From a virus (Duplodnaviria > Caudoviricetes): 64,000 nucleotides of DNA. The notes under the pieces are model-generated. The model was not told where the DNA came from, did no database searches, and saw only the letters and a program-made list of their open reading frames with translations. Both the position numbers and the translations under genes were made by a program. Shown here in pieces: positions 1 to 64,000 of this stretch (the first letter of the stretch is position 1; the number at the start of each line of letters is the position of its first letter). The stretch is taken from positions 1,780 to 65,779 of IMG/VR virus record IMGVR_UViG_3300033061_002769; one strand, 5' to 3'.

Positions 1-42
1 GATTTGTCCGGATCGGGTTCCTTGCGCCAAGGTGTTTGAATT

Positions 43-990
43 ATGACTAAACCGATGGAGTGGTGTGAAGGTCAACCGAATGACCCGCAACCAATCTTTT
101 ATGCGGGTGTAAACGCTTCGAGTCATCTGCGTGCTCTGCTCGACGCAAATATGAATTCTATTTGTATCAGTTATTATACGCAGAGGCAGTCTCTATTTAG
201 CAAACGGGAACCTTATTGGTTAAAGCTGGCTAAAAAAGGCAAGCTTCGGGTTATGGCTGATTCAGGAGCTTTCAGTTTTTTAATTCGCGCTTACAATAAG
301 CGTGAGTCTGAGAAGGAGATTCTCAAACAGATAGATTCTTATCTTTTTGGTGGTCAAAGCAATCCCTTTGGATATGTAAGTTGGATTCATTCCTATAGTC
401 ATCTTCTTGACTTCTATATCACTTTTGATTATCGGATCAGTTGCTCCCTGATCTATGCTATGACAGAGCGGCTCAACAAAGCGGGTATTTGTCCTGTTCC
501 AGTATATCATGGGGATTCGTCAGGAGATTGGTTGAGACGTTATGCAGAAGAAGGACACAAACTGATCGCGGTCAGCGATTCCTACTTTATGCATGAGAAA
601 ATAAAGTTGAGAAGATTTCTTGATCAGGTTTTTTCCCTCGGTACAAAACTTGGTCTGAATTACCACGGTCTCGGAATCACAGGTAACGAGATGTGGGAAT
701 ATCCTTGGTACAGTGTTGATTCGACAAGTTGGAGAAAGGTGGCTGGGTTTGGGAATATCTTAGTACCGCAAGGATACAGACTTGTATCGTTTCCTGTTTC
801 AGAGGAAAATCCAAAAACCATTGTGAAGGAATCTGCGGGTATCTTGGAGAAGGTCTTGCATGGCAGATTCTCTATAGATGTTCTTAGGAAATCCTTCAAT
901 GCTCGTATGTGTTTTAATGCCTTGATGCTGAAGGAATTCACTGAAAGAAGAAAAGGAGTTTCATGTCTGAAGAAAGCAACTTTGTTTTGA
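43..990 (+). CDS. dpdA: DpdA-like (TGT-fold) 7-deazaguanine DNA transglycosylase
   Basis: TGT/DpdA-type motifs MADSGAFS, PVPVYHG, HGLGIT and SVDSTSW; immediately upstream of folE. Confidence 0.7.
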   Translation: MTKPMEWCEGQPNDPQPIFYAGVNASSHLRALLDANMNSICISYYTQRQSLFSKREPYWLKLAKKGKLRVMADSGAFSFLIRAYNKRESEKEILKQIDSYLFGGQSNPFGYVSWIHSYSHLLDFYITFDYRISCSLIYAMTERLNKAGICPVPVYHGDSSGDWLRRYAEEGHKLIAVSDSYFMHEKIKLRRFLDQVFSLGTKLGLNYHGLGITGNEMWEYPWYSVDSTSWRKVAGFGNILVPQGYRLVSFPVSEENPKTIVKESAGILEKVLHGRFSIDVLRKSFNARMCFNALMLKEFTERRKGVSCLKKATLF

Positions 991-1571
991 GTTCTGGTAC
1001 TCGGGATCAGATACGGCGTGGGGTACTTTCATTGGTTGATGATTTATCTCTTGCTTCTGATCTGGATTCTCACCACTTTGATGGTACCCCGACTCGGGTG
1101 GTCAAAGCCTACGAGGAACTGTTTTCGGGTCTTGGTAAGGACCCGACTTCGGTTCTGACTATTGACTTCCCAGATGGCAACTAGGTCGAGTTCATTGGAG
1201 TCTGCAATATTGATTTTGTCAGCGTTTGTGCTCACCATCTGTTGCCGTTTGTCGGTTATGCGCATTTTGCTTATCTGCCCGATGGTAAAGTTGTAGGACT
1301 GTCTAAGATTCCCCGTCTGATTGATATTCTGGCCCGACGGCCGCAGATTCAGGAAAATCTGACTCGACAGATTGTAGATGTGTTTCAGAAGACTGTCGAG
1401 CCGCGAGGCTGCGCAGTAGTTATCGATGCTTGGCATGCCTGTGTAGCCATTCGTGGCGTTCAGAAACCGCGGACTATGATGCGGACTAGCGCCTTGACGG
1501 GTTGGTTTCTAGAGAAATCAGATTTGAAGCAGGAACTGTTCAGTTTGATCAATCTGGAGGTCAGGAAGTGA
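963..1571 (+). pseudogene. folE: GTP cyclohydrolase I interrupted by one in-frame TAG (1182-1184); pseudogene, readthrough or sequence error
   Basis: One frame reads TPTRVVKAY...[51 protein letters not shown]...RPQIQENLT...HACVAIRGV, i.e. all FolE motifs; the ORF track splits it into 963-1184 and 1242-1571. Confidence 0.85.
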
Positions 1572-3769
1572 TGCCCAACTACGAACAATTCCTTGCCTCC
1601 AAGCAGCGGATCTTTCTGCCTTTGGGACGAGTGGTATCTAGCAAGCAGATTTCAGATCGATTGTTTCCGTTTCAACGAGATCTGGTTCGATGGGCTGTAG
1701 CTAAAGGACAATGCGCAATCTTTGCGGATACGGGTCTTGGTAAGACTAGAATGCAATTGGAATGGGGGCGATTGATTACGAGTGATCCGGCGTTGTTTGT
1801 TGCTCCCTTGAGCGTGGCACGACAGACGATTCGGGAAGGGGAACGGATCGGAGTCGTTCCGACTTACAGTAGAGATGGTTCTGTTTATCGTTTCACGATT
1901 ACTAACTATGAAATGGTTGGTAGTTTTGATCCGAAGGACTTTGCTGCCATTGTCCTCGATGAGAGTTCGATACTTAAAGGGTTGGATGGTAAGACCCGCA
2001 AGTTGCTTACCGAGCGTTTTCATAACGTACCGTACAAATTATGCTGTTCGGCCACCCCAGCACCAAACGATATTACCGAGATTGCCAACCATGCCGAATT
2101 TCTCGGGATCTGTTCCCGGGTAGATATGCTGGCAACCTTCTTTGTGCATGATGATGAGGGCTGGCGTCTCAAAGGTCATGCTGAAGATGCCTTTTACCAT
2201 TGGTTGGCAAGCTGGGGTATGTCGATTCGTTTTCCATCGGATCTTGGTTACGATGATGATGGATTTATTCTTCCCAAGCTTATCATGGAGCCCATCTTTG
2301 TATCAATGAACTCCCGTCCGAAGGGGCGTTTGTTTTGGGCGGGATCGTTGCAAGGTATTACTGAGCGGATCGATGTGCGCCGATCTTCCGCCCCTGCCCG
2401 GTTGGATGCAGTTGTGGATCTGGTAAATGGAAACAAAGATCAGTGGATTCTTTGGTGTGGGCTCAATCTGGAAAGCACCGAGTTAGCGAAGAGGATCGAG
2501 GGATCGGTGGCAGTGTCAGGAAACGATTCAGCCGAGACGAAGGCGGCAGCGTTCGAGGCTTTTCAGGATGGAAAATTTCGTCATCTTATTACCAAACCCC
2601 GCATCGGCGGGTTTGGAATGAACTTTCAGAACTGTCACAATATGGCCTTTGTCGGTTTGGGGGACTCCTGGGAGGCGTATTATCAATGCGTCCGACGGTG
2701 TTATCGTTTTGGCCAGAATGAGCAAGTTCGGGCCTATGTGGTATTATCCGATGCCGAGCGCTGCGTTTTTGAAAATGTCATGTCGAAACAGAAGGAGGCT
2801 GATATAATGGCAAACAAACTAATAGCCCATGTTAAGGAGTTTGAACGAGCGACAGTTCGCAGCCCCACGCGGGCGGTTCAAAGTAACCTGCCCTACGTGA
2901 AAGACGGGAGCAAGGGCCAAGGTTGGAAAATGCTCTTAGGTGACAGCGCCGAACGACTGAAGGAACTGAAAACTGACAGTATCGCCTTGTCGTTATTCTC
3001 TCCGCCATTCCTCAGTTTATACGTTTACAGCGCTACTGAGCGTGATTTGGGAAATTCCCGGACGGCTGAGGAGTTTTGGAAACACTTCACGTTTATCAGC
3101 AAGGAACTTTTACGGGTTACCATGCCGGGGCGGAATTGCTGCGTGCATGTTTCGCAGGTGCCTTCGTTTAAGTATATCGATGGGTATATCGGACTGAAGG
3201 ATCTGCGGGGAGATTGCATTCAGAACTTTCGCGAGAATGGTTGGGTTTACCATGGAGATGTCTGTATTGACAAAGATCCGCAGGTACAGGCTATACGATC
3301 CCATTCCAAAGCTTTGCTGTTTGTCCAATTGAAAAAGGACGCGGCTTGGTTGCGTCCGGGTCTGGCCGACTTCATTCTGGTTTTTCAGAAACCGGGTGAC
3401 AATCCGATTCCGATCCACCCGGATATCACCAACGAACAGTGGATTGAATGGGCACACCCGGTTTGGTATGGAATCAAAGAGACCGAGACTCTCAACGTTC
3501 GGGTGGCGCGGGAGGAAAAAGACGAGCGGCATATCGCTCCCTTGCAATTGGGAGTGATAGAACGTTGCATCCGGTTGTGGTCGAATGAGGGTGAATTGGT
3601 TCTTTCTCCGTTTGCAGGTATCGGTTCTGAGGGATATATGGCGGTGCAGTTGAAGCGGCACTTCGTAGGGATTGAACTGAAACCGTCGTACTATAAGACT
3701 GCCGTGGCCAATCTGCGAAAAGCGGAAGGGCGGGTGTGGCGGAAGAAATTGATTGAGGAGGAAAAGTGA
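1571..3769 (+). CDS. SF2 (SNF2-like) helicase fused to an N4/N6 DNA methyltransferase
   Basis: Helicase motifs DTGLGKT, VLDESS, SATP and QCVRRCYRFGQ; methylase motifs SPPF, LSPFAGIGS and GIELK; start taken at ATG 1571 (TGATG overlap with the folE stop). Confidence 0.85.
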   Translation: MPNYEQFLASKQRIFLPLGRVVSSKQISDRLFPFQRDLVRWAVAKGQCAIFADTGLGKTRMQLEWGRLITSDPALFVAPLSVARQTIREGERIGVVPTYSRDGSVYRFTITNYEMVGSFDPKDFAAIVLDESSILKGLDGKTRKLLTERFHNVPYKLCCSATPAPNDITEIANHAEFLGICSRVDMLATFFVHDDEGWRLKGHAEDAFYHWLASWGMSIRFPSDLGYDDDGFILPKLIMEPIFVSMNSRPKGRLFWAGSLQGITERIDVRRSSAPARLDAVVDLVNGNKDQWILWCGLNLESTELAKRIEGSVAVSGNDSAETKAAAFEAFQDGKFRHLITKPRIGGFGMNFQNCHNMAFVGLGDSWEAYYQCVRRCYRFGQNEQVRAYVVLSDAERCVFENVMSKQKEADIMANKLIAHVKEFERATVRSPTRAVQSNLPYVKDGSKGQGWKMLLGDSAERLKELKTDSIALSLFSPPFLSLYVYSATERDLGNSRTAEEFWKHFTFISKELLRVTMPGRNCCVHVSQVPSFKYIDGYIGLKDLRGDCIQNFRENGWVYHGDVCIDKDPQVQAIRSHSKALLFVQLKKDAAWLRPGLADFILVFQKPGDNPIPIHPDITNEQWIEWAHPVWYGIKETETLNVRVAREEKDERHIAPLQLGVIERCIRLWSNEGELVLSPFAGIGSEGYMAVQLKRHFVGIELKPSYYKTAVANLRKAEGRVWRKKLIEEEK

Positions 3770-4860
3770 AAATAGCAATGAAGAGTTTGCGTGAAGCTTA
3801 CCAGATTGTAGATGCAGTCAGCAGCCACGCTGGGCTTCTGTGCAGCCAATTTGTCAGGACGGAAGTCAGTCCTAAATGTCTGACCATGAATCTGACCGGG
3901 TTGGCGCTGGCAGAAGCGTCAGTAGTTGGAGGTGACATTTCGGTTGAAAAAGAAAAGGTTATCCCAAAGAAGATCTTGTATCTGGATCGTCGTCTATTTG
4001 GAGGTTTTCTGTCGGCTCATCCACGTGCGGAGAGTATGTCATTTCGCATTGCGGATGAACAGGTGATCCTGCGGTGTGGGTCCCATCAATTGAGCATCAG
4101 CAATGCCGAGATCTCCGGTTACCAGACTTGGAAACCATCCGAGGCCAAACCTTTGACGCTCCGAAAGGCCGAGTTGCAGCAATTGACTCTGCTGCGGGAT
4201 TATGTATCGGATACGTCGGCCGCCGATCATTTGAACGCCATTCGTTTGGTGTCCAAGTACGGAGCTATCGCCACCGACAGTTTTGCCATGGCTGCTGTGC
4301 TGGATTCCGAAACCCGGCTGAAGGGATTCTTTCCGTCGCTTCTTCCACGGTTGATTTCCGGGGAACCGAAAGCGGTGATAGAACCGGGCGGAGTTGGTAT
4401 TCTTTTTCCAATCGGCTATTTGTACCAACCGATAAGTGAGAATTGTCTGAAGTCATTTCCTGAGAAGCAACTTCGGGTGATCATTTCGCAAGTTTCGGAG
4501 GCGGGATATCTTGTTGCGTTTCCACTGAAAACTTTACGAGAAGTGTTAAGCCAGCTTACCGCCTTTATCTTTGGTGGAACGGAGTTGCAGACGGCTTTGA
4601 TCCAATGTCAGGCCGGCGCGGCGGGAACCTGTCTTTCCTTAAAATTGCCTCAAGGAGTTACTCAACGGACTTTGAAGATTCCGGTAGCCAAGGAATTTCA
4701 GATGCAGTGGTCTGTGAAGCATCTTATGCCATGGATTCAGGGACTGCCGGATGGAGTGGAGACTGTTGAGTGTCTAAAGCTCGACTTTGGTACTGCGTTT
4801 CGGGCAGCTTGGGAAGGCCGGATTTATCTACTGATGGTTGCTGAGATTGCTGGGGCCTGA
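3766..4860 (+). CDS. Divergent DNA polymerase III beta sliding clamp-like protein
   Basis: 364 aa (DnaN-like length); ATDSFAMA resembles the DnaN ATD-x-x-RLA motif; lies in the replication block. Confidence 0.5.
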   Translation: MKIAMKSLREAYQIVDAVSSHAGLLCSQFVRTEVSPKCLTMNLTGLALAEASVVGGDISVEKEKVIPKKILYLDRRLFGGFLSAHPRAESMSFRIADEQVILRCGSHQLSISNAEISGYQTWKPSEAKPLTLRKAELQQLTLLRDYVSDTSAADHLNAIRLVSKYGAIATDSFAMAAVLDSETRLKGFFPSLLPRLISGEPKAVIEPGGVGILFPIGYLYQPISENCLKSFPEKQLRVIISQVSEAGYLVAFPLKTLREVLSQLTAFIFGGTELQTALIQCQAGAAGTCLSLKLPQGVTQRTLKIPVAKEFQMQWSVKHLMPWIQGLPDGVETVECLKLDFGTAFRAAWEGRIYLLMVAEIAGA

Positions 4861-4866
4861 ATCATG

Positions 4867-4990
4867 GGAAACCGCTCAGAAACGAGCTATAACGAATCCC
4901 CGTCCGAGGGGATATCTAGGGTCCATCCGGGGCCTGACAATCGATTCTGGCTTGGGTCTACGGGCAAATCCGGGGTGTTTTGGGACTGGG
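4867..4990 (+). repeat. ~125-bp intergenic element, copy 1 of 3
   Basis: GGAAACCGCTCAGAAACGAGCTATAACGAATC...GATATCT.GGGTCCATCCGGGGCCTGACAATCGATTCTGG...GTCTACGG recurs on the - strand at 21716-21840 and 43682-43799. Confidence 0.9.
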
Positions 4991-5062
4991 ACATTGCGCA
5001 CGTGCAATTTTTGCGTTTCGGCGGATGAGTGTCTGAAAGGATAGAAAGGCGGAGTAGAAATT

Positions 5063-5464
5063 ATGACCAAAACAAACACAACCATTTTAGCGGTCTTTGC
5101 GGTCCTACTGGCCGCAAACCTCGCAGCGAAGATCAATCGCAACCAACTGGGTTTGATATTCAACCCAGATCATTTCACCCTGGCAGGTGAAACAGTCAGT
5201 CTGAAAACTCAGCAATTCCTGCCGGCCGAGCAGGTTACTGTTCTACTGCAAGGATCAACTACCTGTTTCACCTGCTGGACGTTGCCACAGACTGCCGGAA
5301 CAGCGCGGTCGCGTCAGGTACACCGTAATGGGCTACTCCAGTACGAGGGAGTCGAGTATGTCTATACCGTAGCGACTGCGACGGAGCCCTCGATGATTCG
5401 GTTCACAGCGGAGAACTGGGCGCTGAACGACAAAGTAGGATTGACGTACTACCCGACGCAGTGA
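5063..5464 (+). CDS. Hypothetical protein with hydrophobic N-terminus
   Basis: 133-aa ORF with GGAG RBS upstream; N-terminal hydrophobic stretch. Confidence 0.6.
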   Translation: MTKTNTTILAVFAVLLAANLAAKINRNQLGLIFNPDHFTLAGETVSLKTQQFLPAEQVTVLLQGSTTCFTCWTLPQTAGTARSRQVHRNGLLQYEGVEYVYTVATATEPSMIRFTAENWALNDKVGLTYYPTQ

Positions 5465-5566
5465 GGAAACCATGAGCATTATGTCCCATTTTCTGTTCGG
5501 AGTTCTAATAGGTTGGCTTTCTGGATTTGCGATGGGATGGATAGTCAGAGAAGGAACGAAGAAATA

Positions 5567-5782
5567 ATGATCAACACCCTAACCATCCTCGGTCTCTCGC
5601 TCGGGATCATGAGTGGGTATCTCTATCTGCGCACGCGCCTCGGTCCGTTCCGCCAACTCCAGCGGGCGGCAACATTTGCGCGGGCGTGCGTGATCTGCGC
5701 CGGAAAGGTGGCTCCGGCGATAGTAGGAAATTGGCGCTGGTACTGGCCGGATGCGGTCAGGGAAGCGAAGGAAGGGCAATGA
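5567..5782 (+). CDS. Small membrane protein
   Basis: MINTLTILGLSLGIMSGYLYL hydrophobic helix; ATGA overlap with the next gene. Confidence 0.5.
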   Translation: MINTLTILGLSLGIMSGYLYLRTRLGPFRQLQRAATFARACVICAGKVAPAIVGNWRWYWPDAVREAKEGQ

Positions 5783-5958
5783 CCAACGAACATCCCGAAC
5801 CCTGCCTACGTTGTGGTGGCACAGGAGCAATCCAGGTGGATAATGCAACTCCAGTCACAACCGTGATCGGGATGGTGCCGTGTCCGCATTGTGGCGGGAG
5901 CGGTAAAGTGTACTGCTCTGAATCTATTATTTCACCGCAAATGAAGGAGAAGCCATGA
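5779..5958 (+). CDS. DnaJ-type zinc-finger small protein
   Basis: Two CxxCxGxG motifs (CLRCGGTG, CPHCGGSG). Confidence 0.6.
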   Translation: MTNEHPEPCLRCGGTGAIQVDNATPVTTVIGMVPCPHCGGSGKVYCSESIISPQMKEKP

Positions 5959-6169
5959 GCAACCAGTGCCTCAAACATGAACACGACTGGGAATTGTCCG
6001 GTGGGTGGGGAGTAATAATCGGGCTATCGCGGTGCAAAAAGTGCGGCTGTCTATCGCGAGACGAGTACTTCAAGAAATGGAGGGAATCCCGATGGAACTA
6101 ACGTGTGAGAAACAAGGGAATATCTACGTCCTGCGTGTATATGGTGAGATACGTGGATTCGTGTTTTGG

Positions 6170-7417
6170 TCAGAGGAACTCTTGACCGGCTTTCGCATCA
6201 TCGTGAAACATCTTCACCGTTTCCAGCGAGTATTCGGTCAGGTCCTTGCCGATGAGATCCAGCTTTTTCAATACATCGCTGGTCACGGTGATGATGTGAC
6301 ACCCAACACTCTCCGCGTGAAAGATGTTTAGCAATTCGCGCGGGCTGGCCCAGATCAACTCGCAGCCTGGAACCCCATTCACCATCTCGACCGCTTCCGC
6401 CATCAGAGGCACCGGATCGCGGCCGGTGTCGGCAATCCTGCCCGCGAAAACCGACACGTAGGACGGAACGCCCCCGGTGAGCGCCGCACAGACGTCCCGC
6501 ACCTGCTCCACTGTCAGGATTGCCGTGACGTTCAACTTCACTCCCTGCCGCGAAAGTTTCCGCGCCAAATCGCATGAACTCTCCCGCCGGGTGTTGGTCA
6601 CAGGTATCTTGACGTAAACGTTCGGTCCCCAGGCGGCGATCTCTTTCGCCTGCCGTTCCATTTCCGGGAAGTCATCGGCAAACACCTCAAAGGAAATGGG
6701 CCGGTCCGGTATCGCCCGCAAAATGTCTTTGGCGAAGCTCACGTAGTCCCGAACGCCGGCCTTCCGCATCAGAGTCGGATTGGTGGTGAATCCCCTGACG
6801 AGCGGATTACGGTACAGGTCCAGCATCGCCGCCTTGTCGGCGCCGTCAGCGAAAATTTTGATCTTGAGTTCAGTTACAGAAGGCACTTGACCAAGAATCC
6901 AATCTGCTGCTTCTTGAAGCGATGTGACTCTTATGTCTCCTGGGGGAGATGACTTTTGTTCATCATACCCATAATCAATGAAGACAGTACGGCACCCTGC
7001 ATGCCGCCCCGCTTCAATGTCACGCCACCGATCCCCGATCATGAAACTGTTCGCAAGATCAATGTCATGCCAACGGGCCGCGGCTAACAAGAGCCCGAAA
7101 AGTGGTTTGCGGCAATCGCAAAAATCCGAGTCATCATGACAACAGACTAATATATCGTCCAACAGCAGCACCCTCTTGAGCCGCTCGTGCATTGCGTCTA
7201 CGACTGAGCGGCTTTGTGTACCTCGCGCGACGTCCGGTTGATTGGTAACTACTACCAGCAGGTATCCTCTCCGCTTCAGCCGTTCCAGAACGCCAGCCGC
7301 CTCCGGAAAGATTTCCATCTCTTTGACCGAAGCTGGCGGATAGGGTTTGCCGCCGCGCACTACGACGCGGACCAGCACGCCGTCGCGGTCCAGGAAGACG
7401 GCTCGCTGTTTCACCAT
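6170..7417 (-). CDS. gmhB: Fusion of D,D-heptose-1,7-bisphosphate phosphatase (GmhB, HAD) and transaldolase
   Basis: N-terminal FLDRDG, VVTNQP, CDCRKP and MIGDRWRDIEAG; C-terminal GFTTNPTL, ISFEV, VYVKIP, NVTA, SVFAGRI and WASPRE; no stop at the linker ADWILGQVPSVTELK. Confidence 0.9.
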   Translation of the reverse strand: MVKQRAVFLDRDGVLVRVVVRGGKPYPPASVKEMEIFPEAAGVLERLKRRGYLLVVVTNQPDVARGTQSRSVVDAMHERLKRVLLLDDILVCCHDDSDFCDCRKPLFGLLLAAARWHDIDLANSFMIGDRWRDIEAGRHAGCRTVFIDYGYDEQKSSPPGDIRVTSLQEAADWILGQVPSVTELKIKIFADGADKAAMLDLYRNPLVRGFTTNPTLMRKAGVRDYVSFAKDILRAIPDRPISFEVFADDFPEMERQAKEIAAWGPNVYVKIPVTNTRRESSCDLARKLSRQGVKLNVTAILTVEQVRDVCAALTGGVPSYVSVFAGRIADTGRDPVPLMAEAVEMVNGVPGCELIWASPRELLNIFHAESVGCHIITVTSDVLKKLDLIGKDLTEYSLETVKMFHDDAKAGQEFL

Positions 7418-8007
7418 GCTGATTCCCATTTAGTCTCTGCCTGCTTGAGCTCAGGGTGAGAGACAAGCAAGTGCCAAACCACGGCCTGAAACGCCTCGGT
7501 GTGGGGCGTGACGCGTTGCGGATTCACCGTGGGAACAATGACGCAGGCACCGGCGACTTTCGCGGTGTAGCCGCCGTCTCTGCCGACGATGCCACCGATA
7601 CGCGCACCGACTCCCTTGGCGTAGTCGAGGGCATTCACAATATTGGTGCTGACGTTATGTTCACGGTTGCCGCCGCCCACCGAGAACACCAGAATCATGT
7701 CCTGGCGGCGAAGCCTGCTGGTCTTGAGCCAGGATTCGAAGATCCCGCCCCAACCCTCGTCGTTGGTTCTGGCCGTCAGCTCGGCGACGTTGTCCGTAGG
7801 CGTGTAAGCTTCCATGCCTGTAATCTTTCTGAAATCGTTGACCGCGTGTGAGGCGTTGGCCGCGCTGCCTCCCACCCCCAGCAGAAAGAGTCGTCCACCT
7901 TCCTCTCTGGTTTCCGCGAGCAGCTTGGTCAATTTCTCGATCTTGGCGGTGTCCAACCGCTCCAGCACCTGTTTTGCCTCGCTCAGAAACTGTTCGCTGA
8001 AGTTCAT
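7411..8007 (-). CDS. gmhA: Sedoheptulose-7-phosphate isomerase (SIS domain)
   Basis: GVGGSAANASHAVNDF, LTARTND, SVGGGN and PHTEAFQ; sits within the heptose cluster. Confidence 0.85.
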   Translation of the reverse strand: MNFSEQFLSEAKQVLERLDTAKIEKLTKLLAETREEGGRLFLLGVGGSAANASHAVNDFRKITGMEAYTPTDNVAELTARTNDEGWGGIFESWLKTSRLRRQDMILVFSVGGGNREHNVSTNIVNALDYAKGVGARIGGIVGRDGGYTAKVAGACVIVPTVNPQRVTPHTEAFQAVVWHLLVSHPELKQAETKWESAW

Positions 8008-8708
8008 TTCGCTCCCTGGCTTGAAAGATAGCGGCCCAGTTCTTCAATCCCGGCAAACGATCCGATTTCGTAAAACCGCTCCGGCACTTCGAACGAAGCC
8101 AGTTGGCCCTCTGCCAGAAGCGCCTGGTATAGGCCGGCCAGATCGCAGGCCTGACCCGTGGGTATCCTGTCGAACGCGGACGAACGGAAGTATCCAAGGC
8201 CGTAGTCTATATGAAGCATTTTGGACGTGCGGTTCTTCTTATCGTAGGCTACGATATTGCCATCCGCAAATTCCACATTGCTCGCGTCAAATTGGCCGAG
8301 ATTCCGGTAAACGGTCATCAGGCCCCGCTTTCCGCTCTCGACAAAGGCCCGCTCCACGGACGTGTAGTCGCACGGAAGATAGGAATCTCCGTAAATGACG
8401 CCGAAAGCATCTCCCAGCAGCGGCAACGCATTTCGAATTGCTCCGGCGGTGCCCAGCAGTACGGGACCGTCGAACGCGTACTCGATCTTCAGCCCGAACC
8501 TCTGTCCATCACCGAGAAAATCCGCGATCATTTTACCCCGATATCCCACGAGAAAAACCACGCGCCGAACGCCCGAGGCGGCAAGAAGCCTCATCTGGTG
8601 CACGGCGAACGGCTCTCCGTTGACCTCGACGAGAGCCTTGGGAATCTTCTCGGTTAGGGGCCGGAGCCTCATCGCCACGCCCCCGGCAAGCACCGCAATC
8701 GGCAACAT
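8004..8708 (-). CDS. hddC: Heptose-1-phosphate nucleotidyltransferase (HddC-like)
   Basis: LAGGVAMRLRPLTEKIPKALV, LGTAGA, YGDSY and IDYG; adjacent to hddA and gmhA. Confidence 0.8.
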   Translation of the reverse strand: MLPIAVLAGGVAMRLRPLTEKIPKALVEVNGEPFAVHQMRLLAASGVRRVVFLVGYRGKMIADFLGDGQRFGLKIEYAFDGPVLLGTAGAIRNALPLLGDAFGVIYGDSYLPCDYTSVERAFVESGKRGLMTVYRNLGQFDASNVEFADGNIVAYDKKNRTSKMLHIDYGLGYFRSSAFDRIPTGQACDLAGLYQALLAEGQLASFEVPERFYEIGSFAGIEELGRYLSSQGAK

Positions 8709-8715
8709 AAATCCG

Positions 8716-9699
8716 TCAGGAATGTGTGAGCACTGTTGTGCCCGAAAAATCAAATCGGAAGCGCACTTCTCTCAGGCCGGCCTTGCTCATTGCGTGACGC
8801 AGGCGTGTCTTGTCTTCCGCGTAGAACATCAGGAAGCCGCCGCCACCGGCCCCGATTAATTTGCCTCCCAGCGCACCGTTGTTACGTCCGGCCTCGTACC
8901 ACTCGTCGATCTGGGGATTGCTCATCCCCGCGGTCCTTTTCTTCTTGTGCTCCCAATGCACGTGCATGAGGTCGGCGAACTTGCGCAAATCGCCGCGCTC
9001 AAAAGCAGTCTTGCTCTCCTCGCCAAGCCGCTTGGTGAAATGCAGATTCTCCAGCATCTCCACGTCCTTCTGCCTGCTGCGGTCGTCCTGATCGCGAAGG
9101 ATCCCGGTGGCGCTCCGCGTGAAACCCGTGAAGAACAGTGTCAGGTTGTCTTCGAGGTTATACCGCGTTTCGGAGTCCATCTGCAATGGCTCAACAGTCA
9201 CACGGTCGTCCGGGTGGAAGGTAAAACAGGTAATGCCGCCGAACGCGGCAATGTACTGATCCTGTTTCCCGATCTTTTCTCCTACCAGGTCCAGTTCCAC
9301 GTGGCAGGCTTCCTCCGCCAGTTGCTGCACCGGCGTAATCTCCCTCCTGAGGACGTGCAATGCCCGCAGGAGGGCAGTAGTGAAGCTACCCGACGATCCC
9401 AGCCCAGTCCCTGCTGGGATGTCCGACAGGCTGGTGATCTCGATGTGGGGATCGTTGATTCCCGCAAGTTTCAGCGCTTCGCGGACGATCGGATGGCGGA
9501 TCTCATCCACGCTTTGCACCATCTCCATCTGCGAGTACTTGACGATAATCTCCCGTACGAAAGTCTCATGCAGCGTGATGTAGACGTACTTGTCAATGGC
9601 GGCAGAGACCACAAATCCGCCGAATTCGTGGAAGTAACTGGGAAGATCGGTTCCTCCTCCGCCCAGCGAAATGCGCATAGGGCTGCGAGTGATGATCAT
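8716..9699 (-). CDS. hddA: D-glycero-alpha-D-manno-heptose-7-phosphate kinase (GHMP family)
   Basis: RISLGGGGTD, PAGTGLGSSG, GKQDQY and GGKLIGAGGGGF. Confidence 0.9.
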   Translation of the reverse strand: MIITRSPMRISLGGGGTDLPSYFHEFGGFVVSAAIDKYVYITLHETFVREIIVKYSQMEMVQSVDEIRHPIVREALKLAGINDPHIEITSLSDIPAGTGLGSSGSFTTALLRALHVLRREITPVQQLAEEACHVELDLVGEKIGKQDQYIAAFGGITCFTFHPDDRVTVEPLQMDSETRYNLEDNLTLFFTGFTRSATGILRDQDDRSRQKDVEMLENLHFTKRLGEESKTAFERGDLRKFADLMHVHWEHKKKRTAGMSNPQIDEWYEAGRNNGALGGKLIGAGGGGFLMFYAEDKTRLRHAMSKAGLREVRFRFDFSGTTVLTHS

Positions 9700-10670
9700 C
9701 GTTCAGACTCCTGATAAACCTTGGCTACAATTCGCAGAGCTGCCTGGGCATCACTCAAGCCAGGGTTTGGTTCGCGGTTCTGCCGGATATCGTCGAGGAA
9801 GGCCTGGAACTCCGCCTCCCAAGAGTTGTCCGCCATAGGGTATTCCCAGATAAAGGTATCCGGCGGACCCATTTGTGTGCTCATCTTGTACCAGGCAAGC
9901 CGCTCCACGCCATAGCTGCCACCCAGCCCGCTAATCTCCAGCTTCCCCGCGCGCCCGTAGATCTCCAGTGAGAACAGATTCTTCCATTCGGTCCAGGTGG
10001 CATGCAAAAAGGCCACCTGGCCAGTGGGAGTCTTAAGCAACAGAAAAGCATTGTCCTCCACTGGCATCTGCCAGAAGTAGCGGGCCACCGTTCCCCGCAC
10101 CTCGCCGAAATCACCCAGGAACCACCGGGCTAAATCGATCAGGTGCATGCCCTGGTCAATAAGCTCTCCACCGCCTGATTTTTCGGGCTCCGCCCGCCAC
10201 TCCTTGTCATAGCCCGGTCTGCCACCGTGGCCATACCGACCGCGAACGAACATCAGGTCCCCGAGTTCACCCGTACGAAAGATCTCATGAGCCTTCTGAA
10301 GTGCCCGATGGTAGCGGTGGTTAAACCCTACTCGCACCTTTACGCCCATTCTTTGCGCTGCTACCGCAACGGTATCCAATTCACCGGCGCGGCGGGCGCC
10401 TGGTTTCTCGATTAGTACATGCTTGCCTGCCGCAGCCGCCTTCGCGGCAATCGGCGCCAGCATATCATGGGTCGTTGCGGCCAAAACAATGTCCACATCG
10501 TGGCACAAAATAGCCTCTTGCCAGTTCATTGTAGAACGAGCGTTGTGCTTCCGAGCCAATGATAAAACCCGTTCAAGATTCAGATCGCAGCAAACTGTAA
10601 CAGTAGCCCCACGTACGGTCTCGGCTCTCTTACATCCAATCCGACCACAACCAATGATAGCGACTTTCAT
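9696..10670 (-). CDS. Gfo/Idh/MocA family oxidoreductase
   Basis: GCGRIG Rossmann motif, HVLIEKP, GFNHRY and GGGELIDQGMH. Confidence 0.9.
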   Translation of the reverse strand: MKVAIIGCGRIGCKRAETVRGATVTVCCDLNLERVLSLARKHNARSTMNWQEAILCHDVDIVLAATTHDMLAPIAAKAAAAGKHVLIEKPGARRAGELDTVAVAAQRMGVKVRVGFNHRYHRALQKAHEIFRTGELGDLMFVRGRYGHGGRPGYDKEWRAEPEKSGGGELIDQGMHLIDLARWFLGDFGEVRGTVARYFWQMPVEDNAFLLLKTPTGQVAFLHATWTEWKNLFSLEIYGRAGKLEISGLGGSYGVERLAWYKMSTQMGPPDTFIWEYPMADNSWEAEFQAFLDDIRQNREPNPGLSDAQAALRIVAKVYQESER

Positions 10671-11617
10671 TAGTAGCTCCCCAAACGGCACCCTGTAAGA
10701 TATTCAATTGTCTTCACAACGCTTTGCCGGATGGTCAATCGAGGCATCCAACCAAGACTACGTATTTTGGTAGAATCCAAAAAGATGAAAGGACTATCTC
10801 CCGCCCAACCACGCTCGCCTTCGGAGTAGGTACGTTTAGGATGAAGACCCAAAAGCTCGGTAATCCAATCGATTGACCTGTCCACCGTACAGTACTCGTC
10901 TGTTCCCAGATTGAAGATGCTGACTCTGTCTTTCATCTTTCCCAAAGCAAGCACCATAGCATCTACACAATCCTGAACATACAGATAGGACTTGCGCTGT
11001 TTCCCATTTCCGAGCACGTCCAGTCTATCGGGATGTACCTGAAGCTGCTGGTAGAAATCGATCACATGACCATGCGTATAACGCTCGCCAAGAATCGATA
11101 CAAGTCGAAAAATACTGGACTGAAAACTAAAACTTTCACAGTAAGCGGCAATCAGACCCTCGGCTGCAAGCTTGGAAGCACCATAAAAAGAAGTCTGGAT
11201 CGGAAACGGGGCTCCTTCCGGAGTGGGAAATACATCAGGCTCCCCATACACTGAACTCGTTGAGGTAAACACAATTTTCTGGACGACGTTCTTGTGCATG
11301 GCCTCCAACACATTGAAGGTCCCTATCGTATTTTGTTCAAGATCCTTGCGAGAATGACGAGTTCCAAATCGGACATCAGCATTTGCGGCCAGATGAAAAA
11401 CCAACTCGACCCCCCGCATCGCATAAATAAGAAGATTGATATTGAACAGGTCGCCAGTTACTAATCGGAAAGAAGAGACTTTCAACGCCTGTTCAAGAAA
11501 TTCAAGACGACCCGTGGAGAAGTTATCAAACCCTACAACATTGTGACCTTCCGCCAGTAGCCGATCAACAAGGGCACTTCCAATAAATCCCGCAGCACCT
11601 GTAACGAAAACTTTCAT
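10670..11617 (-). CDS. NAD-dependent nucleotide-sugar epimerase/dehydratase (extended SDR)
   Basis: TGAAGFIGS, HLAA, TSSVYG and YGASK (YxxxK). Confidence 0.9.
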   Translation of the reverse strand: MKVFVTGAAGFIGSALVDRLLAEGHNVVGFDNFSTGRLEFLEQALKVSSFRLVTGDLFNINLLIYAMRGVELVFHLAANADVRFGTRHSRKDLEQNTIGTFNVLEAMHKNVVQKIVFTSTSSVYGEPDVFPTPEGAPFPIQTSFYGASKLAAEGLIAAYCESFSFQSSIFRLVSILGERYTHGHVIDFYQQLQVHPDRLDVLGNGKQRKSYLYVQDCVDAMVLALGKMKDRVSIFNLGTDEYCTVDRSIDWITELLGLHPKRTYSEGERGWAGDSPFIFLDSTKIRSLGWMPRLTIRQSVVKTIEYLTGCRLGSY

Positions 11618-12321
11618 CCGTAGTAAGCCTCAGCGTCTTCTTTACCTACCCAAATCTTTAAGACCGATAGATCGGGATCTTGCTTCCAATCACTTTCCCC
11701 CTCCGGACGGTGCCCAACACCTATTCCTGGACGACCTGGTAAACCCTTGATCCCTACACAATGTCCCGGTTCCTTGCTAAGTCCTGCAACCGACATTCCC
11801 TCCCACAACTGAACATCGATGAAAGTAGCTGACGGACGCTGACAGATCTTCTGAAGCCGATGTAACAGACAAAAACGAATTCCTGTCTGACACAAACTGG
11901 CATGATGCGCGTTTGGCAGTAAACGATACTGTCGGAAAGGAATGTGGTAATACCGCGCCGGAGTCTCTCCTACGATTTCATGTTTTTCCAGCATCTTGCA
12001 CATAAACTCCAAATACTCAGGAGAGTACCAATCGTCGTCTTCAATAAACAAAATACGATTATATTGTATCTCTGGAAGAGCTGCAAGAATATTCCGCGCC
12101 AGAGTGTTCTGCCCCGATTGCCATTTAGGTTTTGGATAGAGAATCGTAGCAAGCGTGTCCAATTGGAAATCCGTTTGGATAGTGGAAGGATCGCCATCGT
12201 CTACAATAATCCATTGAATAGGTGTATGGTAAGTTTGTCGAAGAACATACTTTTTGCACAAGACGAACGCTGCCGGTCGTCCTCCCGTAGGAGTTATTAA
12301 AGTCACTCCACCACTTTCCAT
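11614..12321 (-). CDS. GT-A fold glycosyltransferase
   Basis: LITPT, WIIVDDG and FIEDDDWY (DxD-type motif). Confidence 0.7.
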   Translation of the reverse strand: MESGGVTLITPTGGRPAAFVLCKKYVLRQTYHTPIQWIIVDDGDPSTIQTDFQLDTLATILYPKPKWQSGQNTLARNILAALPEIQYNRILFIEDDDWYSPEYLEFMCKMLEKHEIVGETPARYYHIPFRQYRLLPNAHHASLCQTGIRFCLLHRLQKICQRPSATFIDVQLWEGMSVAGLSKEPGHCVGIKGLPGRPGIGVGHRPEGESDWKQDPDLSVLKIWVGKEDAEAYYG

Positions 12322-13016
12322 TTTTCCTGAAGCCTCTGGTACATTTCCTGGGCGCTTGTTTCTTGATCCACCATTGTCCGCGAGTATGATACCGTAGCGT
12401 CCATCCTTCCGAATCCGTGTCGCATAACCACCTCTGAAGTCACTGCCAAACGAAAACCCGCCTCTTGAACCCGTCGGCAGTAGTCATTGTCCTCGCATCC
12501 GTATCCGTCAAAACGCGCATCCAAAAGGCCGACGCGATCAATTACTAAACGCTTCAAATAAACGCCTGTGAAGTAGAGAGGTTGTTTACTGTAGACCAAC
12601 CCGTCTTTGCCATACCGTGTGCTTTGCAAGAGATTGCCAACATTGCCCAAAAACTGGGGAGAGAGCAATCCGATCTCTGGCGAACCATGCGCATTGCGTG
12701 ATAAATCTACAAGACAATTCTCGCGAGTCCATTGTATATCGTCATTGACCAGAAACACGTCATCCTTGCCCGCAACTTGGATACCCAGATTTGCGTTTCG
12801 CGCAAAGACGAAGGGTTCAGGGCCTTCGAGGTAGTGCCATTTATTCGTATCAGACCAGAGACGGCGGCAACAGGGACAGACATTTTCACTCAATTGAACT
12901 CCGCGTGACTTGACTACAATCACACGGGCATCAGGTTCATAGCAAAGAAGCGAAAGCCGGAACTGCCGGAAGATGTCCTCAAACCCAGTCAGTACGACCA
13001 CAGTGACGTTAGACAC
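12303..13016 (-). CDS. GT2 glycosyltransferase
   Basis: FARNANLG, LVNDD and GLLDARFDGYGCEDNDYC. Confidence 0.8.
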   Translation of the reverse strand: MSNVTVVVLTGFEDIFRQFRLSLLCYEPDARVIVVKSRGVQLSENVCPCCRRLWSDTNKWHYLEGPEPFVFARNANLGIQVAGKDDVFLVNDDIQWTRENCLVDLSRNAHGSPEIGLLSPQFLGNVGNLLQSTRYGKDGLVYSKQPLYFTGVYLKRLVIDRVGLLDARFDGYGCEDNDYCRRVQEAGFRLAVTSEVVMRHGFGRMDATVSYSRTMVDQETSAQEMYQRLQEKWKVVE

Positions 13017-13788
13017 GTGGTTCGTCCTTCCAGAGCGTCAACGTCTTTGAATCTTTTATCCAGTTATGAGTGAAAGCGAGCCCCTTGTATTGCACATGCC
13101 AATTCCGAGCGAGATCCGTAGGGCTATACCGGGCCATACGCTCGTGAATCACTTTGCGTTCGGCCTGCGCTGCTGTCCGTAATGGATAATGTTTCAGAAT
13201 GAACTTTTCAGGGTGAATCCGAATACCGCCAAACCCCGCGAAGTGACCGCCGCTGGACGCCAAGTCTACTCGCTGACCAGTATTCTTCCAAGCCTTGACC
13301 TGACGTGTAGGGCTTCGGATCGGATCGTCTATCAGATAATAGCGGAAGTGTCGTTCAGGATCGCCCTGATATAGATCGTCGGTAGGCAAAAAATGATAGA
13401 CCCGATGATTGATAGCATTGTAGCCTTCAGCTTCCACCCGCTGCATGCCTTCTAGCAAGGTTTCACCCAGACGAGAGCTACGGCGGATCTCGTCGGCATC
13501 ATGATGAATGCACCAGTTTGCTGGAGAGACGAAAGCCAATTCCTCCACCCGTTTCAACATCAAGCCCCATTCATAATATTGCGACGGGCCATCGAAAGGC
13601 CACTTTTCGTATCCGACTAGTGGAAAACTGCGGGCAATGTCCGCACTATTGTCGTTGGACCAGTTGTCAATGATGTAGATACCGATACCCTGATCGTACA
13701 GATGGCGCAAGATCCATGGAAGGATGTCGGCTTCATTGTAGACACAGAGAAAGGCAGTGATAGAAAATCCTGCACTAAGATTGCTCAT
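13009..13788 (-). CDS. GT2-like glycosyltransferase
   Basis: VYNEADIL, IIDNWSND, HHDADE and LKHY. Confidence 0.75.
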   Translation of the reverse strand: MSNLSAGFSITAFLCVYNEADILPWILRHLYDQGIGIYIIDNWSNDNSADIARSFPLVGYEKWPFDGPSQYYEWGLMLKRVEELAFVSPANWCIHHDADEIRRSSRLGETLLEGMQRVEAEGYNAINHRVYHFLPTDDLYQGDPERHFRYYLIDDPIRSPTRQVKAWKNTGQRVDLASSGGHFAGFGGIRIHPEKFILKHYPLRTAAQAERKVIHERMARYSPTDLARNWHVQYKGLAFTHNWIKDSKTLTLWKDEPRV

Positions 13789-14365
13789 ACAATCCCGTAA
13801 ACGTGTATTTTCGGTACTCCGGACGCCATTGTGTAATGCCAGTCAACAGATGAAACGCAACCAGCATCCGGTCTACTGTCTCTCGGGTCCACAAGGCATA
13901 ATGTGCTTCTTGCAGTTCCGGATCATAGTTCACAGAAAAGTACAGATGTCCACCGGGTTTCAACACTCGTCGGATCTCTGACACCATCCGTTCTGGATTC
14001 GGGGTGTGGTCAATGACGTTGATACACCAAACGTAGTCAAATGAATTTGCGGGGGAACTCAATTCCTCTCCATCTTCCGCTCGGTAGTTAACCCACGGAG
14101 ATCGATAAGAAAAGATCTTGTCATACTCAAACAGTAGTGGGTCTACGGCTACGATAGGAGTCCCTTTGAATCCTAACGTGCTTACTAATCCACACCCAAG
14201 GTCCAGACCCAAACCGACCTCTTTCTCAATCTCACTCCACAAAAGTCCAGCATCAGCCCGATAGTCATTCCAGCGACGGTGCAAATATTTCTCCGCGTTG
14301 CCACCTTCTTCATCTACAAAGCAACGCCGCCAGAATCCCACCTCGACTTGTTGCTGAGAAGTCAC
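13775..14365 (-). CDS. Class I SAM-dependent methyltransferase
   Basis: LDLGCG, SFDYVWCINVIDH and EIRRVLKPGG. Confidence 0.9.
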   Translation of the reverse strand: MTSQQQVEVGFWRRCFVDEEGGNAEKYLHRRWNDYRADAGLLWSEIEKEVGLGLDLGCGLVSTLGFKGTPIVAVDPLLFEYDKIFSYRSPWVNYRAEDGEELSSPANSFDYVWCINVIDHTPNPERMVSEIRRVLKPGGHLYFSVNYDPELQEAHYALWTRETVDRMLVAFHLLTGITQWRPEYRKYTFTGLYEQS

Positions 14366-15240
14366 TGCAATACCTCCTGGTACACTTTCATCAACTTTTG
14401 CGCAACGTTACTCCAGGTCAATCGTCTGGCTGCCTCGTTCGGTCGCCAATCCCACAAATCCATATCATAAGCTTTCCGAATCTGCTCTTTGAAATACTCC
14501 GGCGACCCATTCGGGTCTACGGTTACCAACCCTGGATACCACTCATTACCACGATTAGCCGATGTCGCCAGCACCCGACAACCTGAGCAAAGAGCTTCAC
14601 CGATGACTAGTGACATTCGTTCCGTATGACTAGCCGACACAAAAACCTTACGGCGTTTATATTGCTCCGGCATTGCTTCATGTGGAAAACCCTGGAGGTA
14701 ATCGAATGGGATATCCAATACATGGCATGCTTCTTCAACTGCGGCCCGCCGCTTCCCATCGTTCTTACGAGCACCAACCGAACAAACTCCCACCCGATCC
14801 GATCCCTCACCAAATGCATGAAATATCGAATCTGTGCCATTCGGGATAGGAGTGTATGGAATACACTCCCCCAACCACACACGCATTTCCTCGCCCTCAG
14901 TACAGGAAAACGGGAGTATCACTGATGCCATTTGTAACCATGCTGCAATCTCTTTCGGCTTCAAGCCGCAGTCTTCGTCAGGATAGAAGATCGGAGTCAC
15001 CACGTATGGTTTCTCTTCCCACGTCGCTACCTTAAAGTTTCCCCGACTCCACAAAAAATTACAGTGGAACACATGTATCAAATCCGCGCGTCCCAGGCTC
15101 TTTAGGTCTTCCGTACCGTCCCAACAGTCCACACCTGCGCGTTGAAGAGCCGCTAGGGTAGCATCCAATGCAATCAGATCTCCTCCGAGATAATCCCGCT
15201 TCCGGTTCAGAAATGCTATACGCATCGCAGCTTCTCGCAA
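14362..15240 (-). CDS. GT-B (GT4-like) glycosyltransferase
   Basis: GGD motif, IPNG and VFVSASHTERMSLVIGEALCSG. Confidence 0.75.
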   Translation of the reverse strand: MREAAMRIAFLNRKRDYLGGDLIALDATLAALQRAGVDCWDGTEDLKSLGRADLIHVFHCNFLWSRGNFKVATWEEKPYVVTPIFYPDEDCGLKPKEIAAWLQMASVILPFSCTEGEEMRVWLGECIPYTPIPNGTDSIFHAFGEGSDRVGVCSVGARKNDGKRRAAVEEACHVLDIPFDYLQGFPHEAMPEQYKRRKVFVSASHTERMSLVIGEALCSGCRVLATSANRGNEWYPGLVTVDPNGSPEYFKEQIRKAYDMDLWDWRPNEAARRLTWSNVAQKLMKVYQEVLQ

Positions 15241-15872
15241 GTCCGTCGGCAGTACAATCCGTGGTCTCCGAAACCCATCCTTCCTGTACTATTGTTCGGA
15301 TGGGGACGGTAATGAAACAATGGCTCATGCAACGCCACGATCTTCCACCCACAGGAAACTATTTTACCCCACAGTAGCCAATCCTCATAGATGTCGCGCT
15401 GCTCGTCGTACCCGCCTACCTGTTCCCAGGCTTGCTTCCGAAACATCGAGCAGCAAAACAGGAGATTGCCCTCTAGAAAACGTTCCGCCGTAAAAGGAGG
15501 AGATACCCGCGCCACGCGTCCATCTGGCCAAACCAGACTTGGGGCCACCACTCCTACTTCAGACGTTATCAACTCTAAACAACGTTCGATGTACGTTGAC
15601 TCAATCCAGTCATCGGCATCCAGAGGTACAATAAACTCTGATCGAGCGGTTGTAATACCGATATTGCGGGCATTGGCCTGTCCCTGCGGCAAGCGGCTCA
15701 TCCAGATAATTCCGTCTCCCTGAGCACGGACCACATCGTGAGAGTTGTCAGTAGATTCCCCATCCACAACAATAATCTCATCGGGGCGAACCGTCTGCGT
15801 CAAAGCACTGCGGAGAGCATCAGCCAAGAACTGGCCATAGTTTAGATTCGGAATGACAACAGCGACACTCAT
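15216..15872 (-). CDS. GT2 glycosyltransferase
   Basis: VVIPNLNYG, IIVVDG, ARNIG, LDADD and EDWLLW. Confidence 0.9.
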   Translation of the reverse strand: MSVAVVIPNLNYGQFLADALRSALTQTVRPDEIIVVDGESTDNSHDVVRAQGDGIIWMSRLPQGQANARNIGITTARSEFIVPLDADDWIESTYIERCLELITSEVGVVAPSLVWPDGRVARVSPPFTAERFLEGNLLFCCSMFRKQAWEQVGGYDEQRDIYEDWLLWGKIVSCGWKIVALHEPLFHYRPHPNNSTGRMGFGDHGLYCRRTCEKLRCV

Positions 15873-16720
15873 ACAACTTCTTCTACCTTTCTTCTGAAGC
15901 TATACAGAATGTCCTGATGTGTAGCTCGCACATCGGAGAAATCCATCATATCCAAATCAATCCGTTCACCGACCAGAAAACGGTCGTTCAATTCTTCAGC
16001 ACTTCCACCCATGCTAACTTGGGGCCAGGCTGTCTGAACCAGATTATGAGGGATGCCTACCAGACTGCTATGCTGATCATAGAATATTTCCAGCGGTTGC
16101 CCCGACCGCTGCATATAAGCTTCCAACCTGTTGGGGCAATCGAACTCCAAACAGCGCACCAACGGGAGAAGGTCGTCGGTCCGGAATACATGACCATCAA
16201 GCGAGTAAGAATACCGGAAGTTCTCTGAGCCCGGAACCTGCTCTTTCCTAGTTACGTAATCCCGTTGAATGTTCTGACCCAGACGAAATGAAAAACACTG
16301 GCCAGACTGTAGTTTTGGAACAAGAGGAGCAGACCGATAGAATACATCGTCGTCTACCAGCATAGTTGTCAATGCTGTATCAGGAAGAATAAGTGAAAGC
16401 AAATCGTCCCGAAAAGAGGAACCCTGCTGAAGAAAGAAAACCTTAGAAGGGTGTTCCGCGATCAGGATTCGGTAGGCTTCCCGATATCGGTCCTCAGTAG
16501 CCAGGAACAGAACGGTGGCCGGAAGTAGCTGCGGAGCAAACCGTATCAGGCTCCTCAGTAGAGCATCAAGCTGGGTGGCCCGATCTTTGGAGAAAATGAT
16601 TGTGTTAATACTCACGTGAGGTTCAACAGGCGTTAGAGAAACCAACCAGATCCCGTCACGCATTAGGACACGAACAGGCGCTGGCGCATCAGATCTTTTG
16701 ATGAGAGGATTCGAGATCAC
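15869..16720 (-). CDS. Putative GT-A glycosyltransferase, paralog of domain 2 of the 1639-aa protein
   Basis: IIFSKDRATQLDALL and VDDDVFY; long near-identical blocks shared with 51357-56276. Confidence 0.6.
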   Translation of the reverse strand: MISNPLIKRSDAPAPVRVLMRDGIWLVSLTPVEPHVSINTIIFSKDRATQLDALLRSLIRFAPQLLPATVLFLATEDRYREAYRILIAEHPSKVFFLQQGSSFRDDLLSLILPDTALTTMLVDDDVFYRSAPLVPKLQSGQCFSFRLGQNIQRDYVTRKEQVPGSENFRYSYSLDGHVFRTDDLLPLVRCLEFDCPNRLEAYMQRSGQPLEIFYDQHSSLVGIPHNLVQTAWPQVSMGGSAEELNDRFLVGERIDLDMMDFSDVRATHQDILYSFRRKVEEVV

Positions 16721-17124
16721 GATTCGGGGCTCAGTCTATCCAACAATCTACCGCAGTATGGACAGTATATGATACCCTGGGCAGCAATGCAGCCGCCGTG
16801 TGAGTCGCAAGAATCAAGGTGGAATGAACCATCTTGTTCCTCATGGATGGGGTAAGATTTCCCCTCAGTGCAACCTGCATGAACCTGTTTGTATTCGTCG
16901 ATTGCTTCCTTCTCCTTCAAATACTTTTCGTAGAGGCTCGGGTCCTCCGTCTGCGCCTTGGAGCAGGCTTGCAGATAATCGATGGAGTCACGCCCCATGA
17001 TCTTTAGAGCTCGCCGGTCAAGTTCAGCTTCTGCAGCAGTGGCTGCTATCATGTATGGCTGAGGCGATTCTGACGAGGGTTTAGACGCGATTTGGTAATT
17101 TCTGCATCTCTTTTTATGTCTCAC
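16717..17124 (-). CDS. Hypothetical protein with a scaffold-C-terminus-like segment and a Cys-rich end
   Basis: RD.I...A..KA..E.P..Y..Y pattern shared with the scaffold C-terminus; CPYC motif. Confidence 0.55.
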   Translation of the reverse strand: MRHKKRCRNYQIASKPSSESPQPYMIAATAAEAELDRRALKIMGRDSIDYLQACSKAQTEDPSLYEKYLKEKEAIDEYKQVHAGCTEGKSYPIHEEQDGSFHLDSCDSHGGCIAAQGIIYCPYCGRLLDRLSPES

Positions 17125-17130
17125 GCTAGA

Positions 17131-17730
17131 TTATACTGGATTCTTGACCACCCACCAGAATCGAAACCTGACTTGTCTTTCAGGCAACAGTTCGTCTACC
17201 GCCTCAATTACTCCAAAGTCTTTCAGAACAACATAGTCATCGCCGCAAATCACCTTTCGGGCTTTAGGACCATACAAACGAATATCCCCTGCACAGCCTT
17301 CATAGCTGTGATCTCCGTCAATGTAGACTAAATCTGCTTGGTCTACTTGATCATAGACCAGTTTAGAATCTCCACGAACGACGCGGATCTTCTCCCAAAG
17401 ACCGACTCGGCGCATGTTTTCTTCAAACACCTTGAAGAAGTCCCGTGGGACCCCGCCGTTCTTGAGCACTGCAACCAGGTTGTTGTTATCGGGTTTCTCG
17501 GCAGGTTCATACCAACGGTCTACGCAGGTTATCGTATCGACTCGCTGGGCAAACCAGCCGGCAGAGAGCCCAAAGAGGGTTCCAATCTCAATCACTGAAC
17601 GGATATCATATTCCGCAATCAGCCGTTCTAACTCTTCGCGGTTCTCCTGGAGTAGCCAACCAGTCACTCCAGGTAAAGAATCAACCAGACCCGGGTTGAT
17701 TATACATTCCGCCATCGGCTTCCTTCGCAA
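17131..17730 (-). CDS. SAM methyltransferase (Methyltransf_24-like)
   Basis: IEIGTLFGLS, YIDGDHSYEG and ICGDDY. Confidence 0.85.
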   Translation of the reverse strand: MRRKPMAECIINPGLVDSLPGVTGWLLQENREELERLIAEYDIRSVIEIGTLFGLSAGWFAQRVDTITCVDRWYEPAEKPDNNNLVAVLKNGGVPRDFFKVFEENMRRVGLWEKIRVVRGDSKLVYDQVDQADLVYIDGDHSYEGCAGDIRLYGPKARKVICGDDYVVLKDFGVIEAVDELLPERQVRFRFWWVVKNPV

Positions 17731-18497
17731 GGAGCTGTACGTCCCTCAGAAAAAGATACTGAACCACTCCAGTCATTGGCTTGGTGAAAGACGGCCGGGA
17801 AAAATTCCCAATCGTATCCGAAGTTTTTGCCCGCCTGGCAAGCTTCCCGATAAAGTGGGATGCCGTACTTGGCTGCCAACAATGTTAGGATCGATTGGTC
17901 TGCACGGTGCTCCCGCTGCTCTGGCAATTCAGAAGCGTAGGTACTCGGCATGTTTGTGTTGGCATGGAGATTCAGCAAATACGTCTGCCATTCCATAAGC
18001 AGTTGTTGTACGAGCCACGGCCCTTTTTTGAAAAGCATGAATCGTCCTACTCCTGCCTTCAATGCATGATAACGCGGATCGTCCATCCCCATCACTATGT
18101 AGCAATCTCGTTTGCACCACTGCCGTTGCCACCAGGTCGAAGCCTCAAACAACATGATCCCGTCCCGTTCGGCAATCTGGTACAACGGAATGAGATTGGA
18201 AACCGGATAAGTATCTCCATCGGTATAGAGTACTATGTCTCCAACCTCACATCGGTTCAAGGCGTCCATGATGATATAGGATTTCCAACACCACCAACCG
18301 AAGCCTCGCCTAAAAGGAAGCGGTTCCCACAACCACCGATTGAGTGCGTAGAACTCCTGTTCGGTAAGCCATTTGTCATCATAGACAAGTACCTGGTCGG
18401 CCCCAAGTCGAGGCGCGTCCTCGACTATCTTTTGGACAGTCCGATCATAGACTGCTCCACCAAATGTGATGTAGACCCTTTTCATAACTCCTTCCAC
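17700..18497 (-). CDS. Putative glycosyltransferase
   Basis: RGFGWWCWKSYII, LYTDGD (DxD-like) and EHRADQSIL; paralog of 20962-21711. Confidence 0.6.
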   Translation of the reverse strand: MEGVMKRVYITFGGAVYDRTVQKIVEDAPRLGADQVLVYDDKWLTEQEFYALNRWLWEPLPFRRGFGWWCWKSYIIMDALNRCEVGDIVLYTDGDTYPVSNLIPLYQIAERDGIMLFEASTWWQRQWCKRDCYIVMGMDDPRYHALKAGVGRFMLFKKGPWLVQQLLMEWQTYLLNLHANTNMPSTYASELPEQREHRADQSILTLLAAKYGIPLYREACQAGKNFGYDWEFFPAVFHQANDWSGSVSFSEGRTAPCEGSRWRNV

Positions 18498-19072
18498 CAG
18501 AACGAAGCATTTGACCCATGTTTCGGAAACGCTTCCCTGACTGCCTGAACGACTCCGGGAAAATAAGGTACTCCCTGCGAATCGGAATGGTAGTCATCAC
18601 CGCAAATCACTTTTTTCGCTTTGGAAAGATAAAGACAGATGTCTCGACTGCATCCCTCGTAGGAATGATCTCCATCAATGTAGACTAAATCCACCTCCAG
18701 AACCTGCCAAAAGACTTCTTCGGAACGGCCGCGAATAGCGGTGATCTTCCCCCAAACTCCAGCCGCTTCCATATTACTACGGAACAGGTCGAAGAATGGA
18801 TTGGGAAAGCAACCGATACGCAAGGTCTCGACAAGATTATTCTCGCAGGGCCAAACTGCGCTCTCCTCAAACGGATCTATGCACCAAAGATGCTGTACTC
18901 GTTTGGCTATCCAAACTGCCGAACGTCCCAGAAAAGTTCCGATCTCCAATGCTGTCTCAATTTCATGCTTCTCAATCAGTTGCACAAGTTCGTCCTGATT
19001 GGCTTGAGGAAACCAGCCGAAGATCTCCGGAATCTCGGTCATACAATTACTTTCCACCAAAAAGATCCGCAA
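18482..19072 (-). CDS. SAM methyltransferase (Methyltransf_24-like)
   Basis: LEIGTFLGRS, YIDGDHSYEG and ICGDDY; paralog of 17131-17730. Confidence 0.85.
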   Translation of the reverse strand: MRIFLVESNCMTEIPEIFGWFPQANQDELVQLIEKHEIETALEIGTFLGRSAVWIAKRVQHLWCIDPFEESAVWPCENNLVETLRIGCFPNPFFDLFRSNMEAAGVWGKITAIRGRSEEVFWQVLEVDLVYIDGDHSYEGCSRDICLYLSKAKKVICGDDYHSDSQGVPYFPGVVQAVREAFPKHGSNASFWWKEL

Positions 19073-20085
19073 GCTTTATGGCCGGGGAGCTTCTGGTACA
19101 ACATTTCCCGAATACTGTTACGTTGATATTCATCTCCACAAATAACCCGTTGCGCTTTTGGGAGACAAGCAATAATAGCGTTTTCGACTTCCGAAAGAGA
19201 GCGTTCCCCGTTGATAAATACCAGATCGGCATGGGTCGCATCGGTAGTCATTAGTTGTTTAACCCTTTGAGCGAGCCAGGATGATACGGCGGCGCAAATT
19301 CCCTCTCCTAAAACTGACTGAATCTTATGTTCTTGGATTAGACTTTCTAACCTCTTGAGATTGTCTGCCGACATCCACTCGGCTTCCGGTGGGTGTAAGC
19401 CCATCTCAGCTACCACAACAGGAGAGATACCGTGCTTGCGGAAAAATACTGCGTCGTTGTGTTCAAAGGAAATCGGACGGCGGTCTGGTTCACGAAAAGC
19501 GCTGGGAAGAAACGCATGATCCACAAAACACCCGTCGCAGACTCCGACACGATATCCGGCTTTCCGGGCGCGGTAACAGTAGTCGTCATCCTCGCGCCCG
19601 TAGTCAGTGTAGTCTTCATCCAACAGCCCAATCTTGTCAACCATCTCCCGCTGAAGGTAGACACAGATAAAGGCAACCATAACCACCTCGCGAACGCCTG
19701 ACTCGGCCAGTCCTTTCTTTTGTGGAAGATTGCCGGTTCGATTCGTGACTGCCGCCACAATTCCATAACCGGAGCGTGCTGCCTTAGACAAAGCTGTAAA
19801 TCCCCAAACAGTCTTCAGCACAGCATCATCGTTGAGCAGGATGACATCGTTGGTTCCCGCTGCCCGTATGCCCAAATTACAGTTTCGGGAGAAAACAAAA
19901 GGTTGGATACCTGGCAGGATCGTGACTTGTCCAGAACCGAACTCCGGCGGAGGGGGTAGGTAGGAATCAGGAAGACCGTCATCTATGACGATCACATCCG
20001 CGCCTGGCTCATGGCAGCGGACAGCGGAAAGGCAAGCATTGAGATTAGCTGCTGCCTTTGTGGGAATTACTATAATGAACGGCAC
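19039..20085 (-). CDS. GT2 glycosyltransferase fused to a degenerate methyltransferase domain
   Basis: VIDDG, FSRNCNLG, LLNDD and EDDDYC; C-terminal DLVFING...ICGDEY is a decayed copy of the neighbouring MTase. Confidence 0.75.
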   Translation of the reverse strand: MPFIIVIPTKAAANLNACLSAVRCHEPGADVIVIDDGLPDSYLPPPPEFGSGQVTILPGIQPFVFSRNCNLGIRAAGTNDVILLNDDAVLKTVWGFTALSKAARSGYGIVAAVTNRTGNLPQKKGLAESGVREVVMVAFICVYLQREMVDKIGLLDEDYTDYGREDDDYCYRARKAGYRVGVCDGCFVDHAFLPSAFREPDRRPISFEHNDAVFFRKHGISPVVVAEMGLHPPEAEWMSADNLKRLESLIQEHKIQSVLGEGICAAVSSWLAQRVKQLMTTDATHADLVFINGERSLSEVENAIIACLPKAQRVICGDEYQRNSIREMLYQKLPGHKACGSFWWKVIV

Positions 20086-20091
20086 ACAGTT

Positions 20092-20208
20092 TCATTTACC
20101 CTTAGAAGGTTTATTAGCAGGTTTGGTGGAAGGAGTTTTGGACCCTTTGCGCTGGATAGTTACATCCTTATCGCCCCACCCGTATTTTTCGCGGTTGATA
20201 ATCTTCAT
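20092..20208 (-). CDS. 38-aa basic peptide coupled to the ART gene
   Basis: Manual translation MKIINREKYGWGDKDVTIQRKGSKTPSTKPANKPSKGK; ATGA overlap with the ART stop; fills the gap. Confidence 0.45.
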   Translation of the reverse strand: MKIINREKYGWGDKDVTIQRKGSKTPSTKPANKPSKGK

Positions 20209-20957
20209 TGGCTTGCTCTCAACGTAACTAATGTAATTGTAGCCTTCTTACCATGGATTTCGCCCTTAACTTTCTCCCTGCCCACCATTGTGTATCTAGT
20301 GCCCCGTCTCACCAACATTTCAATTTCCGCTTTGTCCTTAGATACGTACCCAGCTTTCGTTCCTTGTGGTAAAATTATCCTTGCTACGATCCTACCACCA
20401 AATCCATTAATTGCATACTGAGAGTGCAAAGTCGTTGATGTAAAACCCTTATCAGTAAAGGACTGACCCGGTTTCAGATTTGCTATGACCGATGCTGCAT
20501 TATTGAACCCACGGTATACAGCTACCGTCTCTGGAAGAGATGCTTTAGACAATGCCAAATCTAATTTGCTAAGATGATCTGAACTAGATTTATCAAACGC
20601 AGTCCCGAAGCGGAGATAACCATTGATGTTTTTATAGTCGTAATCCCGATATGCTTCAATGGCGGAACGTTCACTTTCGGTAAGGGACTCATACCACTTT
20701 CCGCTTAGACGCATCCCTTCGATATGCCCGGCATCCTTCTCACCAGAATAATCGAGATTACGGGACCGCACATCTAAAACAGAGGATGAGCCTAACGTCC
20801 CTTTGCCTCCTACAACAGCAGGATTACCAGCCTTCACCTCACCACCGGCTCCCAACAATACATGCTGACCCTCAATAGTAACCCAGTGGTCTCCCTCCTG
20901 AACCTTATCTACGGCATCAACTAGAAGCAAAGTTGTTAGCAGAGATTTCCTTCTCAT
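20205..20957 (-). CDS. R-S-E class (VIP2/Alt-like) ADP-ribosyltransferase with an N-terminal WVTIxGQHV tag
   Basis: AIEAY...INGYLR, VYRG (R), GFTSTT (S) and EIEML (ExE); start at ATG 20957 with GGAG RBS. Confidence 0.85.
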   Translation of the reverse strand: MRRKSLLTTLLLVDAVDKVQEGDHWVTIEGQHVLLGAGGEVKAGNPAVVGGKGTLGSSSVLDVRSRNLDYSGEKDAGHIEGMRLSGKWYESLTESERSAIEAYRDYDYKNINGYLRFGTAFDKSSSDHLSKLDLALSKASLPETVAVYRGFNNAASVIANLKPGQSFTDKGFTSTTLHSQYAINGFGGRIVARIILPQGTKAGYVSKDKAEIEMLVRRGTRYTMVGREKVKGEIHGKKATITLVTLRASQ

Positions 20958-20961
20958 TCGG

Positions 20962-21711
20962 TCACTCCACGTTTCGATATTGGCTTCCAACAACCGCTGC
21001 CGTTATTACGCTCTCCTCTGGCGGGCGAGGGTTCGCCTGATGAAAGACACCCATCTCCTCATCAGCTTCGGGATAGAGAGTGTACCCATACTTGTGAGCC
21101 AACAGAGTCAGAATGGCCTGCTCGGCGCGATGTTCAATAAAACCCTCCAACTCGGGAGCCAACACCGAAGGATCAAACGTAGTCGCTAATGGGTTTACGC
21201 AGTAGGTCAACCACTCCATCAGAAACTGATAGGGACGCCAGGGTCCCTTTTCAAACAACATGAACCGAGCTACGGCTGCCTGTGCATCGTGATAACAGAC
21301 TGTATCCTGCGCCATAACAACAAAACAGTCCCGTTTGCACCACTGACGGTTGTTAAACCGATTATGAAACAGCATTATACCGCCATCGGTATGAGTCTGT
21401 TCGTAGAAACGACGGAAGGGCTTTACGGGATAGCAGTCGGCATCGGTGTACAAAACCACATCGCCATCACGCATGAACTTTTCCATGCAATGAAGAATAA
21501 TAAATGGTTTCCACGCATACCAGCCAAAGCCGCGTTTATGCAGATGATCCCACAGCCAATGATTCTGTCTATAGAATTCCTGTCGGGTCAACCAAACATC
21601 ATCGTAGACCCGGACTTCGTCAGCACCTAATACGGGAGCTCGCTCGACGATCAGACGGGTAGTCTCATCGTAGAGCGCTCCTCCAAAGGTGATATACAGT
21701 TTCTGCGCCAT
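20962..21711 (-). CDS. Putative glycosyltransferase
   Basis: RGFGWYAWKPFII, LYTDAD and EHRAEQAIL; paralog of 17700-18497. Confidence 0.6.
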   Translation of the reverse strand: MAQKLYITFGGALYDETTRLIVERAPVLGADEVRVYDDVWLTRQEFYRQNHWLWDHLHKRGFGWYAWKPFIILHCMEKFMRDGDVVLYTDADCYPVKPFRRFYEQTHTDGGIMLFHNRFNNRQWCKRDCFVVMAQDTVCYHDAQAAVARFMLFEKGPWRPYQFLMEWLTYCVNPLATTFDPSVLAPELEGFIEHRAEQAILTLLAHKYGYTLYPEADEEMGVFHQANPRPPEESVITAAVVGSQYRNVE

Positions 21712-21715
21712 GCTC

Positions 21716-21840
21716 CCCAGGCCCAAAACCCCCCTCGAATTCAGCCGTAGACCGCCCCAGAATCGATTGTCAGGCCCCGGATGGACCCCAGATATCCCTC
21801 TTGAGAGCGATTCGTTATAGCTCGTTTCTGAGCGGTTTCC
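21716..21840 (-). repeat. ~125-bp intergenic element, copy 2
   Basis: Reverse-complement match to 4867-4990; ends just upstream of the ATG at 21711. Confidence 0.9.
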
Positions 21841-21902
21841 AGGGTTTCTACCATTGGTTCCAGCCTAAGTCCTTGATTCTATTGGGGTTAATTGCCCCAC
21901 TG

Positions 21903-22142
21903 CTAGGTAGTAGGTGTTAACCAACCGGAGTTGAAGTACATCTCCATCAATGCATCGTCGGTGTAACACAACGTCCCATCGAACGGGATTGCGTCACCAA
22001 CATCATACAAGGACCCCTTGTACTCCAGATTGTCACGGTTGCTGAGATATGCCGCGCCTCCCTTGGGTTCATAGTTGCGCGCACCCAGTGTTGCAAAGTC
22101 GTGTCGGATACCGACATTGATTGCAGTGTTCGGATTTGCCAT
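21903..22142 (-). CDS. Hypothetical protein
   Basis: 79-aa ORF with RBS, in operon orientation. Confidence 0.55.
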   Translation of the reverse strand: MANPNTAINVGIRHDFATLGARNYEPKGGAAYLSNRDNLEYKGSLYDVGDAIPFDGTLCYTDDALMEMYFNSGWLTPTT

Positions 22143-22211
22143 TGTTTCACCCCTTCCGGTTTCTCAAGAAATCATACCACGAGACAACGATCGTTGCCCA
22201 GAAAGCGTTTT

Positions 22212-22463
22212 CTAGGTAAAGGGATCAATTGCCGAAAGGGTCTCGTCCCAAGCCGACCGGTCATATCGGTTCATGGTATCAATGACTTGTGCCATCTCGA
22301 TATTGACGCCCCGCAACTGACCGACCAACCAAACCCAGAACAGTTTCGCCGGGGCATCACCAGGTGATGTAGATTGCTGAAGAGCAAGGTAAGTCGAAAG
22401 CTGTGTCTTCAGTGTAGATACTGTCGTATCCAGAGCGGAAGCTGCCGCTGTTCTAACTGCCAT
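22212..22463 (-). CDS. Hypothetical protein
   Basis: 83-aa ORF with GGAG RBS. Confidence 0.6.
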   Translation of the reverse strand: MAVRTAAASALDTTVSTLKTQLSTYLALQQSTSPGDAPAKLFWVWLVGQLRGVNIEMAQVIDTMNRYDRSAWDETLSAIDPFT

Positions 22464-22475
22464 TTCAATTTCTCC

Positions 22476-23048
22476 TTATGCAAACGGAAAAGCATCAACG
22501 TGAGAGTTTGGGTTTAGATTCAAGACCCGCACTCGGTGAGCCTCCAACTGAGGAAGCATAGTGCGAAAGCGGGGTATCCATTGTTCAAACTCTTCTTTGC
22601 CGCTCGGGTCCATATCGAACCCAACCAGGTAAATCGTTTTCGCGTGTTTCAAATACGCGACATTGATAGCGCCATAGCCCGAGTTGCCCCCCGTACAGAC
22701 AATGCCCGGATCATCACTCAGACCCTTCTCATATGACCACTGAAGATAGATCGCTCCGGAAATGCCTCCGCATTCGGGCCAGGTCTCCAGTGGAACAGCC
22801 AGATACTTCTCCCCGACGAAGCGCTCCAAAAAATCGCGACGGCGGTGTATCCACCGGTTGTCCAGTGAAAACACCACCGTCGCAAGGCCTAACGCCTCAA
22901 GGAGGAACGATGCTTCATTTACCGCCAGTACGGTCTTACCATGTAAAGAGAAAAGATCGAAATTATGTACCGACGGACCGTTTGCTACCACCCATACTTC
23001 GTCCCAGTATGGTAGCGAGACGAGACCGTAACTGTTGTTTGGTGCCAT
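22476..23048 (-). CDS. DUF115/MptE-like (Maf/sialyltransferase-type fold) putative glycosyltransferase
   Basis: VVANGPS, LAVN, GGNSGYGAI and IYLVGFDM; paralog of 50711-51388. Confidence 0.6.
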   Translation of the reverse strand: MAPNNSYGLVSLPYWDEVWVVANGPSVHNFDLFSLHGKTVLAVNEASFLLEALGLATVVFSLDNRWIHRRRDFLERFVGEKYLAVPLETWPECGGISGAIYLQWSYEKGLSDDPGIVCTGGNSGYGAINVAYLKHAKTIYLVGFDMDPSGKEEFEQWIPRFRTMLPQLEAHRVRVLNLNPNSHVDAFPFA

Positions 23049-23448
23049 CAGTTTTCAACCCGCGTTGGTAACAGAGATCGGCAATCTGCTTTCGGTTGAG
23101 AAAATCCAAATCTTTCAGGGGATCAGGGATCTCTGATAAAGTAGACTCTCCAGGTTCCGATTGGCATTCGGAGTTCAGCGGGATCACCTCTCTCTGGGCG
23201 CGAGCCTCACAAAGATAAGACGACCCCGCAGCATACTCCAAAGTCTCGATAGCATGGACGGGGCGTTCATAGAGCTGCCGCAAGGCTTGCTCATTCAACG
23301 CCCCCTCCGGAACCTCATCCCCCATCTCCAAATGACGCACACCCTCCACGGTTCCAATGTCGATCCCCGATCCCTTGCAGACTATGAATCGTGCGGTCGC
23401 AAAATCTACATTCTTCTCGTGAGGGCGTGCGCAGAGAAGTTCAGGCAT
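22963..23448 (-). CDS. Hypothetical head-region protein with a C-terminal SAP-like motif
   Basis: RKQIADLCYQRGLKTDGTKQQLRSRL fits the SAP pattern; follows the capsid gene. Confidence 0.55.
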   Translation of the reverse strand: MPELLCARPHEKNVDFATARFIVCKGSGIDIGTVEGVRHLEMGDEVPEGALNEQALRQLYERPVHAIETLEYAAGSSYLCEARAQREVIPLNSECQSEPGESTLSEIPDPLKDLDFLNRKQIADLCYQRGLKTDGTKQQLRSRLATILGRSMGGSKRSVGT

Positions 23449-23470
23449 ATTGCGTTCCTTTTCGGTTTCT

Positions 23471-24475
23471 CTACTGGATTACGCTCAAGAGCATGTAACC
23501 CAGGTACTTGCTGACGAGACCGAAGGTATAAGCCTGTTCGATCTCGACGTGGTCGGCAGCATCGATCTCCCAACGATACTTCTTGATCCGCATGCCGGCG
23601 GCCGTAGCGCCTGTCAGACCCGTCCAGTTGAAGGTATAACCCGCACTGGGCTGCATGATCCCCGGAGAATCCGCAGCATAGGCCAGCAAAGCATGCTTGC
23701 CCGAAATGAAGTCGAACGTATCGGGCGTGGTATCCGAGTCGGCTACCAGGTCCTCAGCCGAGGTTGTCTGGATACCCGACATCACCACAACACGCTTGAC
23801 CTTGAACAGCGCAGCGAGGTCCGTCGTGGTGACGACGACGGCGCCCGGAGCGGTTTGGCCGTACTTCAAACGGTCGATAATCTCGGGATTGGTAAGCAGT
23901 GTCACGAAGACCTGCGCGCCCAGTACCAAAATATTGGGCCACATTCCTGTAGCTTTCTTGATGGCCAGTTGTCCGGCCAGAACGTCCTCGATAGGCGTGG
24001 ACCCACTGAGGTTCCAGTACTTGACGTGGGTAGCATCGGCAGCTGCCTGGCCTGCCAGCTCCGTACCCCAAAGACCGGTAGCGAAGTAGGCGCTACCCCA
24101 GGCAACGTCACGGTTGACAAGAGCCTGTTGTGTCAACCAGAACGTAGCGTCACGGTCAGGTTGAAGGGGTGAATCGCTGTTGTCCCGGATCTGGTCATCG
24201 ATAATCTTCTTTTCGGCCCAGACGTCAGCAATGTACGTCTTGGTCGTCAGTTTGTAACCTCCAGCGGCAGCCGGGGTACCGGGTGCACGCTTTTGCATGT
24301 TGTTGCGGAAGAAGTCGCCGCGATTGTAGACGAAGTACACATCGCTTTTGTTGGTAACCGGGATAGGCGGAAACACAACATTGGCAACGAAGTCACTCTG
24401 GTCTTGCAAGTAGCCCACTGACAACATTGTCAGGGGCCTGTTAACGTGGACATCACCAAGGGTTGGAAGAGGCAT
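23471..24475 (-). CDS. Major capsid protein
   Basis: 334 aa, downstream of the scaffold and cement genes; HK97-fold (capsid E-like) appearance; strong RBS. Confidence 0.8.
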   Translation of the reverse strand: MPLPTLGDVHVNRPLTMLSVGYLQDQSDFVANVVFPPIPVTNKSDVYFVYNRGDFFRNNMQKRAPGTPAAAGGYKLTTKTYIADVWAEKKIIDDQIRDNSDSPLQPDRDATFWLTQQALVNRDVAWGSAYFATGLWGTELAGQAAADATHVKYWNLSGSTPIEDVLAGQLAIKKATGMWPNILVLGAQVFVTLLTNPEIIDRLKYGQTAPGAVVVTTTDLAALFKVKRVVVMSGIQTTSAEDLVADSDTTPDTFDFISGKHALLAYAADSPGIMQPSAGYTFNWTGLTGATAAGMRIKKYRWEIDAADHVEIEQAYTFGLVSKYLGYMLLSVIQ

Positions 24476-24529
24476 TTGTTTTCTCCTTGCTCTCTAAATT
24501 CTATCTCGTCGGAGGACGCATACGCCCCC

Positions 24530-24895
24530 TTACATCTTCGATGCCTTGGGCTGATAGATGATATCGGCCAAGTAGGTGCTGACGCCGGCTGTAAGCGCAA
24601 TGCCTAGCACGTAGGCACCACTGGTAGCAGCAACGGCACAACCGCTGCCGTCGGTAGAAACATCATCGCCTGCGTTGAACGCGCCGCCACACTTCACTTT
24701 CGTGATGTCACCTGGATAACACACTGCTCCCGGATCGGCCGCTGCTGGCTTGTCCTGAATAACCCCAACGGCGTAGCCGCCGGCACTGGGGGTTGCGAGT
24801 TGGCCATTGGTATCGATCTTCACGAACGTGTACTGCTTTGACGCAAAGGTCGCCGTGGCCTTGATGGACTTGGTCTTCACGATTTCGTAGGCCAT
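24530..24895 (-). CDS. Capsid cement/decoration protein (DUF2190-like)
   Basis: 121 aa, Gly/Ala-rich (GVIQDKP, GDDVSTDGSGCAV); directly upstream of the capsid gene. Confidence 0.7.
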   Translation of the reverse strand: MAYEIVKTKSIKATATFASKQYTFVKIDTNGQLATPSAGGYAVGVIQDKPAAADPGAVCYPGDITKVKCGGAFNAGDDVSTDGSGCAVAATSGAYVLGIALTAGVSTYLADIIYQPKASKM

Positions 24896-24926
24896 GTCTT
24901 TCTCCTTTGATTGATTGAACTGAAAC

Positions 24927-25003
24927 TGGTAGACCCTGTAGGAATTGAACCTACAACCGTCGGATTATAAATCCGCTGCTCTGACCCACTGAGCTAAGGG
25001 TCT
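24927..25003 (-). tRNA. tRNA-Ile with UAU anticodon
   Basis: AGACCCT TA GCTC AGTGGGTCA GAGC A GCGGA TTTATAA TCCGA CGGTT GTAGG TTCAATT CCTAC AGGGTCT A CCA: perfect 7-bp acceptor stem, D and T arms, encoded CCA, anticodon TAT, A73. Confidence 0.92.
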
Positions 25004-25013
25004 CCGTTAGAAA

Positions 25014-26504
25014 CTACTGTTGGACTGCAAACTGCCGGTGCTGGCGTTCGTAATCCAAGTAGACCTCAGGGCATTCCTCCATAGCCTTAGCCGTAGCCTT
25101 GCCTTCGGAGATGTTATCGCGCTTGGCGATCTCATGGACTTTGGCTTCCCATGCCCGTTCGGCTGGGATCGTGCCTCCCGCCTTGCCTACTTCGCCGTAG
25201 TGGATAGCCAAAGCCTTGTCGGCTGCCTTCAGGTCAGCGAGCGTCTTCATGAAGTCGTCACTTTGCTCGCCGCCCAAAGCATCGGCAAGCTTCATCAATC
25301 GAGCGCCCTTTTCATCGGCCGTGCCGGCTGTATGGGGAAGCTCCTCCTCAGCCCGTTTTGCAAAATGCATCAGGCGCTCGCGCTTGCTGATCTCCGCCAG
25401 TTGCAGTTCGGCCTTGGCTACCCGATCCTCGGCAGATGCAACTTTGGCGACCAGAGCTTTGCGTGCTTTCTCTTTTTCCTGCTCTGCAGCTTCCTCTTCA
25501 GCCGTTTCGGCAGCCTCTTCGGCAGCGGAGCCCTCGTCGTCCTTGGCTTTCTGGCAGGCTGCCAGCATCGCCTTCCGCTTCTCCTCATCGGCCGCCATGA
25601 ACTCCTTCCGCTTCTCCATCGGCAGCGAAGCGTAGAGCTTGCGGTCTTTCTTAGACATCTTGAGAACGATGTCATTCTCCAGCTTCAGGGCGTCATTTTC
25701 GGCCTTGAAAACCGTCAGTTGAGCGTCCTGTTCCGTAACACGCTTTTCAATCTCATCTAGTGTCATTCCTGTTTCTCCTTTGTTAAGAACCTCGGGCAAC
25801 TCGTTGTCGCCCTTGTCTGGGTTTGCAGCACGCCAAGCGGCGCGTACTTTGACCTTGACGCCGGATAGCGCTTCGGTCGGAATCTGAACCTTCTTGCCTC
25901 GAAAACCTTTTCCAAGCGCAGCAATTGCTGCTCCCACGATGCCCGGGTCAGGCTTGCCTCCGGGGGTGGAGGTAAGACGAAGCTTCCAATGACTAGGAAC
26001 GTCATCAGGTGCGTAAGCAAAATCGCTTCTGGGAAAGCTCACTCCGTCTTGCATTTTGCCATCAACTGCCTTACAGATCAGATCATTTTCATCCCATTCA
26101 TCAGCAGCTTTCTTTGCCTGACCCGGAGTGATAGTACGAAAGCGTTCAAAACTATCAGGATCTTCTTGTCGGAATCGAAATGACTCACCTGTCTCGTCCA
26201 CTTCCAAACCTTTGAAGTCGTGATCAGATAGCCATTTCTTAGCTGAAGCAACAGTCCAGTTTCCCTTGTCGAAGATTACTGACTGGACCTTAGACCCGCC
26301 ACCGGACTTAGGAAAACCAAGGACGAACTTGACTCCGCTAACGCCCTTGCAAATCTCTGCAAACTCTTCGCCGGAGTCGCGCTTCCAGAGCGCGACCATT
26401 GCATGCCGGATCTTGCGCCCTGTCTTCGGATCAATTGAACTGTTGGCAGGGGTGTCACAAAGACTCACCTCATCCACAACAAGCGAATGCAACTCGGTAG
26501 CCAT
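25014..26504 (-). CDS. Head scaffolding protein (multi-domain)
   Basis: N-terminal EVSLCDTPAN motif typical of XkdF-type head modules; long Glu/Lys/Ala coiled coil; lies between protease and capsid genes. Confidence 0.7.
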   Translation of the reverse strand: MATELHSLVVDEVSLCDTPANSSIDPKTGRKIRHAMVALWKRDSGEEFAEICKGVSGVKFVLGFPKSGGGSKVQSVIFDKGNWTVASAKKWLSDHDFKGLEVDETGESFRFRQEDPDSFERFRTITPGQAKKAADEWDENDLICKAVDGKMQDGVSFPRSDFAYAPDDVPSHWKLRLTSTPGGKPDPGIVGAAIAALGKGFRGKKVQIPTEALSGVKVKVRAAWRAANPDKGDNELPEVLNKGETGMTLDEIEKRVTEQDAQLTVFKAENDALKLENDIVLKMSKKDRKLYASLPMEKRKEFMAADEEKRKAMLAACQKAKDDEGSAAEEAAETAEEEAAEQEKEKARKALVAKVASAEDRVAKAELQLAEISKRERLMHFAKRAEEELPHTAGTADEKGARLMKLADALGGEQSDDFMKTLADLKAADKALAIHYGEVGKAGGTIPAERAWEAKVHEIAKRDNISEGKATAKAMEECPEVYLDYERQHRQFAVQQ

Positions 26505-26534
26505 AACCTCTTCTCCTTTTGAGTATAGCTGATT

Positions 26535-26789
26535 TTAATCCATGATTCTGGCGCGAAAATAGCTACCGGAATAATTAGCCGGAAGCGCGGCAAACCACTC
26601 CTCGGGTTTCTCTTTTGCTGTCACTTGCCGTTCCCCGCCGTCTATAACAACCGGGTTTGCCATGACATTATCCATAAGCCTCTCGTAGCCAGGCTCGGCT
26701 TTAGAGGTGATCTTAGCACCGTCTAAGAACACATGTCCGGCAATTGTCTGCTTGAATTCGCGGATCACGTACAACCCACAGGTTTTCAT
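26535..26789 (-). CDS. Hypothetical protein downstream of the kinase domain
   Basis: GGAG RBS then MKTCGLY; 84 aa. Confidence 0.55.
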   Translation of the reverse strand: MKTCGLYVIREFKQTIAGHVFLDGAKITSKAEPGYERLMDNVMANPVVIDGGERQVTAKEKPEEWFAALPANYSGSYFRARIMD

Positions 26790-26805
26790 TTGTGCTCCCC
26801 ACCAA

Positions 26806-28923
26806 TCAACGTTTATAACGACTAAGATCTCTCCATTCTGGTATCTTGGCCAATCGGTTAATGCGTTGTCCCACTCCAACGACAGCCCTCTCCGGCAAAC
26901 CAGCACTGCGAAGAGCATCTAAGATTGACTCGCGGGCTGCAATATACGGCTTTGCATAGGGGGCTACCGAAGGTGGAGGAAGATCAGATCCTGCGGCAAA
27001 TCTATGAGCCGCCTCATAAACAAACTCGTTATTGTACGTACCCTGGTAGTTGCCTTTATCTGGAAATGAAAGCCCATGGTCAATGAGGTGAAGCCTTCCC
27101 CCTGGCTCCACTAGCCAATTGCCCGCATGTCTGTCCTCATTCCCAATTACATAGTCAAAGACAGCTGCTCGGGCCAATCCTTCACGTCCATCATAAGTAT
27201 CTTCAGGAAACGAGCTCTTTATAGCTTCCTCACCGGGCATAAAGGCCATCATGGCCCCCCGTTCACCATCGACCTCTCGTATTGCAACCGGAGCAACCAT
27301 ATCATCCATCCCGACAATCTTGGCTACTTGCCAGGCGGCGAACTCACGCTCAGTTTCATACCCTGGCGTGATATTAGTGCGCAATGGTTCAAGCGAAGCG
27401 CCAGATTGAGGTTTAAAAACAGCTTTGTCTCCGTTTGCCAAAGTGACAAGCATGGTCTCATTCTCCCCGCCCCCAAGATCCTTCCTGCCGCTAATCCCTT
27501 GCGATAATAAATTCTTCTCTGCAACGCCCGGACCAGATGATCCGCCTGTGACTTCAGGAGACCCTTCCCCACCACCATCTCCGGACCATCTTCCCTGTTC
27601 ATCACGTGGCTGATCAAGATCATACTTCACCAAGTTCGCCTCTTCGATCTTTTGCCGTTTCCCGCGCCCACCAATACTGAAAGCCCGTAATTCACCAGTC
27701 TTGATCTTCTTCCAGGTTTCCGGGTCGTCCACACGGAATCCTCCAAACCATCCTACGCACTTCAGGTCCAGAGCGGCATCGATACCCTGATCGTGAAGAG
27801 ATTTGAGCATCACCTCCTGCTTCTCCTGTGTAAAGACAACAGACTCGACCAGACGCCCGATACCAACCACGTCATCATTCTTGTTGGTCTCGTGCATCTC
27901 GCCCGCTTTGCGGGCATGGAGAACAAATTCGTAGGCACTGGACTCCAACATTTCGGAGGAGATCACGTCGCCTTGGGCGTCGGTTATAGATTTGCCATCA
28001 ATAGCGACTATTGAGAACCATCCGAAGACAAGTTGCCGTTCAGGGTCCAGTTTGACAATAGCACCTTCAATCTCGAAGTCCCGTTCGTTCGTCTTCTCAA
28101 CAAAAGTTCCTGTCAGAGGATACTCCTTCCGCTCACCACCAATACATAACACGATTATGCTGAACGTAACCTGAACCGGGTCAATCCTCTGAACGGGCAG
28201 ATCGGCTTTAGGATCAATGTAGGCCAACGTAACATGCGATGTATAGCCAAAATTCTTACGAGGTTCAAACCCAGCAGACTCCAAAGCTTCTACCAGCTCA
28301 CAACGAAAGTCCTGAATCTTCGTTGATTCAAACGTAGCAATCGCAACATCTTTGTTGTCCGAATGCTCAGTAGCGTTGAATCGCCCCGGACCTCCCAGTT
28401 CACCTGAAACCGGAGCGTGACTAGACGCAAAGTTCTGGATAGCAGTTTCAAGAGCGGGAAGCATTGCCGCATCTACTTCTTCCTGCTTCCCCAAATATGC
28501 CAGTGTCAGATGAAGATCCCCAAAAGACTCACCGTCTTCCAAAGCGAGTTTGGCAGCCGTCTCGGAATCAGGAAAGAAGGCAATCATGATACCGCTACCG
28601 GCCTTCTCGATATCGATCCAGTCGGCTTTCTCGACATCCTCTTCATCTGCCGTCCCATCGGTGATAATGACAAATTCCTGATCCTTAGCAAGATCTACGA
28701 ATGCATTGCAAACCGAAGCAACATCCGATTCGCTCTTACTGGCAAGGACACGCATTTCAGTAATAGCCTTTTCGACATCTTCAGTATATCCGCGCTGAAC
28801 AAGTGAGACGAGCGTCGGGTACTTCTTGCCATCCTTGTTGACCACGGCAATCAAGTCCGAGTATCCAGAACTTGAGGCAAACTGTCCAAGCGCCTCAGTC
28901 ACATTTGCGATTTCCAGACCCAT
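26806..28923 (-). CDS. Polyprotein: N-terminal domain + 2H phosphoesterase + XkdF-like prohead protease + PI3/PI4K/HipA-like kinase
   Basis: 2H motifs LHLTLAY and SHVTLAY; protease-like QLVFGW, DAQGD, GEMH and AFSIGG; kinase AVFKP, REFAAW, DRHAGN and IDHG. Confidence 0.8.
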   Translation of the reverse strand: MGLEIANVTEALGQFASSSGYSDLIAVVNKDGKKYPTLVSLVQRGYTEDVEKAITEMRVLASKSESDVASVCNAFVDLAKDQEFVIITDGTADEEDVEKADWIDIEKAGSGIMIAFFPDSETAAKLALEDGESFGDLHLTLAYLGKQEEVDAAMLPALETAIQNFASSHAPVSGELGGPGRFNATEHSDNKDVAIATFESTKIQDFRCELVEALESAGFEPRKNFGYTSHVTLAYIDPKADLPVQRIDPVQVTFSIIVLCIGGERKEYPLTGTFVEKTNERDFEIEGAIVKLDPERQLVFGWFSIVAIDGKSITDAQGDVISSEMLESSAYEFVLHARKAGEMHETNKNDDVVGIGRLVESVVFTQEKQEVMLKSLHDQGIDAALDLKCVGWFGGFRVDDPETWKKIKTGELRAFSIGGRGKRQKIEEANLVKYDLDQPRDEQGRWSGDGGGEGSPEVTGGSSGPGVAEKNLLSQGISGRKDLGGGENETMLVTLANGDKAVFKPQSGASLEPLRTNITPGYETEREFAAWQVAKIVGMDDMVAPVAIREVDGERGAMMAFMPGEEAIKSSFPEDTYDGREGLARAAVFDYVIGNEDRHAGNWLVEPGGRLHLIDHGLSFPDKGNYQGTYNNEFVYEAAHRFAAGSDLPPPSVAPYAKPYIAARESILDALRSAGLPERAVVGVGQRINRLAKIPEWRDLSRYKR

Positions 28924-28926
28924 ACA

Positions 28927-31290
28927 CTACCTTCCTCTCACCATCTCACGCAGAGTAGGCAAGGTCACCAAAGTCATCGACCGAACCCGAAATGAGCCAA
29001 CTCCCTTAGAGACATAATACTTCGTACCTCCGGCACGCTTGTCAGCTACTACAGTAAACATCTTGATTCGGCTGCGAACAGACTCCCCCACCTTACGGTC
29101 CATGGCAACCTTGCTCATGGTAATCTTCCCGTTCCTACTATCTACCATAGTTTTCAATTCGACCCCGACTTTGTCGTTGCGCAAATCGAATGCTGAGTTA
29201 TCACCGGTCCTAGGAATACCCAATGCACGACTGATAATCCGCTCCTGCTCATCTGCAATCCGCTGCTTGTCGGCTCCGCAAGGTTTTCGAGAGTCCAAGG
29301 CCCTCTGCGCTCGCTCGGATAGTTTAGGAAGTATAGCAACTGTACCTGCGACTCGCGGGTTGCCCCGGATCACTTCGCCTTTGTCGTTGACCATCACATG
29401 CTGACCGTTGATTGTGACCCATTCACCCTCCTCGTCATCCCCGGCCTTCTCGACTTGGTCGCGCTCAATCTTCTTCAGCACTCGTCCAGCCCAAAGAGCG
29501 GCCCGCGATCCACCCCAGGCATTGCGCCAAATGTCGGGCGTGTCGGTTGCTGTATCTTCAGTGGCAAAATAGGCAGCGATCTTTCGGACCTCGACTTCGG
29601 CAATGCCCTCGCCCTTGGAAAGCGGCTCGGTGATGCCGTTAATGGAAGTCCCAGCTTCCTGTGCCGTCTTGCAGGCACGGTTGACTTCAATGGGAGGTAA
29701 ATAGAGCGTAAGAGTATGATCTTCAGCTTTCTCCAAATCCTCGTTGCCCTTGTCGGTATCATCGTCAGTCAGACTGTGTAGAATGAGATAGACACCCGGT
29801 TTCAGTTCATCATCGTCAGTCACATCAATCTCTTTGATTTTGCCATTGTGCCAACGAAGCATGTCGGCATGTTCAGGGTCGTTGGGTTTGAGCAAATCCT
29901 TGATGTCTAACTTGTAATCCTCGGGACAGTCAGCATCGACCCAACTCTTAAGCAACTCCATGCCACGTGAATGCATTACAACGCCGATCTTCATGTTGGG
30001 ATGAATTTCGGAGTCTGTGTAGACATCCAGCAGATAATCCAACTGCCGGATTTTGGCATTCTCAAATGGTTCACCCGGTTTCCCATCGTTGCCTTTCCCG
30101 GGGGGTACTTCCTCGGGATGTTCTATGTAATGTTCAATCAAGCTTCCTACATCGCTCGATTCCCGACCTTCCATCTCGCCCAGACGCCACGGTCGAAGAG
30201 CATCGGCAGGTTCAGCACGTTCCATTTCCGGGTTGTGTTTAGCAATAGCGTCTGCTGTTTCAATAGCACGCGGCAACGGGGAACTGTGCAACACATCCAA
30301 TCCACCTTTAAGAGCGATCCGTTGGCCCAACTTGTCGGCCAGCACGCGTCCCTTGGAGTTGAGCGAGATAGAAGAATTACCACTGATGCGTTTAGCAATC
30401 TCTTCAAGTTGCCCTTCACGTTTTAGATATTCCCCAGAATGCAAAGCGGCGCGGCCGCGTTCTCCATAACGAGTTGAATCCGATCTTTCAGACTCTTGAT
30501 AGTCGCCATTTATAATCCAGCCACCACCTACAATACGTTCCGCTGGAATACCTTTGTCTCGCGCCATGCGAACATGGGTAATGCCCGCAAAATCCTTCTG
30601 CCAGTAAAGCGATCCGTCATCCGTCCGGATTGCAGAGAATTGCCCCTTATCAGGAGGAACGGGATCTGGTTTTGGAAGCGCTCGTGGAGAAAGTTTATCA
30701 GTATCTCCTCCCCCATCACCAGCAGTCCACTTCCCGCTTTCATCTCGAGGTTGGTTCTCGGAGTACTTCTTGATCTCTGCTACAATTGCCTCATAGTCGC
30801 TCATGTCGAGAACCGGTTTCTTGATCAGCAACTCTGTAATCTTCTCCGTAATGACATGCAACGGTTCGTCTTCTTTAATCTCCTCACGGGCCGTCTCCAA
30901 CAATCGAATAAACAACGGCACGTCCAGCGTGATCTTATCCTGTTTGGAGATCAACGGCAAAGCCAATACACCTACGTTAGGTGGAGCTACATCCTGCGTA
31001 CCCGGATCGTCCTTTCTTTTGTCTGATCCAAGAGGACGGTTGACATGAACATCACCTACTGTAAGAGCGTCCTTATGAATCCAAACCTTCTTCTCCGAGT
31101 TCCACAAATAGCCTGCATCTTCCAGCACGCGGTACGCCTTAATATAGGCGTGCATCTCCGTCCGCCCGTCACTGACATGAGAATTAAACGCCGCGCGAAA
31201 GAGCGTCTGAGCAACATCGTCGGGTAGCGCCGCGCGGACTGCCTCAGGAAGATCACCATTCGCGGAGTAGTGAATGACGCGGAGTTTCAT
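28927..31290 (-). CDS. Polyvalent head protein: ChaB-like + histidine-phosphatase-like + further domains + C-terminal PD-(D/E)xK-like domain
   Basis: LPEAVRAALP..AQTLFRAAFNS (ChaB-like); SSPLPRAIETA, LGEMEG and VMHS (His-phosphatase-like, no clear RHG); AFDL...VELKT. Confidence 0.65.
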   Translation of the reverse strand: MKLRVIHYSANGDLPEAVRAALPDDVAQTLFRAAFNSHVSDGRTEMHAYIKAYRVLEDAGYLWNSEKKVWIHKDALTVGDVHVNRPLGSDKRKDDPGTQDVAPPNVGVLALPLISKQDKITLDVPLFIRLLETAREEIKEDEPLHVITEKITELLIKKPVLDMSDYEAIVAEIKKYSENQPRDESGKWTAGDGGGDTDKLSPRALPKPDPVPPDKGQFSAIRTDDGSLYWQKDFAGITHVRMARDKGIPAERIVGGGWIINGDYQESERSDSTRYGERGRAALHSGEYLKREGQLEEIAKRISGNSSISLNSKGRVLADKLGQRIALKGGLDVLHSSPLPRAIETADAIAKHNPEMERAEPADALRPWRLGEMEGRESSDVGSLIEHYIEHPEEVPPGKGNDGKPGEPFENAKIRQLDYLLDVYTDSEIHPNMKIGVVMHSRGMELLKSWVDADCPEDYKLDIKDLLKPNDPEHADMLRWHNGKIKEIDVTDDDELKPGVYLILHSLTDDDTDKGNEDLEKAEDHTLTLYLPPIEVNRACKTAQEAGTSINGITEPLSKGEGIAEVEVRKIAAYFATEDTATDTPDIWRNAWGGSRAALWAGRVLKKIERDQVEKAGDDEEGEWVTINGQHVMVNDKGEVIRGNPRVAGTVAILPKLSERAQRALDSRKPCGADKQRIADEQERIISRALGIPRTGDNSAFDLRNDKVGVELKTMVDSRNGKITMSKVAMDRKVGESVRSRIKMFTVVADKRAGGTKYYVSKGVGSFRVRSMTLVTLPTLREMVRGR

Positions 31291-32294
31291 TATGCCGCTA
31301 CCTCTTTCAAACTATCAGCATCGATTGCCGTAGTACATCGGCAAGAAGGATGCGGATCAGGTGGCTCCATGATTCCCGGTGCAAATTCCTCATCCATACC
31401 TGCCGTTTCCTCATCCAGACCCGCGCACTCAGAACAGGTCCGATCATCCATCGAAGCTATCCACCGCCGCCGTGCTGTATGCGGAAGCAATCCTTGTTGC
31501 CGGGCCTGCCGCCAAAGCTCGCGTTGTCCTTTATTTGCGGCTCTTATGCTCTCGGTCCTAGCAATGTTTCGCGCTCGATACTGTAAATACCGTTCCCGAT
31601 ACCGTTGCACCAGTTTGTCGATGTAGTTCTTATCAAGGCTCTGTCCCGTGTTAAGCGCCCGAAGGAGAGTTGGGTCGAAACGACCGTCGCGCAAGGAACG
31701 GGACAGAGCATTGCGCAGCGCCGAGCCCCCCGACTCCAGCGCCTTACGATAATTGGTTACGGCTTGTTCCATACGAGCCGTCAACCCGATTATGCCTTTG
31801 ATCTCGCGTGCCTGTTCATAAGGATGACCCCCTTCACGAAAGGCCCTCAGGATAACCTGCTGAACTGCTTCACGCTGACTCTGGGTAACCTGTTGAATCA
31901 AATTGAATGTGTAGGATTGCAAAAAGTTCACCGATTCGGGATTCAACAAATCGAACGAGAGATTCACACTCACTTTAGCGGGCAGACGCATCATTGCTAC
32001 CTTGGCTCCAGCTGCGTAGGCCATCTGAATGGCATCACGCACGCTCTGGATGTTGGCCTCCAGACCTTTGCCTTGGAGAGCCCCGGTCAGCCGCTCGTCC
32101 AATGCCAGAATCGCCATGACTTGATTGACGTCTCCGCTTTCCAATGCTGCACTCAACTTGTTCAAAGCGATCTGACTTTTTACAGCTTCGATCGCCGCCA
32201 GGTAGGCGTTGCGAATCTTCGGTTCCATTGACGCTGCTGCTAGCAGCAACGGATCGTCGGAGGAGAGCATCACTTTGAGAATAGTTATGGGCAT
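31290..32294 (-). CDS. MuF (Mu gpF/SPP1 gp7-like) head morphogenesis protein
   Basis: IARTE...RRWIASMDDRTCSEC...HPSCRC; immediately after the portal gene. Confidence 0.9.
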   Translation of the reverse strand: MPITILKVMLSSDDPLLLAAASMEPKIRNAYLAAIEAVKSQIALNKLSAALESGDVNQVMAILALDERLTGALQGKGLEANIQSVRDAIQMAYAAGAKVAMMRLPAKVSVNLSFDLLNPESVNFLQSYTFNLIQQVTQSQREAVQQVILRAFREGGHPYEQAREIKGIIGLTARMEQAVTNYRKALESGGSALRNALSRSLRDGRFDPTLLRALNTGQSLDKNYIDKLVQRYRERYLQYRARNIARTESIRAANKGQRELWRQARQQGLLPHTARRRWIASMDDRTCSECAGLDEETAGMDEEFAPGIMEPPDPHPSCRCTTAIDADSLKEVAA

Positions 32295-32296
32295 AA

Positions 32297-33772
32297 CTAC
32301 ACTGCTGTCTCCAAACGATCTCCCGCTTCCTGTTGGTTTGTCGGACTACTCGCCGTAGGCTTCTTCCCCGTCGGTCGTGTAGCGGCTCCGGGTTGTTGTG
32401 GCACAGGCGGTTGTTTCGATCCTGCCTCGGCATCTTCCGGTTCCTCGGGCAGACGTCCGACTTTTCTGACGTAGTTTGCTGTCTCGCGATCAAAAAATGT
32501 CATGCCCGACGCTGATAGTTTGCTGATGAAGTCCGCCAGCTCCTCCAAATCCCGGACACCGATCTCACCCGCAACCAGCTTTGGGGCATCCGTGATATCC
32601 ATCGCGTTCAGAGACAAAAGGCGTGGGATAGCAATCCGATTGATCACAGCTGCAACCGAATCCATGAACGCTCCAATAGCCAATGAGAAGATCTGTGTAG
32701 CACTCATATGCAAGGCCCGACTGCCCGTAGGTGTCTGCCCGAACTGCACAAAGCCCGCCAAAACGGTATTGAGCATGTCGGCGTTGTAGCGTTGAATCGC
32801 CGCTCCGGGGTCCGTCTGTTTAGCCCCGGCTGTTCGCAACAGTTCCAACTTGACATGCGGGTTGCCCTTCTCATCGTAAGCTTGTGGGAGAACAATACCA
32901 GCCTGATCATCGATACGGATGTCACGAACCAGTTTACGGGCAGCATCGGCCCCAGTCAACCCGTTCATGTTCATCTGGGCCAACGCTTCGGCGCTCATGT
33001 AAAGAACCGGAATGCCGCAAAGATCGCGTTCGATTCCGATTCCCTCGATCTCTTCCAGGCGGCGCTTGAAGACCCACGAACGGTAGCAGTTGCGCAACAG
33101 GCTTCTGCCTTCAGGATTATTTTTCAGGTTGGTTGTACGGAACAACAACAGCTTTTCAATTGGAATAGGAACCGTCCGATAGTCAGGAGCAGCCAACTGC
33201 ACAGCGCCCTGAAGGCCACCCTCATCGTCCCAGATCCAGTAAAGAATCGACTCCTGGGCACGAGGAGCAATCTTGCGCCATCCGATAAGTCCATCATCGT
33301 ATTTTGATGCCTTGCGGCCATCAGGTCCCTGTCGTCGTTTGTAAACCGTCTCGAACAGAGCAAAGCCAAAGGCAAACATACTAACACATTCGGAAACGAA
33401 ATCTTCCCAGGTATGGCTCATGTCCTCCATACATTCGGTAACGAACTGAGCCAGCTTCTCACCCTGCTTTGTCTTGGCCGGTTCCACCCGCCACTCGGCA
33501 CGCCGAAGGATCATTTCAAGAGCAAAAAACATCGATCCGATGACCGCATCATTATCGCGCATCTCACGGTAGATTTGTTTAGCACGAGCAGTGGAAAGAT
33601 CACGAAGCCACTCTTCAAAAATGTACCCAGTTCCTTTTGTACGCAGCAAACCCGAAACACCAAACTCTGCCATTGGCGTTGGCTTAGGGAGATCCTTTGG
33701 AATAGTTCCCGGTATCACAGCAATCTCTTGTCGCGGTGAAACTACTTTTGCAATTTTATCTATCAAAGCCAT
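32297..33772 (-). CDS. Portal protein (Mu gp29/DUF935-like)
   Basis: 491 aa between TerL and MuF; NPEGRSLLR and GIERDLCGIP. Confidence 0.85.
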   Translation of the reverse strand: MALIDKIAKVVSPRQEIAVIPGTIPKDLPKPTPMAEFGVSGLLRTKGTGYIFEEWLRDLSTARAKQIYREMRDNDAVIGSMFFALEMILRRAEWRVEPAKTKQGEKLAQFVTECMEDMSHTWEDFVSECVSMFAFGFALFETVYKRRQGPDGRKASKYDDGLIGWRKIAPRAQESILYWIWDDEGGLQGAVQLAAPDYRTVPIPIEKLLLFRTTNLKNNPEGRSLLRNCYRSWVFKRRLEEIEGIGIERDLCGIPVLYMSAEALAQMNMNGLTGADAARKLVRDIRIDDQAGIVLPQAYDEKGNPHVKLELLRTAGAKQTDPGAAIQRYNADMLNTVLAGFVQFGQTPTGSRALHMSATQIFSLAIGAFMDSVAAVINRIAIPRLLSLNAMDITDAPKLVAGEIGVRDLEELADFISKLSASGMTFFDRETANYVRKVGRLPEEPEDAEAGSKQPPVPQQPGAATRPTGKKPTASSPTNQQEAGDRLETAV

Positions 33773-33783
33773 TTGACCTTCTT

Positions 33784-34650
33784 TTACGAACTACATTTTC
33801 GCATCATACCTTCTCGGGTCTTCACTGAAATCATTTGGCGGTGTACTGGGTCCGTCATTTGCTTCTTTGTACATTGAGAAAGATGCGCTCGTACTTTTGG
33901 GTCCGCCATCTTTTTCTTCATCCATTTGGAATGCTGAGCGCACTGCTGTTTGTAAGTCGGGTCGTTAATAGCCTTTTCCAACATCGTCTTTCGGATCGTA
34001 GCTGCAACACGAGCCTTGAACTCAGGATTGGCCCAACGACGTTTTGCATTTTCTGACATCTTTGCCCGGAATGCAGGATCTTGTTTCACCTTCTTCAAGG
34101 TACGGCTAACCCGCGCCTTGAATTTTGGATCGCTCCATCTTTTCTTAGCTCTTTCAGAACGGCGCGCCCGCTCTTTTGGATCTGCTCCAATATGAAGTGC
34201 TCTTTCCGAAATTTTTGCGCGGTGCTCGGGATCACAATCAGCCTTGCGCATTCCCTCAATTACCTTTTTGCGAAACTTGGAATTGCTCCAATTCCGTTTT
34301 GTCGTATATGATAACCTCTTACAAGACCGTTTGCAAAGATTTCGTATTCCATCCCCACCATCCGTTGAATTAGTAAGGTTGCAACCCCGCCTCCGCAACT
34401 TATATATCCATTGCATCTCAGCGGTCGCAGGGTCGCTCACATCAACCTGAAGAATTACTAGTTGGGGTTCCAATCCCTTCCGTAATAGCAATTGAATCCA
34501 ACAAATCTTGTGAGTTCGATGTTCTCCAGTAAAATTCTTTGCTTCTTTGATATGTCCTCGGTAGCGGTGCACAGGATTCTTTGAATACCCCACATAACGA
34601 ATTACTCCATCACGCGGGTCAGTCAAAGCATAAACCGAAGCAGTGTTCAT
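33784..34650 (-). CDS. Free-standing GIY-YIG homing endonuclease with basic repeats
   Basis: VYALTDP...RYVG, LTN..DGGDG; repeated K/R-rich WSDPxF units (NUMOD3-like). Confidence 0.8.
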   Translation of the reverse strand: MNTASVYALTDPRDGVIRYVGYSKNPVHRYRGHIKEAKNFTGEHRTHKICWIQLLLRKGLEPQLVILQVDVSDPATAEMQWIYKLRRRGCNLTNSTDGGDGIRNLCKRSCKRLSYTTKRNWSNSKFRKKVIEGMRKADCDPEHRAKISERALHIGADPKERARRSERAKKRWSDPKFKARVSRTLKKVKQDPAFRAKMSENAKRRWANPEFKARVAATIRKTMLEKAINDPTYKQQCAQHSKWMKKKMADPKVRAHLSQCTKKQMTDPVHRQMISVKTREGMMRKCSS

Positions 34651-34788
34651 AATTCAGCAGTCTTCTCTAAGACTATCCCAAAACTTCCCGATTCTTCTCA
34701 TCTACGCCGTCGTAGGCGCTGTTTTCGGGGTCCGGGTGGGGGTAAACTACCCCGACAAGATGAGAGATCGGCCTAAAGCGCTGTAGTA

Positions 34789-34941
34789 TCACTTTGCCAT
34801 CCTCCAACTTGCCCCTAGCAAGCAAAGGCCAGCGACAACCCAAGCGGCAGGAATGTAAATCAGTTCAATGCCGTACACAAGACATCCAAAACCGATAAAC
34901 AATAGTACGTCACGCAACTCGATGTTTTTCCAGAAAGTCAT
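34789..34941 (-). CDS. 50-aa membrane protein after TerL
   Basis: Manual translation MTFWKNIELRDVLLFIGFGCLVYGIELIYIPAAWVVAGLCLLGASWRMAK; starts 3 nt after the TerL stop. Confidence 0.6.
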   Translation of the reverse strand: MTFWKNIELRDVLLFIGFGCLVYGIELIYIPAAWVVAGLCLLGASWRMAK

Positions 34942-34944
34942 ATT

Positions 34945-36438
34945 TCAATACTCCCGAGCTTCGTTACTCGTTCTCCAAGGACTTTCGCGTATCTCCGAAA
35001 TGACCGAAAACAACTGAGGGGTCTCCCCGCGAACCTTCTCGACAAATGCCAACATGCAAGCCTCAGCCCGATCCGGCGACTTGACGCCCCGTTTACGCAT
35101 CTCGTCTTTACCCTCAATGACAACCTGACCACGAGCATTGTGCGAATATCGAATCGCTGCTAACTGCCCGATCATTTTGTCGTCATCAATACCGCGCAGA
35201 TCGCCAACCTGAGCCCGAAGCCGCAGTCCCCAATAATACTCAGCCTTGGCATTCGCAAACTTTTCTTTATTACGCGGTTCGGAACCTACGTTCACCGCGT
35301 GGACTACTTTGGCACCAAAAATATCACGTAGGTAGGTAAACATATTCCAACCTACACCGATGCTGTCCACATTCAGTCGCGCTAGATTCTCTTTGAAGGG
35401 AGCTAAAGCTGCCACAACACTACCACGCGGATCGGGCTGAGGCCATGCTTTCGTGAGAACAATGCAAGGCCCATCTCGAATTACCAGGACCGTCTCAGCC
35501 TCGCCGGGACCGGCTACATCAAGACCTGCACAGTAGATGCTAACGCCTGCTGTTTCCTTCATGCCTTCCCGAACACGAGCACGCTCCAACCATGAGAGCG
35601 GAATTAGCGTATCATCACTCTCCGTCGGAAACTCTCCTAAAACCTTGTATTGAAAAAAAGGATGTAGTGGACCCCATTCCTGGAATGTCTCCTTAACCCA
35701 ACGTCGTCCGCAAAGATAAGGACGTGTATTCTTGTCCAACTCAGACTCATCCAACTCCATCAAGTCCTGCCCATGGCCAACAACAACATTGGCACCGGTC
35801 TCATCCTGAAATGTAAGTGATACCCGTTGAAGATTAGGTGTATCAAAAGCGCTGATCGTATAAGTACTCCAATTCGCCCGGTTAACTGTAAAAGCATCAT
35901 GGAATGGTCCACCGATAATCGCCGGGTTTCCTATAGCCAGCAACCTTGCATCGCCACTAGCCATAAGTCCCTGAATCGCAGACCAGATCTCATTCCGAAC
36001 ACCGGGAGCTTCATCGATAATGATCAAGATTCTCCCACTGCGAAACCCCTGAAAGCGCTCCGTCTCGTTCGTGCTCAAGCCAATCGCGTAGTTTTTCTCA
36101 CTCAGCTTAATCTCCTTTTCCAAAATATGAGGATACTTAACACGCCCCATTCGCGCGCTCTTCTGCGCGGCGTCGCGGATCTCGCCCCAGAGTACAGTCT
36201 TTACCTGAAAGTTTGTAGGCGCTGTAGTAATAGCTATTGCGTCCGGATAAGTTGTAACCCACCAGAGTACCGCTGCCGCGCTGATAAAAGTCTTTCCTGA
36301 AGCATGACACGACTTCACAGCCGTTCGTCGGTTGTTAGCAATACTTTCTAGAATCGTAGCCTGCATATGCCAAATGGAATGCCCCAACACACCCCGAGCA
36401 AATCCTACCGGCGTTCCGAGACTTTTGGCATCCAGCAT
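34945..36438 (-). CDS. terL: Terminase large subunit
   Basis: Walker A-like SCHASGKT, Walker B IIIDEA and RNase H-like GLDVA. Confidence 0.9.
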   Translation of the reverse strand: MLDAKSLGTPVGFARGVLGHSIWHMQATILESIANNRRTAVKSCHASGKTFISAAAVLWWVTTYPDAIAITTAPTNFQVKTVLWGEIRDAAQKSARMGRVKYPHILEKEIKLSEKNYAIGLSTNETERFQGFRSGRILIIIDEAPGVRNEIWSAIQGLMASGDARLLAIGNPAIIGGPFHDAFTVNRANWSTYTISAFDTPNLQRVSLTFQDETGANVVVGHGQDLMELDESELDKNTRPYLCGRRWVKETFQEWGPLHPFFQYKVLGEFPTESDDTLIPLSWLERARVREGMKETAGVSIYCAGLDVAGPGEAETVLVIRDGPCIVLTKAWPQPDPRGSVVAALAPFKENLARLNVDSIGVGWNMFTYLRDIFGAKVVHAVNVGSEPRNKEKFANAKAEYYWGLRLRAQVGDLRGIDDDKMIGQLAAIRYSHNARGQVVIEGKDEMRKRGVKSPDRAEACMLAFVEKVRGETPQLFSVISEIRESPWRTSNEAREY

Positions 36439-36440
36439 TG

Positions 36441-36857
36441 CTACTTACCAAAAAACTTCAACAATTCCGTGGCGTGAGAAAGTATTAGGGCAGATCCTGC
36501 ACCACCGAGCACTAACAACACAGGTCGTAGGTTATCTATCCATTGCGTATTCACACGTTTGGAGACGAAGGAAGCGGTCAGATGTTCTGACAGATCAGTT
36601 TCTATTTTTTCCACCTCAAGGTTTACCGTCTCCACCTGTTCATGAAGACTATTGTCCGCCTTTTCTACATCACTGCGAAGGGTGTCAATAAGAGGACAAG
36701 CCATTCCATGTTGCCGAAGCGATATCTCGTGGCTTAGGAGAGTTTCCTGTTGTTTGGAAACTGCACCATTGATCTTGTCCAAACGCCCAACAACCGACAT
36801 CACTCCGACATGGATCTCTGCCAATGCAGTAACTGTTTCACGTTCAAACTGGGTCAT
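36441..36857 (-). CDS. Coiled-coil protein with a C-terminal hydrophobic helix
   Basis: 138 aa; C-terminal VLLVLGGAGSALIL. Confidence 0.6.
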   Translation of the reverse strand: MTQFERETVTALAEIHVGVMSVVGRLDKINGAVSKQQETLLSHEISLRQHGMACPLIDTLRSDVEKADNSLHEQVETVNLEVEKIETDLSEHLTASFVSKRVNTQWIDNLRPVLLVLGGAGSALILSHATELLKFFGK

Positions 36858-36934
36858 AAAGTGAAATCCTAAGCTGAATAGCGAAGCTTATTCCCCCTCC
36901 GGACCAACCGTTGCAAAGGTATGGCTGAACTCGC

Positions 36935-37306
36935 TCATTTCGTTTTCGGTGGCGGCGCCTTCGCCTGTTGCGGAGGCTGCCATGTCAGATCCCGCGAGAG
37001 CATCCACCCAGGCCAGTCCTTCGAGAGCACCTGGATCTTCTCTCCCAGGGCCTTGTTCGCCTCGGCGATCTGGTCCTGAAGCTTCTTCTCCTCGGCGCCC
37101 ACGCGTTCTTTCAGGTCTGCGATAGCAGCGCGCGCTTCGTTCGTTTTGTTGAGCAGCGTCATCAGTTCCAGCTTCTGTTCCGCGGTCAGGGCAGTCGGCG
37201 CCTTCGCCGATACGGCGGTCTGTTCAGGTTTCTTTTCATTCGGCTTGCTCGCGCTATCCTGCGCGAGTGCCGCAAAGGTCATTGCGAAAATCAGTAGAGT
37301 TTTCAT
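36935..37306 (-). CDS. Signal-peptide-bearing coiled-coil protein
   Basis: MKTLLIFAMTFAALAQ followed by a heptad-like segment. Confidence 0.65.
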   Translation of the reverse strand: MKTLLIFAMTFAALAQDSASKPNEKKPEQTAVSAKAPTALTAEQKLELMTLLNKTNEARAAIADLKERVGAEEKKLQDQIAEANKALGEKIQVLSKDWPGWMLSRDLTWQPPQQAKAPPPKTK

Positions 37307-37309
37307 TCG

Positions 37310-37393
37310 TCACCAGAGATTCGAGTTCAGATACCATTGCCAAAACCAGAAGGCCAAAGCCTGCCAGTAAGCAATCCAGAATTCAAATTCCAT
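37310..37393 (-). CDS. 27-aa Trp-rich micro-ORF
   Basis: MEFEFWIAYWQALAFWFWQWYLNSNLW; GGAG RBS; abuts both neighbours. Confidence 0.4.
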   Translation of the reverse strand: MEFEFWIAYWQALAFWFWQWYLNSNLW

Positions 37394-37394
37394 T

Positions 37395-37484
37395 TTACTC
37401 TCCAATCAGATCCGGCCCGGCTAGAACCAGGATCAGAAGTAAGCCAGCTACGAGCCGAAGAAAGCTGAGTAGTATTAGTTCCAT
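37395..37484 (-). CDS. 29-aa hydrophobic micro-ORF
   Basis: MELILLSFLRLVAGLLLILVLAGPDLIGE; TAATG overlap with the fibre gene stop. Confidence 0.4.
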   Translation of the reverse strand: MELILLSFLRLVAGLLLILVLAGPDLIGE

Positions 37485-40400
37485 TATGGCGCCGCGCATC
37501 CTACCGCAGTGATAAGTCCGCCGCTTACGGTCATGGTCTTTACCGCCGTTCCCGCGCCGCAACTGACAGATGCGCTGAGACCGGCCGCAGCGTTCGGCGC
37601 GGTGATGCCAGTGTAGACGAACAGATTATCAACATAGGAACCAAGAAATGTATTCCCAACCGCTCCGAGGCTATAAGAACTCCCGGCGCCAGGCAGGATA
37701 TGTCCGCTTGCTGTTACCGTTCCACCCACAATCAGATCGGTCAGTGTCGTAATCGTACCATCATTAGCAATCGTAAAATCATAGATAGGAACATTAACCC
37801 CAGCCGGGTCAAATCTTACGATCTTGAAATCATAACCATGGTATCCGATCAGGAAACCTCGATCATAGGTAGCGCTTCCGGTATCAAACAGAACAGCGTT
37901 ATTCGCATCCGTGTCGTTAAATTCCGCTACCGCCTTAGCGTTGATATCAGAAGACACAACCCTGGTGTAACCACTCCCTTTGAGGCCAGAGGAGAAAGTC
38001 TGGGTGGCAGTGAAGGTTTGCGCCGCGTCCAACAGCGCCGGATTTCCCCAGATTAGAGGATTGTCCGTGCCGGTCGTTGTCATCATGACCTTGTTTGCGG
38101 CACCGGGCGCAGCGGAAGGGAACAGAAGATTGTAGTTTGCTCCTGTAGCTGTTCCAGCGTAGAGATTGACGAAACTCCCGCCTGCCGCTGTCTGAAGCGC
38201 GAGAAAGGCTGGAGCGGCACCGATAGTGTACAGCGTGTTCTGCGTGCCGTGGAATGGACCGATCCGCTTCGTAGCAGTGCCGATGCTCAAATATGCCGTA
38301 GCGCCTGGATCACTGATAGGCTCGAGCGTGAACGGTCCGCCTACGGCTTTGATCAGTTTGAAGGCGTCAACTCCACGCGCATAGAAGAAGGTATCTCCCG
38401 CGCTCGCAGGAGCTGCCTGTAGTCCGACGTGAAAATTGTTGGAACCATCCAACCCCAACGTACTAATCGCGGTCCCAGCAGAATCCTTCCACCGAATATA
38501 TTTATCATTCGATAGGTCCGCTCCATACAAGAGACTCAAAATCCCGTCGTTGCCAAGCCTCATTCGTTCAGTGCGTGAAGCCGCGCCGATTGCAGTCGTA
38601 TAGAATCCCAACTCAGTGCCCTTCACTGAATCGGTGAAGGTTTCGGCTGCGCGAGCGGTTATGCTGGCTATGTTGCCATATGAAGTCGCACCGTAACCGC
38701 CGATGACTAACCCGCCAAGGTAGTCACCGGATTGAATAGCAGTCGGGCTGCCGATTGTGCCCCGCGCTGAACGAATGATTATCGAAGCGTTCGCGGTGGC
38801 ATTCGCTTTTGTGAAATAGAAGAAATCCGTATCTGATGTCGCCGCCTCAAAGATTGTATTTGCTCCTGGAGATACACCTAATCCGAACTTTCCAGCATCG
38901 GTAATGGTTAATCGTACCTTCGGTGTTACTGACGCCTTCGGAGTAGTCCAGAACAGCAGTTCAGTACCCTTGGCAGTATCACTGAAGGCTTCCGTCGCTC
39001 GCCCTTGTATCGCTGCTGAGGCCACGGTTGCCCCTCCCCAGGTCGTTGCTCCATAACCACCGAATGCCAATGTGCCGAGGTAGTCGCCACTCAATAATGC
39101 CGTGTAGGATGATGGAGTCCCGCGAGCCGCCCGGAGAACCTGGAATCCTGGGATGGTTCCAGATGCGCCGTATCCCTCTATGTATTGGCCTCCGAGATCC
39201 GTCGTATGCCTTAAGACGGATCGCAGGTTCGCGCTATCCCACCAGATCGTAGTATCGTCCAGCAGGCCATTCGCAGCAGCATAAGGGATATACTGAGCGA
39301 TGAGACCGTTCACTCCACCGCCACCCGCGCAATACCACTTTGTTCCAGCATAAGTGCAGTCTACGCGATCATCTTTCTTAACTGTGACCGACACTGCGAT
39401 GTTCCCGGCTGCTGTCAGTCCGGTCGGAGCGTTGTCGGTGAAGATGAGGCTGAGTTTACGGCCGATAGAGCCGTGCGTGATCGTATCAATGGGGGTCGCT
39501 CCTGTAATAGTGACAACCGGATTTAGTGGAGCGGCGATGGATGCGGCGGAAGCGATTATCGGAACAACGGTATCAACTCCGATGTTCTGGCCCATCACAA
39601 AATCAGTGAACGTCTGCCCGCCAGCTGTGTAGTACACCGGCGCTGTCGCCAGGCTGAAATCATTGAGTCCTATTGCCATGCTGGTGGAACCGGATGGAAG
39701 ATCTAATCCGACGGACATAGTAACCGGGTATGTTAGATTTCTTCCGACTCGATTCCCATTGATAATGACGTTGGTGTAGTTTGCGCCTGGTACCTGCATC
39801 CCGACATCGCAATTGGTAAGATCGTTCCCGATCAGTTGCAATCCGTTTACCGTTGCGGAACTTCCGCCAAGAAACTGCATGCAGTACCCATTTAGAAATC
39901 CGCTAACCTCAGTATCGGATATTCTGAAGTTGCTGCCTGACATCAGGTTTGAGATACCGTTCTGAACCGTTTCGGCTCCTCCGCCCTGTGCCCTGATGTG
40001 TGAACCGGAGATCATGATGTTGCTATTGAAAGTTCCGGATGGATTGGCTCCCTCCATATAGATTCCTGACTGCCCCATGTCATCGATCATCACATTGTCG
40101 AACCAGACATCCTGAATAGCATTTACAGAATCAGTGATTAGGTGAGCACCCGCCCATCCGCCTAACCAAGAGTCGAAGATTTCTATTCCAGCCGATCCAG
40201 TGATGTGCACTCCGGCCCGAAGACTGTATGTAGCATGCCAGGGATAGGATGAGGTAAAAGAACTGTCGCTGACATGCACGCCGGAAACAGGGCCTCCGCT
40301 CACCCCGTCCTTTGTCAGGTCAAGACCGTACCGGGCTGAATGACCTCCCGTACATGGGGCTTCTCCAGTCGGACAGGCATGCTGCCACTCCTGAACGTAA

Positions 40401-41335
40401 CGCACGTTGCGAATCATGGCTGACGATGAATAGACACCGACGCCATCATAACCATTCAACAAATCCAGATTGCGCAATTCCGCATTGATATGGTTCGGAT
40501 AGATCGCAACATGCGCACCTGACGTTACCTGAAGACTCTGCGGAGATTCACTTGTCAGATCACGTAAAATGTATTTCGCACCCGCCACTCCTCCGGGAGT
40601 CCCGAGTTGGAATTGATTACCTGATGTAAATGAGACATCGCGAGCGAGTAACGTAACGCCAGTACCCGCGCCGCGAATCGTGATACTCTGGCTGCTCCCT
40701 GCGATGTGATACTTCGTTGTGCCATAGATAAAGTACCGGCCAGCGGGGATCAGAATGTCAGCATTGCCGTATCCGCCCGGTTGACCGGCGGCATTGAAGT
40801 AGGCGTGGTAAATCGCCTCGGTTACACCGTTGTCGATGGAACCGATGGTATACCCGGCGGAATAACTGGCAGGCGCTACGAACTTCACAGTCCCGGTTGC
40901 GGCGCCAGGGGTGCAGGGAGTGGAAGTCGAAGCCAAACTCAGTACGGTTTTGGTTCCGCCGCTGCCTTTGATCACGAACGGGAAACCAACGGTATCTCCG
41001 TCAACTCCGAGCGGACACGGGGTGAGAGTGACTGTTTCTGTGTCTGTTGCTGTGAGCGTCGCGGGCGACGTTGGAGACTGCGACCAATCATAGTCCGTAG
41101 CAAGCAGGGTCGTTGATGCCGCCCCGCAAGAAATCCACTGGAAGTTACTGGCGCCGTCAGTACCCCAGCACTGGCCGGCGGTTCCGTCTGAACCTGTTAC
41201 CGTCATCAGATGATCTGTGCCTGTCGCGGGCGCGCGGAACCCGACAGTGTGACCATCTCCGGTCCGCATCCGGAGTTCACGGCCCTGGCCCCACATGGCG
41301 GAAGCGGCGATAAGCAATACAAGAAGTTTTCTCAT
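37484..41335 (-). CDS. Tail spike/fibre with a beta-helix (pectate-lyase-like) region and duplicated fibre modules
   Basis: ILIPAGRY..ITIRGAG beta-helix entry; two RG...SGDYLG...GGYG...KGTEL units; start at ATG 41335 (ATGA overlap). Confidence 0.75.
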   Translation of the reverse strand: MRKLLVLLIAASAMWGQGRELRMRTGDGHTVGFRAPATGTDHLMTVTGSDGTAGQCWGTDGASNFQWISCGAASTTLLATDYDWSQSPTSPATLTATDTETVTLTPCPLGVDGDTVGFPFVIKGSGGTKTVLSLASTSTPCTPGAATGTVKFVAPASYSAGYTIGSIDNGVTEAIYHAYFNAAGQPGGYGNADILIPAGRYFIYGTTKYHIAGSSQSITIRGAGTGVTLLARDVSFTSGNQFQLGTPGGVAGAKYILRDLTSESPQSLQVTSGAHVAIYPNHINAELRNLDLLNGYDGVGVYSSSAMIRNVRYVQEWQHACPTGEAPCTGGHSARYGLDLTKDGVSGGPVSGVHVSDSSFTSSYPWHATYSLRAGVHITGSAGIEIFDSWLGGWAGAHLITDSVNAIQDVWFDNVMIDDMGQSGIYMEGANPSGTFNSNIMISGSHIRAQGGGAETVQNGISNLMSGSNFRISDTEVSGFLNGYCMQFLGGSSATVNGLQLIGNDLTNCDVGMQVPGANYTNVIINGNRVGRNLTYPVTMSVGLDLPSGSTSMAIGLNDFSLATAPVYYTAGGQTFTDFVMGQNIGVDTVVPIIASAASIAAPLNPVVTITGATPIDTITHGSIGRKLSLIFTDNAPTGLTAAGNIAVSVTVKKDDRVDCTYAGTKWYCAGGGGVNGLIAQYIPYAAANGLLDDTTIWWDSANLRSVLRHTTDLGGQYIEGYGASGTIPGFQVLRAARGTPSSYTALLSGDYLGTLAFGGYGATTWGGATVASAAIQGRATEAFSDTAKGTELLFWTTPKASVTPKVRLTITDAGKFGLGVSPGANTIFEAATSDTDFFYFTKANATANASIIIRSARGTIGSPTAIQSGDYLGGLVIGGYGATSYGNIASITARAAETFTDSVKGTELGFYTTAIGAASRTERMRLGNDGILSLLYGADLSNDKYIRWKDSAGTAISTLGLDGSNNFHVGLQAAPASAGDTFFYARGVDAFKLIKAVGGPFTLEPISDPGATAYLSIGTATKRIGPFHGTQNTLYTIGAAPAFLALQTAAGGSFVNLYAGTATGANYNLLFPSAAPGAANKVMMTTTGTDNPLIWGNPALLDAAQTFTATQTFSSGLKGSGYTRVVSSDINAKAVAEFNDTDANNAVLFDTGSATYDRGFLIGYHGYDFKIVRFDPAGVNVPIYDFTIANDGTITTLTDLIVGGTVTASGHILPGAGSSYSLGAVGNTFLGSYVDNLFVYTGITAPNAAAGLSASVSCGAGTAVKTMTVSGGLITAVGCAAP

Positions 41336-43656
41336 GTGATTGGTACTCCGTAAAGAGGAACGTTGGCCTGTTCCCATTTTGTCCCATTATAGATCAGTGG
41401 GAACTTCGACCAGGTATTAGCATCGGCAGTCGGTTGGGAAAGATTTAGGAATACTACATTCCAGACCACTATGCGGTTACCTGGACCATCTTGGACCAGT
41501 CGGATATTTAGCTTACTACCGGCGGTTAGAATCCCACCGGTATAAATCGGCGCTTCAATAGCAGTAGATGCCCGGTCCAAAAGGATCGAATGGTTGATAC
41601 CGGCAGCCAGATCAACAGTAATAATATCTGCACCGGCATAATCCTGCCAACCGCCACTCGTGGGCGAAACAGTGGAAGGGATGCCCGACTGAGCAATCAT
41701 CCCGATACCTCCGGTTGCAACGCCCCCGCTGATGTTCCGGATAGCGGTCTTCCAGTCACCGATAATAGCTCCCGTGATAAGGGCGAACTTCCACAATGCC
41801 AGACGGTTCTGCGTAGACAGTGACACCGCCTCAACAACGTAAGTCCCCAGAGCCTTTATCTGGGGCAGATTCACGGTAATCCGCTGCCCCGGTGCCAGCC
41901 CTCCCCGATAACTCTGTAATTCCACCCGCTCACACATGCGGGCGTGATAATCGGCCAACTGCTGCGCTACGCCCGTCACCGATTCAATCTGCGGAACACC
42001 GCCTGTAATCGAATAATGCAAATCGTACTGGCCTGAACCTCCCTCCACCCGCTGCCGAGCCGCTATGGCCACAAAGTTGAACGCCTGCTCCACGTAGGAA
42101 ACCAATGGATAATAGGCAATAGCAATCGTATCTGTCTCCGACAGAACCGTTCCCCCCACATCCTGCGTAACCGTTGTAGACCCTAAAGACCAATACCAAT
42201 CCTTTCCGGTACCACTAACCGGGTCATTCAACAACCCTACAGTCTTCTGCATTCCGTTTACTGTAATCATCGGCTCAGTGGCAAGCGGACGTAAAGCGTT
42301 GAACTCCTGCGATGAGTCGTCGCCCGAAAAACTATCAGTCTCTAAAATAGATCCTTGGACGTTACCGCGTTCAACCAACGCGGCATTAGCATACTTCTCC
42401 CGCGTGATGGTGTTGGACAACTGAAGCAAGACATTACCATCGCTAGCATCAATCACGCTAACATTCCACGGGGCTGGATTGGCAACCGCTCCCTGTGTCT
42501 CAAAGTGCAATACCCGAAGCGGTGTCGCATAGTACCAGTAGTTATCTGTCCCATTGCTAATATAGCTCGTCAGCGCATTCAGGGCTGAGTCTATGGAATC
42601 ATCGGGAGAGAATGAGATCTGAATCACTATTGGTCCATCCACTATACCCGATGTCAGAAAACCCTCATTCTCAACCAGTGCAATAAGCGCTTTGGCGATG
42701 TCCCCAGCCTTCATATTGAAGTAGTCGAGAACATTAGCAGCCTTGATCGTATAAGTCACTACCAGCATGTCAACACCCGGAACCAGCAGCGGACCGTTGT
42801 CATCTTCCCAGATAAGATTCTGCGTGCTCCACGCTCCCCAATACCATTGCGCCGTGTGAGAAGCCGGGGTGCTAGAATCTGCGTAAGGAGCAAACGTCTG
42901 CGGTACCCCGTTCAACGTCACGCTAACCATCTCCACCGGCGCCTGACTCAGAAAGAAAATGCGGTACTGTAATGAATCATAGGGAGGAATGCTCGATGTA
43001 TACTGTTGAATGGTATCGGTCTGGGTAGGATCAAATGCCACTGTGTTACGCAGCAATCGGTGGGCAAGAATGGATTCCCACGCTACACACTGACAGACTG
43101 TCTGCACTGCGGCGATGGTAGAATAGTTGGTCACTTGGATTTGATCGATGGAGCCGCCGAATTGAACGCCGTAAGTGTCATGCGTTAGCAAAACCGCCTG
43201 ACCTACATCGGGCACGAAAGAGCCATCGAAACTGAATATAGTGAAATTCAGCGTCGGCCGGTTGCTCAAACTGCTCTCCAACGCCATGCTCCCTTCCAAC
43301 ACATAAGGAAGAGTTGATCCTGGAACCTCGTAGGAGATCTTTCGGAAGATAATCGCCTGTCCGCCTGTAACATTGGCCGGCGGGGCCGCAGTAAGAGTTG
43401 CCTGATTGGTACCGATATACGATGCTACAGTAGTCCAGAAGGTGGCGAAACTGACCTGGGGACTTCCCCCATAAAGCCCGCCCACCAACAGGATAGGACA
43501 ACCTACGTCCGTCGGCGCGAATGAGAACCCCGATGCCGGGTCTATAGAGATTGCAGCCCCCGTGACCACAACATAGGTATTGCAACTCCCGAGGTATAGA
43601 TGTAACGCTGAAGCGTTACCAGGTGTAGGAACGTAACCCATCAGACAAATCCACAA
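41332..43656 (-). CDS. Minor tail (hub/baseplate-like) protein
   Basis: 774 aa, beta-rich, between the tape measure and fibre genes; exact start uncertain. Confidence 0.6.
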   Translation of the reverse strand: MWICLMGYVPTPGNASALHLYLGSCNTYVVVTGAAISIDPASGFSFAPTDVGCPILLVGGLYGGSPQVSFATFWTTVASYIGTNQATLTAAPPANVTGGQAIIFRKISYEVPGSTLPYVLEGSMALESSLSNRPTLNFTIFSFDGSFVPDVGQAVLLTHDTYGVQFGGSIDQIQVTNYSTIAAVQTVCQCVAWESILAHRLLRNTVAFDPTQTDTIQQYTSSIPPYDSLQYRIFFLSQAPVEMVSVTLNGVPQTFAPYADSSTPASHTAQWYWGAWSTQNLIWEDDNGPLLVPGVDMLVVTYTIKAANVLDYFNMKAGDIAKALIALVENEGFLTSGIVDGPIVIQISFSPDDSIDSALNALTSYISNGTDNYWYYATPLRVLHFETQGAVANPAPWNVSVIDASDGNVLLQLSNTITREKYANAALVERGNVQGSILETDSFSGDDSSQEFNALRPLATEPMITVNGMQKTVGLLNDPVSGTGKDWYWSLGSTTVTQDVGGTVLSETDTIAIAYYPLVSYVEQAFNFVAIAARQRVEGGSGQYDLHYSITGGVPQIESVTGVAQQLADYHARMCERVELQSYRGGLAPGQRITVNLPQIKALGTYVVEAVSLSTQNRLALWKFALITGAIIGDWKTAIRNISGGVATGGIGMIAQSGIPSTVSPTSGGWQDYAGADIITVDLAAGINHSILLDRASTAIEAPIYTGGILTAGSKLNIRLVQDGPGNRIVVWNVVFLNLSQPTADANTWSKFPLIYNGTKWEQANVPLYGVPIT

Positions 43657-43681
43657 TACATCGAAGTGAAATCGGCCCTAG

Positions 43682-43799
43682 CCCCAATGCCAAAACCCCC
43701 TCGAATTCAGCCGTAGACCGCCCCAGAATCGATTGTCAGGCCCCGGATGGACCCCAGATATCCCTTCGGACGGGGATTCGTTATAGCTCGTTTCTGAGC
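43682..43799 (-). repeat. ~125-bp intergenic element, copy 3
   Basis: Near-identical to copy 2 over about 75 bp; lies between the tape measure and hub genes. Confidence 0.9.
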
Positions 43800-43853
43800 C
43801 ATTCTGAGCAGTTTTGGCATCTAATCTAGCTTAAGCTCTTGATTTCATTAGGG

Positions 43854-46800
43854 TTAGAGCTTTGCCCCTACCCTTCGAGCGGCCTTGACCGCCCGGTTCA
43901 TGATATCGGAAACCAATTCCTGTGTAACGCCCGAAAACTGACAATTCTGAAATGTAACCCCAGACGGACCGCCTCCGACCGTCGCCGCAGCAACTTCGTG
44001 GGCCGGAACCACGTACTCGCCCGCGTGTATCAATGCCAACATGTCTTCAGGTACAAAGCCCCCTTCCTTAAACATCGTCAGCGGAGCCCACGCAGCAACT
44101 GCGCCGTAGGCAACGCCCGCAGCAGCGGCGCCAAGAGCCGGACCGACAAACGGAATAGCCGCATAGGCAGAGAATGCTTTGGCAGCCGCCAGCGCGGCAT
44201 AGCTCATCACTTCAGCGAAGTTCGCAGCAAATGTCTGCGCCTTACCAAAGATCAACGTAACGACAAGCGATTCAGCCCATTTCATGATAGCGTTGATAAG
44301 CGTCGTCAAAAACATCTCGGCAATCTGAAGACCTACCGCCCGGATGTTCTTACCAAAATTGTGGAAATCTATAATTGCCCGCGCAATTCCCTGACCAAGA
44401 CGAGAAAACGCCGCATCCACAGTATGCATCATATCCCGATACAGATTGCCGGCGGCGTTGGCCAGCGTATTAAGCGCCTTCATATGCATCTCAAGATTCG
44501 TAAGCGCAATGATCTGCCGACTAGCACTGACACCTAGTTCGGCAGCCGATTTAATCTCGTGTTGCAGCTCAACCATTTTGAGCTGATTGATCTTCTCCTG
44601 CGCTTCCCCTTTTGCCTCAAGAGCCGCGATATGCTGATGCTCCAGCTCAATGACAAGCGGAAGATCTGTCTTTGCCAACCTGCTAAGACCCTGACTGACC
44701 TGTGCCCATGCGGCTTGTACCTGCTGTGCCGAGGTATCTCCGCTCTCGGCTACAACCCGGTAGGCATCAATCAGATCCAACAGTTTCTGTTTTGCCAGAC
44801 CTTCTACATCCAGACCCAGATTTCTGAATGCCTGGTCAAGAGTATACACAAAAGGAGGTAGATCTTCAAGCTTAGGTACCAGATTGTCAACAGCGGCAGC
44901 GGCGGCATTCAAGTCCACCGGCATAGAAGCAAGAAGCCCTGCCGGCCCCGCCGCCATCATTAACTCGTTCATCCGGGCCTGAGCAGCATTGACCTTATTG
45001 ATGGCCTCGGACATCTCAACCGCTGATCGAGCACCGGTTTCATATCCAACAGTAACTTCCCGCAGTTCCTTCCACGCAGCTTCTAGAATCTCATTCTGCG
45101 CTCTCCAAGCAATATTTTCGGAATCCAATATATACCGCAGCGCCTGGGCAGTACTGACCATCGCTCTCGCGGGATCAAAGAACTCCTTCAAAACTCTGTT
45201 GACTTCCTTCAGTTCAACTCCCGCATTCTTAGCGGCGGTTTCCAAAGCTCCATGCGCTGAAGCTACTTCATACACCGTTGCTACATGACCTTCCGCTAAC
45301 GGTTTCCCCGTCCGAAACGATTCGTTTATCTCACTATAAGCAATGCGGGCAACTTCCAACGTCCTGTTAGCCTGTTCCTGATCCGTAGCAATTTTCTTGA
45401 TCGCCGCCGCTACCTCGTCGCTCAAAGTATTCATAATGACATGAATGCCTAACGACTTACTCATCTCCGCGTTGTAGGCTTTGCGGGACGCCGTCAGCAG
45501 CGTAAGAAGTTTCTCATGCTCACGAGCGGTAATAACACCACCAGCCAGCGCCTTACCAAGCAACTCTTCAGCCTTCTCAAAGTCGCCTGTAGTCGCAGCC
45601 GCTTTCATCTGCGTAACCATAAACTTCTGAAACTCTTCATCGATGCCGCGACCTTTTTCCCGCAACTCGTCCAACTGCGTTTTTGTAGCTACCAGCGCCG
45701 CCACAAACGCAGCCACAGCGAATCCAGCAAACGTCACCGATAGGGCCGTCATCGTAATACCAAGTCCGGCAAACGCTGCTGTAATACTGGGCAAGAGAGC
45801 CACAAGGGCTCCCCATCCTATCACTGATCCTTTAACCAAAAGGGTAAGAGGCACAAGCGCAGCCGCCAATGCAGCCAAAGCGACAATGGTATTCTTAATC
45901 GGTCCGGGAAACTCCTCAAAGGTTTTCACCAAACTTCGAAGAGCAGGCAAAAACATAGTGTTGACAACCCCAACGACTGTAGTTGCAACTTCTGCCATCG
46001 ACTTGCCAACGTCCTGCATCACGAATTCCATCTGAGTATGAAAGTTCTGCCATTGCCCAGTAAGGTCCTTCGCTGTCTTTTCCCCCAAACCAGCATACCG
46101 CGACATGGCCTTGCTTAACACTTCCAGACGTTCAGACATATCCATAGCTTTAAACGTCTTCCCTGCTTCCGAAGTGGCTACCCCCATAGCATCAGCAAGT
46201 TGCTTCATCGAAATCCCCAACATCATCAACTGCCGCCCGCCCGCCATACCGTAGGCCACCATGCGTGACATCATGTTAGAGACTCCCTCAAAGCCGTGGT
46301 TAGTAGCGCGGGAGGCATCCGCCGCCAACTCTAAGGCAACTGTGGTTTGCTCGGTTGTCATCCCAAGGTTTCCCATCTGCTGATTAATACGCCGCAAGGG
46401 TTCCTCAGCTACAGCCAGCGTCAATGCCATCTCTTTCAACGACTCAATACGCTCCGTAGCAACCTTCGCACTTCCTATCAGAGAAGTCAGAGCCTCGACA
46501 GCACGCTCCTCTGACGCCCAAGCTTCTAATGCCGCCTCACCAAACTCCTTCAAACCTACCGTAACTGCCAGAGCAGCGGCCAAAGCGCCAAGCTGGTGGA
46601 CCATCCTCTCAAGCGCTGATTCGGTTTCAGGAACAGCACGTCCAACAGCCGCTGTTGCTCGTTCCAACTCCTCCTGCGCCCGAGCCAGGGTCTCTGCACT
46701 GACTTTGCCCGCGTCAAAGGCGGCGCTAAGCTCATCTACAACTTCTCTCGCGGTCTTCACGCGATCTTCTAACTCTGCTTGTCTATCAATCACCTCCTGA

Positions 46801-47189
46801 GCGGCCTTACTAAAACCACTTATGCTTTCCGTTGCTCCGTCGGCTGCCGGCTTCATAGAATCCAAAAGTTGCGAAGCCGCCTCAGCCACCTCTTTTCCTA
46901 CTGTGGCGCTGGATTCGGAAAGCGCTTTCAAAGTATCAGCAAGCGCAACACCGGCTGTAGCATCAGCCTGTAAGACCGACTCAAAAATTCGCAGGTTCCC
47001 CTCGGTCAACCCAGACCGTGCCCCAAGCTCCTGAATACTCTCTGCTGCATTCTTGAGCACAGTCGCAGTTGTTGCAGCCTGTTCCCCTACCTGTTTCAAG
47101 TTTTCTTTGAAACCGGCAACCTGAACGACGGTATCGCCAAAGTTAGCGCGAAGGTTGACTACTAGATCAGCGAGAGTTTCCACGTTCAC
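43854..47189 (-). CDS. Tail tape measure protein
   Basis: 1111 aa, Ala-rich and helical; follows the chaperone pair; C-terminal GGFVP...IHAGEYVVP. Confidence 0.9.
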   Translation of the reverse strand: MNVETLADLVVNLRANFGDTVVQVAGFKENLKQVGEQAATTATVLKNAAESIQELGARSGLTEGNLRIFESVLQADATAGVALADTLKALSESSATVGKEVAEAASQLLDSMKPAADGATESISGFSKAAQEVIDRQAELEDRVKTAREVVDELSAAFDAGKVSAETLARAQEELERATAAVGRAVPETESALERMVHQLGALAAALAVTVGLKEFGEAALEAWASEERAVEALTSLIGSAKVATERIESLKEMALTLAVAEEPLRRINQQMGNLGMTTEQTTVALELAADASRATNHGFEGVSNMMSRMVAYGMAGGRQLMMLGISMKQLADAMGVATSEAGKTFKAMDMSERLEVLSKAMSRYAGLGEKTAKDLTGQWQNFHTQMEFVMQDVGKSMAEVATTVVGVVNTMFLPALRSLVKTFEEFPGPIKNTIVALAALAAALVPLTLLVKGSVIGWGALVALLPSITAAFAGLGITMTALSVTFAGFAVAAFVAALVATKTQLDELREKGRGIDEEFQKFMVTQMKAAATTGDFEKAEELLGKALAGGVITAREHEKLLTLLTASRKAYNAEMSKSLGIHVIMNTLSDEVAAAIKKIATDQEQANRTLEVARIAYSEINESFRTGKPLAEGHVATVYEVASAHGALETAAKNAGVELKEVNRVLKEFFDPARAMVSTAQALRYILDSENIAWRAQNEILEAAWKELREVTVGYETGARSAVEMSEAINKVNAAQARMNELMMAAGPAGLLASMPVDLNAAAAAVDNLVPKLEDLPPFVYTLDQAFRNLGLDVEGLAKQKLLDLIDAYRVVAESGDTSAQQVQAAWAQVSQGLSRLAKTDLPLVIELEHQHIAALEAKGEAQEKINQLKMVELQHEIKSAAELGVSASRQIIALTNLEMHMKALNTLANAAGNLYRDMMHTVDAAFSRLGQGIARAIIDFHNFGKNIRAVGLQIAEMFLTTLINAIMKWAESLVVTLIFGKAQTFAANFAEVMSYAALAAAKAFSAYAAIPFVGPALGAAAAGVAYGAVAAWAPLTMFKEGGFVPEDMLALIHAGEYVVPAHEVAAATVGGGPSGVTFQNCQFSGVTQELVSDIMNRAVKAARRVGAKL

Positions 47190-47533
47190 CCCAAATAAGG
47201 CAGAAAGGCTGCGGTAGTTTCTTGAAAGCTGCGAATATCAGCATCTGTTTGTCCATCTTCTTTTTCATCGGAGACTAGTGACGGAAAGATCTTCTCGGGC
47301 GGAATCCGATTGCCCACATGACAAGCGACCAGAGCGTAAAAACGAGCGTCCCACAGACGTTGCTCCAACTGCCATTCAATCAACAGAAGACAAAGTTGAC
47401 GCAGAGTCAACTGACCGGCAGCGGTTCGGCTTAGTCGAAAACGTCCGCAGGCAAGTCGATACCAGACGCCCCACCATCGCTCTTTACCAATACGCCCACT
47501 TTCGGAGCCATTGTGGGCGCTCCGGATTCCCCC
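47186..47533 (-). CDS. Tail assembly chaperone, -1 frame extension (GT-type product)
   Basis: The -1 frame is open from the GGGGGAA heptamer (47527-47533) to the stop at 47186. Confidence 0.7.
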   Translation of the reverse strand, partial: GGIRSAHNGSESGRIGKERWWGVWYRLACGRFRLSRTAAGQLTLRQLCLLLIEWQLEQRLWDARFYALVACHVGNRIPPEKIFPSLVSDEKEDGQTDADIRSFQETTAAFLPYLG

Positions 47534-47958
47534 ATTTCTTCCTTCGTAGGACTGTTAGCAGTCTGCCCCTGCAGGAAGGACTTGAAAATGCTCGGGATGG
47601 AGGCCGGAGTAATCAATCGCCCTACCTGGTGAATTGTGAGAGGCCACTGCGGAACTCCGTCCGCTCCATACTTATGAAGAGACGCCCATAGCAGCGCTCG
47701 CAGATCCCGCATGGAGACAAACTTGAGAACCTGAAAAGGATCAACAACGTCGGCTGTGGAAGGAACTGCTTCTCTGTCAAACTTCCGTGCCTGTTGCAGA
47801 GCTTCTAGAGCAGGCTTGAAGCTCTCAAACAAGGTCGCCAGCGTATCCAAAAAGAACTTGCCGGTAGCCTCCTCGTAAGCAACCATCGTATTTGCATTAA
47901 AGCACATCATGTACTCTTTACCATCCAGTACAATGGGGATGATAGTTTCGGCGATCAC
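47431..47958 (-). CDS. Tail assembly chaperone (G-type)
   Basis: Between the tail tube and tape measure genes; contains ATG GGG GAA. Confidence 0.75.
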   Translation of the reverse strand: MIAETIIPIVLDGKEYMMCFNANTMVAYEEATGKFFLDTLATLFESFKPALEALQQARKFDREAVPSTADVVDPFQVLKFVSMRDLRALLWASLHKYGADGVPQWPLTIHQVGRLITPASIPSIFKSFLQGQTANSPTKEEMGESGAPTMAPKVGVLVKSDGGASGIDLPADVFD

Positions 47959-47966
47959 GTTTCCTC

Positions 47967-48392
47967 CTACGCCCCGACGATGGCATCGGTGATTGCCAGT
48001 TCAATCTTTGCGGACAGAACGTTATCCACCGGTGCTGCAAACGAATGGTCGCCGATGTAGGCAGAGAAGGTGAGCGTACCCGAGGCGCTGGGAAAAATCA
48101 ACTGGTAGCCACGTTTGGTCAACGCCACCATCAGACTCCACAGACCGGTCGCAAACGCATGGGTCACGTCGGCGCTATCGAAGTTAACCTCGAACGTCAC
48201 ATTGCCGGCATCAATCAGTACTGCCAGTTTCTTCCGCCAGAATCCGGCGGTGTCGTGTGTAGTAATGTCCACAATGTGCGGCTTGGCAGTAGGGCCAGCA
48301 ATGGACCGGACCTGACCGATAGTCGCATAAGTTGTTGGTGACGCGGCGTTACCCAACTTTAATTGGGAACCTTTCGCTGTAGTTATCGCCAT
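47967..48392 (-). CDS. Tail tube (major tail) protein
   Basis: 141 aa; IGQVRSIAGP...VDITTHD...IDAGNVTFEVNF. Confidence 0.8.
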   Translation of the reverse strand: MAITTAKGSQLKLGNAASPTTYATIGQVRSIAGPTAKPHIVDITTHDTAGFWRKKLAVLIDAGNVTFEVNFDSADVTHAFATGLWSLMVALTKRGYQLIFPSASGTLTFSAYIGDHSFAAPVDNVLSAKIELAITDAIVGA

Positions 48393-48437
48393 AGCTTTCT
48401 GTTGCTCCTTTGTTTGTTGATTGGTAGACCTGCCACT

Positions 48438-48857
48438 CTATCCAGGCAGGACCACTTTGACTTCTTCTTCCCGGTTTTCGTAGTTCGGCAGGTATTCCAA
48501 CTCGATACCGACTTTACGAAGGAACCGAGACACATCCGTAGCCGTCGCAGTACCACTTTGCAGTCGTTGTTGCCAATAACGCAGCTCCGGTCGTAACTGC
48601 GCCGCGCGATAAACGTTTGAAGTGATATCGATTAGAATTGCTAAACAGCGCTCATCGGCCCGCAAACTACGAATTCCAGCATCCGGTTTGACTTGGATAT
48701 CAAAACACTGCAACATTGCCCGAGCCGCATGCAAAGCAGCGGCCGAGATACGATGAGGACTTGATTTGCCCGGAGCAGTGGACGGGGCGTTTTCAGCAAG
48801 GAACATATTACCGATCCAGTTCCCAGTCTCTGAAAAGACCTTCAGTTTCAGGAGCAA
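48438..48857 (-). CDS. Hypothetical protein
   Basis: 139-aa ORF in operon orientation; start uncertain. Confidence 0.5.
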   Translation of the reverse strand: MLLKLKVFSETGNWIGNMFLAENAPSTAPGKSSPHRISAAALHAARAMLQCFDIQVKPDAGIRSLRADERCLAILIDITSNVYRAAQLRPELRYWQQRLQSGTATATDVSRFLRKVGIELEYLPNYENREEEVKVVLPG

Positions 48858-49110
48858 AACGAGGTTCTGTATCGGTGTGAGAAGTTACATTGACCTCTCG
48901 TTTAATCTGTTTTCCGCCGGAATCAAAAAGAGTCGGCATCGGAGGAGCAACAGGCTTCGCTACAGAATGAATGCTTCGAACATGGTCGTCCATTAAAGAC
49001 AAATCATAGGTATCGTATTCGCACTGCGTTCCGTCAGGCCAAGTCTTGTTGCAGAGATAGCGCGTCTGCCCACACCAGATGAAAGTCTCATATGTTATGG
49101 AACCTGCCAT
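48808..49110 (-). CDS. Hypothetical protein
   Basis: 100-aa ORF with RBS; Cys-containing N-terminus. Confidence 0.55.
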   Translation of the reverse strand: MAGSITYETFIWCGQTRYLCNKTWPDGTQCEYDTYDLSLMDDHVRSIHSVAKPVAPPMPTLFDSGGKQIKREVNVTSHTDTEPRFAPETEGLFRDWELDR

Positions 49111-49181
49111 TTTCCCCTCTTACCGAACGCCATCCCGACCAAACCAAGCCAGAAGCATCGCCAATACCCAAAAGAGCTTTT

Positions 49182-49583
49182 TCATCGCGCCTTCATCACC
49201 CGCCAGTTGGATGTAAGATTCGGACGCCCGTTGGCATCGTTGAATTGCAGTGGTCCCTGTTGCATGGCCTGAATGTAAGCGTAACCCACCAACGGGTCAG
49301 GACTACCTACCAGACCGGCTTTGGCGTCCTGAAGCGCATCGAAGATTGCCTGCCATTTTGCATAGGCCGTTGCATAATCCAAACGACCGGCACGCACACG
49401 GGTTTGGAATGTCAGTTTCAGATTCTCACGTCCCAACGTATCGGCCGAGTATCCACCGGTCGAAAACACAGCAACTACCTGCGCTTGATCATCAGGACAA
49501 TAGCCAATATAGCAAGGCCAGCCTGTAGCTCCGCCCACCAGACCCTTAGCCGTCAGGTAATCCCTGATGTTGTCAAGCAGCAT
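49182..49583 (-). CDS. Tail terminator/minor capsid-type protein
   Basis: 133 aa in neck position; N-terminal LLDNIRDYL and C-terminal D.NGRP...N. Confidence 0.7.
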   Translation of the reverse strand: MLLDNIRDYLTAKGLVGGATGWPCYIGYCPDDQAQVVAVFSTGGYSADTLGRENLKLTFQTRVRAGRLDYATAYAKWQAIFDALQDAKAGLVGSPDPLVGYAYIQAMQQGPLQFNDANGRPNLTSNWRVMKAR

Positions 49584-49589
49584 TGTGAT

Positions 49590-49919
49590 TTACTTGACTA
49601 CAACCACCGGCACCGGGTCCTTAGGACGCATTGTGGTACCAAAGATTTTGAGCCAATGGATTTTGCCCTTGGCATCCCGCCAGCCAATTGACTTCGCATT
49701 TTTGATAAACGTGTACTTACTGCCTGTCTCCAGACTAGCCCCGCAGCCTTCGGTTATCCAAAGCACATCGGCCAATTCAATCGTGTACAGGCATCGGTGC
49801 ATCCCTAACGTGCTTACTGTATACCGACTGAACACCAAACCCGTTTCCTCCCGGGCGTCGGCAACGATAGACAACACCCCCAACAGAAGCAAGAATCCCA
49901 AAAAGATACGCATGTTCAT
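49590..49919 (-). CDS. Small signal-peptide protein inserted in the neck module
   Basis: MRIFLGFLLLLGVLSIVADA. Confidence 0.55.
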   Translation of the reverse strand: MNMRIFLGFLLLLGVLSIVADAREETGLVFSRYTVSTLGMHRCLYTIELADVLWITEGCGASLETGSKYTFIKNAKSIGWRDAKGKIHWLKIFGTTMRPKDPVPVVVVK

Positions 49920-49943
49920 TCTCCTCTGCCAGATTATACTGGA

Positions 49944-50375
49944 TTATAAAACTCCGAGCACACGTTTGATGCTATCTAAAATTCGGCCTGGCAATTCGCT
50001 TTGTCGGTCTTTCAATGGATTCTCCAAAAACTTCGGTCCGCTGCCCGGCTTCGACCAAGCTACTACCGGGTCCAAATTCTCATGCACATATACAGCATAG
50101 CCAACGGCCTCACTTCCATAACCCAGATCAATAGCCACACCCTCTTCAGTATCATAAGCAAACTCCGGTGTGACGCCCGGAGGGGTATGTCTGCCTACAT
50201 GCCCACTGTTCATCAGTGCACTTGTGTCTACCGGGCAGACTTCTTTGGACGCCGCCATAACCTCTTCGGCAAACAGATAAAGCCCCTGCTTAGCGGCCGT
50301 CCGCACTTTGCCCATGTCCAGTTTGTTGCCCAAACCACTCAAGTCGAGCGTAAACGTGAAATCATCCACTGGCAC
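49944..50375 (-). CDS. HK97 gp10-like neck protein
   Basis: CPVDTSALMNS, YAVYVHE and KFLENP. Confidence 0.8.
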   Translation of the reverse strand: MPVDDFTFTLDLSGLGNKLDMGKVRTAAKQGLYLFAEEVMAASKEVCPVDTSALMNSGHVGRHTPPGVTPEFAYDTEEGVAIDLGYGSEAVGYAVYVHENLDPVVAWSKPGSGPKFLENPLKDRQSELPGRILDSIKRVLGVL

Positions 50376-50718
50376 TCCCCATCACGACTTTTACATACTG
50401 GTCGCTTACTTCGTCCACATGCCGTTCGATATTGAGTATAGGAGGAAACGGAGCTGCATCCCCTAGGATGTAGACACAATCCTCGTAACCAATATTAGGA
50501 GTCGCCAAAATGATGATCTCCGAACTAGAAACGACTTCAGCACCTTCACCACGAACACGAGCCTGTGCTGGAACACGAGACTTCTTGTAGATGCGCCGCC
50601 CCGTGAAAGTCTGTGCTGCGCCATAGACCGGTTTCCCGTAAGCGTCACGTGACGCCAATGGTGTCCATACCACAGTCTGTGGACACATGTCCATGAAATC
50701 ATCGACAAAGCTAGACAC
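50362..50718 (-). CDS. Head closure/stopper protein
   Basis: 118 aa, RDAYGKP motif, neck position. Confidence 0.7.
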   Translation of the reverse strand: MSSFVDDFMDMCPQTVVWTPLASRDAYGKPVYGAAQTFTGRRIYKKSRVPAQARVRGEGAEVVSSSEIIILATPNIGYEDCVYILGDAAPFPPILNIERHVDEVSDQYVKVVMGSASG

Positions 50719-51388
50719 GAGTTGTCTCCAAGAGCGATTCCAAAGATTGAAATGGCCAACACTTCAATCCAGACTCCGGTGTAGCATTGATCACCTCAAC
50801 TCCAATTTTAGCCAGCGGCTCTACCAGTGAATCAAAACAGGGCAGCATTGAATCGCGAATGACACTCTCGAATCCATCAGGGCGTATCTCATCATGCCAA
50901 TGCGTACGGCCATTAATAGCGCGCATGTCCACGCCCAAAAGCACAATCCGCCGAACGTCGTAATGCACAGCCAGATTCATCGCCTGATAAGTACTGTTCG
51001 ACCCATGACGCAGTCCCAACGGGGCCGTCTCCAATCCAAGCTGCCCAGTCAGCCGCAAATAATGAACTTGCGGATGGCCCTGAAAAGCTGGGCTGCTCGT
51101 CACCCAGAAGCCCCGATAAATCATTTCGTGGAAGCATACGGGTGAAGCCGGAACCGTACTTATTGAACGAAGGTTCTTGGCCATCTGATACTGCCACCAA
51201 TGCTCATCACAGAAATAGAAGACCGATGCCCAGGGTGCCAACCGCCAACTGTCATTAATAGTAATCACCCGTCCATGACCCCGAAGAACATCAGCATCGA
51301 ATCCTCGCAATGACGGGCCGCCGGCAAGGATAAAGCAGGTTTCATCAGGCCATGATTTAGGTACTGACCAAAGCATCTCTTTCCTCAC
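50711..51388 (-). CDS. DUF115/MptE-like putative glycosyltransferase
   Basis: ILAGGPSL, ITIN, GSNSTYQAMN and IVLLGVDM; paralog of 22476-23048. Confidence 0.6.
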   Translation of the reverse strand: MRKEMLWSVPKSWPDETCFILAGGPSLRGFDADVLRGHGRVITINDSWRLAPWASVFYFCDEHWWQYQMAKNLRSISTVPASPVCFHEMIYRGFWVTSSPAFQGHPQVHYLRLTGQLGLETAPLGLRHGSNSTYQAMNLAVHYDVRRIVLLGVDMRAINGRTHWHDEIRPDGFESVIRDSMLPCFDSLVEPLAKIGVEVINATPESGLKCWPFQSLESLLETTRV

Positions 51389-54300
51389 TTATACGGAGAG
51401 TTTCCGCTACAACCTCTACCGTCTCTGATAAATCTCCGTTGATGAAATGAACTCCTGAGCACGCAAATGCACCCTGATAGATCGGTAAATTCCGCATCAG
51501 CACCGGCATTCCCCAGGCCAATGCTTCTCGGGGAACGAGTGGTGACAACTCCGAGGTGGAGGTAAACAGCAGCACATCCATCGCTGCGTAGAAGCGGTCC
51601 ACATCATTACGTTCACCCCAGATGTTACAGTTGACAGGACGGATCTTCATCAACGGTTCCCAGTAATCTGAAAAATTTAGCGCCTGATTCCCAACAAAAT
51701 GGAACTCAACAGCCGGCAACTCCCGCGCGATCTCAAAAGCTTCACGCTGATTCTTGCCTGGTGTAAAGAGCCCAACGTTAAGTACATGTTTCAGATCTGG
51801 ATCTAGACCCAGCGAGGTCAGAGCTATCGTCCTATCGGGCCGTACCTTCGGAGAGACTGAATATTCAGCAATCGAACACGGTATGAGCGGGTGGGCTTCT
51901 CGGCACAGATCAGCGTGATGTTGACAAACAACGACAAACGCATCGGGTATCCATCGCTTTGCTCTTGGATCGAAGCTACTGTCGTGGGATGTCTCGACAA
52001 GGCGGTAGCGCCTGTCGTTACGGTAAAGCACTTCACAAGCAGGGTTCGGAAGGAAGTACTCAGCGTGCTCTTGTAGGTGCACGATGTCTGGATTGAACTC
52101 AGTTAGCATCTCGGACAGCGCCGCCACACGATTCATGTGTCCATGGAATGGATGAAGGATGCCCATATCCTCGATTTGCTTCCTCTGCACCACGAAGTCC
52201 GACCCGTAGTAGTTCCATTCAACCACACACACTTCGGCCCCGACCGCGCGCAGGTCCCGAACACAGTTGAGCGCATACTGCGGAAGTCCGCCGGTGGAGA
52301 GATGCGGAACGATCTCCAGCACCCGCCAAGGATGAATGCCTAGAACTTCCGGGAACTGGGTCACCCTCTGAGGCATTGCTTCCGGGAACTGGGTTGCGCT
52401 CCGGGGCATTGGCAGAGCCGAGTTGATCGCGTCCTTCACCATCTCGACTGTAATTGCCTTGGTGCATTCGAAGTTCTTCTCACGTGGACACCATTCGGGG
52501 TCGGCTCGGTTGAGTAGATAAGTCGTGTCGTTGAAGCACCCGTGACATACGGACTCATTGATGACTCGGTAGCAGTCCTGCATCTCCACGTAGCGTGGGG
52601 TCATTCCGGATATGAGCACGACAGGGACGCCAAGAGCCCAAGCAACCCAGGCGAGGCCCGAGGATACACCGATGAACAGATCCGCGTGCTGAATGTTTCG
52701 GATTGTCTCCTCAATAGGCCGATCGTTCCAGCGCAATACACCGCCAAGGTGAGTAGGTTCCTTGCTCACGGAGGCTACAGAATAGCCCATGGTAGATAGG
52801 TAATCGGCAATAGCCTGCCACTTGTCTTGTGTCCACTGCTTCCCCACGTACCCGCGCGAGTAAGCGCGCTCGGCCTGGCCAATGACTTGAAATGCCGAGA
52901 ACTCAGAGAACGCGACATACTTCTCTTTGGGGGCAGGCAAATCAGAGGTGTAAATCTTCGGCCGAATCTCCCGGTAGTCCAATCCCAATATATCCGAAGC
53001 CACCTTTTGTAGCGGTATAGTACGCCAAGGAATGCGGTTGCGGTGGCCTCCGTCCCCATCCCAAGCCCCAATGAGGTAAGTCGCACAGTAGCTTTCACGC
53101 TGGGCTTCACCTGGGTTGTAGAATGTGATTTCCGGGTAGGCAGACTCAAACAAATCCTTCCAGAATGTCTCAACCTCGACTTGGCAACCACATTGCTGGC
53201 GCAGTTCATCGGCATAGGGCATCCAGGCCACTGTGTCTCCCAATGCGGAACTAGTGAGCACCACGAGCACACGCTTGCCCCGCAAGTCCATCTCGTGACG
53301 CAACACCTCGACTCCGTTCTCCGTCACTGTGACTCGCCAAGGGATGCGATACCTCGGGTTCGCGGCGGCATAATAGCCCGGTCCGATGGTCGTCGTATAG
53401 ACATTCTCACCAGTCGCCATGTTGTCAAATCGGACAGTGCACTCAGTCTTAGAATCCTCACTGACGCGGACAAATGCTCCATCATTGAACAGTAGGCGAA
53501 CCTGGCTACCACCCGGAGTAACGACCGCCCGAGGAGGCCCATCCGACTGCTCTCCCGAGAGCGCAGCAATGACTTCGGGAGGGCCAGCGGCAAACATACC
53601 GATCCGAACAGCAGGGTTACCCAAAGACATCACGTCAAAGAATGGAAACTTCGTGCGGAGTAACTTCCTGAACGCCGCATATCCACCATCGAGGTGATAC
53701 TCGCCTACAATGAAGCCAATTCTGTTGGCAGCGACGAAAGAACTCATCTGCTTGACAATCTCCACTTCGCTGCCCTCGCAGTCAAGCTTCAACAGATCGA
53801 TATAGACAGCTTCCTCAGCCACGTTTTCCATCGTTACCGACGGCACACCGGTCTCGCTTATCTCTCGCTCGCCGGCCGCTCCACCAGGAAGGGCATACAC
53901 ACCCTCCTTGGTGGTCAGAATCCCGCCCCCAGTCGGATAACCTCTGTGTTCCGCAAGCACAGTCTTCTCGGGTTCGTAAGAGACCGCCTGCCGCCGGACC
54001 TGAACACTCGTTCTGCCGTTCGCCCTCATGTTCCGCTCATACAGAGAGGCAGATTGCCGGTTGGGTTCATAGACAATTAAGTGACTCTCAGGCCACAACG
54101 ATTTCGCCAGCAACCCGAACGTCCCGATGTTTCCACCCACATCCACAATGGTCTCCGGCTTCGGGATCAGTTTGGACAATTCCCTCAAGCAGTAGCAGTC
54201 GTTGATGATCACCTCATCCACAACGTAGCGGTCGCGCTCATGCGGCAACTGAATCACCATCCCATCCGCTTCAGTAACACAGGACCGAAGATGCTTGTAC

Positions 54301-56276
54301 CTCTCATGGATCATGTCAGTAAGCGCCTGTTGGCAATCAGCCAGTTGGTGCACAACTGAGGCGGAATGAAAGCGGTAGTGAAAAAGGGGTTTCTGTACCA
54401 CAGCTACCTGCCATCCTGCCAGCATGATTTTGATCCAGAGATCCCAATCCTCGTGCCGCTCCTGCTCGTCAAACCCACCGGCCTCTGACCACGCCTGTTT
54501 GCGGAACATAGAGGCGCAGAAAACCGGGTTGGACTGGAACATGTCGATAAGCGTAATCCTGTCCGGTGGGTTCCAGCTATTCTCCTGCTCACCGAAACAC
54601 TGAATGCCAGTGGAGACCAACCCGACACATTCAGTTATCTTCGCCCGGCATTCCTCGATGTACGTGGACGCAATCCAGTCATCCGAGTCAAGGCAGATAA
54701 TATACTCTCCAGACGCGGCCTCGATCCCTCTATTCTTAGCAGCCCCTTGGGTGCCCGTAGCCTGCAATACCTTTACCTGAGGGTAGCGAGCAGCGACTTC
54801 CAAACTGTCATCAGTCGAGCCGTCATCCACCACGATGATCTCCTGCGGCAGCACGGTCTGCTTCAAACAAGACTCAATTGTCTCTGCTAGGTAGCGACCA
54901 TAGTTCAAATTCGGGATCACTACGGTAACCGCCGCCCCCTCCCTGGCGTTCGCCTTGAACACGTAGGGAATATTCACGTGTGTCGAGTCCACATTGGAGA
55001 AGTCCATCGCCTCCACGTGTATCTTCTCACCATACAGGAATCGCCCATTGAGTTCTTCCGCACTACCGCCCATTGACTTCTGCGGCCATGCCGTCTGCAC
55101 CACGTTATGTGGAATGCCAACTAGGCTATTCCACTGATCGTAAACGACTTCCAACTGCCTACCCCTGCGCTGCATGGCAGCCTCCAATCGGTTCGGACAG
55201 TCAAAGTCAAGATCCGCTATCAGCGGCAGAATTTCATCAGTGCGTAATACATGACCATCAAGCGAGTAGGAGTAACGGAAATTCTCGCTACCCGGAGATT
55301 GAGGAGCATCCGTATGCCAATCACGCACAACATTCAACCCTAAACGATAAGAGAAGCACTGCCCTAAGTTCAGACGTGGAACCACGGGAGCCGACCGATA
55401 GAATACATCATCATCTACAAAAAAGACGGTCTGCTCGCATGGTTCAATGAGCTTCAGCAAGCTCCCCTTGAAATCGTCCCCCTGCAAGACAAACTGAACA
55501 CCCTTATGACCTTGCATCAAGACCTGATAACCTTTGCTGTAGTTAGCCCCCGTAGCAAGATACAAAACTTTCACTGGAAACAGGTCAGGAGCGAATCGTT
55601 CCATGCTGTTCAACAGCGCATCCAACTGCATCGCGCGATTCTTGGAGAAGATAATAACGTTCGGCTTCAATGCTTTCCTCCGCAACAATATATCGTCGTA
55701 GTCCTCTTCGACCACTTCAAAATCAGGGAGCATGGCCAGGAACTCGTCACGCAATGCCTGACCCTCATACATCTCGATCTTGTAGGACTCAACAAAGATC
55801 CAGTCGGTCTGGCCGAGAATTTTCCGGCCGCCCCTAACCATGTCCTTCTCAGCACCTTGGATGTCCGCCCAGAGCAGATCGATGTGGGAGATTTCGTGCA
55901 TCCATGCTAGATCATCCAACGTCAAGCAAGACACAATCACTGAACGGTCAAAAGTGATCTCAGGATGAACCGTCGTGTGCAGTTTCGGCTTGCGAATGGA
56001 ACTGGAGCGGGCTGTCTCGATGGCACTTTCATCCCCGGACAGGTAGAAGTCGATATCGCCACCGTGGGAAGCGACAGCCACGGAGAGTGGGTAGATGCCA
56101 GGAACCTCCCGCAAGATTGGAAAATGCCTCGGGTCAGGCTCAACAGCGATATAGACTGGGAAGCCATTGCAAGCTGCCCGCAGCCAACGTGTATCTGCAC
56201 CTTGGTGTGCCCCCAGTTCCACAACCACCGGGCTGTTCAGTCTGGCCAGGATCTGCTGAATGCGGGATTTGATCAT
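51357..56276 (-). CDS. 1639-aa glycosylation mega-enzyme: FkbM MTase + GT-A-like + GT2 + FkbM MTase + Aah/TibC-type heptosyltransferase + GT4-like
   Basis: VELGAHQG/DIQGAE; IIFSKNR..DDDVFY; VVIPNLNYG..LDSDD; VDVGGNIG/KLDCEGSE; ALGDTVAW.PY, FIGVSSGLAW and CHGC..WCP..FECT; PHLSTGG, NVGLFTPGKNQ and ELSPLVPREAL. Confidence 0.88.
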   Translation of the reverse strand: MIKSRIQQILARLNSPVVVELGAHQGADTRWLRAACNGFPVYIAVEPDPRHFPILREVPGIYPLSVAVASHGGDIDFYLSGDESAIETARSSSIRKPKLHTTVHPEITFDRSVIVSCLTLDDLAWMHEISHIDLLWADIQGAEKDMVRGGRKILGQTDWIFVESYKIEMYEGQALRDEFLAMLPDFEVVEEDYDDILLRRKALKPNVIIFSKNRAMQLDALLNSMERFAPDLFPVKVLYLATGANYSKGYQVLMQGHKGVQFVLQGDDFKGSLLKLIEPCEQTVFFVDDDVFYRSAPVVPRLNLGQCFSYRLGLNVVRDWHTDAPQSPGSENFRYSYSLDGHVLRTDEILPLIADLDFDCPNRLEAAMQRRGRQLEVVYDQWNSLVGIPHNVVQTAWPQKSMGGSAEELNGRFLYGEKIHVEAMDFSNVDSTHVNIPYVFKANAREGAAVTVVIPNLNYGRYLAETIESCLKQTVLPQEIIVVDDGSTDDSLEVAARYPQVKVLQATGTQGAAKNRGIEAASGEYIICLDSDDWIASTYIEECRAKITECVGLVSTGIQCFGEQENSWNPPDRITLIDMFQSNPVFCASMFRKQAWSEAGGFDEQERHEDWDLWIKIMLAGWQVAVVQKPLFHYRFHSASVVHQLADCQQALTDMIHERYKHLRSCVTEADGMVIQLPHERDRYVVDEVIINDCYCLRELSKLIPKPETIVDVGGNIGTFGLLAKSLWPESHLIVYEPNRQSASLYERNMRANGRTSVQVRRQAVSYEPEKTVLAEHRGYPTGGGILTTKEGVYALPGGAAGEREISETGVPSVTMENVAEEAVYIDLLKLDCEGSEVEIVKQMSSFVAANRIGFIVGEYHLDGGYAAFRKLLRTKFPFFDVMSLGNPAVRIGMFAAGPPEVIAALSGEQSDGPPRAVVTPGGSQVRLLFNDGAFVRVSEDSKTECTVRFDNMATGENVYTTTIGPGYYAAANPRYRIPWRVTVTENGVEVLRHEMDLRGKRVLVVLTSSALGDTVAWMPYADELRQQCGCQVEVETFWKDLFESAYPEITFYNPGEAQRESYCATYLIGAWDGDGGHRNRIPWRTIPLQKVASDILGLDYREIRPKIYTSDLPAPKEKYVAFSEFSAFQVIGQAERAYSRGYVGKQWTQDKWQAIADYLSTMGYSVASVSKEPTHLGGVLRWNDRPIEETIRNIQHADLFIGVSSGLAWVAWALGVPVVLISGMTPRYVEMQDCYRVINESVCHGCFNDTTYLLNRADPEWCPREKNFECTKAITVEMVKDAINSALPMPRSATQFPEAMPQRVTQFPEVLGIHPWRVLEIVPHLSTGGLPQYALNCVRDLRAVGAEVCVVEWNYYGSDFVVQRKQIEDMGILHPFHGHMNRVAALSEMLTEFNPDIVHLQEHAEYFLPNPACEVLYRNDRRYRLVETSHDSSFDPRAKRWIPDAFVVVCQHHADLCREAHPLIPCSIAEYSVSPKVRPDRTIALTSLGLDPDLKHVLNVGLFTPGKNQREAFEIARELPAVEFHFVGNQALNFSDYWEPLMKIRPVNCNIWGERNDVDRFYAAMDVLLFTSTSELSPLVPREALAWGMPVLMRNLPIYQGAFACSGVHFINGDLSETVEVVAETLRISEERDALVST

Positions 56277-56333
56277 ATGAAGATGATACCGGAACTGCGG
56301 GCTAAGTCAAGAGTTTTTTCAGGCGTTGTAGAT

Positions 56334-57167
56334 TCAAGCCAACCCGTCCACAGTTTTGACGGCAGCGACGGCCAAGCCGTAAAAAGTTTTCACGCTTGCT
56401 TTTACAAGATCATTGATGGTTTTGAGGTTGCCGCCCGCCGCCGGGATGAAGTAGCGGCGGTATTGGGGGACGAGGATGTTTGAGTATGGATCATTGTACA
56501 GACTGAGAATTTCTTTAGAACTTAACACCCGGTTATAGACGCTGACATCTCGGATCTGTCCGGCCCAATATGCCGCAACGGCTGCACTCCATCGACCCAT
56601 GTTAAATGACATTACATCGTTAGAGGTGTTCGTTGGATTCGCCGCGAACATGATGCCGTTCACACTCATGTACCCTTCCGCAGCGGACACGCGGCTCAAC
56701 GAGATGTGAGTCCAATTGGTGGTAGTTGGGACACCAGAATCTATGTAGATGTTTGCCTGATATACCTGGACTGTTCCGTCCCTGTTGGGAACGATCGCTC
56801 CATCGGGAATACCGCTACTATCGCCTAATCCTAATGCTCCACCGACACTTGAGCCCGTCGAGGCTGGCTTACAGTCCACAACTAGTGTCCATCCATCCCG
56901 AGGCAACGGCAGCGTTCCGATCACCACGCAATCGTCGCTCCCATCAAAGTCAAGACAAAACCCTCGACTGGACCCGACCCAGTCGGTTGCTGGGTCCATG
57001 CCAGTTAAAGTGCCAACATCACCTCGGACTACATTCAGCAAAGAACTACCTGCGCCCTCATTGATCAGCCATCTACCAACCAACCCTCTCGACATCGGAT
57101 GCCCCAGGTCGATCATCGAACCTGGGGGAGGTTTGGTGTAGCCACGGCCTGCGCGGGAATAACTCAT
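56334..57167 (-). CDS. LamG/concanavalin A-like virion lectin-fold protein
   Basis: GLVGRWLINEGAG, LDFDGSDD, WTHI and GQIRDVSVYNRVLS. Confidence 0.8.
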   Translation of the reverse strand: MSYSRAGRGYTKPPPGSMIDLGHPMSRGLVGRWLINEGAGSSLLNVVRGDVGTLTGMDPATDWVGSSRGFCLDFDGSDDCVVIGTLPLPRDGWTLVVDCKPASTGSSVGGALGLGDSSGIPDGAIVPNRDGTVQVYQANIYIDSGVPTTTNWTHISLSRVSAAEGYMSVNGIMFAANPTNTSNDVMSFNMGRWSAAVAAYWAGQIRDVSVYNRVLSSKEILSLYNDPYSNILVPQYRRYFIPAAGGNLKTINDLVKASVKTFYGLAVAAVKTVDGLA

Positions 57168-57781
57168 CCGATGGAGTCTCCAGTATTCAGGTGAACCTTA
57201 ATATGAACGTCGGCTCCAGCCGCTCCTTCGTGGCGGAAGATGACAGCGATACGTTTGATACCAACGCTGAAATCTATGGCACAGATGAACCGCTCGGCGT
57301 CGTTCCAGATCACATCGGAACTGTCTTTTTGATTTGTCAGCCCGCGAGCCAGCCAAACAGCTATTGGTGGACCTGTCGGAACTATCTTGTCACAGTCGGC
57401 CCATTCGGAGTCGGCCAGAGTCCCGGTATCTTGGATGTAGAGAATATCTCCAGCGACGAACCCGGTCGTGGATGCGACAACCAATTCTGTTTCCCCAGCA
57501 GGTTCCGTAGCCGTCATCGCTTCGGTGTCGGCAGTAGAAACCTGTGCTGTGAATCGGGCATACTCAACCCAATCTTCATCACCCGCTTCCGCTGCGGAGT
57601 ACTGGACGATAAACGACCCTGGATTAGTATTAGCCGCGGCCTCGACCGAGGCGTGGAACATGGACAGTATCCCAGCCAGCTTCGTAGCGACGTTGATCGC
57701 CGCGCTGAAGACGCTGTTTGGATGGGTCACGGCCTGATGAGCGATGACTACCGTTCCCGCGGTTTGTAAAAGTGATGCCAT
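57164..57781 (-). CDS. Hypothetical beta-rich virion-like protein
   Basis: 205-aa ORF, coupled to its neighbours. Confidence 0.6.
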   Translation of the reverse strand: MASLLQTAGTVVIAHQAVTHPNSVFSAAINVATKLAGILSMFHASVEAAANTNPGSFIVQYSAAEAGDEDWVEYARFTAQVSTADTEAMTATEPAGETELVVASTTGFVAGDILYIQDTGTLADSEWADCDKIVPTGPPIAVWLARGLTNQKDSSDVIWNDAERFICAIDFSVGIKRIAVIFRHEGAAGADVHIKVHLNTGDSIG

Positions 57782-57782
57782 G

Positions 57783-58142
57783 TTACACTCCTATCGTCAA
57801 CCCGTACCACTTGTAGATGCAGGCTATTTCGGCCTTGCACTCGTTGATGAGAATGTCGGCCATTCCTTCCACTACCGCCGCTGAACCACCGCCACTCGAC
57901 ATGGCGCGGATGCTGGTGTGCAACTCGACAATATCACCCGCAACGATGGTTGCTTTCTCGGCTGCCGTGATCTGGCCCGGCCCCGTACCCTCAACCATCG
58001 ACGTGCTTCCCATCCGTCCACAGGTGAGCATGACCGACTTCCAGGTCTTGGCCGCGCTATTCGATCCGCTTGGGCACGGGAAGTGCAGGATCACCCTATA
58101 GTCATCTGAGCCCTGCTGCTCCATGATGTGAATTTTTGCCAT
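57783..58142 (-). CDS. Hypothetical protein
   Basis: 119-aa ORF with strong RBS. Confidence 0.6.
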   Translation of the reverse strand: MAKIHIMEQQGSDDYRVILHFPCPSGSNSAAKTWKSVMLTCGRMGSTSMVEGTGPGQITAAEKATIVAGDIVELHTSIRAMSSGGGSAAVVEGMADILINECKAEIACIYKWYGLTIGV

Positions 58143-58203
58143 TTGTCTCTCCTATTTCTCCGGCATCGGCCGGTTTAGCCAATTTCCATTAACGTCAGTG
58201 GAC

Positions 58204-60159
58204 TCACGTATGGGTAATCCAAGAATTGTCGGGGCTGAAAAACAGTGCGTCAGCCGTAAGCGCCTGACCGATAATACGAATGACAACATCGGTCGTAGTC
58301 GGCTGTATGCTCGTAACGTTACCGGCTGTTTCTGAAACGTATACAGGGGCACCTATTGTCATCGTCGGGAATCGAGCATCCGCCCGCACCTCGCCCCACA
58401 GTAGCATCTTAGTGGCTGATCCGTCTCCCGCCGCCGCCAACACACAGATACCAAGCAGATTGCGAGAGTCACCAGCACCTGCCGCCGCCGCATTGGCATC
58501 TGTCAATTCCCATCGGGAGTCGGCGGTTTGCAAATAACACAGATCGCCAAACACCAATGTAGCTCCGGCTGTTCCTGAGATCACAATCCCGGAGTATTTC
58601 CCGTCGGCTGATAGAGATGAATCCAGCGCTAGGCCCGTGTTCTCGCCGAGATCGAGTTCGGCAGCGAGAGGATTGGCGGAGGACGTTCCACTAGTACCCC
58701 CAGTCCCTCCAGTACCTGCTGTCCCAGAGGTCCCGCTCGTTGAACTAATTCCTGAAGTACCGCTTGTTCCAGTAGTACCCGAACTGCCCGATACGCCCGT
58801 AGTTCCACTTGAGGCACCCGTTGTACCTGATGTCCCCGAAGTTCCAGATACCCCCGATGTGCCACTTGTTCTTGACGCGCCCCCAGTGCCTGACGTACCG
58901 CTACTCGCGCCTGTTGTACCCGAAGTCCCCGCTGTCCCCGAAGTTCCAGATACCCCTGTTGTGCCGCTCGAAGAGGCACTAGTGCCGGATGTACCGGCAG
59001 TACCTGAGGTGCCCGTTGTCCCACTTGAAGATGCCGAGGTCCCGCTGGTCCCCGCCGTCCCACTCGTCCCCGATATACCCGTGGTACCGCTACTCGCTCC
59101 AGTCGTGCCAGAAGTGCCAGCGGTTCCTGAAGTCCCTGAAACACCAGACGTACCACTAGATGCTCCCGTAGTCCCCGAGGTTCCTGCCGTCCCCGAAGTC
59201 CCCGTAGTTCCGCTCGACGCTCCAGTTGTCCCTGATGTTCCCGAAGTACCTGACACACCTGTTGTGCCACTGGAGGCTGCCGATGTGCCCGAGGTACCCG
59301 CAGTTCCGCTGGTCCCACTTGTGCCTGAACTTCCACTTGACCCGGCAATCGAAATACCGGACGTTCCCGACGTGCCCGTAGTACCGCTGGAAGCCCCAGT
59401 AGTGCCAGAAGTTCCGGCAGTCCCGGAGGTTCCTGTTGTCCCACTGGAAGCTCCGGTTGTTCCCGACGTGCCTGCCGTTCCCGACGAACCAGGCACACCG
59501 GGTGCTCCAGAAGCACCACTCACCCCCGAAGTTCCACCTGTCCCGCTTGTCCCCGAGCTTCCACTAGAGCCGGAGATAGATGTACCTGATGTACCCGAGG
59601 TTCCTGTCGTACCGCTGGAAGCCCCCGTAGTTCCGGAAGTGCCGGCCGTGCCTGAGGTACCACTGCTGCCCGACACACCTGATGTACCACTAGAAGAAGC
59701 TGAGGTGCCTGAGGTTCCGCTCGTTCCAGACGCGCCTCCGGTCCCGCTAGTTCCTGAACTTCCGCTGGAGCCGGCAATAGATGTTCCAGACGTTCCCGAT
59801 GTGCCAGTAGTACCACTGCTCGCTCCAGTTGTGCCCGAAGTGCCGGCTGTACCTGAAGTTCCCGATGCACCCGTGGTTCCGCTACTTGCACCTGTTGTAC
59901 CAGATGTCCCGCTAGTTCCCGATATACCAGATGTCCCACTTGAGGCACCAGTTGTGCCTGAGGTCCCGGCTGTGCCTGAGGTCCCAGCTGTTGAAGAAAT
60001 ACCTGAGGTCCCCGCAGTACCACTACTCCCAGGAATAGTAAGCCCACTGGTTCCAGATGAGCCGGAAACACCAGAACTTCCCGAAACGCCCTGCGGCCCA
60101 GCAACGCCTAGTTCAAGAATCACTACCGGCGACTCGTCTATTTCAATTGTCATTGGCAT
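58204..60159 (-). CDS. Collagen-like Gly-X-Y Ser/Thr-rich fibre with a globular C-terminal domain
   Basis: GPQG start, then ~470 aa of [16 protein letters not shown] units; C-terminal ~155-aa beta domain ([20 protein letters not shown]). Confidence 0.85.
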
Positions 60160-60162
60160 AAA

Positions 60163-60531
60163 CTAAGGAGCAATCCCAAGCTCTAGCGTAGCCTGCCCTC
60201 GTAAGAGAGCATCAATCACGATACCATCCGGTGAAGTCACAATCAGTTCATGAACTGCCACTGTGAAATCCAAAGCCTCCGAAAGCGCGGCAGAAATTGT
60301 AACAACAATATTAGGCGCAATAGCAGCCAAGACAAGACCGCCTCCAGGCAGACTGGTCAATGTCAAAAGAGATGAAGAGTCATGACGATTACGAAACGTC
60401 CAACGTGCGCTGTGGGTACTATAGTTCACAACCACCCCATCAATCCTAACCGTAATCTGACGAGACCAGGTTTTACCCTGGTAGATGGTGAAGTTGTACA
60501 CGCCCGGAATCATGGTTTCTCCTCCCAGCAT
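60163..60531 (-). CDS. BppU-N-like fibre adaptor protein
   Basis: [11 protein letters not shown]...V..STHSAR; upstream of the collagen-like gene. Confidence 0.6.
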
Positions 60532-60677
60532 CGAGATTGATCTTTTTCCACGCGAGTCATGTCATCTATCTAGATAGATCCAATCGCAGGAAGAAAATTA
60601 CGATAATTACTGCAACGATAATCAAGGCGGCAGTTTCCATCACTTGCCGAGCTTACCTCTGGCTTTGCCATTCATCC

Positions 60678-60905
60678 TTATTTCTCCGGCGGCGGCTCAG
60701 TCGGCGTCCACGGCGAAGGGAATTGCTTCATGTAAAGTTTGACCGCGAACAGAGCGTTAAATACTGCTGTGCCGATGACCGGCTCCCAGAAATCCCAATC
60801 CAAGAGGTAACCTCGGTAGTAACCAGCCACCCCGGTGATCGTCAGCGTGCTCAGACTGCCCAGAGCAGCCGCTACCAGCCCATGAATCCAACGCTTCCAG
60901 GTCAT
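60678..60905 (-). CDS. Holin-like two-helix membrane protein
   Basis: 75 aa, two hydrophobic segments, Pro-rich tail; ATGA overlap. Confidence 0.45.
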   Translation of the reverse strand: MTWKRWIHGLVAAALGSLSTLTITGVAGYYRGYLLDWDFWEPVIGTAVFNALFAVKLYMKQFPSPWTPTEPPPEK

Positions 60906-61096
60906 TTTAGTAATTCTCCGCTGAACAACCGCTTCAGCCCGATTCCGGCGTCGATCCAGAACTTGTCCCAAGCCACTCGGTCGGACATCACCTGATCCGA
61001 GAAGCGTTTCCCCTGCTCAGTCTGGAGCCAGCGGAAATACTCAGCAACTGCTTCTGCCACCGCCCGGATGGTTTCTAAGATAGCTACGGGAGTCAT
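60902..61096 (-). CDS. Hypothetical protein
   Basis: 64-aa ORF coupled to both neighbours. Confidence 0.55.
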   Translation of the reverse strand: MTPVAILETIRAVAEAVAEYFRWLQTEQGKRFSDQVMSDRVAWDKFWIDAGIGLKRLFSGELLK

Positions 61097-61097
61097 G

Positions 61098-61565
61098 TCA
61101 ACCTGCTACAACCTGGTACCACATCCAATTTCCGAATGGTCCGGTTTGAGCAACCAGTTTCACTCGATAGCCCTCAGCGGTCGTTATAATTGATCCGACG
61201 GACATCGTGTCTTTCGGTCCCCGATGGAAACGATCTGTATAACCAGGCATCTTGGGTCCCAAGTCTGCGACGCCGGCCGGAAGCGGCTGGCCGCCGAAAT
61301 CCGGTTCCAGAATATAAACTTCGGCGCGATCATCGCTCAACTCAATCATGACCGGATTTACATCATTTGAACCGACCCGCCAGAACAATGGAGGCAGTGG
61401 TCCGGCGGGCCATCTCTCCCGCTCCAACGGACCATAGTATCGTTCGATTCCAAGTTTCCATGCCTCGCACGCCTGGATATAAAGCGAGTATGCTAGATCA
61501 TTCAAACTCGCCGCATGACGGACACACATCACCCGATAGGATTCAACAGTTTCACGCTCAAACAT
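61098..61565 (-). CDS. Hypothetical protein
   Basis: 155-aa ORF with strong RBS. Confidence 0.6.
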   Translation of the reverse strand: MFERETVESYRVMCVRHAASLNDLAYSLYIQACEAWKLGIERYYGPLERERWPAGPLPPLFWRVGSNDVNPVMIELSDDRAEVYILEPDFGGQPLPAGVADLGPKMPGYTDRFHRGPKDTMSVGSIITTAEGYRVKLVAQTGPFGNWMWYQVVAG

Positions 61566-61778
61566 GTCTCTTCTCCTTAAATTCCTCTTTTAGCCAATCC
61601 GCAAGCGACTGTCCGCTACACTCAGGATGTGCCCGCAATCGTGCCCACATAGCCTCCAGCACCTCCAAGACAGCCTGCTGGTATCCTTCGTCCCTGCCTT
61701 CTGTATAGGTTTGGCTAAAGCCACTCATTGATACAACAGGTGTTACCTGCTCACGCTTTCAGAACTGACTCAATCTCT

Positions 61779-62066
61779 TCAACTCCCCCAAGAGACATAC
61801 AACGTCCCACCGCCTGTGCTCTGGATCACGGAAACCTTCTCACCAGCCGTAAACTGAAAAAGCTCCGGAACTTTGGCGGGCAAAAACATACAAGTGTTAT
61901 CAGCTACCGGCGCCGCTCCGAAGACCACAAAACAATCCACCGTGCTGACCAGCCGTACAGCATCTGCATTGATAGCTACGCTTTCAGCATGCGATGCTCC
62001 GACAGATACTGAAAGGGTGTTTGCCGGCGTGACAGCCGGGTGCATGATACGACGAGTGTAATTCAT
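61779..62066 (-). CDS. Small beta-rich virion-like protein
   Basis: 95 aa, GGAG RBS. Confidence 0.6.
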   Translation of the reverse strand: MNYTRRIMHPAVTPANTLSVSVGASHAESVAINADAVRLVSTVDCFVVFGAAPVADNTCMFLPAKVPELFQFTAGEKVSVIQSTGGGTLYVSWGS

Positions 62067-62097
62067 CTTACTCCTTTGTCCGCTTACTAGAACAGGA

Positions 62098-62541
62098 TCA
62101 CAATCCTGTAGTGGAATCGGTATTCAACGGAGCCGCTTGATTCATACCATCCGTTTTAGCTGCTGGACGTACTCGGTCGGCATCGGCATCCTGCGCCCGT
62201 TTCTCCGCCCATGACAACCCGCCGGCATAGGGAGTCACAGCAGCCAATGCAGCACGCGCCCGAAGCTGGCGGGCCAGCTCCTTATACTGTGAATGACGAT
62301 TAGAGTAGGAGATCGAAAGATCCCCTACACTTTTTGACTGCGCTATCTGAGCAAACTTCCCCAGAATCGCCTCGGCAGCAATAGCCGCAGCAAGCAGAAC
62401 ATTGGTTGGAGACTTTGCGGCTGCATAGAAGATCTCCTCATCGCTTAAGGTCCAAGACTGCGTGGAAACGGTATCGTTGATAAGAAAGCGGATTTCGTCA
62501 AGAGGACTGCTACTTGGATCGCCGGTGTAAGTCCAGCTCAT
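62098..62541 (-). CDS. Head-tail connector/adaptor protein
   Basis: WTYTGDP...EIRFLINDT, LSDEEI and SVGDLSISY. Confidence 0.75.
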   Translation of the reverse strand: MSWTYTGDPSSSPLDEIRFLINDTVSTQSWTLSDEEIFYAAAKSPTNVLLAAAIAAEAILGKFAQIAQSKSVGDLSISYSNRHSQYKELARQLRARAALAAVTPYAGGLSWAEKRAQDADADRVRPAAKTDGMNQAAPLNTDSTTGL

Positions 62542-63086
62542 ATCGATTGCTCCTTATCTTCTTTCTTCTCCTCGGCATCGGTCAACATCTTCCTAAAGAT
62601 TTCGACCGAGATTGCCCCATCCTCGCCTGTGCCTGAGTGTTTCAGATCGATAGGCGCGTCCAGTCCGCGCAGCCGGGATAATCGCTCGGAGATCTTCAGT
62701 GCTACTTGTACTGCCTTCACATCGCCCCGCTTGACCTTGGGCGAGATGTGACTGAGCAGCTTCCGGCAGCGTTCGATCTCCACCTGTCGCGCCCGGGGGA
62801 TTTTCTCTTGGAGCTCGGCATCGAACCGATCCAATAAACGCATGATGATATTGTAGGCGGTAGTATATGAGACACCAAGCTTCCTACCGACATCCAAATA
62901 GCTCAAACCTTCCAACCGGAGATCCAACGCTTTCTGCTCCAGTATCCGAGATCTTAGATACCGGGCTGAACCCGGATTGAATGGACGGTTATCCCTAGTA
63001 CGTTTGGCTGCTCGCTTCACTCTCGCACTGACGGGGGAGCTTGCTTTGCCCACTGATTTCAGCAGTATTTTTCGTTTATCCATCAA
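62538..63086 (-). CDS. terS: Terminase small subunit (HTH)
   Basis: ALDLRLEGLSYLDVGRKLGVS HTH followed by GDVKAV..LKISER..LRGLDAP. Confidence 0.65.
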   Translation of the reverse strand: MMDKRKILLKSVGKASSPVSARVKRAAKRTRDNRPFNPGSARYLRSRILEQKALDLRLEGLSYLDVGRKLGVSYTTAYNIIMRLLDRFDAELQEKIPRARQVEIERCRKLLSHISPKVKRGDVKAVQVALKISERLSRLRGLDAPIDLKHSGTGEDGAISVEIFRKMLTDAEEKKEDKEQSI

Positions 63087-63393
63087 TGAAAACCGTGATC
63101 AAACCGAAAAGGGGCCATGGCAGGCATGCTGCACGGGTTGGTCCAACGGCAACCCCAACGGCCCCTGTTGTGGTAGAACGATCCAGCAGTGGAGGGTCAA
63201 GCTCCGCCATGATCTGACTCCTACCGACACTCATTATTGATTCCGTTGACCCACTCATCGAGAAATTCACTAACAGGAGATACCACTGATTGTTGTTTGC
63301 TCATTGGAAAACTTTTGAAGGAAGGAAAACTCAAATGCGGGGGATGGAGCGATGCCGGATCCCCCGCGCCAAGCTGCATGTCTGGTCGTATTC

Positions 63394-63654
63394 TTAAGCG
63401 GCCAGCCCGCCTGCCGCCAAGGACGTTCCGGACATGTGCGAAATTGTTGTCATCCCTAAATTATACTCCGACGCCCGCCGCAGACCCATAACAGGTCCCC
63501 GCCGCAGACATCTGTCTTCTGTGAAACACTCTTCCATCTGTTCTTGTTCTGCTTCCCAAAGAGTTGGCCCTCGCGCCCAGAACCGGATCTTTACCATTGA
63601 CGCAAAGGCTCCGACCAACAGAAACAGAAGCGCAACCACTGCTACAATCTCCAT
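63394..63654 (-). CDS. Small membrane-anchored hypothetical protein
   Basis: N-terminal hydrophobic helix; AGGAG RBS. Confidence 0.5.
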   Translation of the reverse strand: MEIVAVVALLFLLVGAFASMVKIRFWARGPTLWEAEQEQMEECFTEDRCLRRGPVMGLRRASEYNLGMTTISHMSGTSLAAGGLAA

Positions 63655-64000
63655 CTGTTTGCCTTCTCCTTTCCTGACTGCCGTACAACTATGCCGAGAT
63701 TATACTGAATTCGTTTCATGAATTCTAACATTTTTCCTGCCAGTCTTTACCGCTCGGGCGTGGAAAAGAAGAGTTTTCGCCAGACGTCGGGCCTAGCAAG
63801 GAGAAAAAATAATACGACAAGTACCAGTCCGATCAGAATCAATGCTAATGACCACTCTGTTTATTCCTCACGACTTTCAGATGACCATCAATCTTGTCCA
63901 CCATCTTATTTCCGCCGCGGTACTGCTAACAGAAAAAGCACCAAACCCCAACCAACTACAAAAACAACCTGATCAACAAATGCCGGACTCATACCACCTC

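What the first reader, a model, noticed from the sequence alone, without database searches (positions are those of the whole stretch)
52420..53510. Aah/TibC-type heptosyltransferase domain with an intact iron-finger motif
Seen: an N-terminal beta module, RVLVVLTSSALGDTVAWMPY (candidate catalytic Asp), KQW, FIGVSSGLAW, LISG and four cysteines in VCHGCFND...WCPREKNFECTKAI. Established: this matches the bacterial autotransporter heptosyltransferase family (Aah/TibC), whose natural substrates are autotransporters. No autotransporter is encoded in this window, so the substrate must differ.
Basis: partly seen in the sequence, partly recalled or inferred. Interest (0 to 1): 0.8.

Follow-up and report, generated by a model that had tools for sequence, protein, structure and literature searches.

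The report
Phage TibC-like glycosyltransferase beside collagen-like fibre
An uncultured phage carries a true TibC/Aah-type protein glycosyltransferase domain inside a six-domain enzyme, and comparison with other phages suggests it sugar-coats the phage's own serine-rich collagen-like fibre rather than a bacterial autotransporter.

Summary
Window 52419-53522 (-) encodes a TibC/Aah-type (BAHT) domain. It scores 237 bits on TIGR04414 (cut-off 200), E 1e-41 against TibC, and its AF2 model matches TibC at TM 0.88-0.90. The catalytic Asp and all four iron-finger Cys are kept.

It is not a stand-alone gene. It is residues 919-1286 of a 1639-aa protein with the domains FkbM-MT, unknown, GT2, FkbM-MT, BAHT and GT4. 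This gene sits in the structural module of an uncultured siphovirus-like phage. The record holds no AIDA repeat and no autotransporter domain.

The domain belongs to a short-thumb lineage found mostly in phages:
- The dodecamer "thumb" region is 6 residues, against 16 in the autotransporter-linked homologs.
- TibC's adenine-contacting Arg-286 is Thr here.
- 52 of 100 short/mid-thumb loci have a Ser/Thr-rich collagen-like ORF nearby, against 1 of 58 long-thumb loci.
- The same holds for 41 of 80 BAHT phage loci against 7 of 215 random viral loci.

In this phage a 651-aa, 45% Ser+Thr collagen-like fibre lies three genes upstream. That fibre is the likely acceptor, but no transfer has been shown. 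The phage also encodes an NDP-heptose pathway, which is rare among BAHT phages. The donor sugar is unresolved.

Verdict: a new variant of a known kind. First-reader notes in this scan proposed the same system on this window.

The parts
51357..56276 (-). One 1639-aa ORF (P0001): a soluble six-domain glycosyltransferase/methyltransferase
   Evidence: ORF list and translation; Pfam and NCBIfam domains. The only hydrophobic peak is the buried FIGVSSGLAW core of the BAHT domain.
55728..56216 (-). Domain 1, residues 21-183: FkbM-family methyltransferase
   Evidence: PF05050 E 9e-29; TIGR01444 with two stretches.
54942..55676 (-). Domain 2, residues 201-445: phage-typical domain of unknown function with an invariant VDDD; possibly GT-A-like
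   Evidence: Paralog of window 15869-16720 (62% identity) and homolog in L004. Atlas clusters are 83-96% viral, with a weak GT2 lead. The AF2 model is poor (pLDDT 52); only the first ~90 residues show a Rossmann-like beta-alpha pattern.
54279..54926 (-). Domain 3, residues 451-666: GT2 (GT-A) glycosyltransferase
   Evidence: PF00535 E 5.5e-28.
53730..54152 (-). Domain 4, residues 709-849: second FkbM-family methyltransferase
   Evidence: TIGR01444 best stretch 709-849.
52419..53522 (-). Domain 5, residues 919-1286: the BAHT (TibC/Aah-type) domain of the finding. Kept: D1014 (TibC D110), K1146 (K230), W1148, W1210 (W305), and C1244/C1247/C1263/C1271 (Fe finger). Changed: T1191 for R286, A1128 for T226, S1205 for P300.
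   Evidence: residue roles from PMC4358343.
52842..52886 (-). Insertion of 14-15 residues (residues 1131-1145, VIGQ...GYVG) just before the beta-phosphate Lys, seen only in this protein
   Evidence: Absent from all 25 aligned homologs. It is the only low-confidence stretch of the AF2 model (domain residues 208-223).
51378..52292 (-). Domain 6, residues 1329-1633: GT4/GT1 (GT-B) glycosyltransferase, the usual partner of the BAHT domain
   Evidence: PF00534, PF13692 and PF13439. It co-occurs with BAHT in 61 of 80 viral loci, in either order. Only generic PDB matches.
58204..60159 (-). Candidate acceptor: a 651-aa collagen-like fibre with 151 Ser, 142 Thr, 165 Gly, 11 Pro and 133 G-X-Y triplets, plus a conserved 157-aa C-terminal domain
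   Evidence: Pfam Collagen E 9e-35; composition and repeat analysis. It is the S+T outlier of the window: 45% against 19.5% for the next protein and a median of 11%. The C-terminal domain is shared by at least 458 proteins.
56334..57167 (-). 277-aa ConA-like lectin-fold protein between the fibre and the enzyme
   Evidence: PF13385 Laminin_G_3 E 9e-10; phrog_8510 virion structural protein.
50711..51388 (-). 225-aa protein overlapping the enzyme's stop codon; possibly a further protein glycosyltransferase; paralog of 22476-23048
   Evidence: phrog_4603 'alpha-2,3-sialyltransferase' E 9e-35; weak PF01973 MptE-like hit, below cut-off. Both paralogs hit the same L003 region.
6170..9699 (-). NDP-heptose pathway: GmhB-like phosphatase fused to transaldolase, GmhA-like isomerase, sugar-1-P nucleotidyltransferase, and HddA-like GHMP kinase
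   Evidence: Pfam and NCBIfam: TIGR02134 344 bits (above cut-off), HddA model E 3e-46, gmhA E 7e-13, HddC/MurU/ManC-type NTP transferase.
9696..20085 (-). Further sugar-modifying and transfer genes: GFO/IDH/MocA oxidoreductase, SDR epimerase/dehydratase, four GT2, one GT1, three methyltransferases
   Evidence: Pfam.

Best explanation
The stretch encodes a catalytically intact BAHT-fold (TibC/Aah-type) serine O-glycosyltransferase domain. It belongs to a short-thumb lineage that is mostly phage-borne. It forms one module of a soluble six-domain enzyme (two FkbM methyltransferases, a GT-A-like unknown domain, GT2, BAHT, GT4) encoded in the structural gene run of an uncultured tailed phage.

Proposed mechanism (inferred): in the infected cell's cytoplasm the BAHT domain puts the first sugar on serines of the phage's own Pro-poor collagen-like fibre (58204-60159; 151 Ser, 142 Thr). 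By analogy with TibC and Aah that sugar is a heptose. The fused GT4, GT2 and GT-A-like domains then extend the glycan, and the FkbM domains O-methylate it. The virion would therefore carry a glycan-coated fibre. The donor is either host ADP-heptose or the NDP-heptose made by the phage's own pathway (6170-9699).

Shown here by computation: domain identity, fold, conserved catalytic and Cys4 residues, gene context, and the statistical link to collagen-like ORFs. Inferred only: the acceptor, the sugar, the order of steps and the benefit to the phage.

The confidence given is for the whole statement, fibre acceptor included. The domain identity alone stands at about 0.95.
For: Domain identity: TIGR04414 237-239 bits against a cut-off of 200; TibC E 1e-41 with D110 aligned; fold TM 0.88-0.90 to TibC against at most 0.53 for GT9; Asp, Lys, two Trp and Cys4 kept across 158 homologs.

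Phage context: the source is an IMG/VR virus record. Neighbouring genes are connector, major tail, tape measure, TerL, portal and MCP. No AIDA or autotransporter domain is present.

Link to collagen-like acceptors:
- 41 of 80 BAHT viral loci have a collagen-like ORF within 10 kb. The median distance is 1.7 kb and six lie within 100 bp. The repeats are 16-59% Ser with almost no Pro.
- Only 7 of 215 random viral loci have one (odds ratio 31, p 8e-21).
- The only two random loci with BAHT+GT4 are both among those seven (p 9e-4).
- By thumb length, 52 of 100 short/mid-thumb loci have a collagen-like neighbour against 1 of 58 long-thumb loci (p 2e-12). Among cellular loci alone the split is 13 of 23 against 1 of 57.
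- All four long-thumb loci tested have an AIDA-repeat ORF directly downstream.
- In the related phage L003 (MCP 72% identical) the collagen-like ORF ends 28 bp before the BAHT gene.
- The cultured Microcystis phage Mel-JY01 has the same layout.

Other support: the fibre is the S+T outlier of the window. BAHT and GT4 co-occur in 61 of 80 viral loci. The heptose pathway genes are present.
Against: - There is no biochemical evidence. Gene neighbourhood does not prove an enzyme-substrate relation.
- About half of the short-thumb loci show no collagen-like ORF within the DNA held.
- The fibre gene is three genes away from the enzyme here, not adjacent.
- Two of TibC's four sugar-nucleotide contacts are not kept (R286 to T, T226 to A). 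A unique disordered insertion of about 15 residues sits next to the beta-phosphate Lys. The sugar or nucleotide may therefore differ from ADP-heptose, or activity may be altered.
- The phage pathway looks like the alpha-anomer (HddA/HddC) type, whereas TibC uses a beta-anomer ADP-heptose.
- Only 2 of 49 BAHT phage records carry a GmhA gene, so heptose supply is not generally linked to this domain.
- Homologs occur in archaea and Patescibacteria, which have no ADP-heptose-containing LPS.
- The host is unknown.
Confidence: 0.6

Rival explanations
1. The enzyme glycosylates other virion proteins (major capsid, decoration or tail-tube protein), as reported for mycobacteriophages. On this reading the collagen-like fibre is only a frequent neighbour because both genes sit in structural modules.
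For: In relative L003 the BAHT gene lies 2-3 genes downstream of the MCP, and in the window a 15-kb GT/MT cluster follows the MCP. About half of the short-thumb loci have no collagen-like ORF in the DNA held. Random control loci are not matched for being in structural modules.
Against: MCP, decoration and tail-tube proteins here have ordinary Ser/Thr content (14-18%) and no Ser-rich tail. The contrast between long- and short-thumb loci holds within cellular genomes too, where no structural-module bias applies: 13 of 23 against 1 of 57. Six loci have the two genes within 100 bp of each other.
Confidence: 0.15
2. The domain modifies a host protein, such as a host autotransporter or another surface adhesin, or a protein encoded in the missing half of the phage genome. 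It would then act as a conversion or takeover function rather than a virion-maturation enzyme.
For: The domain passes the TIGR04414 equivalog cut-off. The record is only about 52% complete. The host is unknown.
Against: The gene sits between fibre and neck genes and is co-oriented with them. There is no AIDA or autotransporter domain in the 65.8 kb held. The domain's lineage is separate from the AIDA-linked long-thumb one: thumb state changes only three times on the tree, and the window groups with viral L003/L004 at support 99.
Confidence: 0.06
3. The BAHT domain is a structural or inactive remnant, for example an oligomerisation scaffold for the other five domains, and transfers no sugar itself.
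For: A unique disordered insertion of about 15 residues lies beside the beta-phosphate Lys, and TibC R286 and T226 are replaced. In TibC, alanine substitution of R286 abolished or largely diminished heptosylation.
Against: The catalytic Asp, K230, W232, W305 and the Cys4 motif are all kept. Thr at the R286 position is the commonest residue among viral homologs (34 of 78), so it is a lineage trait rather than decay. The ORF is intact over 1639 codons.
Confidence: 0.05
4. The domain is an LPS-core GT9 heptosyltransferase acting on a lipid-linked acceptor.
For: A weak PF01075 hit (26 bits) and LPS heptosyltransferase model hits of 18-24 bits.
Against: TIGR04414 scores ten times higher. The fold matches TibC at TM 0.88-0.90 against at most 0.53 for WaaC/WaaF-type structures. 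The N-terminal beta-barrel and the Cys4 insertion, which the TibC paper describes as distinctive modules of the TibC protomer and unique additions to the GT-B core, are present.
Confidence: 0.01

Closest known systems
TibC / Aah bacterial autotransporter heptosyltransferases (BAHT; PDB 4RAP, 4RB4; PMC4358343)
   Same: Same fold over the full length: N-terminal beta-barrel, atypical GT-B core and Cys4 iron-finger insertion. The catalytic Asp (D110), K230, W232 and W305 are kept. TIGR04414 scores above its cut-off.
   Different: - It is embedded in a 1639-aa six-domain phage protein rather than being a ~400-aa stand-alone enzyme.
- The adenine-specific R286 is Thr and T226 is Ala.
- There is a unique insertion of about 15 residues.
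- No AIDA or autotransporter partner is present; the genomic partner is a collagen-like Ser/Thr-rich protein.
Mycobacteriophage virion glycosylation (Freeman et al. 2023, Cell Host Microbe; seen only as a citation in PMC12619734, since the paper itself is not held; details are from my own knowledge)
   Same: Phage-encoded glycosyltransferases in the structural gene region are thought to O-glycosylate the phage's own virion proteins in the cytoplasm.
   Different: As I recall, those enzymes are ordinary GT-A/GT-B transferases acting on C-terminal tails of capsid and tail-tube proteins. Here the initiating candidate is a BAHT-fold domain and the candidate acceptor is a collagen-like fibre. I did not compare the two directly.
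BclA collagen-like exosporium glycoprotein of Bacillus anthracis (from my own knowledge, not tested here)
   Same: A prokaryotic collagen-like G-X-Thr repeat protein carrying many O-linked, partly methylated oligosaccharides and forming a surface nap.
   Different: BclA's glycan starts with GalNAc/rhamnose and is built by unrelated rhamnosyltransferases. It is not phage-encoded, has no BAHT domain, and its repeats are Pro-rich (GPT).
Chlorovirus PBCV-1 A064R multi-domain glycosyltransferase/methyltransferase (from my own knowledge; related review PMC4691112 listed)
   Same: A virus-encoded single polypeptide joining several glycosyltransferase domains with a sugar methyltransferase domain to build a virion protein glycan independently of host machinery.
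   Different: It comes from a eukaryotic giant virus, has three domains and builds an N-linked capsid glycan. No BAHT fold is known there.
LPS core heptosyltransferases WaaC/WaaF (GT9; PDB 2H1H, 1PSW)
   Same: A distantly related GT-B core and an ADP-heptose-type donor pocket (W305-type Trp and the GxSGxxW region).
   Different: No N-terminal beta-barrel and no Cys4 insertion; lipid A-Kdo acceptor; fold TM only 0.34-0.53; HMM scores 18-24 bits.

Membership tests
BAHT (TibC/Aah; TIGR04414) | Scores above the curated cut-off of the family HMM | tested here: met
   236.7 bits for the whole protein and 239.1 bits for the domain alone, against a cut-off of 200; 240.9 bits in the six-frame search.
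BAHT (TibC/Aah; TIGR04414) | Protomer fold: N-terminal flattened beta-barrel plus atypical GT-B catalytic core | tested here: met
   AF2 model with pLDDT 88.5. Foldseek to 4rap/4rb4 gives TM 0.88-0.90, rmsd 2.1-2.3 A and 378-383 aligned columns.
BAHT (TibC/Aah; TIGR04414) | Catalytic base Asp-110 | tested here: met
   D1014 in LGDTVAW aligns with TibC D110, which is Ala in the 4rb4 D110A entry. The Asp is invariant in 158 of 158 homologs.
BAHT (TibC/Aah; TIGR04414) | Four iron-finger cysteines (TibC C339, C342, C358, C370) | tested here: met
   C1244, C1247, C1263 and C1271 align with them and are invariant in the alignments. Iron binding itself cannot be tested here.
BAHT (TibC/Aah; TIGR04414) | Four ADP-heptose-binding residues (T226, K230, R286, W305), described as highly conserved in the family | tested here: not met
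   K1146 and W1210 are kept. R286 is Thr-1191 and T226 is Ala-1128, and an insertion of about 15 residues precedes the Lys. Arg is kept in 65 of 80 cellular homologs but only 21 of 78 viral ones.
   The thumb region is 6 residues here, against 16 in 56 of 80 cellular homologs, and 11 residues are deleted relative to TibC. Oligomeric state cannot be computed here.
BAHT (TibC/Aah; TIGR04414) | Genetic linkage to an AIDA-type autotransporter passenger as the substrate | tested here: not met
   No PF16168 or PF03797 match in the 65.8-kb record. All four long-thumb cellular loci tested have an AIDA-repeat ORF directly downstream.
BAHT (TibC/Aah; TIGR04414) | Transfers heptose from ADP-heptose to Ser of a protein | not testable with these tools
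   This needs an enzyme assay or glycoproteomics.
LPS GT9 heptosyltransferases (WaaC/WaaF/WaaQ) | Best profile and fold match is to the LPS heptosyltransferases | tested here: not met
   TIGR02193, TIGR02201 and PRK10422 score 18-24 bits against cut-offs of 170-467. Fold TM is at most 0.53.
Short-thumb, collagen-linked BAHT lineage (proposed here) | Short or mid-length thumb region, usually fused or adjacent to a GT4 domain, with a Ser/Thr-rich collagen-like ORF nearby | tested here: met
   Thumb region of 6 residues; GT4 fused C-terminally; collagen-like fibre about 1.9 kb upstream. The window groups with viral L003/L004 at support 99 on a tree built without the thumb columns.

The most novel reading that the evidence does not exclude
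A large, mostly phage-borne sister lineage of the autotransporter heptosyltransferases has been retargeted from beta-helical AIDA-type passengers to Pro-poor, Ser/Thr-rich collagen-like virion fibres. Dense O-glycans, possibly heptose-initiated and methylated, would then take the place of hydroxyproline in stabilising or shielding the rod. In this particular phage the loss of the adenine-specific Arg, together with a phage-encoded HddA/HddC-type pathway, would mean the domain uses a phage-made non-ADP heptose donor. The phage would then have a self-contained protein O-heptosylation system.
Probability: 0.25. Interest if true: 0.8.

Novelty: new variant of a known kind. Interest (0 to 1): 0.62.

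Why it matters
BAHT enzymes are known as partners of autotransporter adhesins in Gram-negative pathogens. This analysis shows that the fold is common in phages: at least 594 IMG/VR contigs, and about 1357 clusters at 50% identity overall. The phage lineage is genomically tied to collagen-like Ser/Thr-rich proteins instead of autotransporters.

If the fibre is the acceptor, many environmental phages would decorate virion fibres with O-glycans built by fused multi-domain enzymes. That would bear on adsorption, protease resistance, recognition by hosts or grazers, and how a proline-free collagen-type helix can be stable. It would also widen the acceptor range of an unusual iron-finger glycosyltransferase family.

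A cultured phage with the same layout, Microcystis phage Mel-JY01, makes the idea directly testable.

Tried and rejected
- **LPS GT9 reading:** rejected.
- **Single-sequence locus search in viral contigs:** found nothing. The profile search was needed.
- **Heptose genes travelling with phage BAHTs:** not supported. None of the window's pathway genes hit within 10 kb in 80 viral loci, and GmhA is present in only 2 of 49 whole records.
- **Mel-JY01 'cytidylyltransferase-like' gene as an HldE-type ADP-heptose synthase:** only a borderline PF01467 hit (E 4e-4), so nothing can be concluded.
- **Fibre C-terminal domain as a capsid cement/decoration fold:** rejected. BLASTP E 0.9, no Pfam hit, and the PF09956 hit in P0331 lies in another region.
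- **Unknown domain 201-445:** the AF2 model was too weak for a fold search (pLDDT 52). The Atlas gave only viral hypothetical clusters.
- **Host assignment from TerL:** at most 35% identity to any cultured phage, with hits scattered over many hosts.
- **Sequencing runs:** none was listed, and no RNA holder was listed.
- **Literature:** no paper in the library links TibC/BAHT to phages or to collagen-like proteins in the relevant sense, and none mentions Mel-JY01. Freeman 2023 is not held.
- **GT4 domain:** only generic PDB relatives.
- **CAZy 'GT112' label:** could not be checked with these tools.
Full report
**1. Observation**

The finding's coordinates fall inside one long minus-strand ORF, 51357-56276, of 1639 aa. 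All quoted motifs are present.

- The stretch 52420-53510 scores 239 bits (E 7e-71) on TIGR04414 'autotransporter strand-loop-strand O-heptosyltransferase', whose curated cut-off is 200. LPS heptosyltransferase models reach only 18-24 bits.
- phmmer against PDB sequences finds only TibC (4rap, 4rb4), at E 1e-41 over TibC residues 28-384. The Asp of LGDTVAW lies at the position that is Ala in the D110A entry.
- An AF2 model built on a 26-sequence alignment is confident (pLDDT 88.5, pTM 0.88). It superposes on TibC at TM 0.88-0.90 and rmsd 2.1-2.3 A. The next folds, LPS GT9 enzymes, reach 0.34-0.53.

**2. What it belongs to**

The ORF has six domains:

| Domain | Residues | Assignment |
|---|---|---|
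| 1 | 21-183 | FkbM methyltransferase |
| 2 | 201-445 | unknown |
| 3 | 451-666 | GT2 |
| 4 | 709-849 | FkbM methyltransferase |
| 5 | 919-1286 | BAHT |
| 6 | 1329-1633 | GT4 |

The unknown domain has a paralog in the window (15869-16720, 62% identical) and an invariant VDDD. It belongs to clusters that are 83-96% viral. Its AF2 model was too weak to search with. No transmembrane segment is predicted: the one hydrophobic peak is the buried FIGVSSGLAW core of the BAHT domain.

The window is an IMG/VR virus record of 65.8 kb, about 52% complete. Read along the minus strand, the genes run as follows:

- TerL, portal, MuF, protease fusion, decoration protein, MCP;
- a 15-kb sugar/GT/MT cluster;
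- further on, collagen-like fibre, two small ORFs, a lectin-fold protein, the giant enzyme, and a Maf/sialyltransferase-like protein;
- head-tail connectors, major tail protein and tape measure.

TerL is at most 35% identical to that of any cultured phage, so the host is unknown. The record has no AIDA repeat and no autotransporter beta-domain.

**3. Comparison with TibC, residue by residue**

The TibC paper (PMC4358343) defines these roles:

- D110 is the catalytic base.
- T226 and K230 contact the beta-phosphate.
- R286 contacts adenine N1, and the authors say this contact is incompatible with guanine.
- W305 contacts heptose O4.
- P300 (Ser in Aah) is the determinant of D,D- against L,D-heptose choice.
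- C339, C342, C358 and C370 bind iron.

The window keeps D (1014), K (1146), both Trp, and all four Cys. It has Thr-1191 for R286, Ala-1128 for T226 and Ser-1205 for P300. An insertion of about 15 residues before the Lys is absent from 25 homologs and disordered in the model. The thumb region is 6 residues.

Across 158 homologs, Asp, the two Trp and Cys4 are essentially invariant. Arg-286 is kept in 65 of 80 cellular homologs but only 21 of 78 viral ones, where Thr occurs in 34. The thumb region is 16 residues in 56 cellular homologs and 6-13 residues in 77 of 78 viral ones.

**4. Two lineages with two kinds of partner**

At 50% identity there are 1357 representative clusters, and most near relatives are long fusions. 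Many relatives are fused to GT1 or methyltransferase domains, some in archaeal MAGs. In 61 of 80 viral loci a GT4 domain accompanies BAHT, in either order.

I scanned the flanks for collagen-like ORFs, defined as at least 12 G-X-Y triplets in runs of at least 6.

- 41 of 80 BAHT viral loci have one. Many have hundreds of triplets. The repeats are 16-59% Ser with almost no Pro. The median distance is 1.7 kb, and six lie within 100 bp.
- Two random samples of viral contigs, fetched with arbitrary 14-mers, gave 7 of 215 (odds ratio 31, Fisher p 8e-21).
- Only two of those 215 random loci carry BAHT+GT4, and both are among the seven with a collagen-like ORF (p 9e-4).
- Split by thumb length, long-thumb loci have a collagen-like neighbour in 1 of 58 cases and short/mid-thumb loci in 52 of 100 (p 2e-12). 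Within cellular genomes alone the split is 1 of 57 against 13 of 23.
- Long-thumb loci instead have a 1300-2000-aa ORF directly downstream, and all four tested carry AIDA repeats.
- On a tree built without the thumb columns, thumb state changes only three times. The window groups with viral L003 and L004 at support 99. This was a FastTree run, and the tool flagged joins between long branches, so deep branches should be read with caution.

**5. The candidate acceptor here**

Window 58204-60159 encodes a 651-aa protein with 151 Ser, 142 Thr, 165 Gly and 11 Pro. It has 133 G-X-Y triplets broken by one-residue shifts every 5-8 triplets; the strongest long lag is 19. It is the S+T outlier of the phage: 45%, against 19.5% for the next protein and a median of 11%.

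In the related phage L003 (MCP 72% identical), an 840-aa collagen-like ORF ends 28 bp before the BAHT gene. In the cultured Microcystis phage Mel-JY01, an open frame of G-T-S/G-S-S triplets (185 triplets) runs off the record start. It is followed by a Ser-rich 'structural protein' and then the FkbM...BAHT gene.

The fibre's 157-aa C-terminal domain is 60-73% identical in at least 458 proteins with very different N-terminal parts. It is probably a conserved anchoring or trimerisation module. It is not detectably related to the cement protein.

**6. Donor**

The window encodes four pathway genes:

- a GmhB-like phosphatase fused to transaldolase (6170-7429; TIGR02134, 344 bits);
- a GmhA-like isomerase;
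- an HddA-like GHMP kinase (E 3e-46);
- an HddC/ManC/MurU-type nucleotidyltransferase.

By established pathway knowledge this is the alpha-anomer, GDP-heptose type of route. TibC uses ADP-beta-heptose. The loss of the adenine-specific Arg is compatible with a changed nucleotide preference but does not show it.

Heptose genes are not a general companion of phage BAHTs: GmhA occurs in 2 of 49 records and in 0 of 10 near-complete ones. The donor therefore stays open.

**7. Verdict**

- The domain is a true BAHT-fold enzyme module (confidence about 0.95).
- It does not meet the family's substrate-linkage feature or two of its donor-contact features. It is best filed as a short-thumb, mostly phage-borne variant.
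- The collagen-like fibre as acceptor is the best-supported reading (about 0.6). It rests on gene neighbourhood statistics and composition, not on chemistry.
- Heptose as the transferred sugar is plausible (about 0.5).

First-reader notes from this scan on the same window had already proposed the donor-transferase-fibre system and the six-domain assembly line. I reached the same reading independently and tested it against controls. I found no paper linking BAHT enzymes to phages or to collagen-like proteins.

Noticed in passing
window 6170-7429 (-): A single ORF fuses a GmhB-like HAD-IIIA phosphatase (residues 8-160) to a transaldolase (TIGR02134, 344 bits, above cut-off). It heads a heptose operon, which would couple sedoheptulose-7-P supply to heptose activation.
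   Followed up: partly
window 20205-20993 (-): An ADP-ribosyltransferase exoenzyme domain (PF03496, E 2e-25) lies between the head genes and the glycosyltransferase cluster.
   Followed up: no
window 50711-51388 (-) and 22476-23048 (-): Two paralogous small proteins. The first matches phrog_4603 'alpha-2,3-sialyltransferase' (E 9e-35) and weakly the MptE/Maf-like fold. Both hit the same gene of relative L003, next to its collagen-like ORF. They may be a second kind of protein glycosyltransferase.
   Followed up: partly
window 58207-58677 (-): The fibre's 157-aa C-terminal domain is 60-73% identical in at least 458 proteins whose N-terminal parts differ widely (collagen repeats, pectate-lyase beta-helix, FN3, CBM5/12, lectin fold). 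It has no Pfam family.
   Followed up: partly
window 56334-57167 (-): A 277-aa ConA-like lectin-fold protein (Laminin_G_3, E 9e-10; also a weak 'virion structural protein' PHROG hit) sits between the fibre and the giant enzyme.
   Followed up: no
window 24927-25003 (-): A tRNA-Ile with anticodon TAT lies between the decoration-protein gene and the 496-aa head gene.
   Followed up: no
window 1502-3769 (+): A 755-aa plus-strand ORF combines a helicase C-terminal domain with an N6/N4 DNA methylase domain.
   Followed up: no
L002 (Microcystis phage Mel-JY01, PP395634) 2-3049 (+): An open frame of at least 1016 aa with 185 G-X-Y triplets runs off the record start. The record annotates minus-strand 'hypothetical protein' CDSs over most of it and only the last 534 bases on the plus strand, so this is probably a mis-annotated collagen-like fibre gene.
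   Followed up: partly
L004 290-4465 (+): A related viral contig carries the same domain set as the giant protein but in another order: BAHT, GT4, GT2, unknown domain, FkbM. The modules are therefore shuffled between relatives.
   Followed up: partly
L089 and L094 (cellular MAG contigs: Ignavibacteriaceae, Bacteroides): BAHT homologs on contigs binned as bacterial also lie next to large collagen-like ORFs (272 and 64 triplets). These may be prophages or cellular uses of the same pairing.
   Followed up: no
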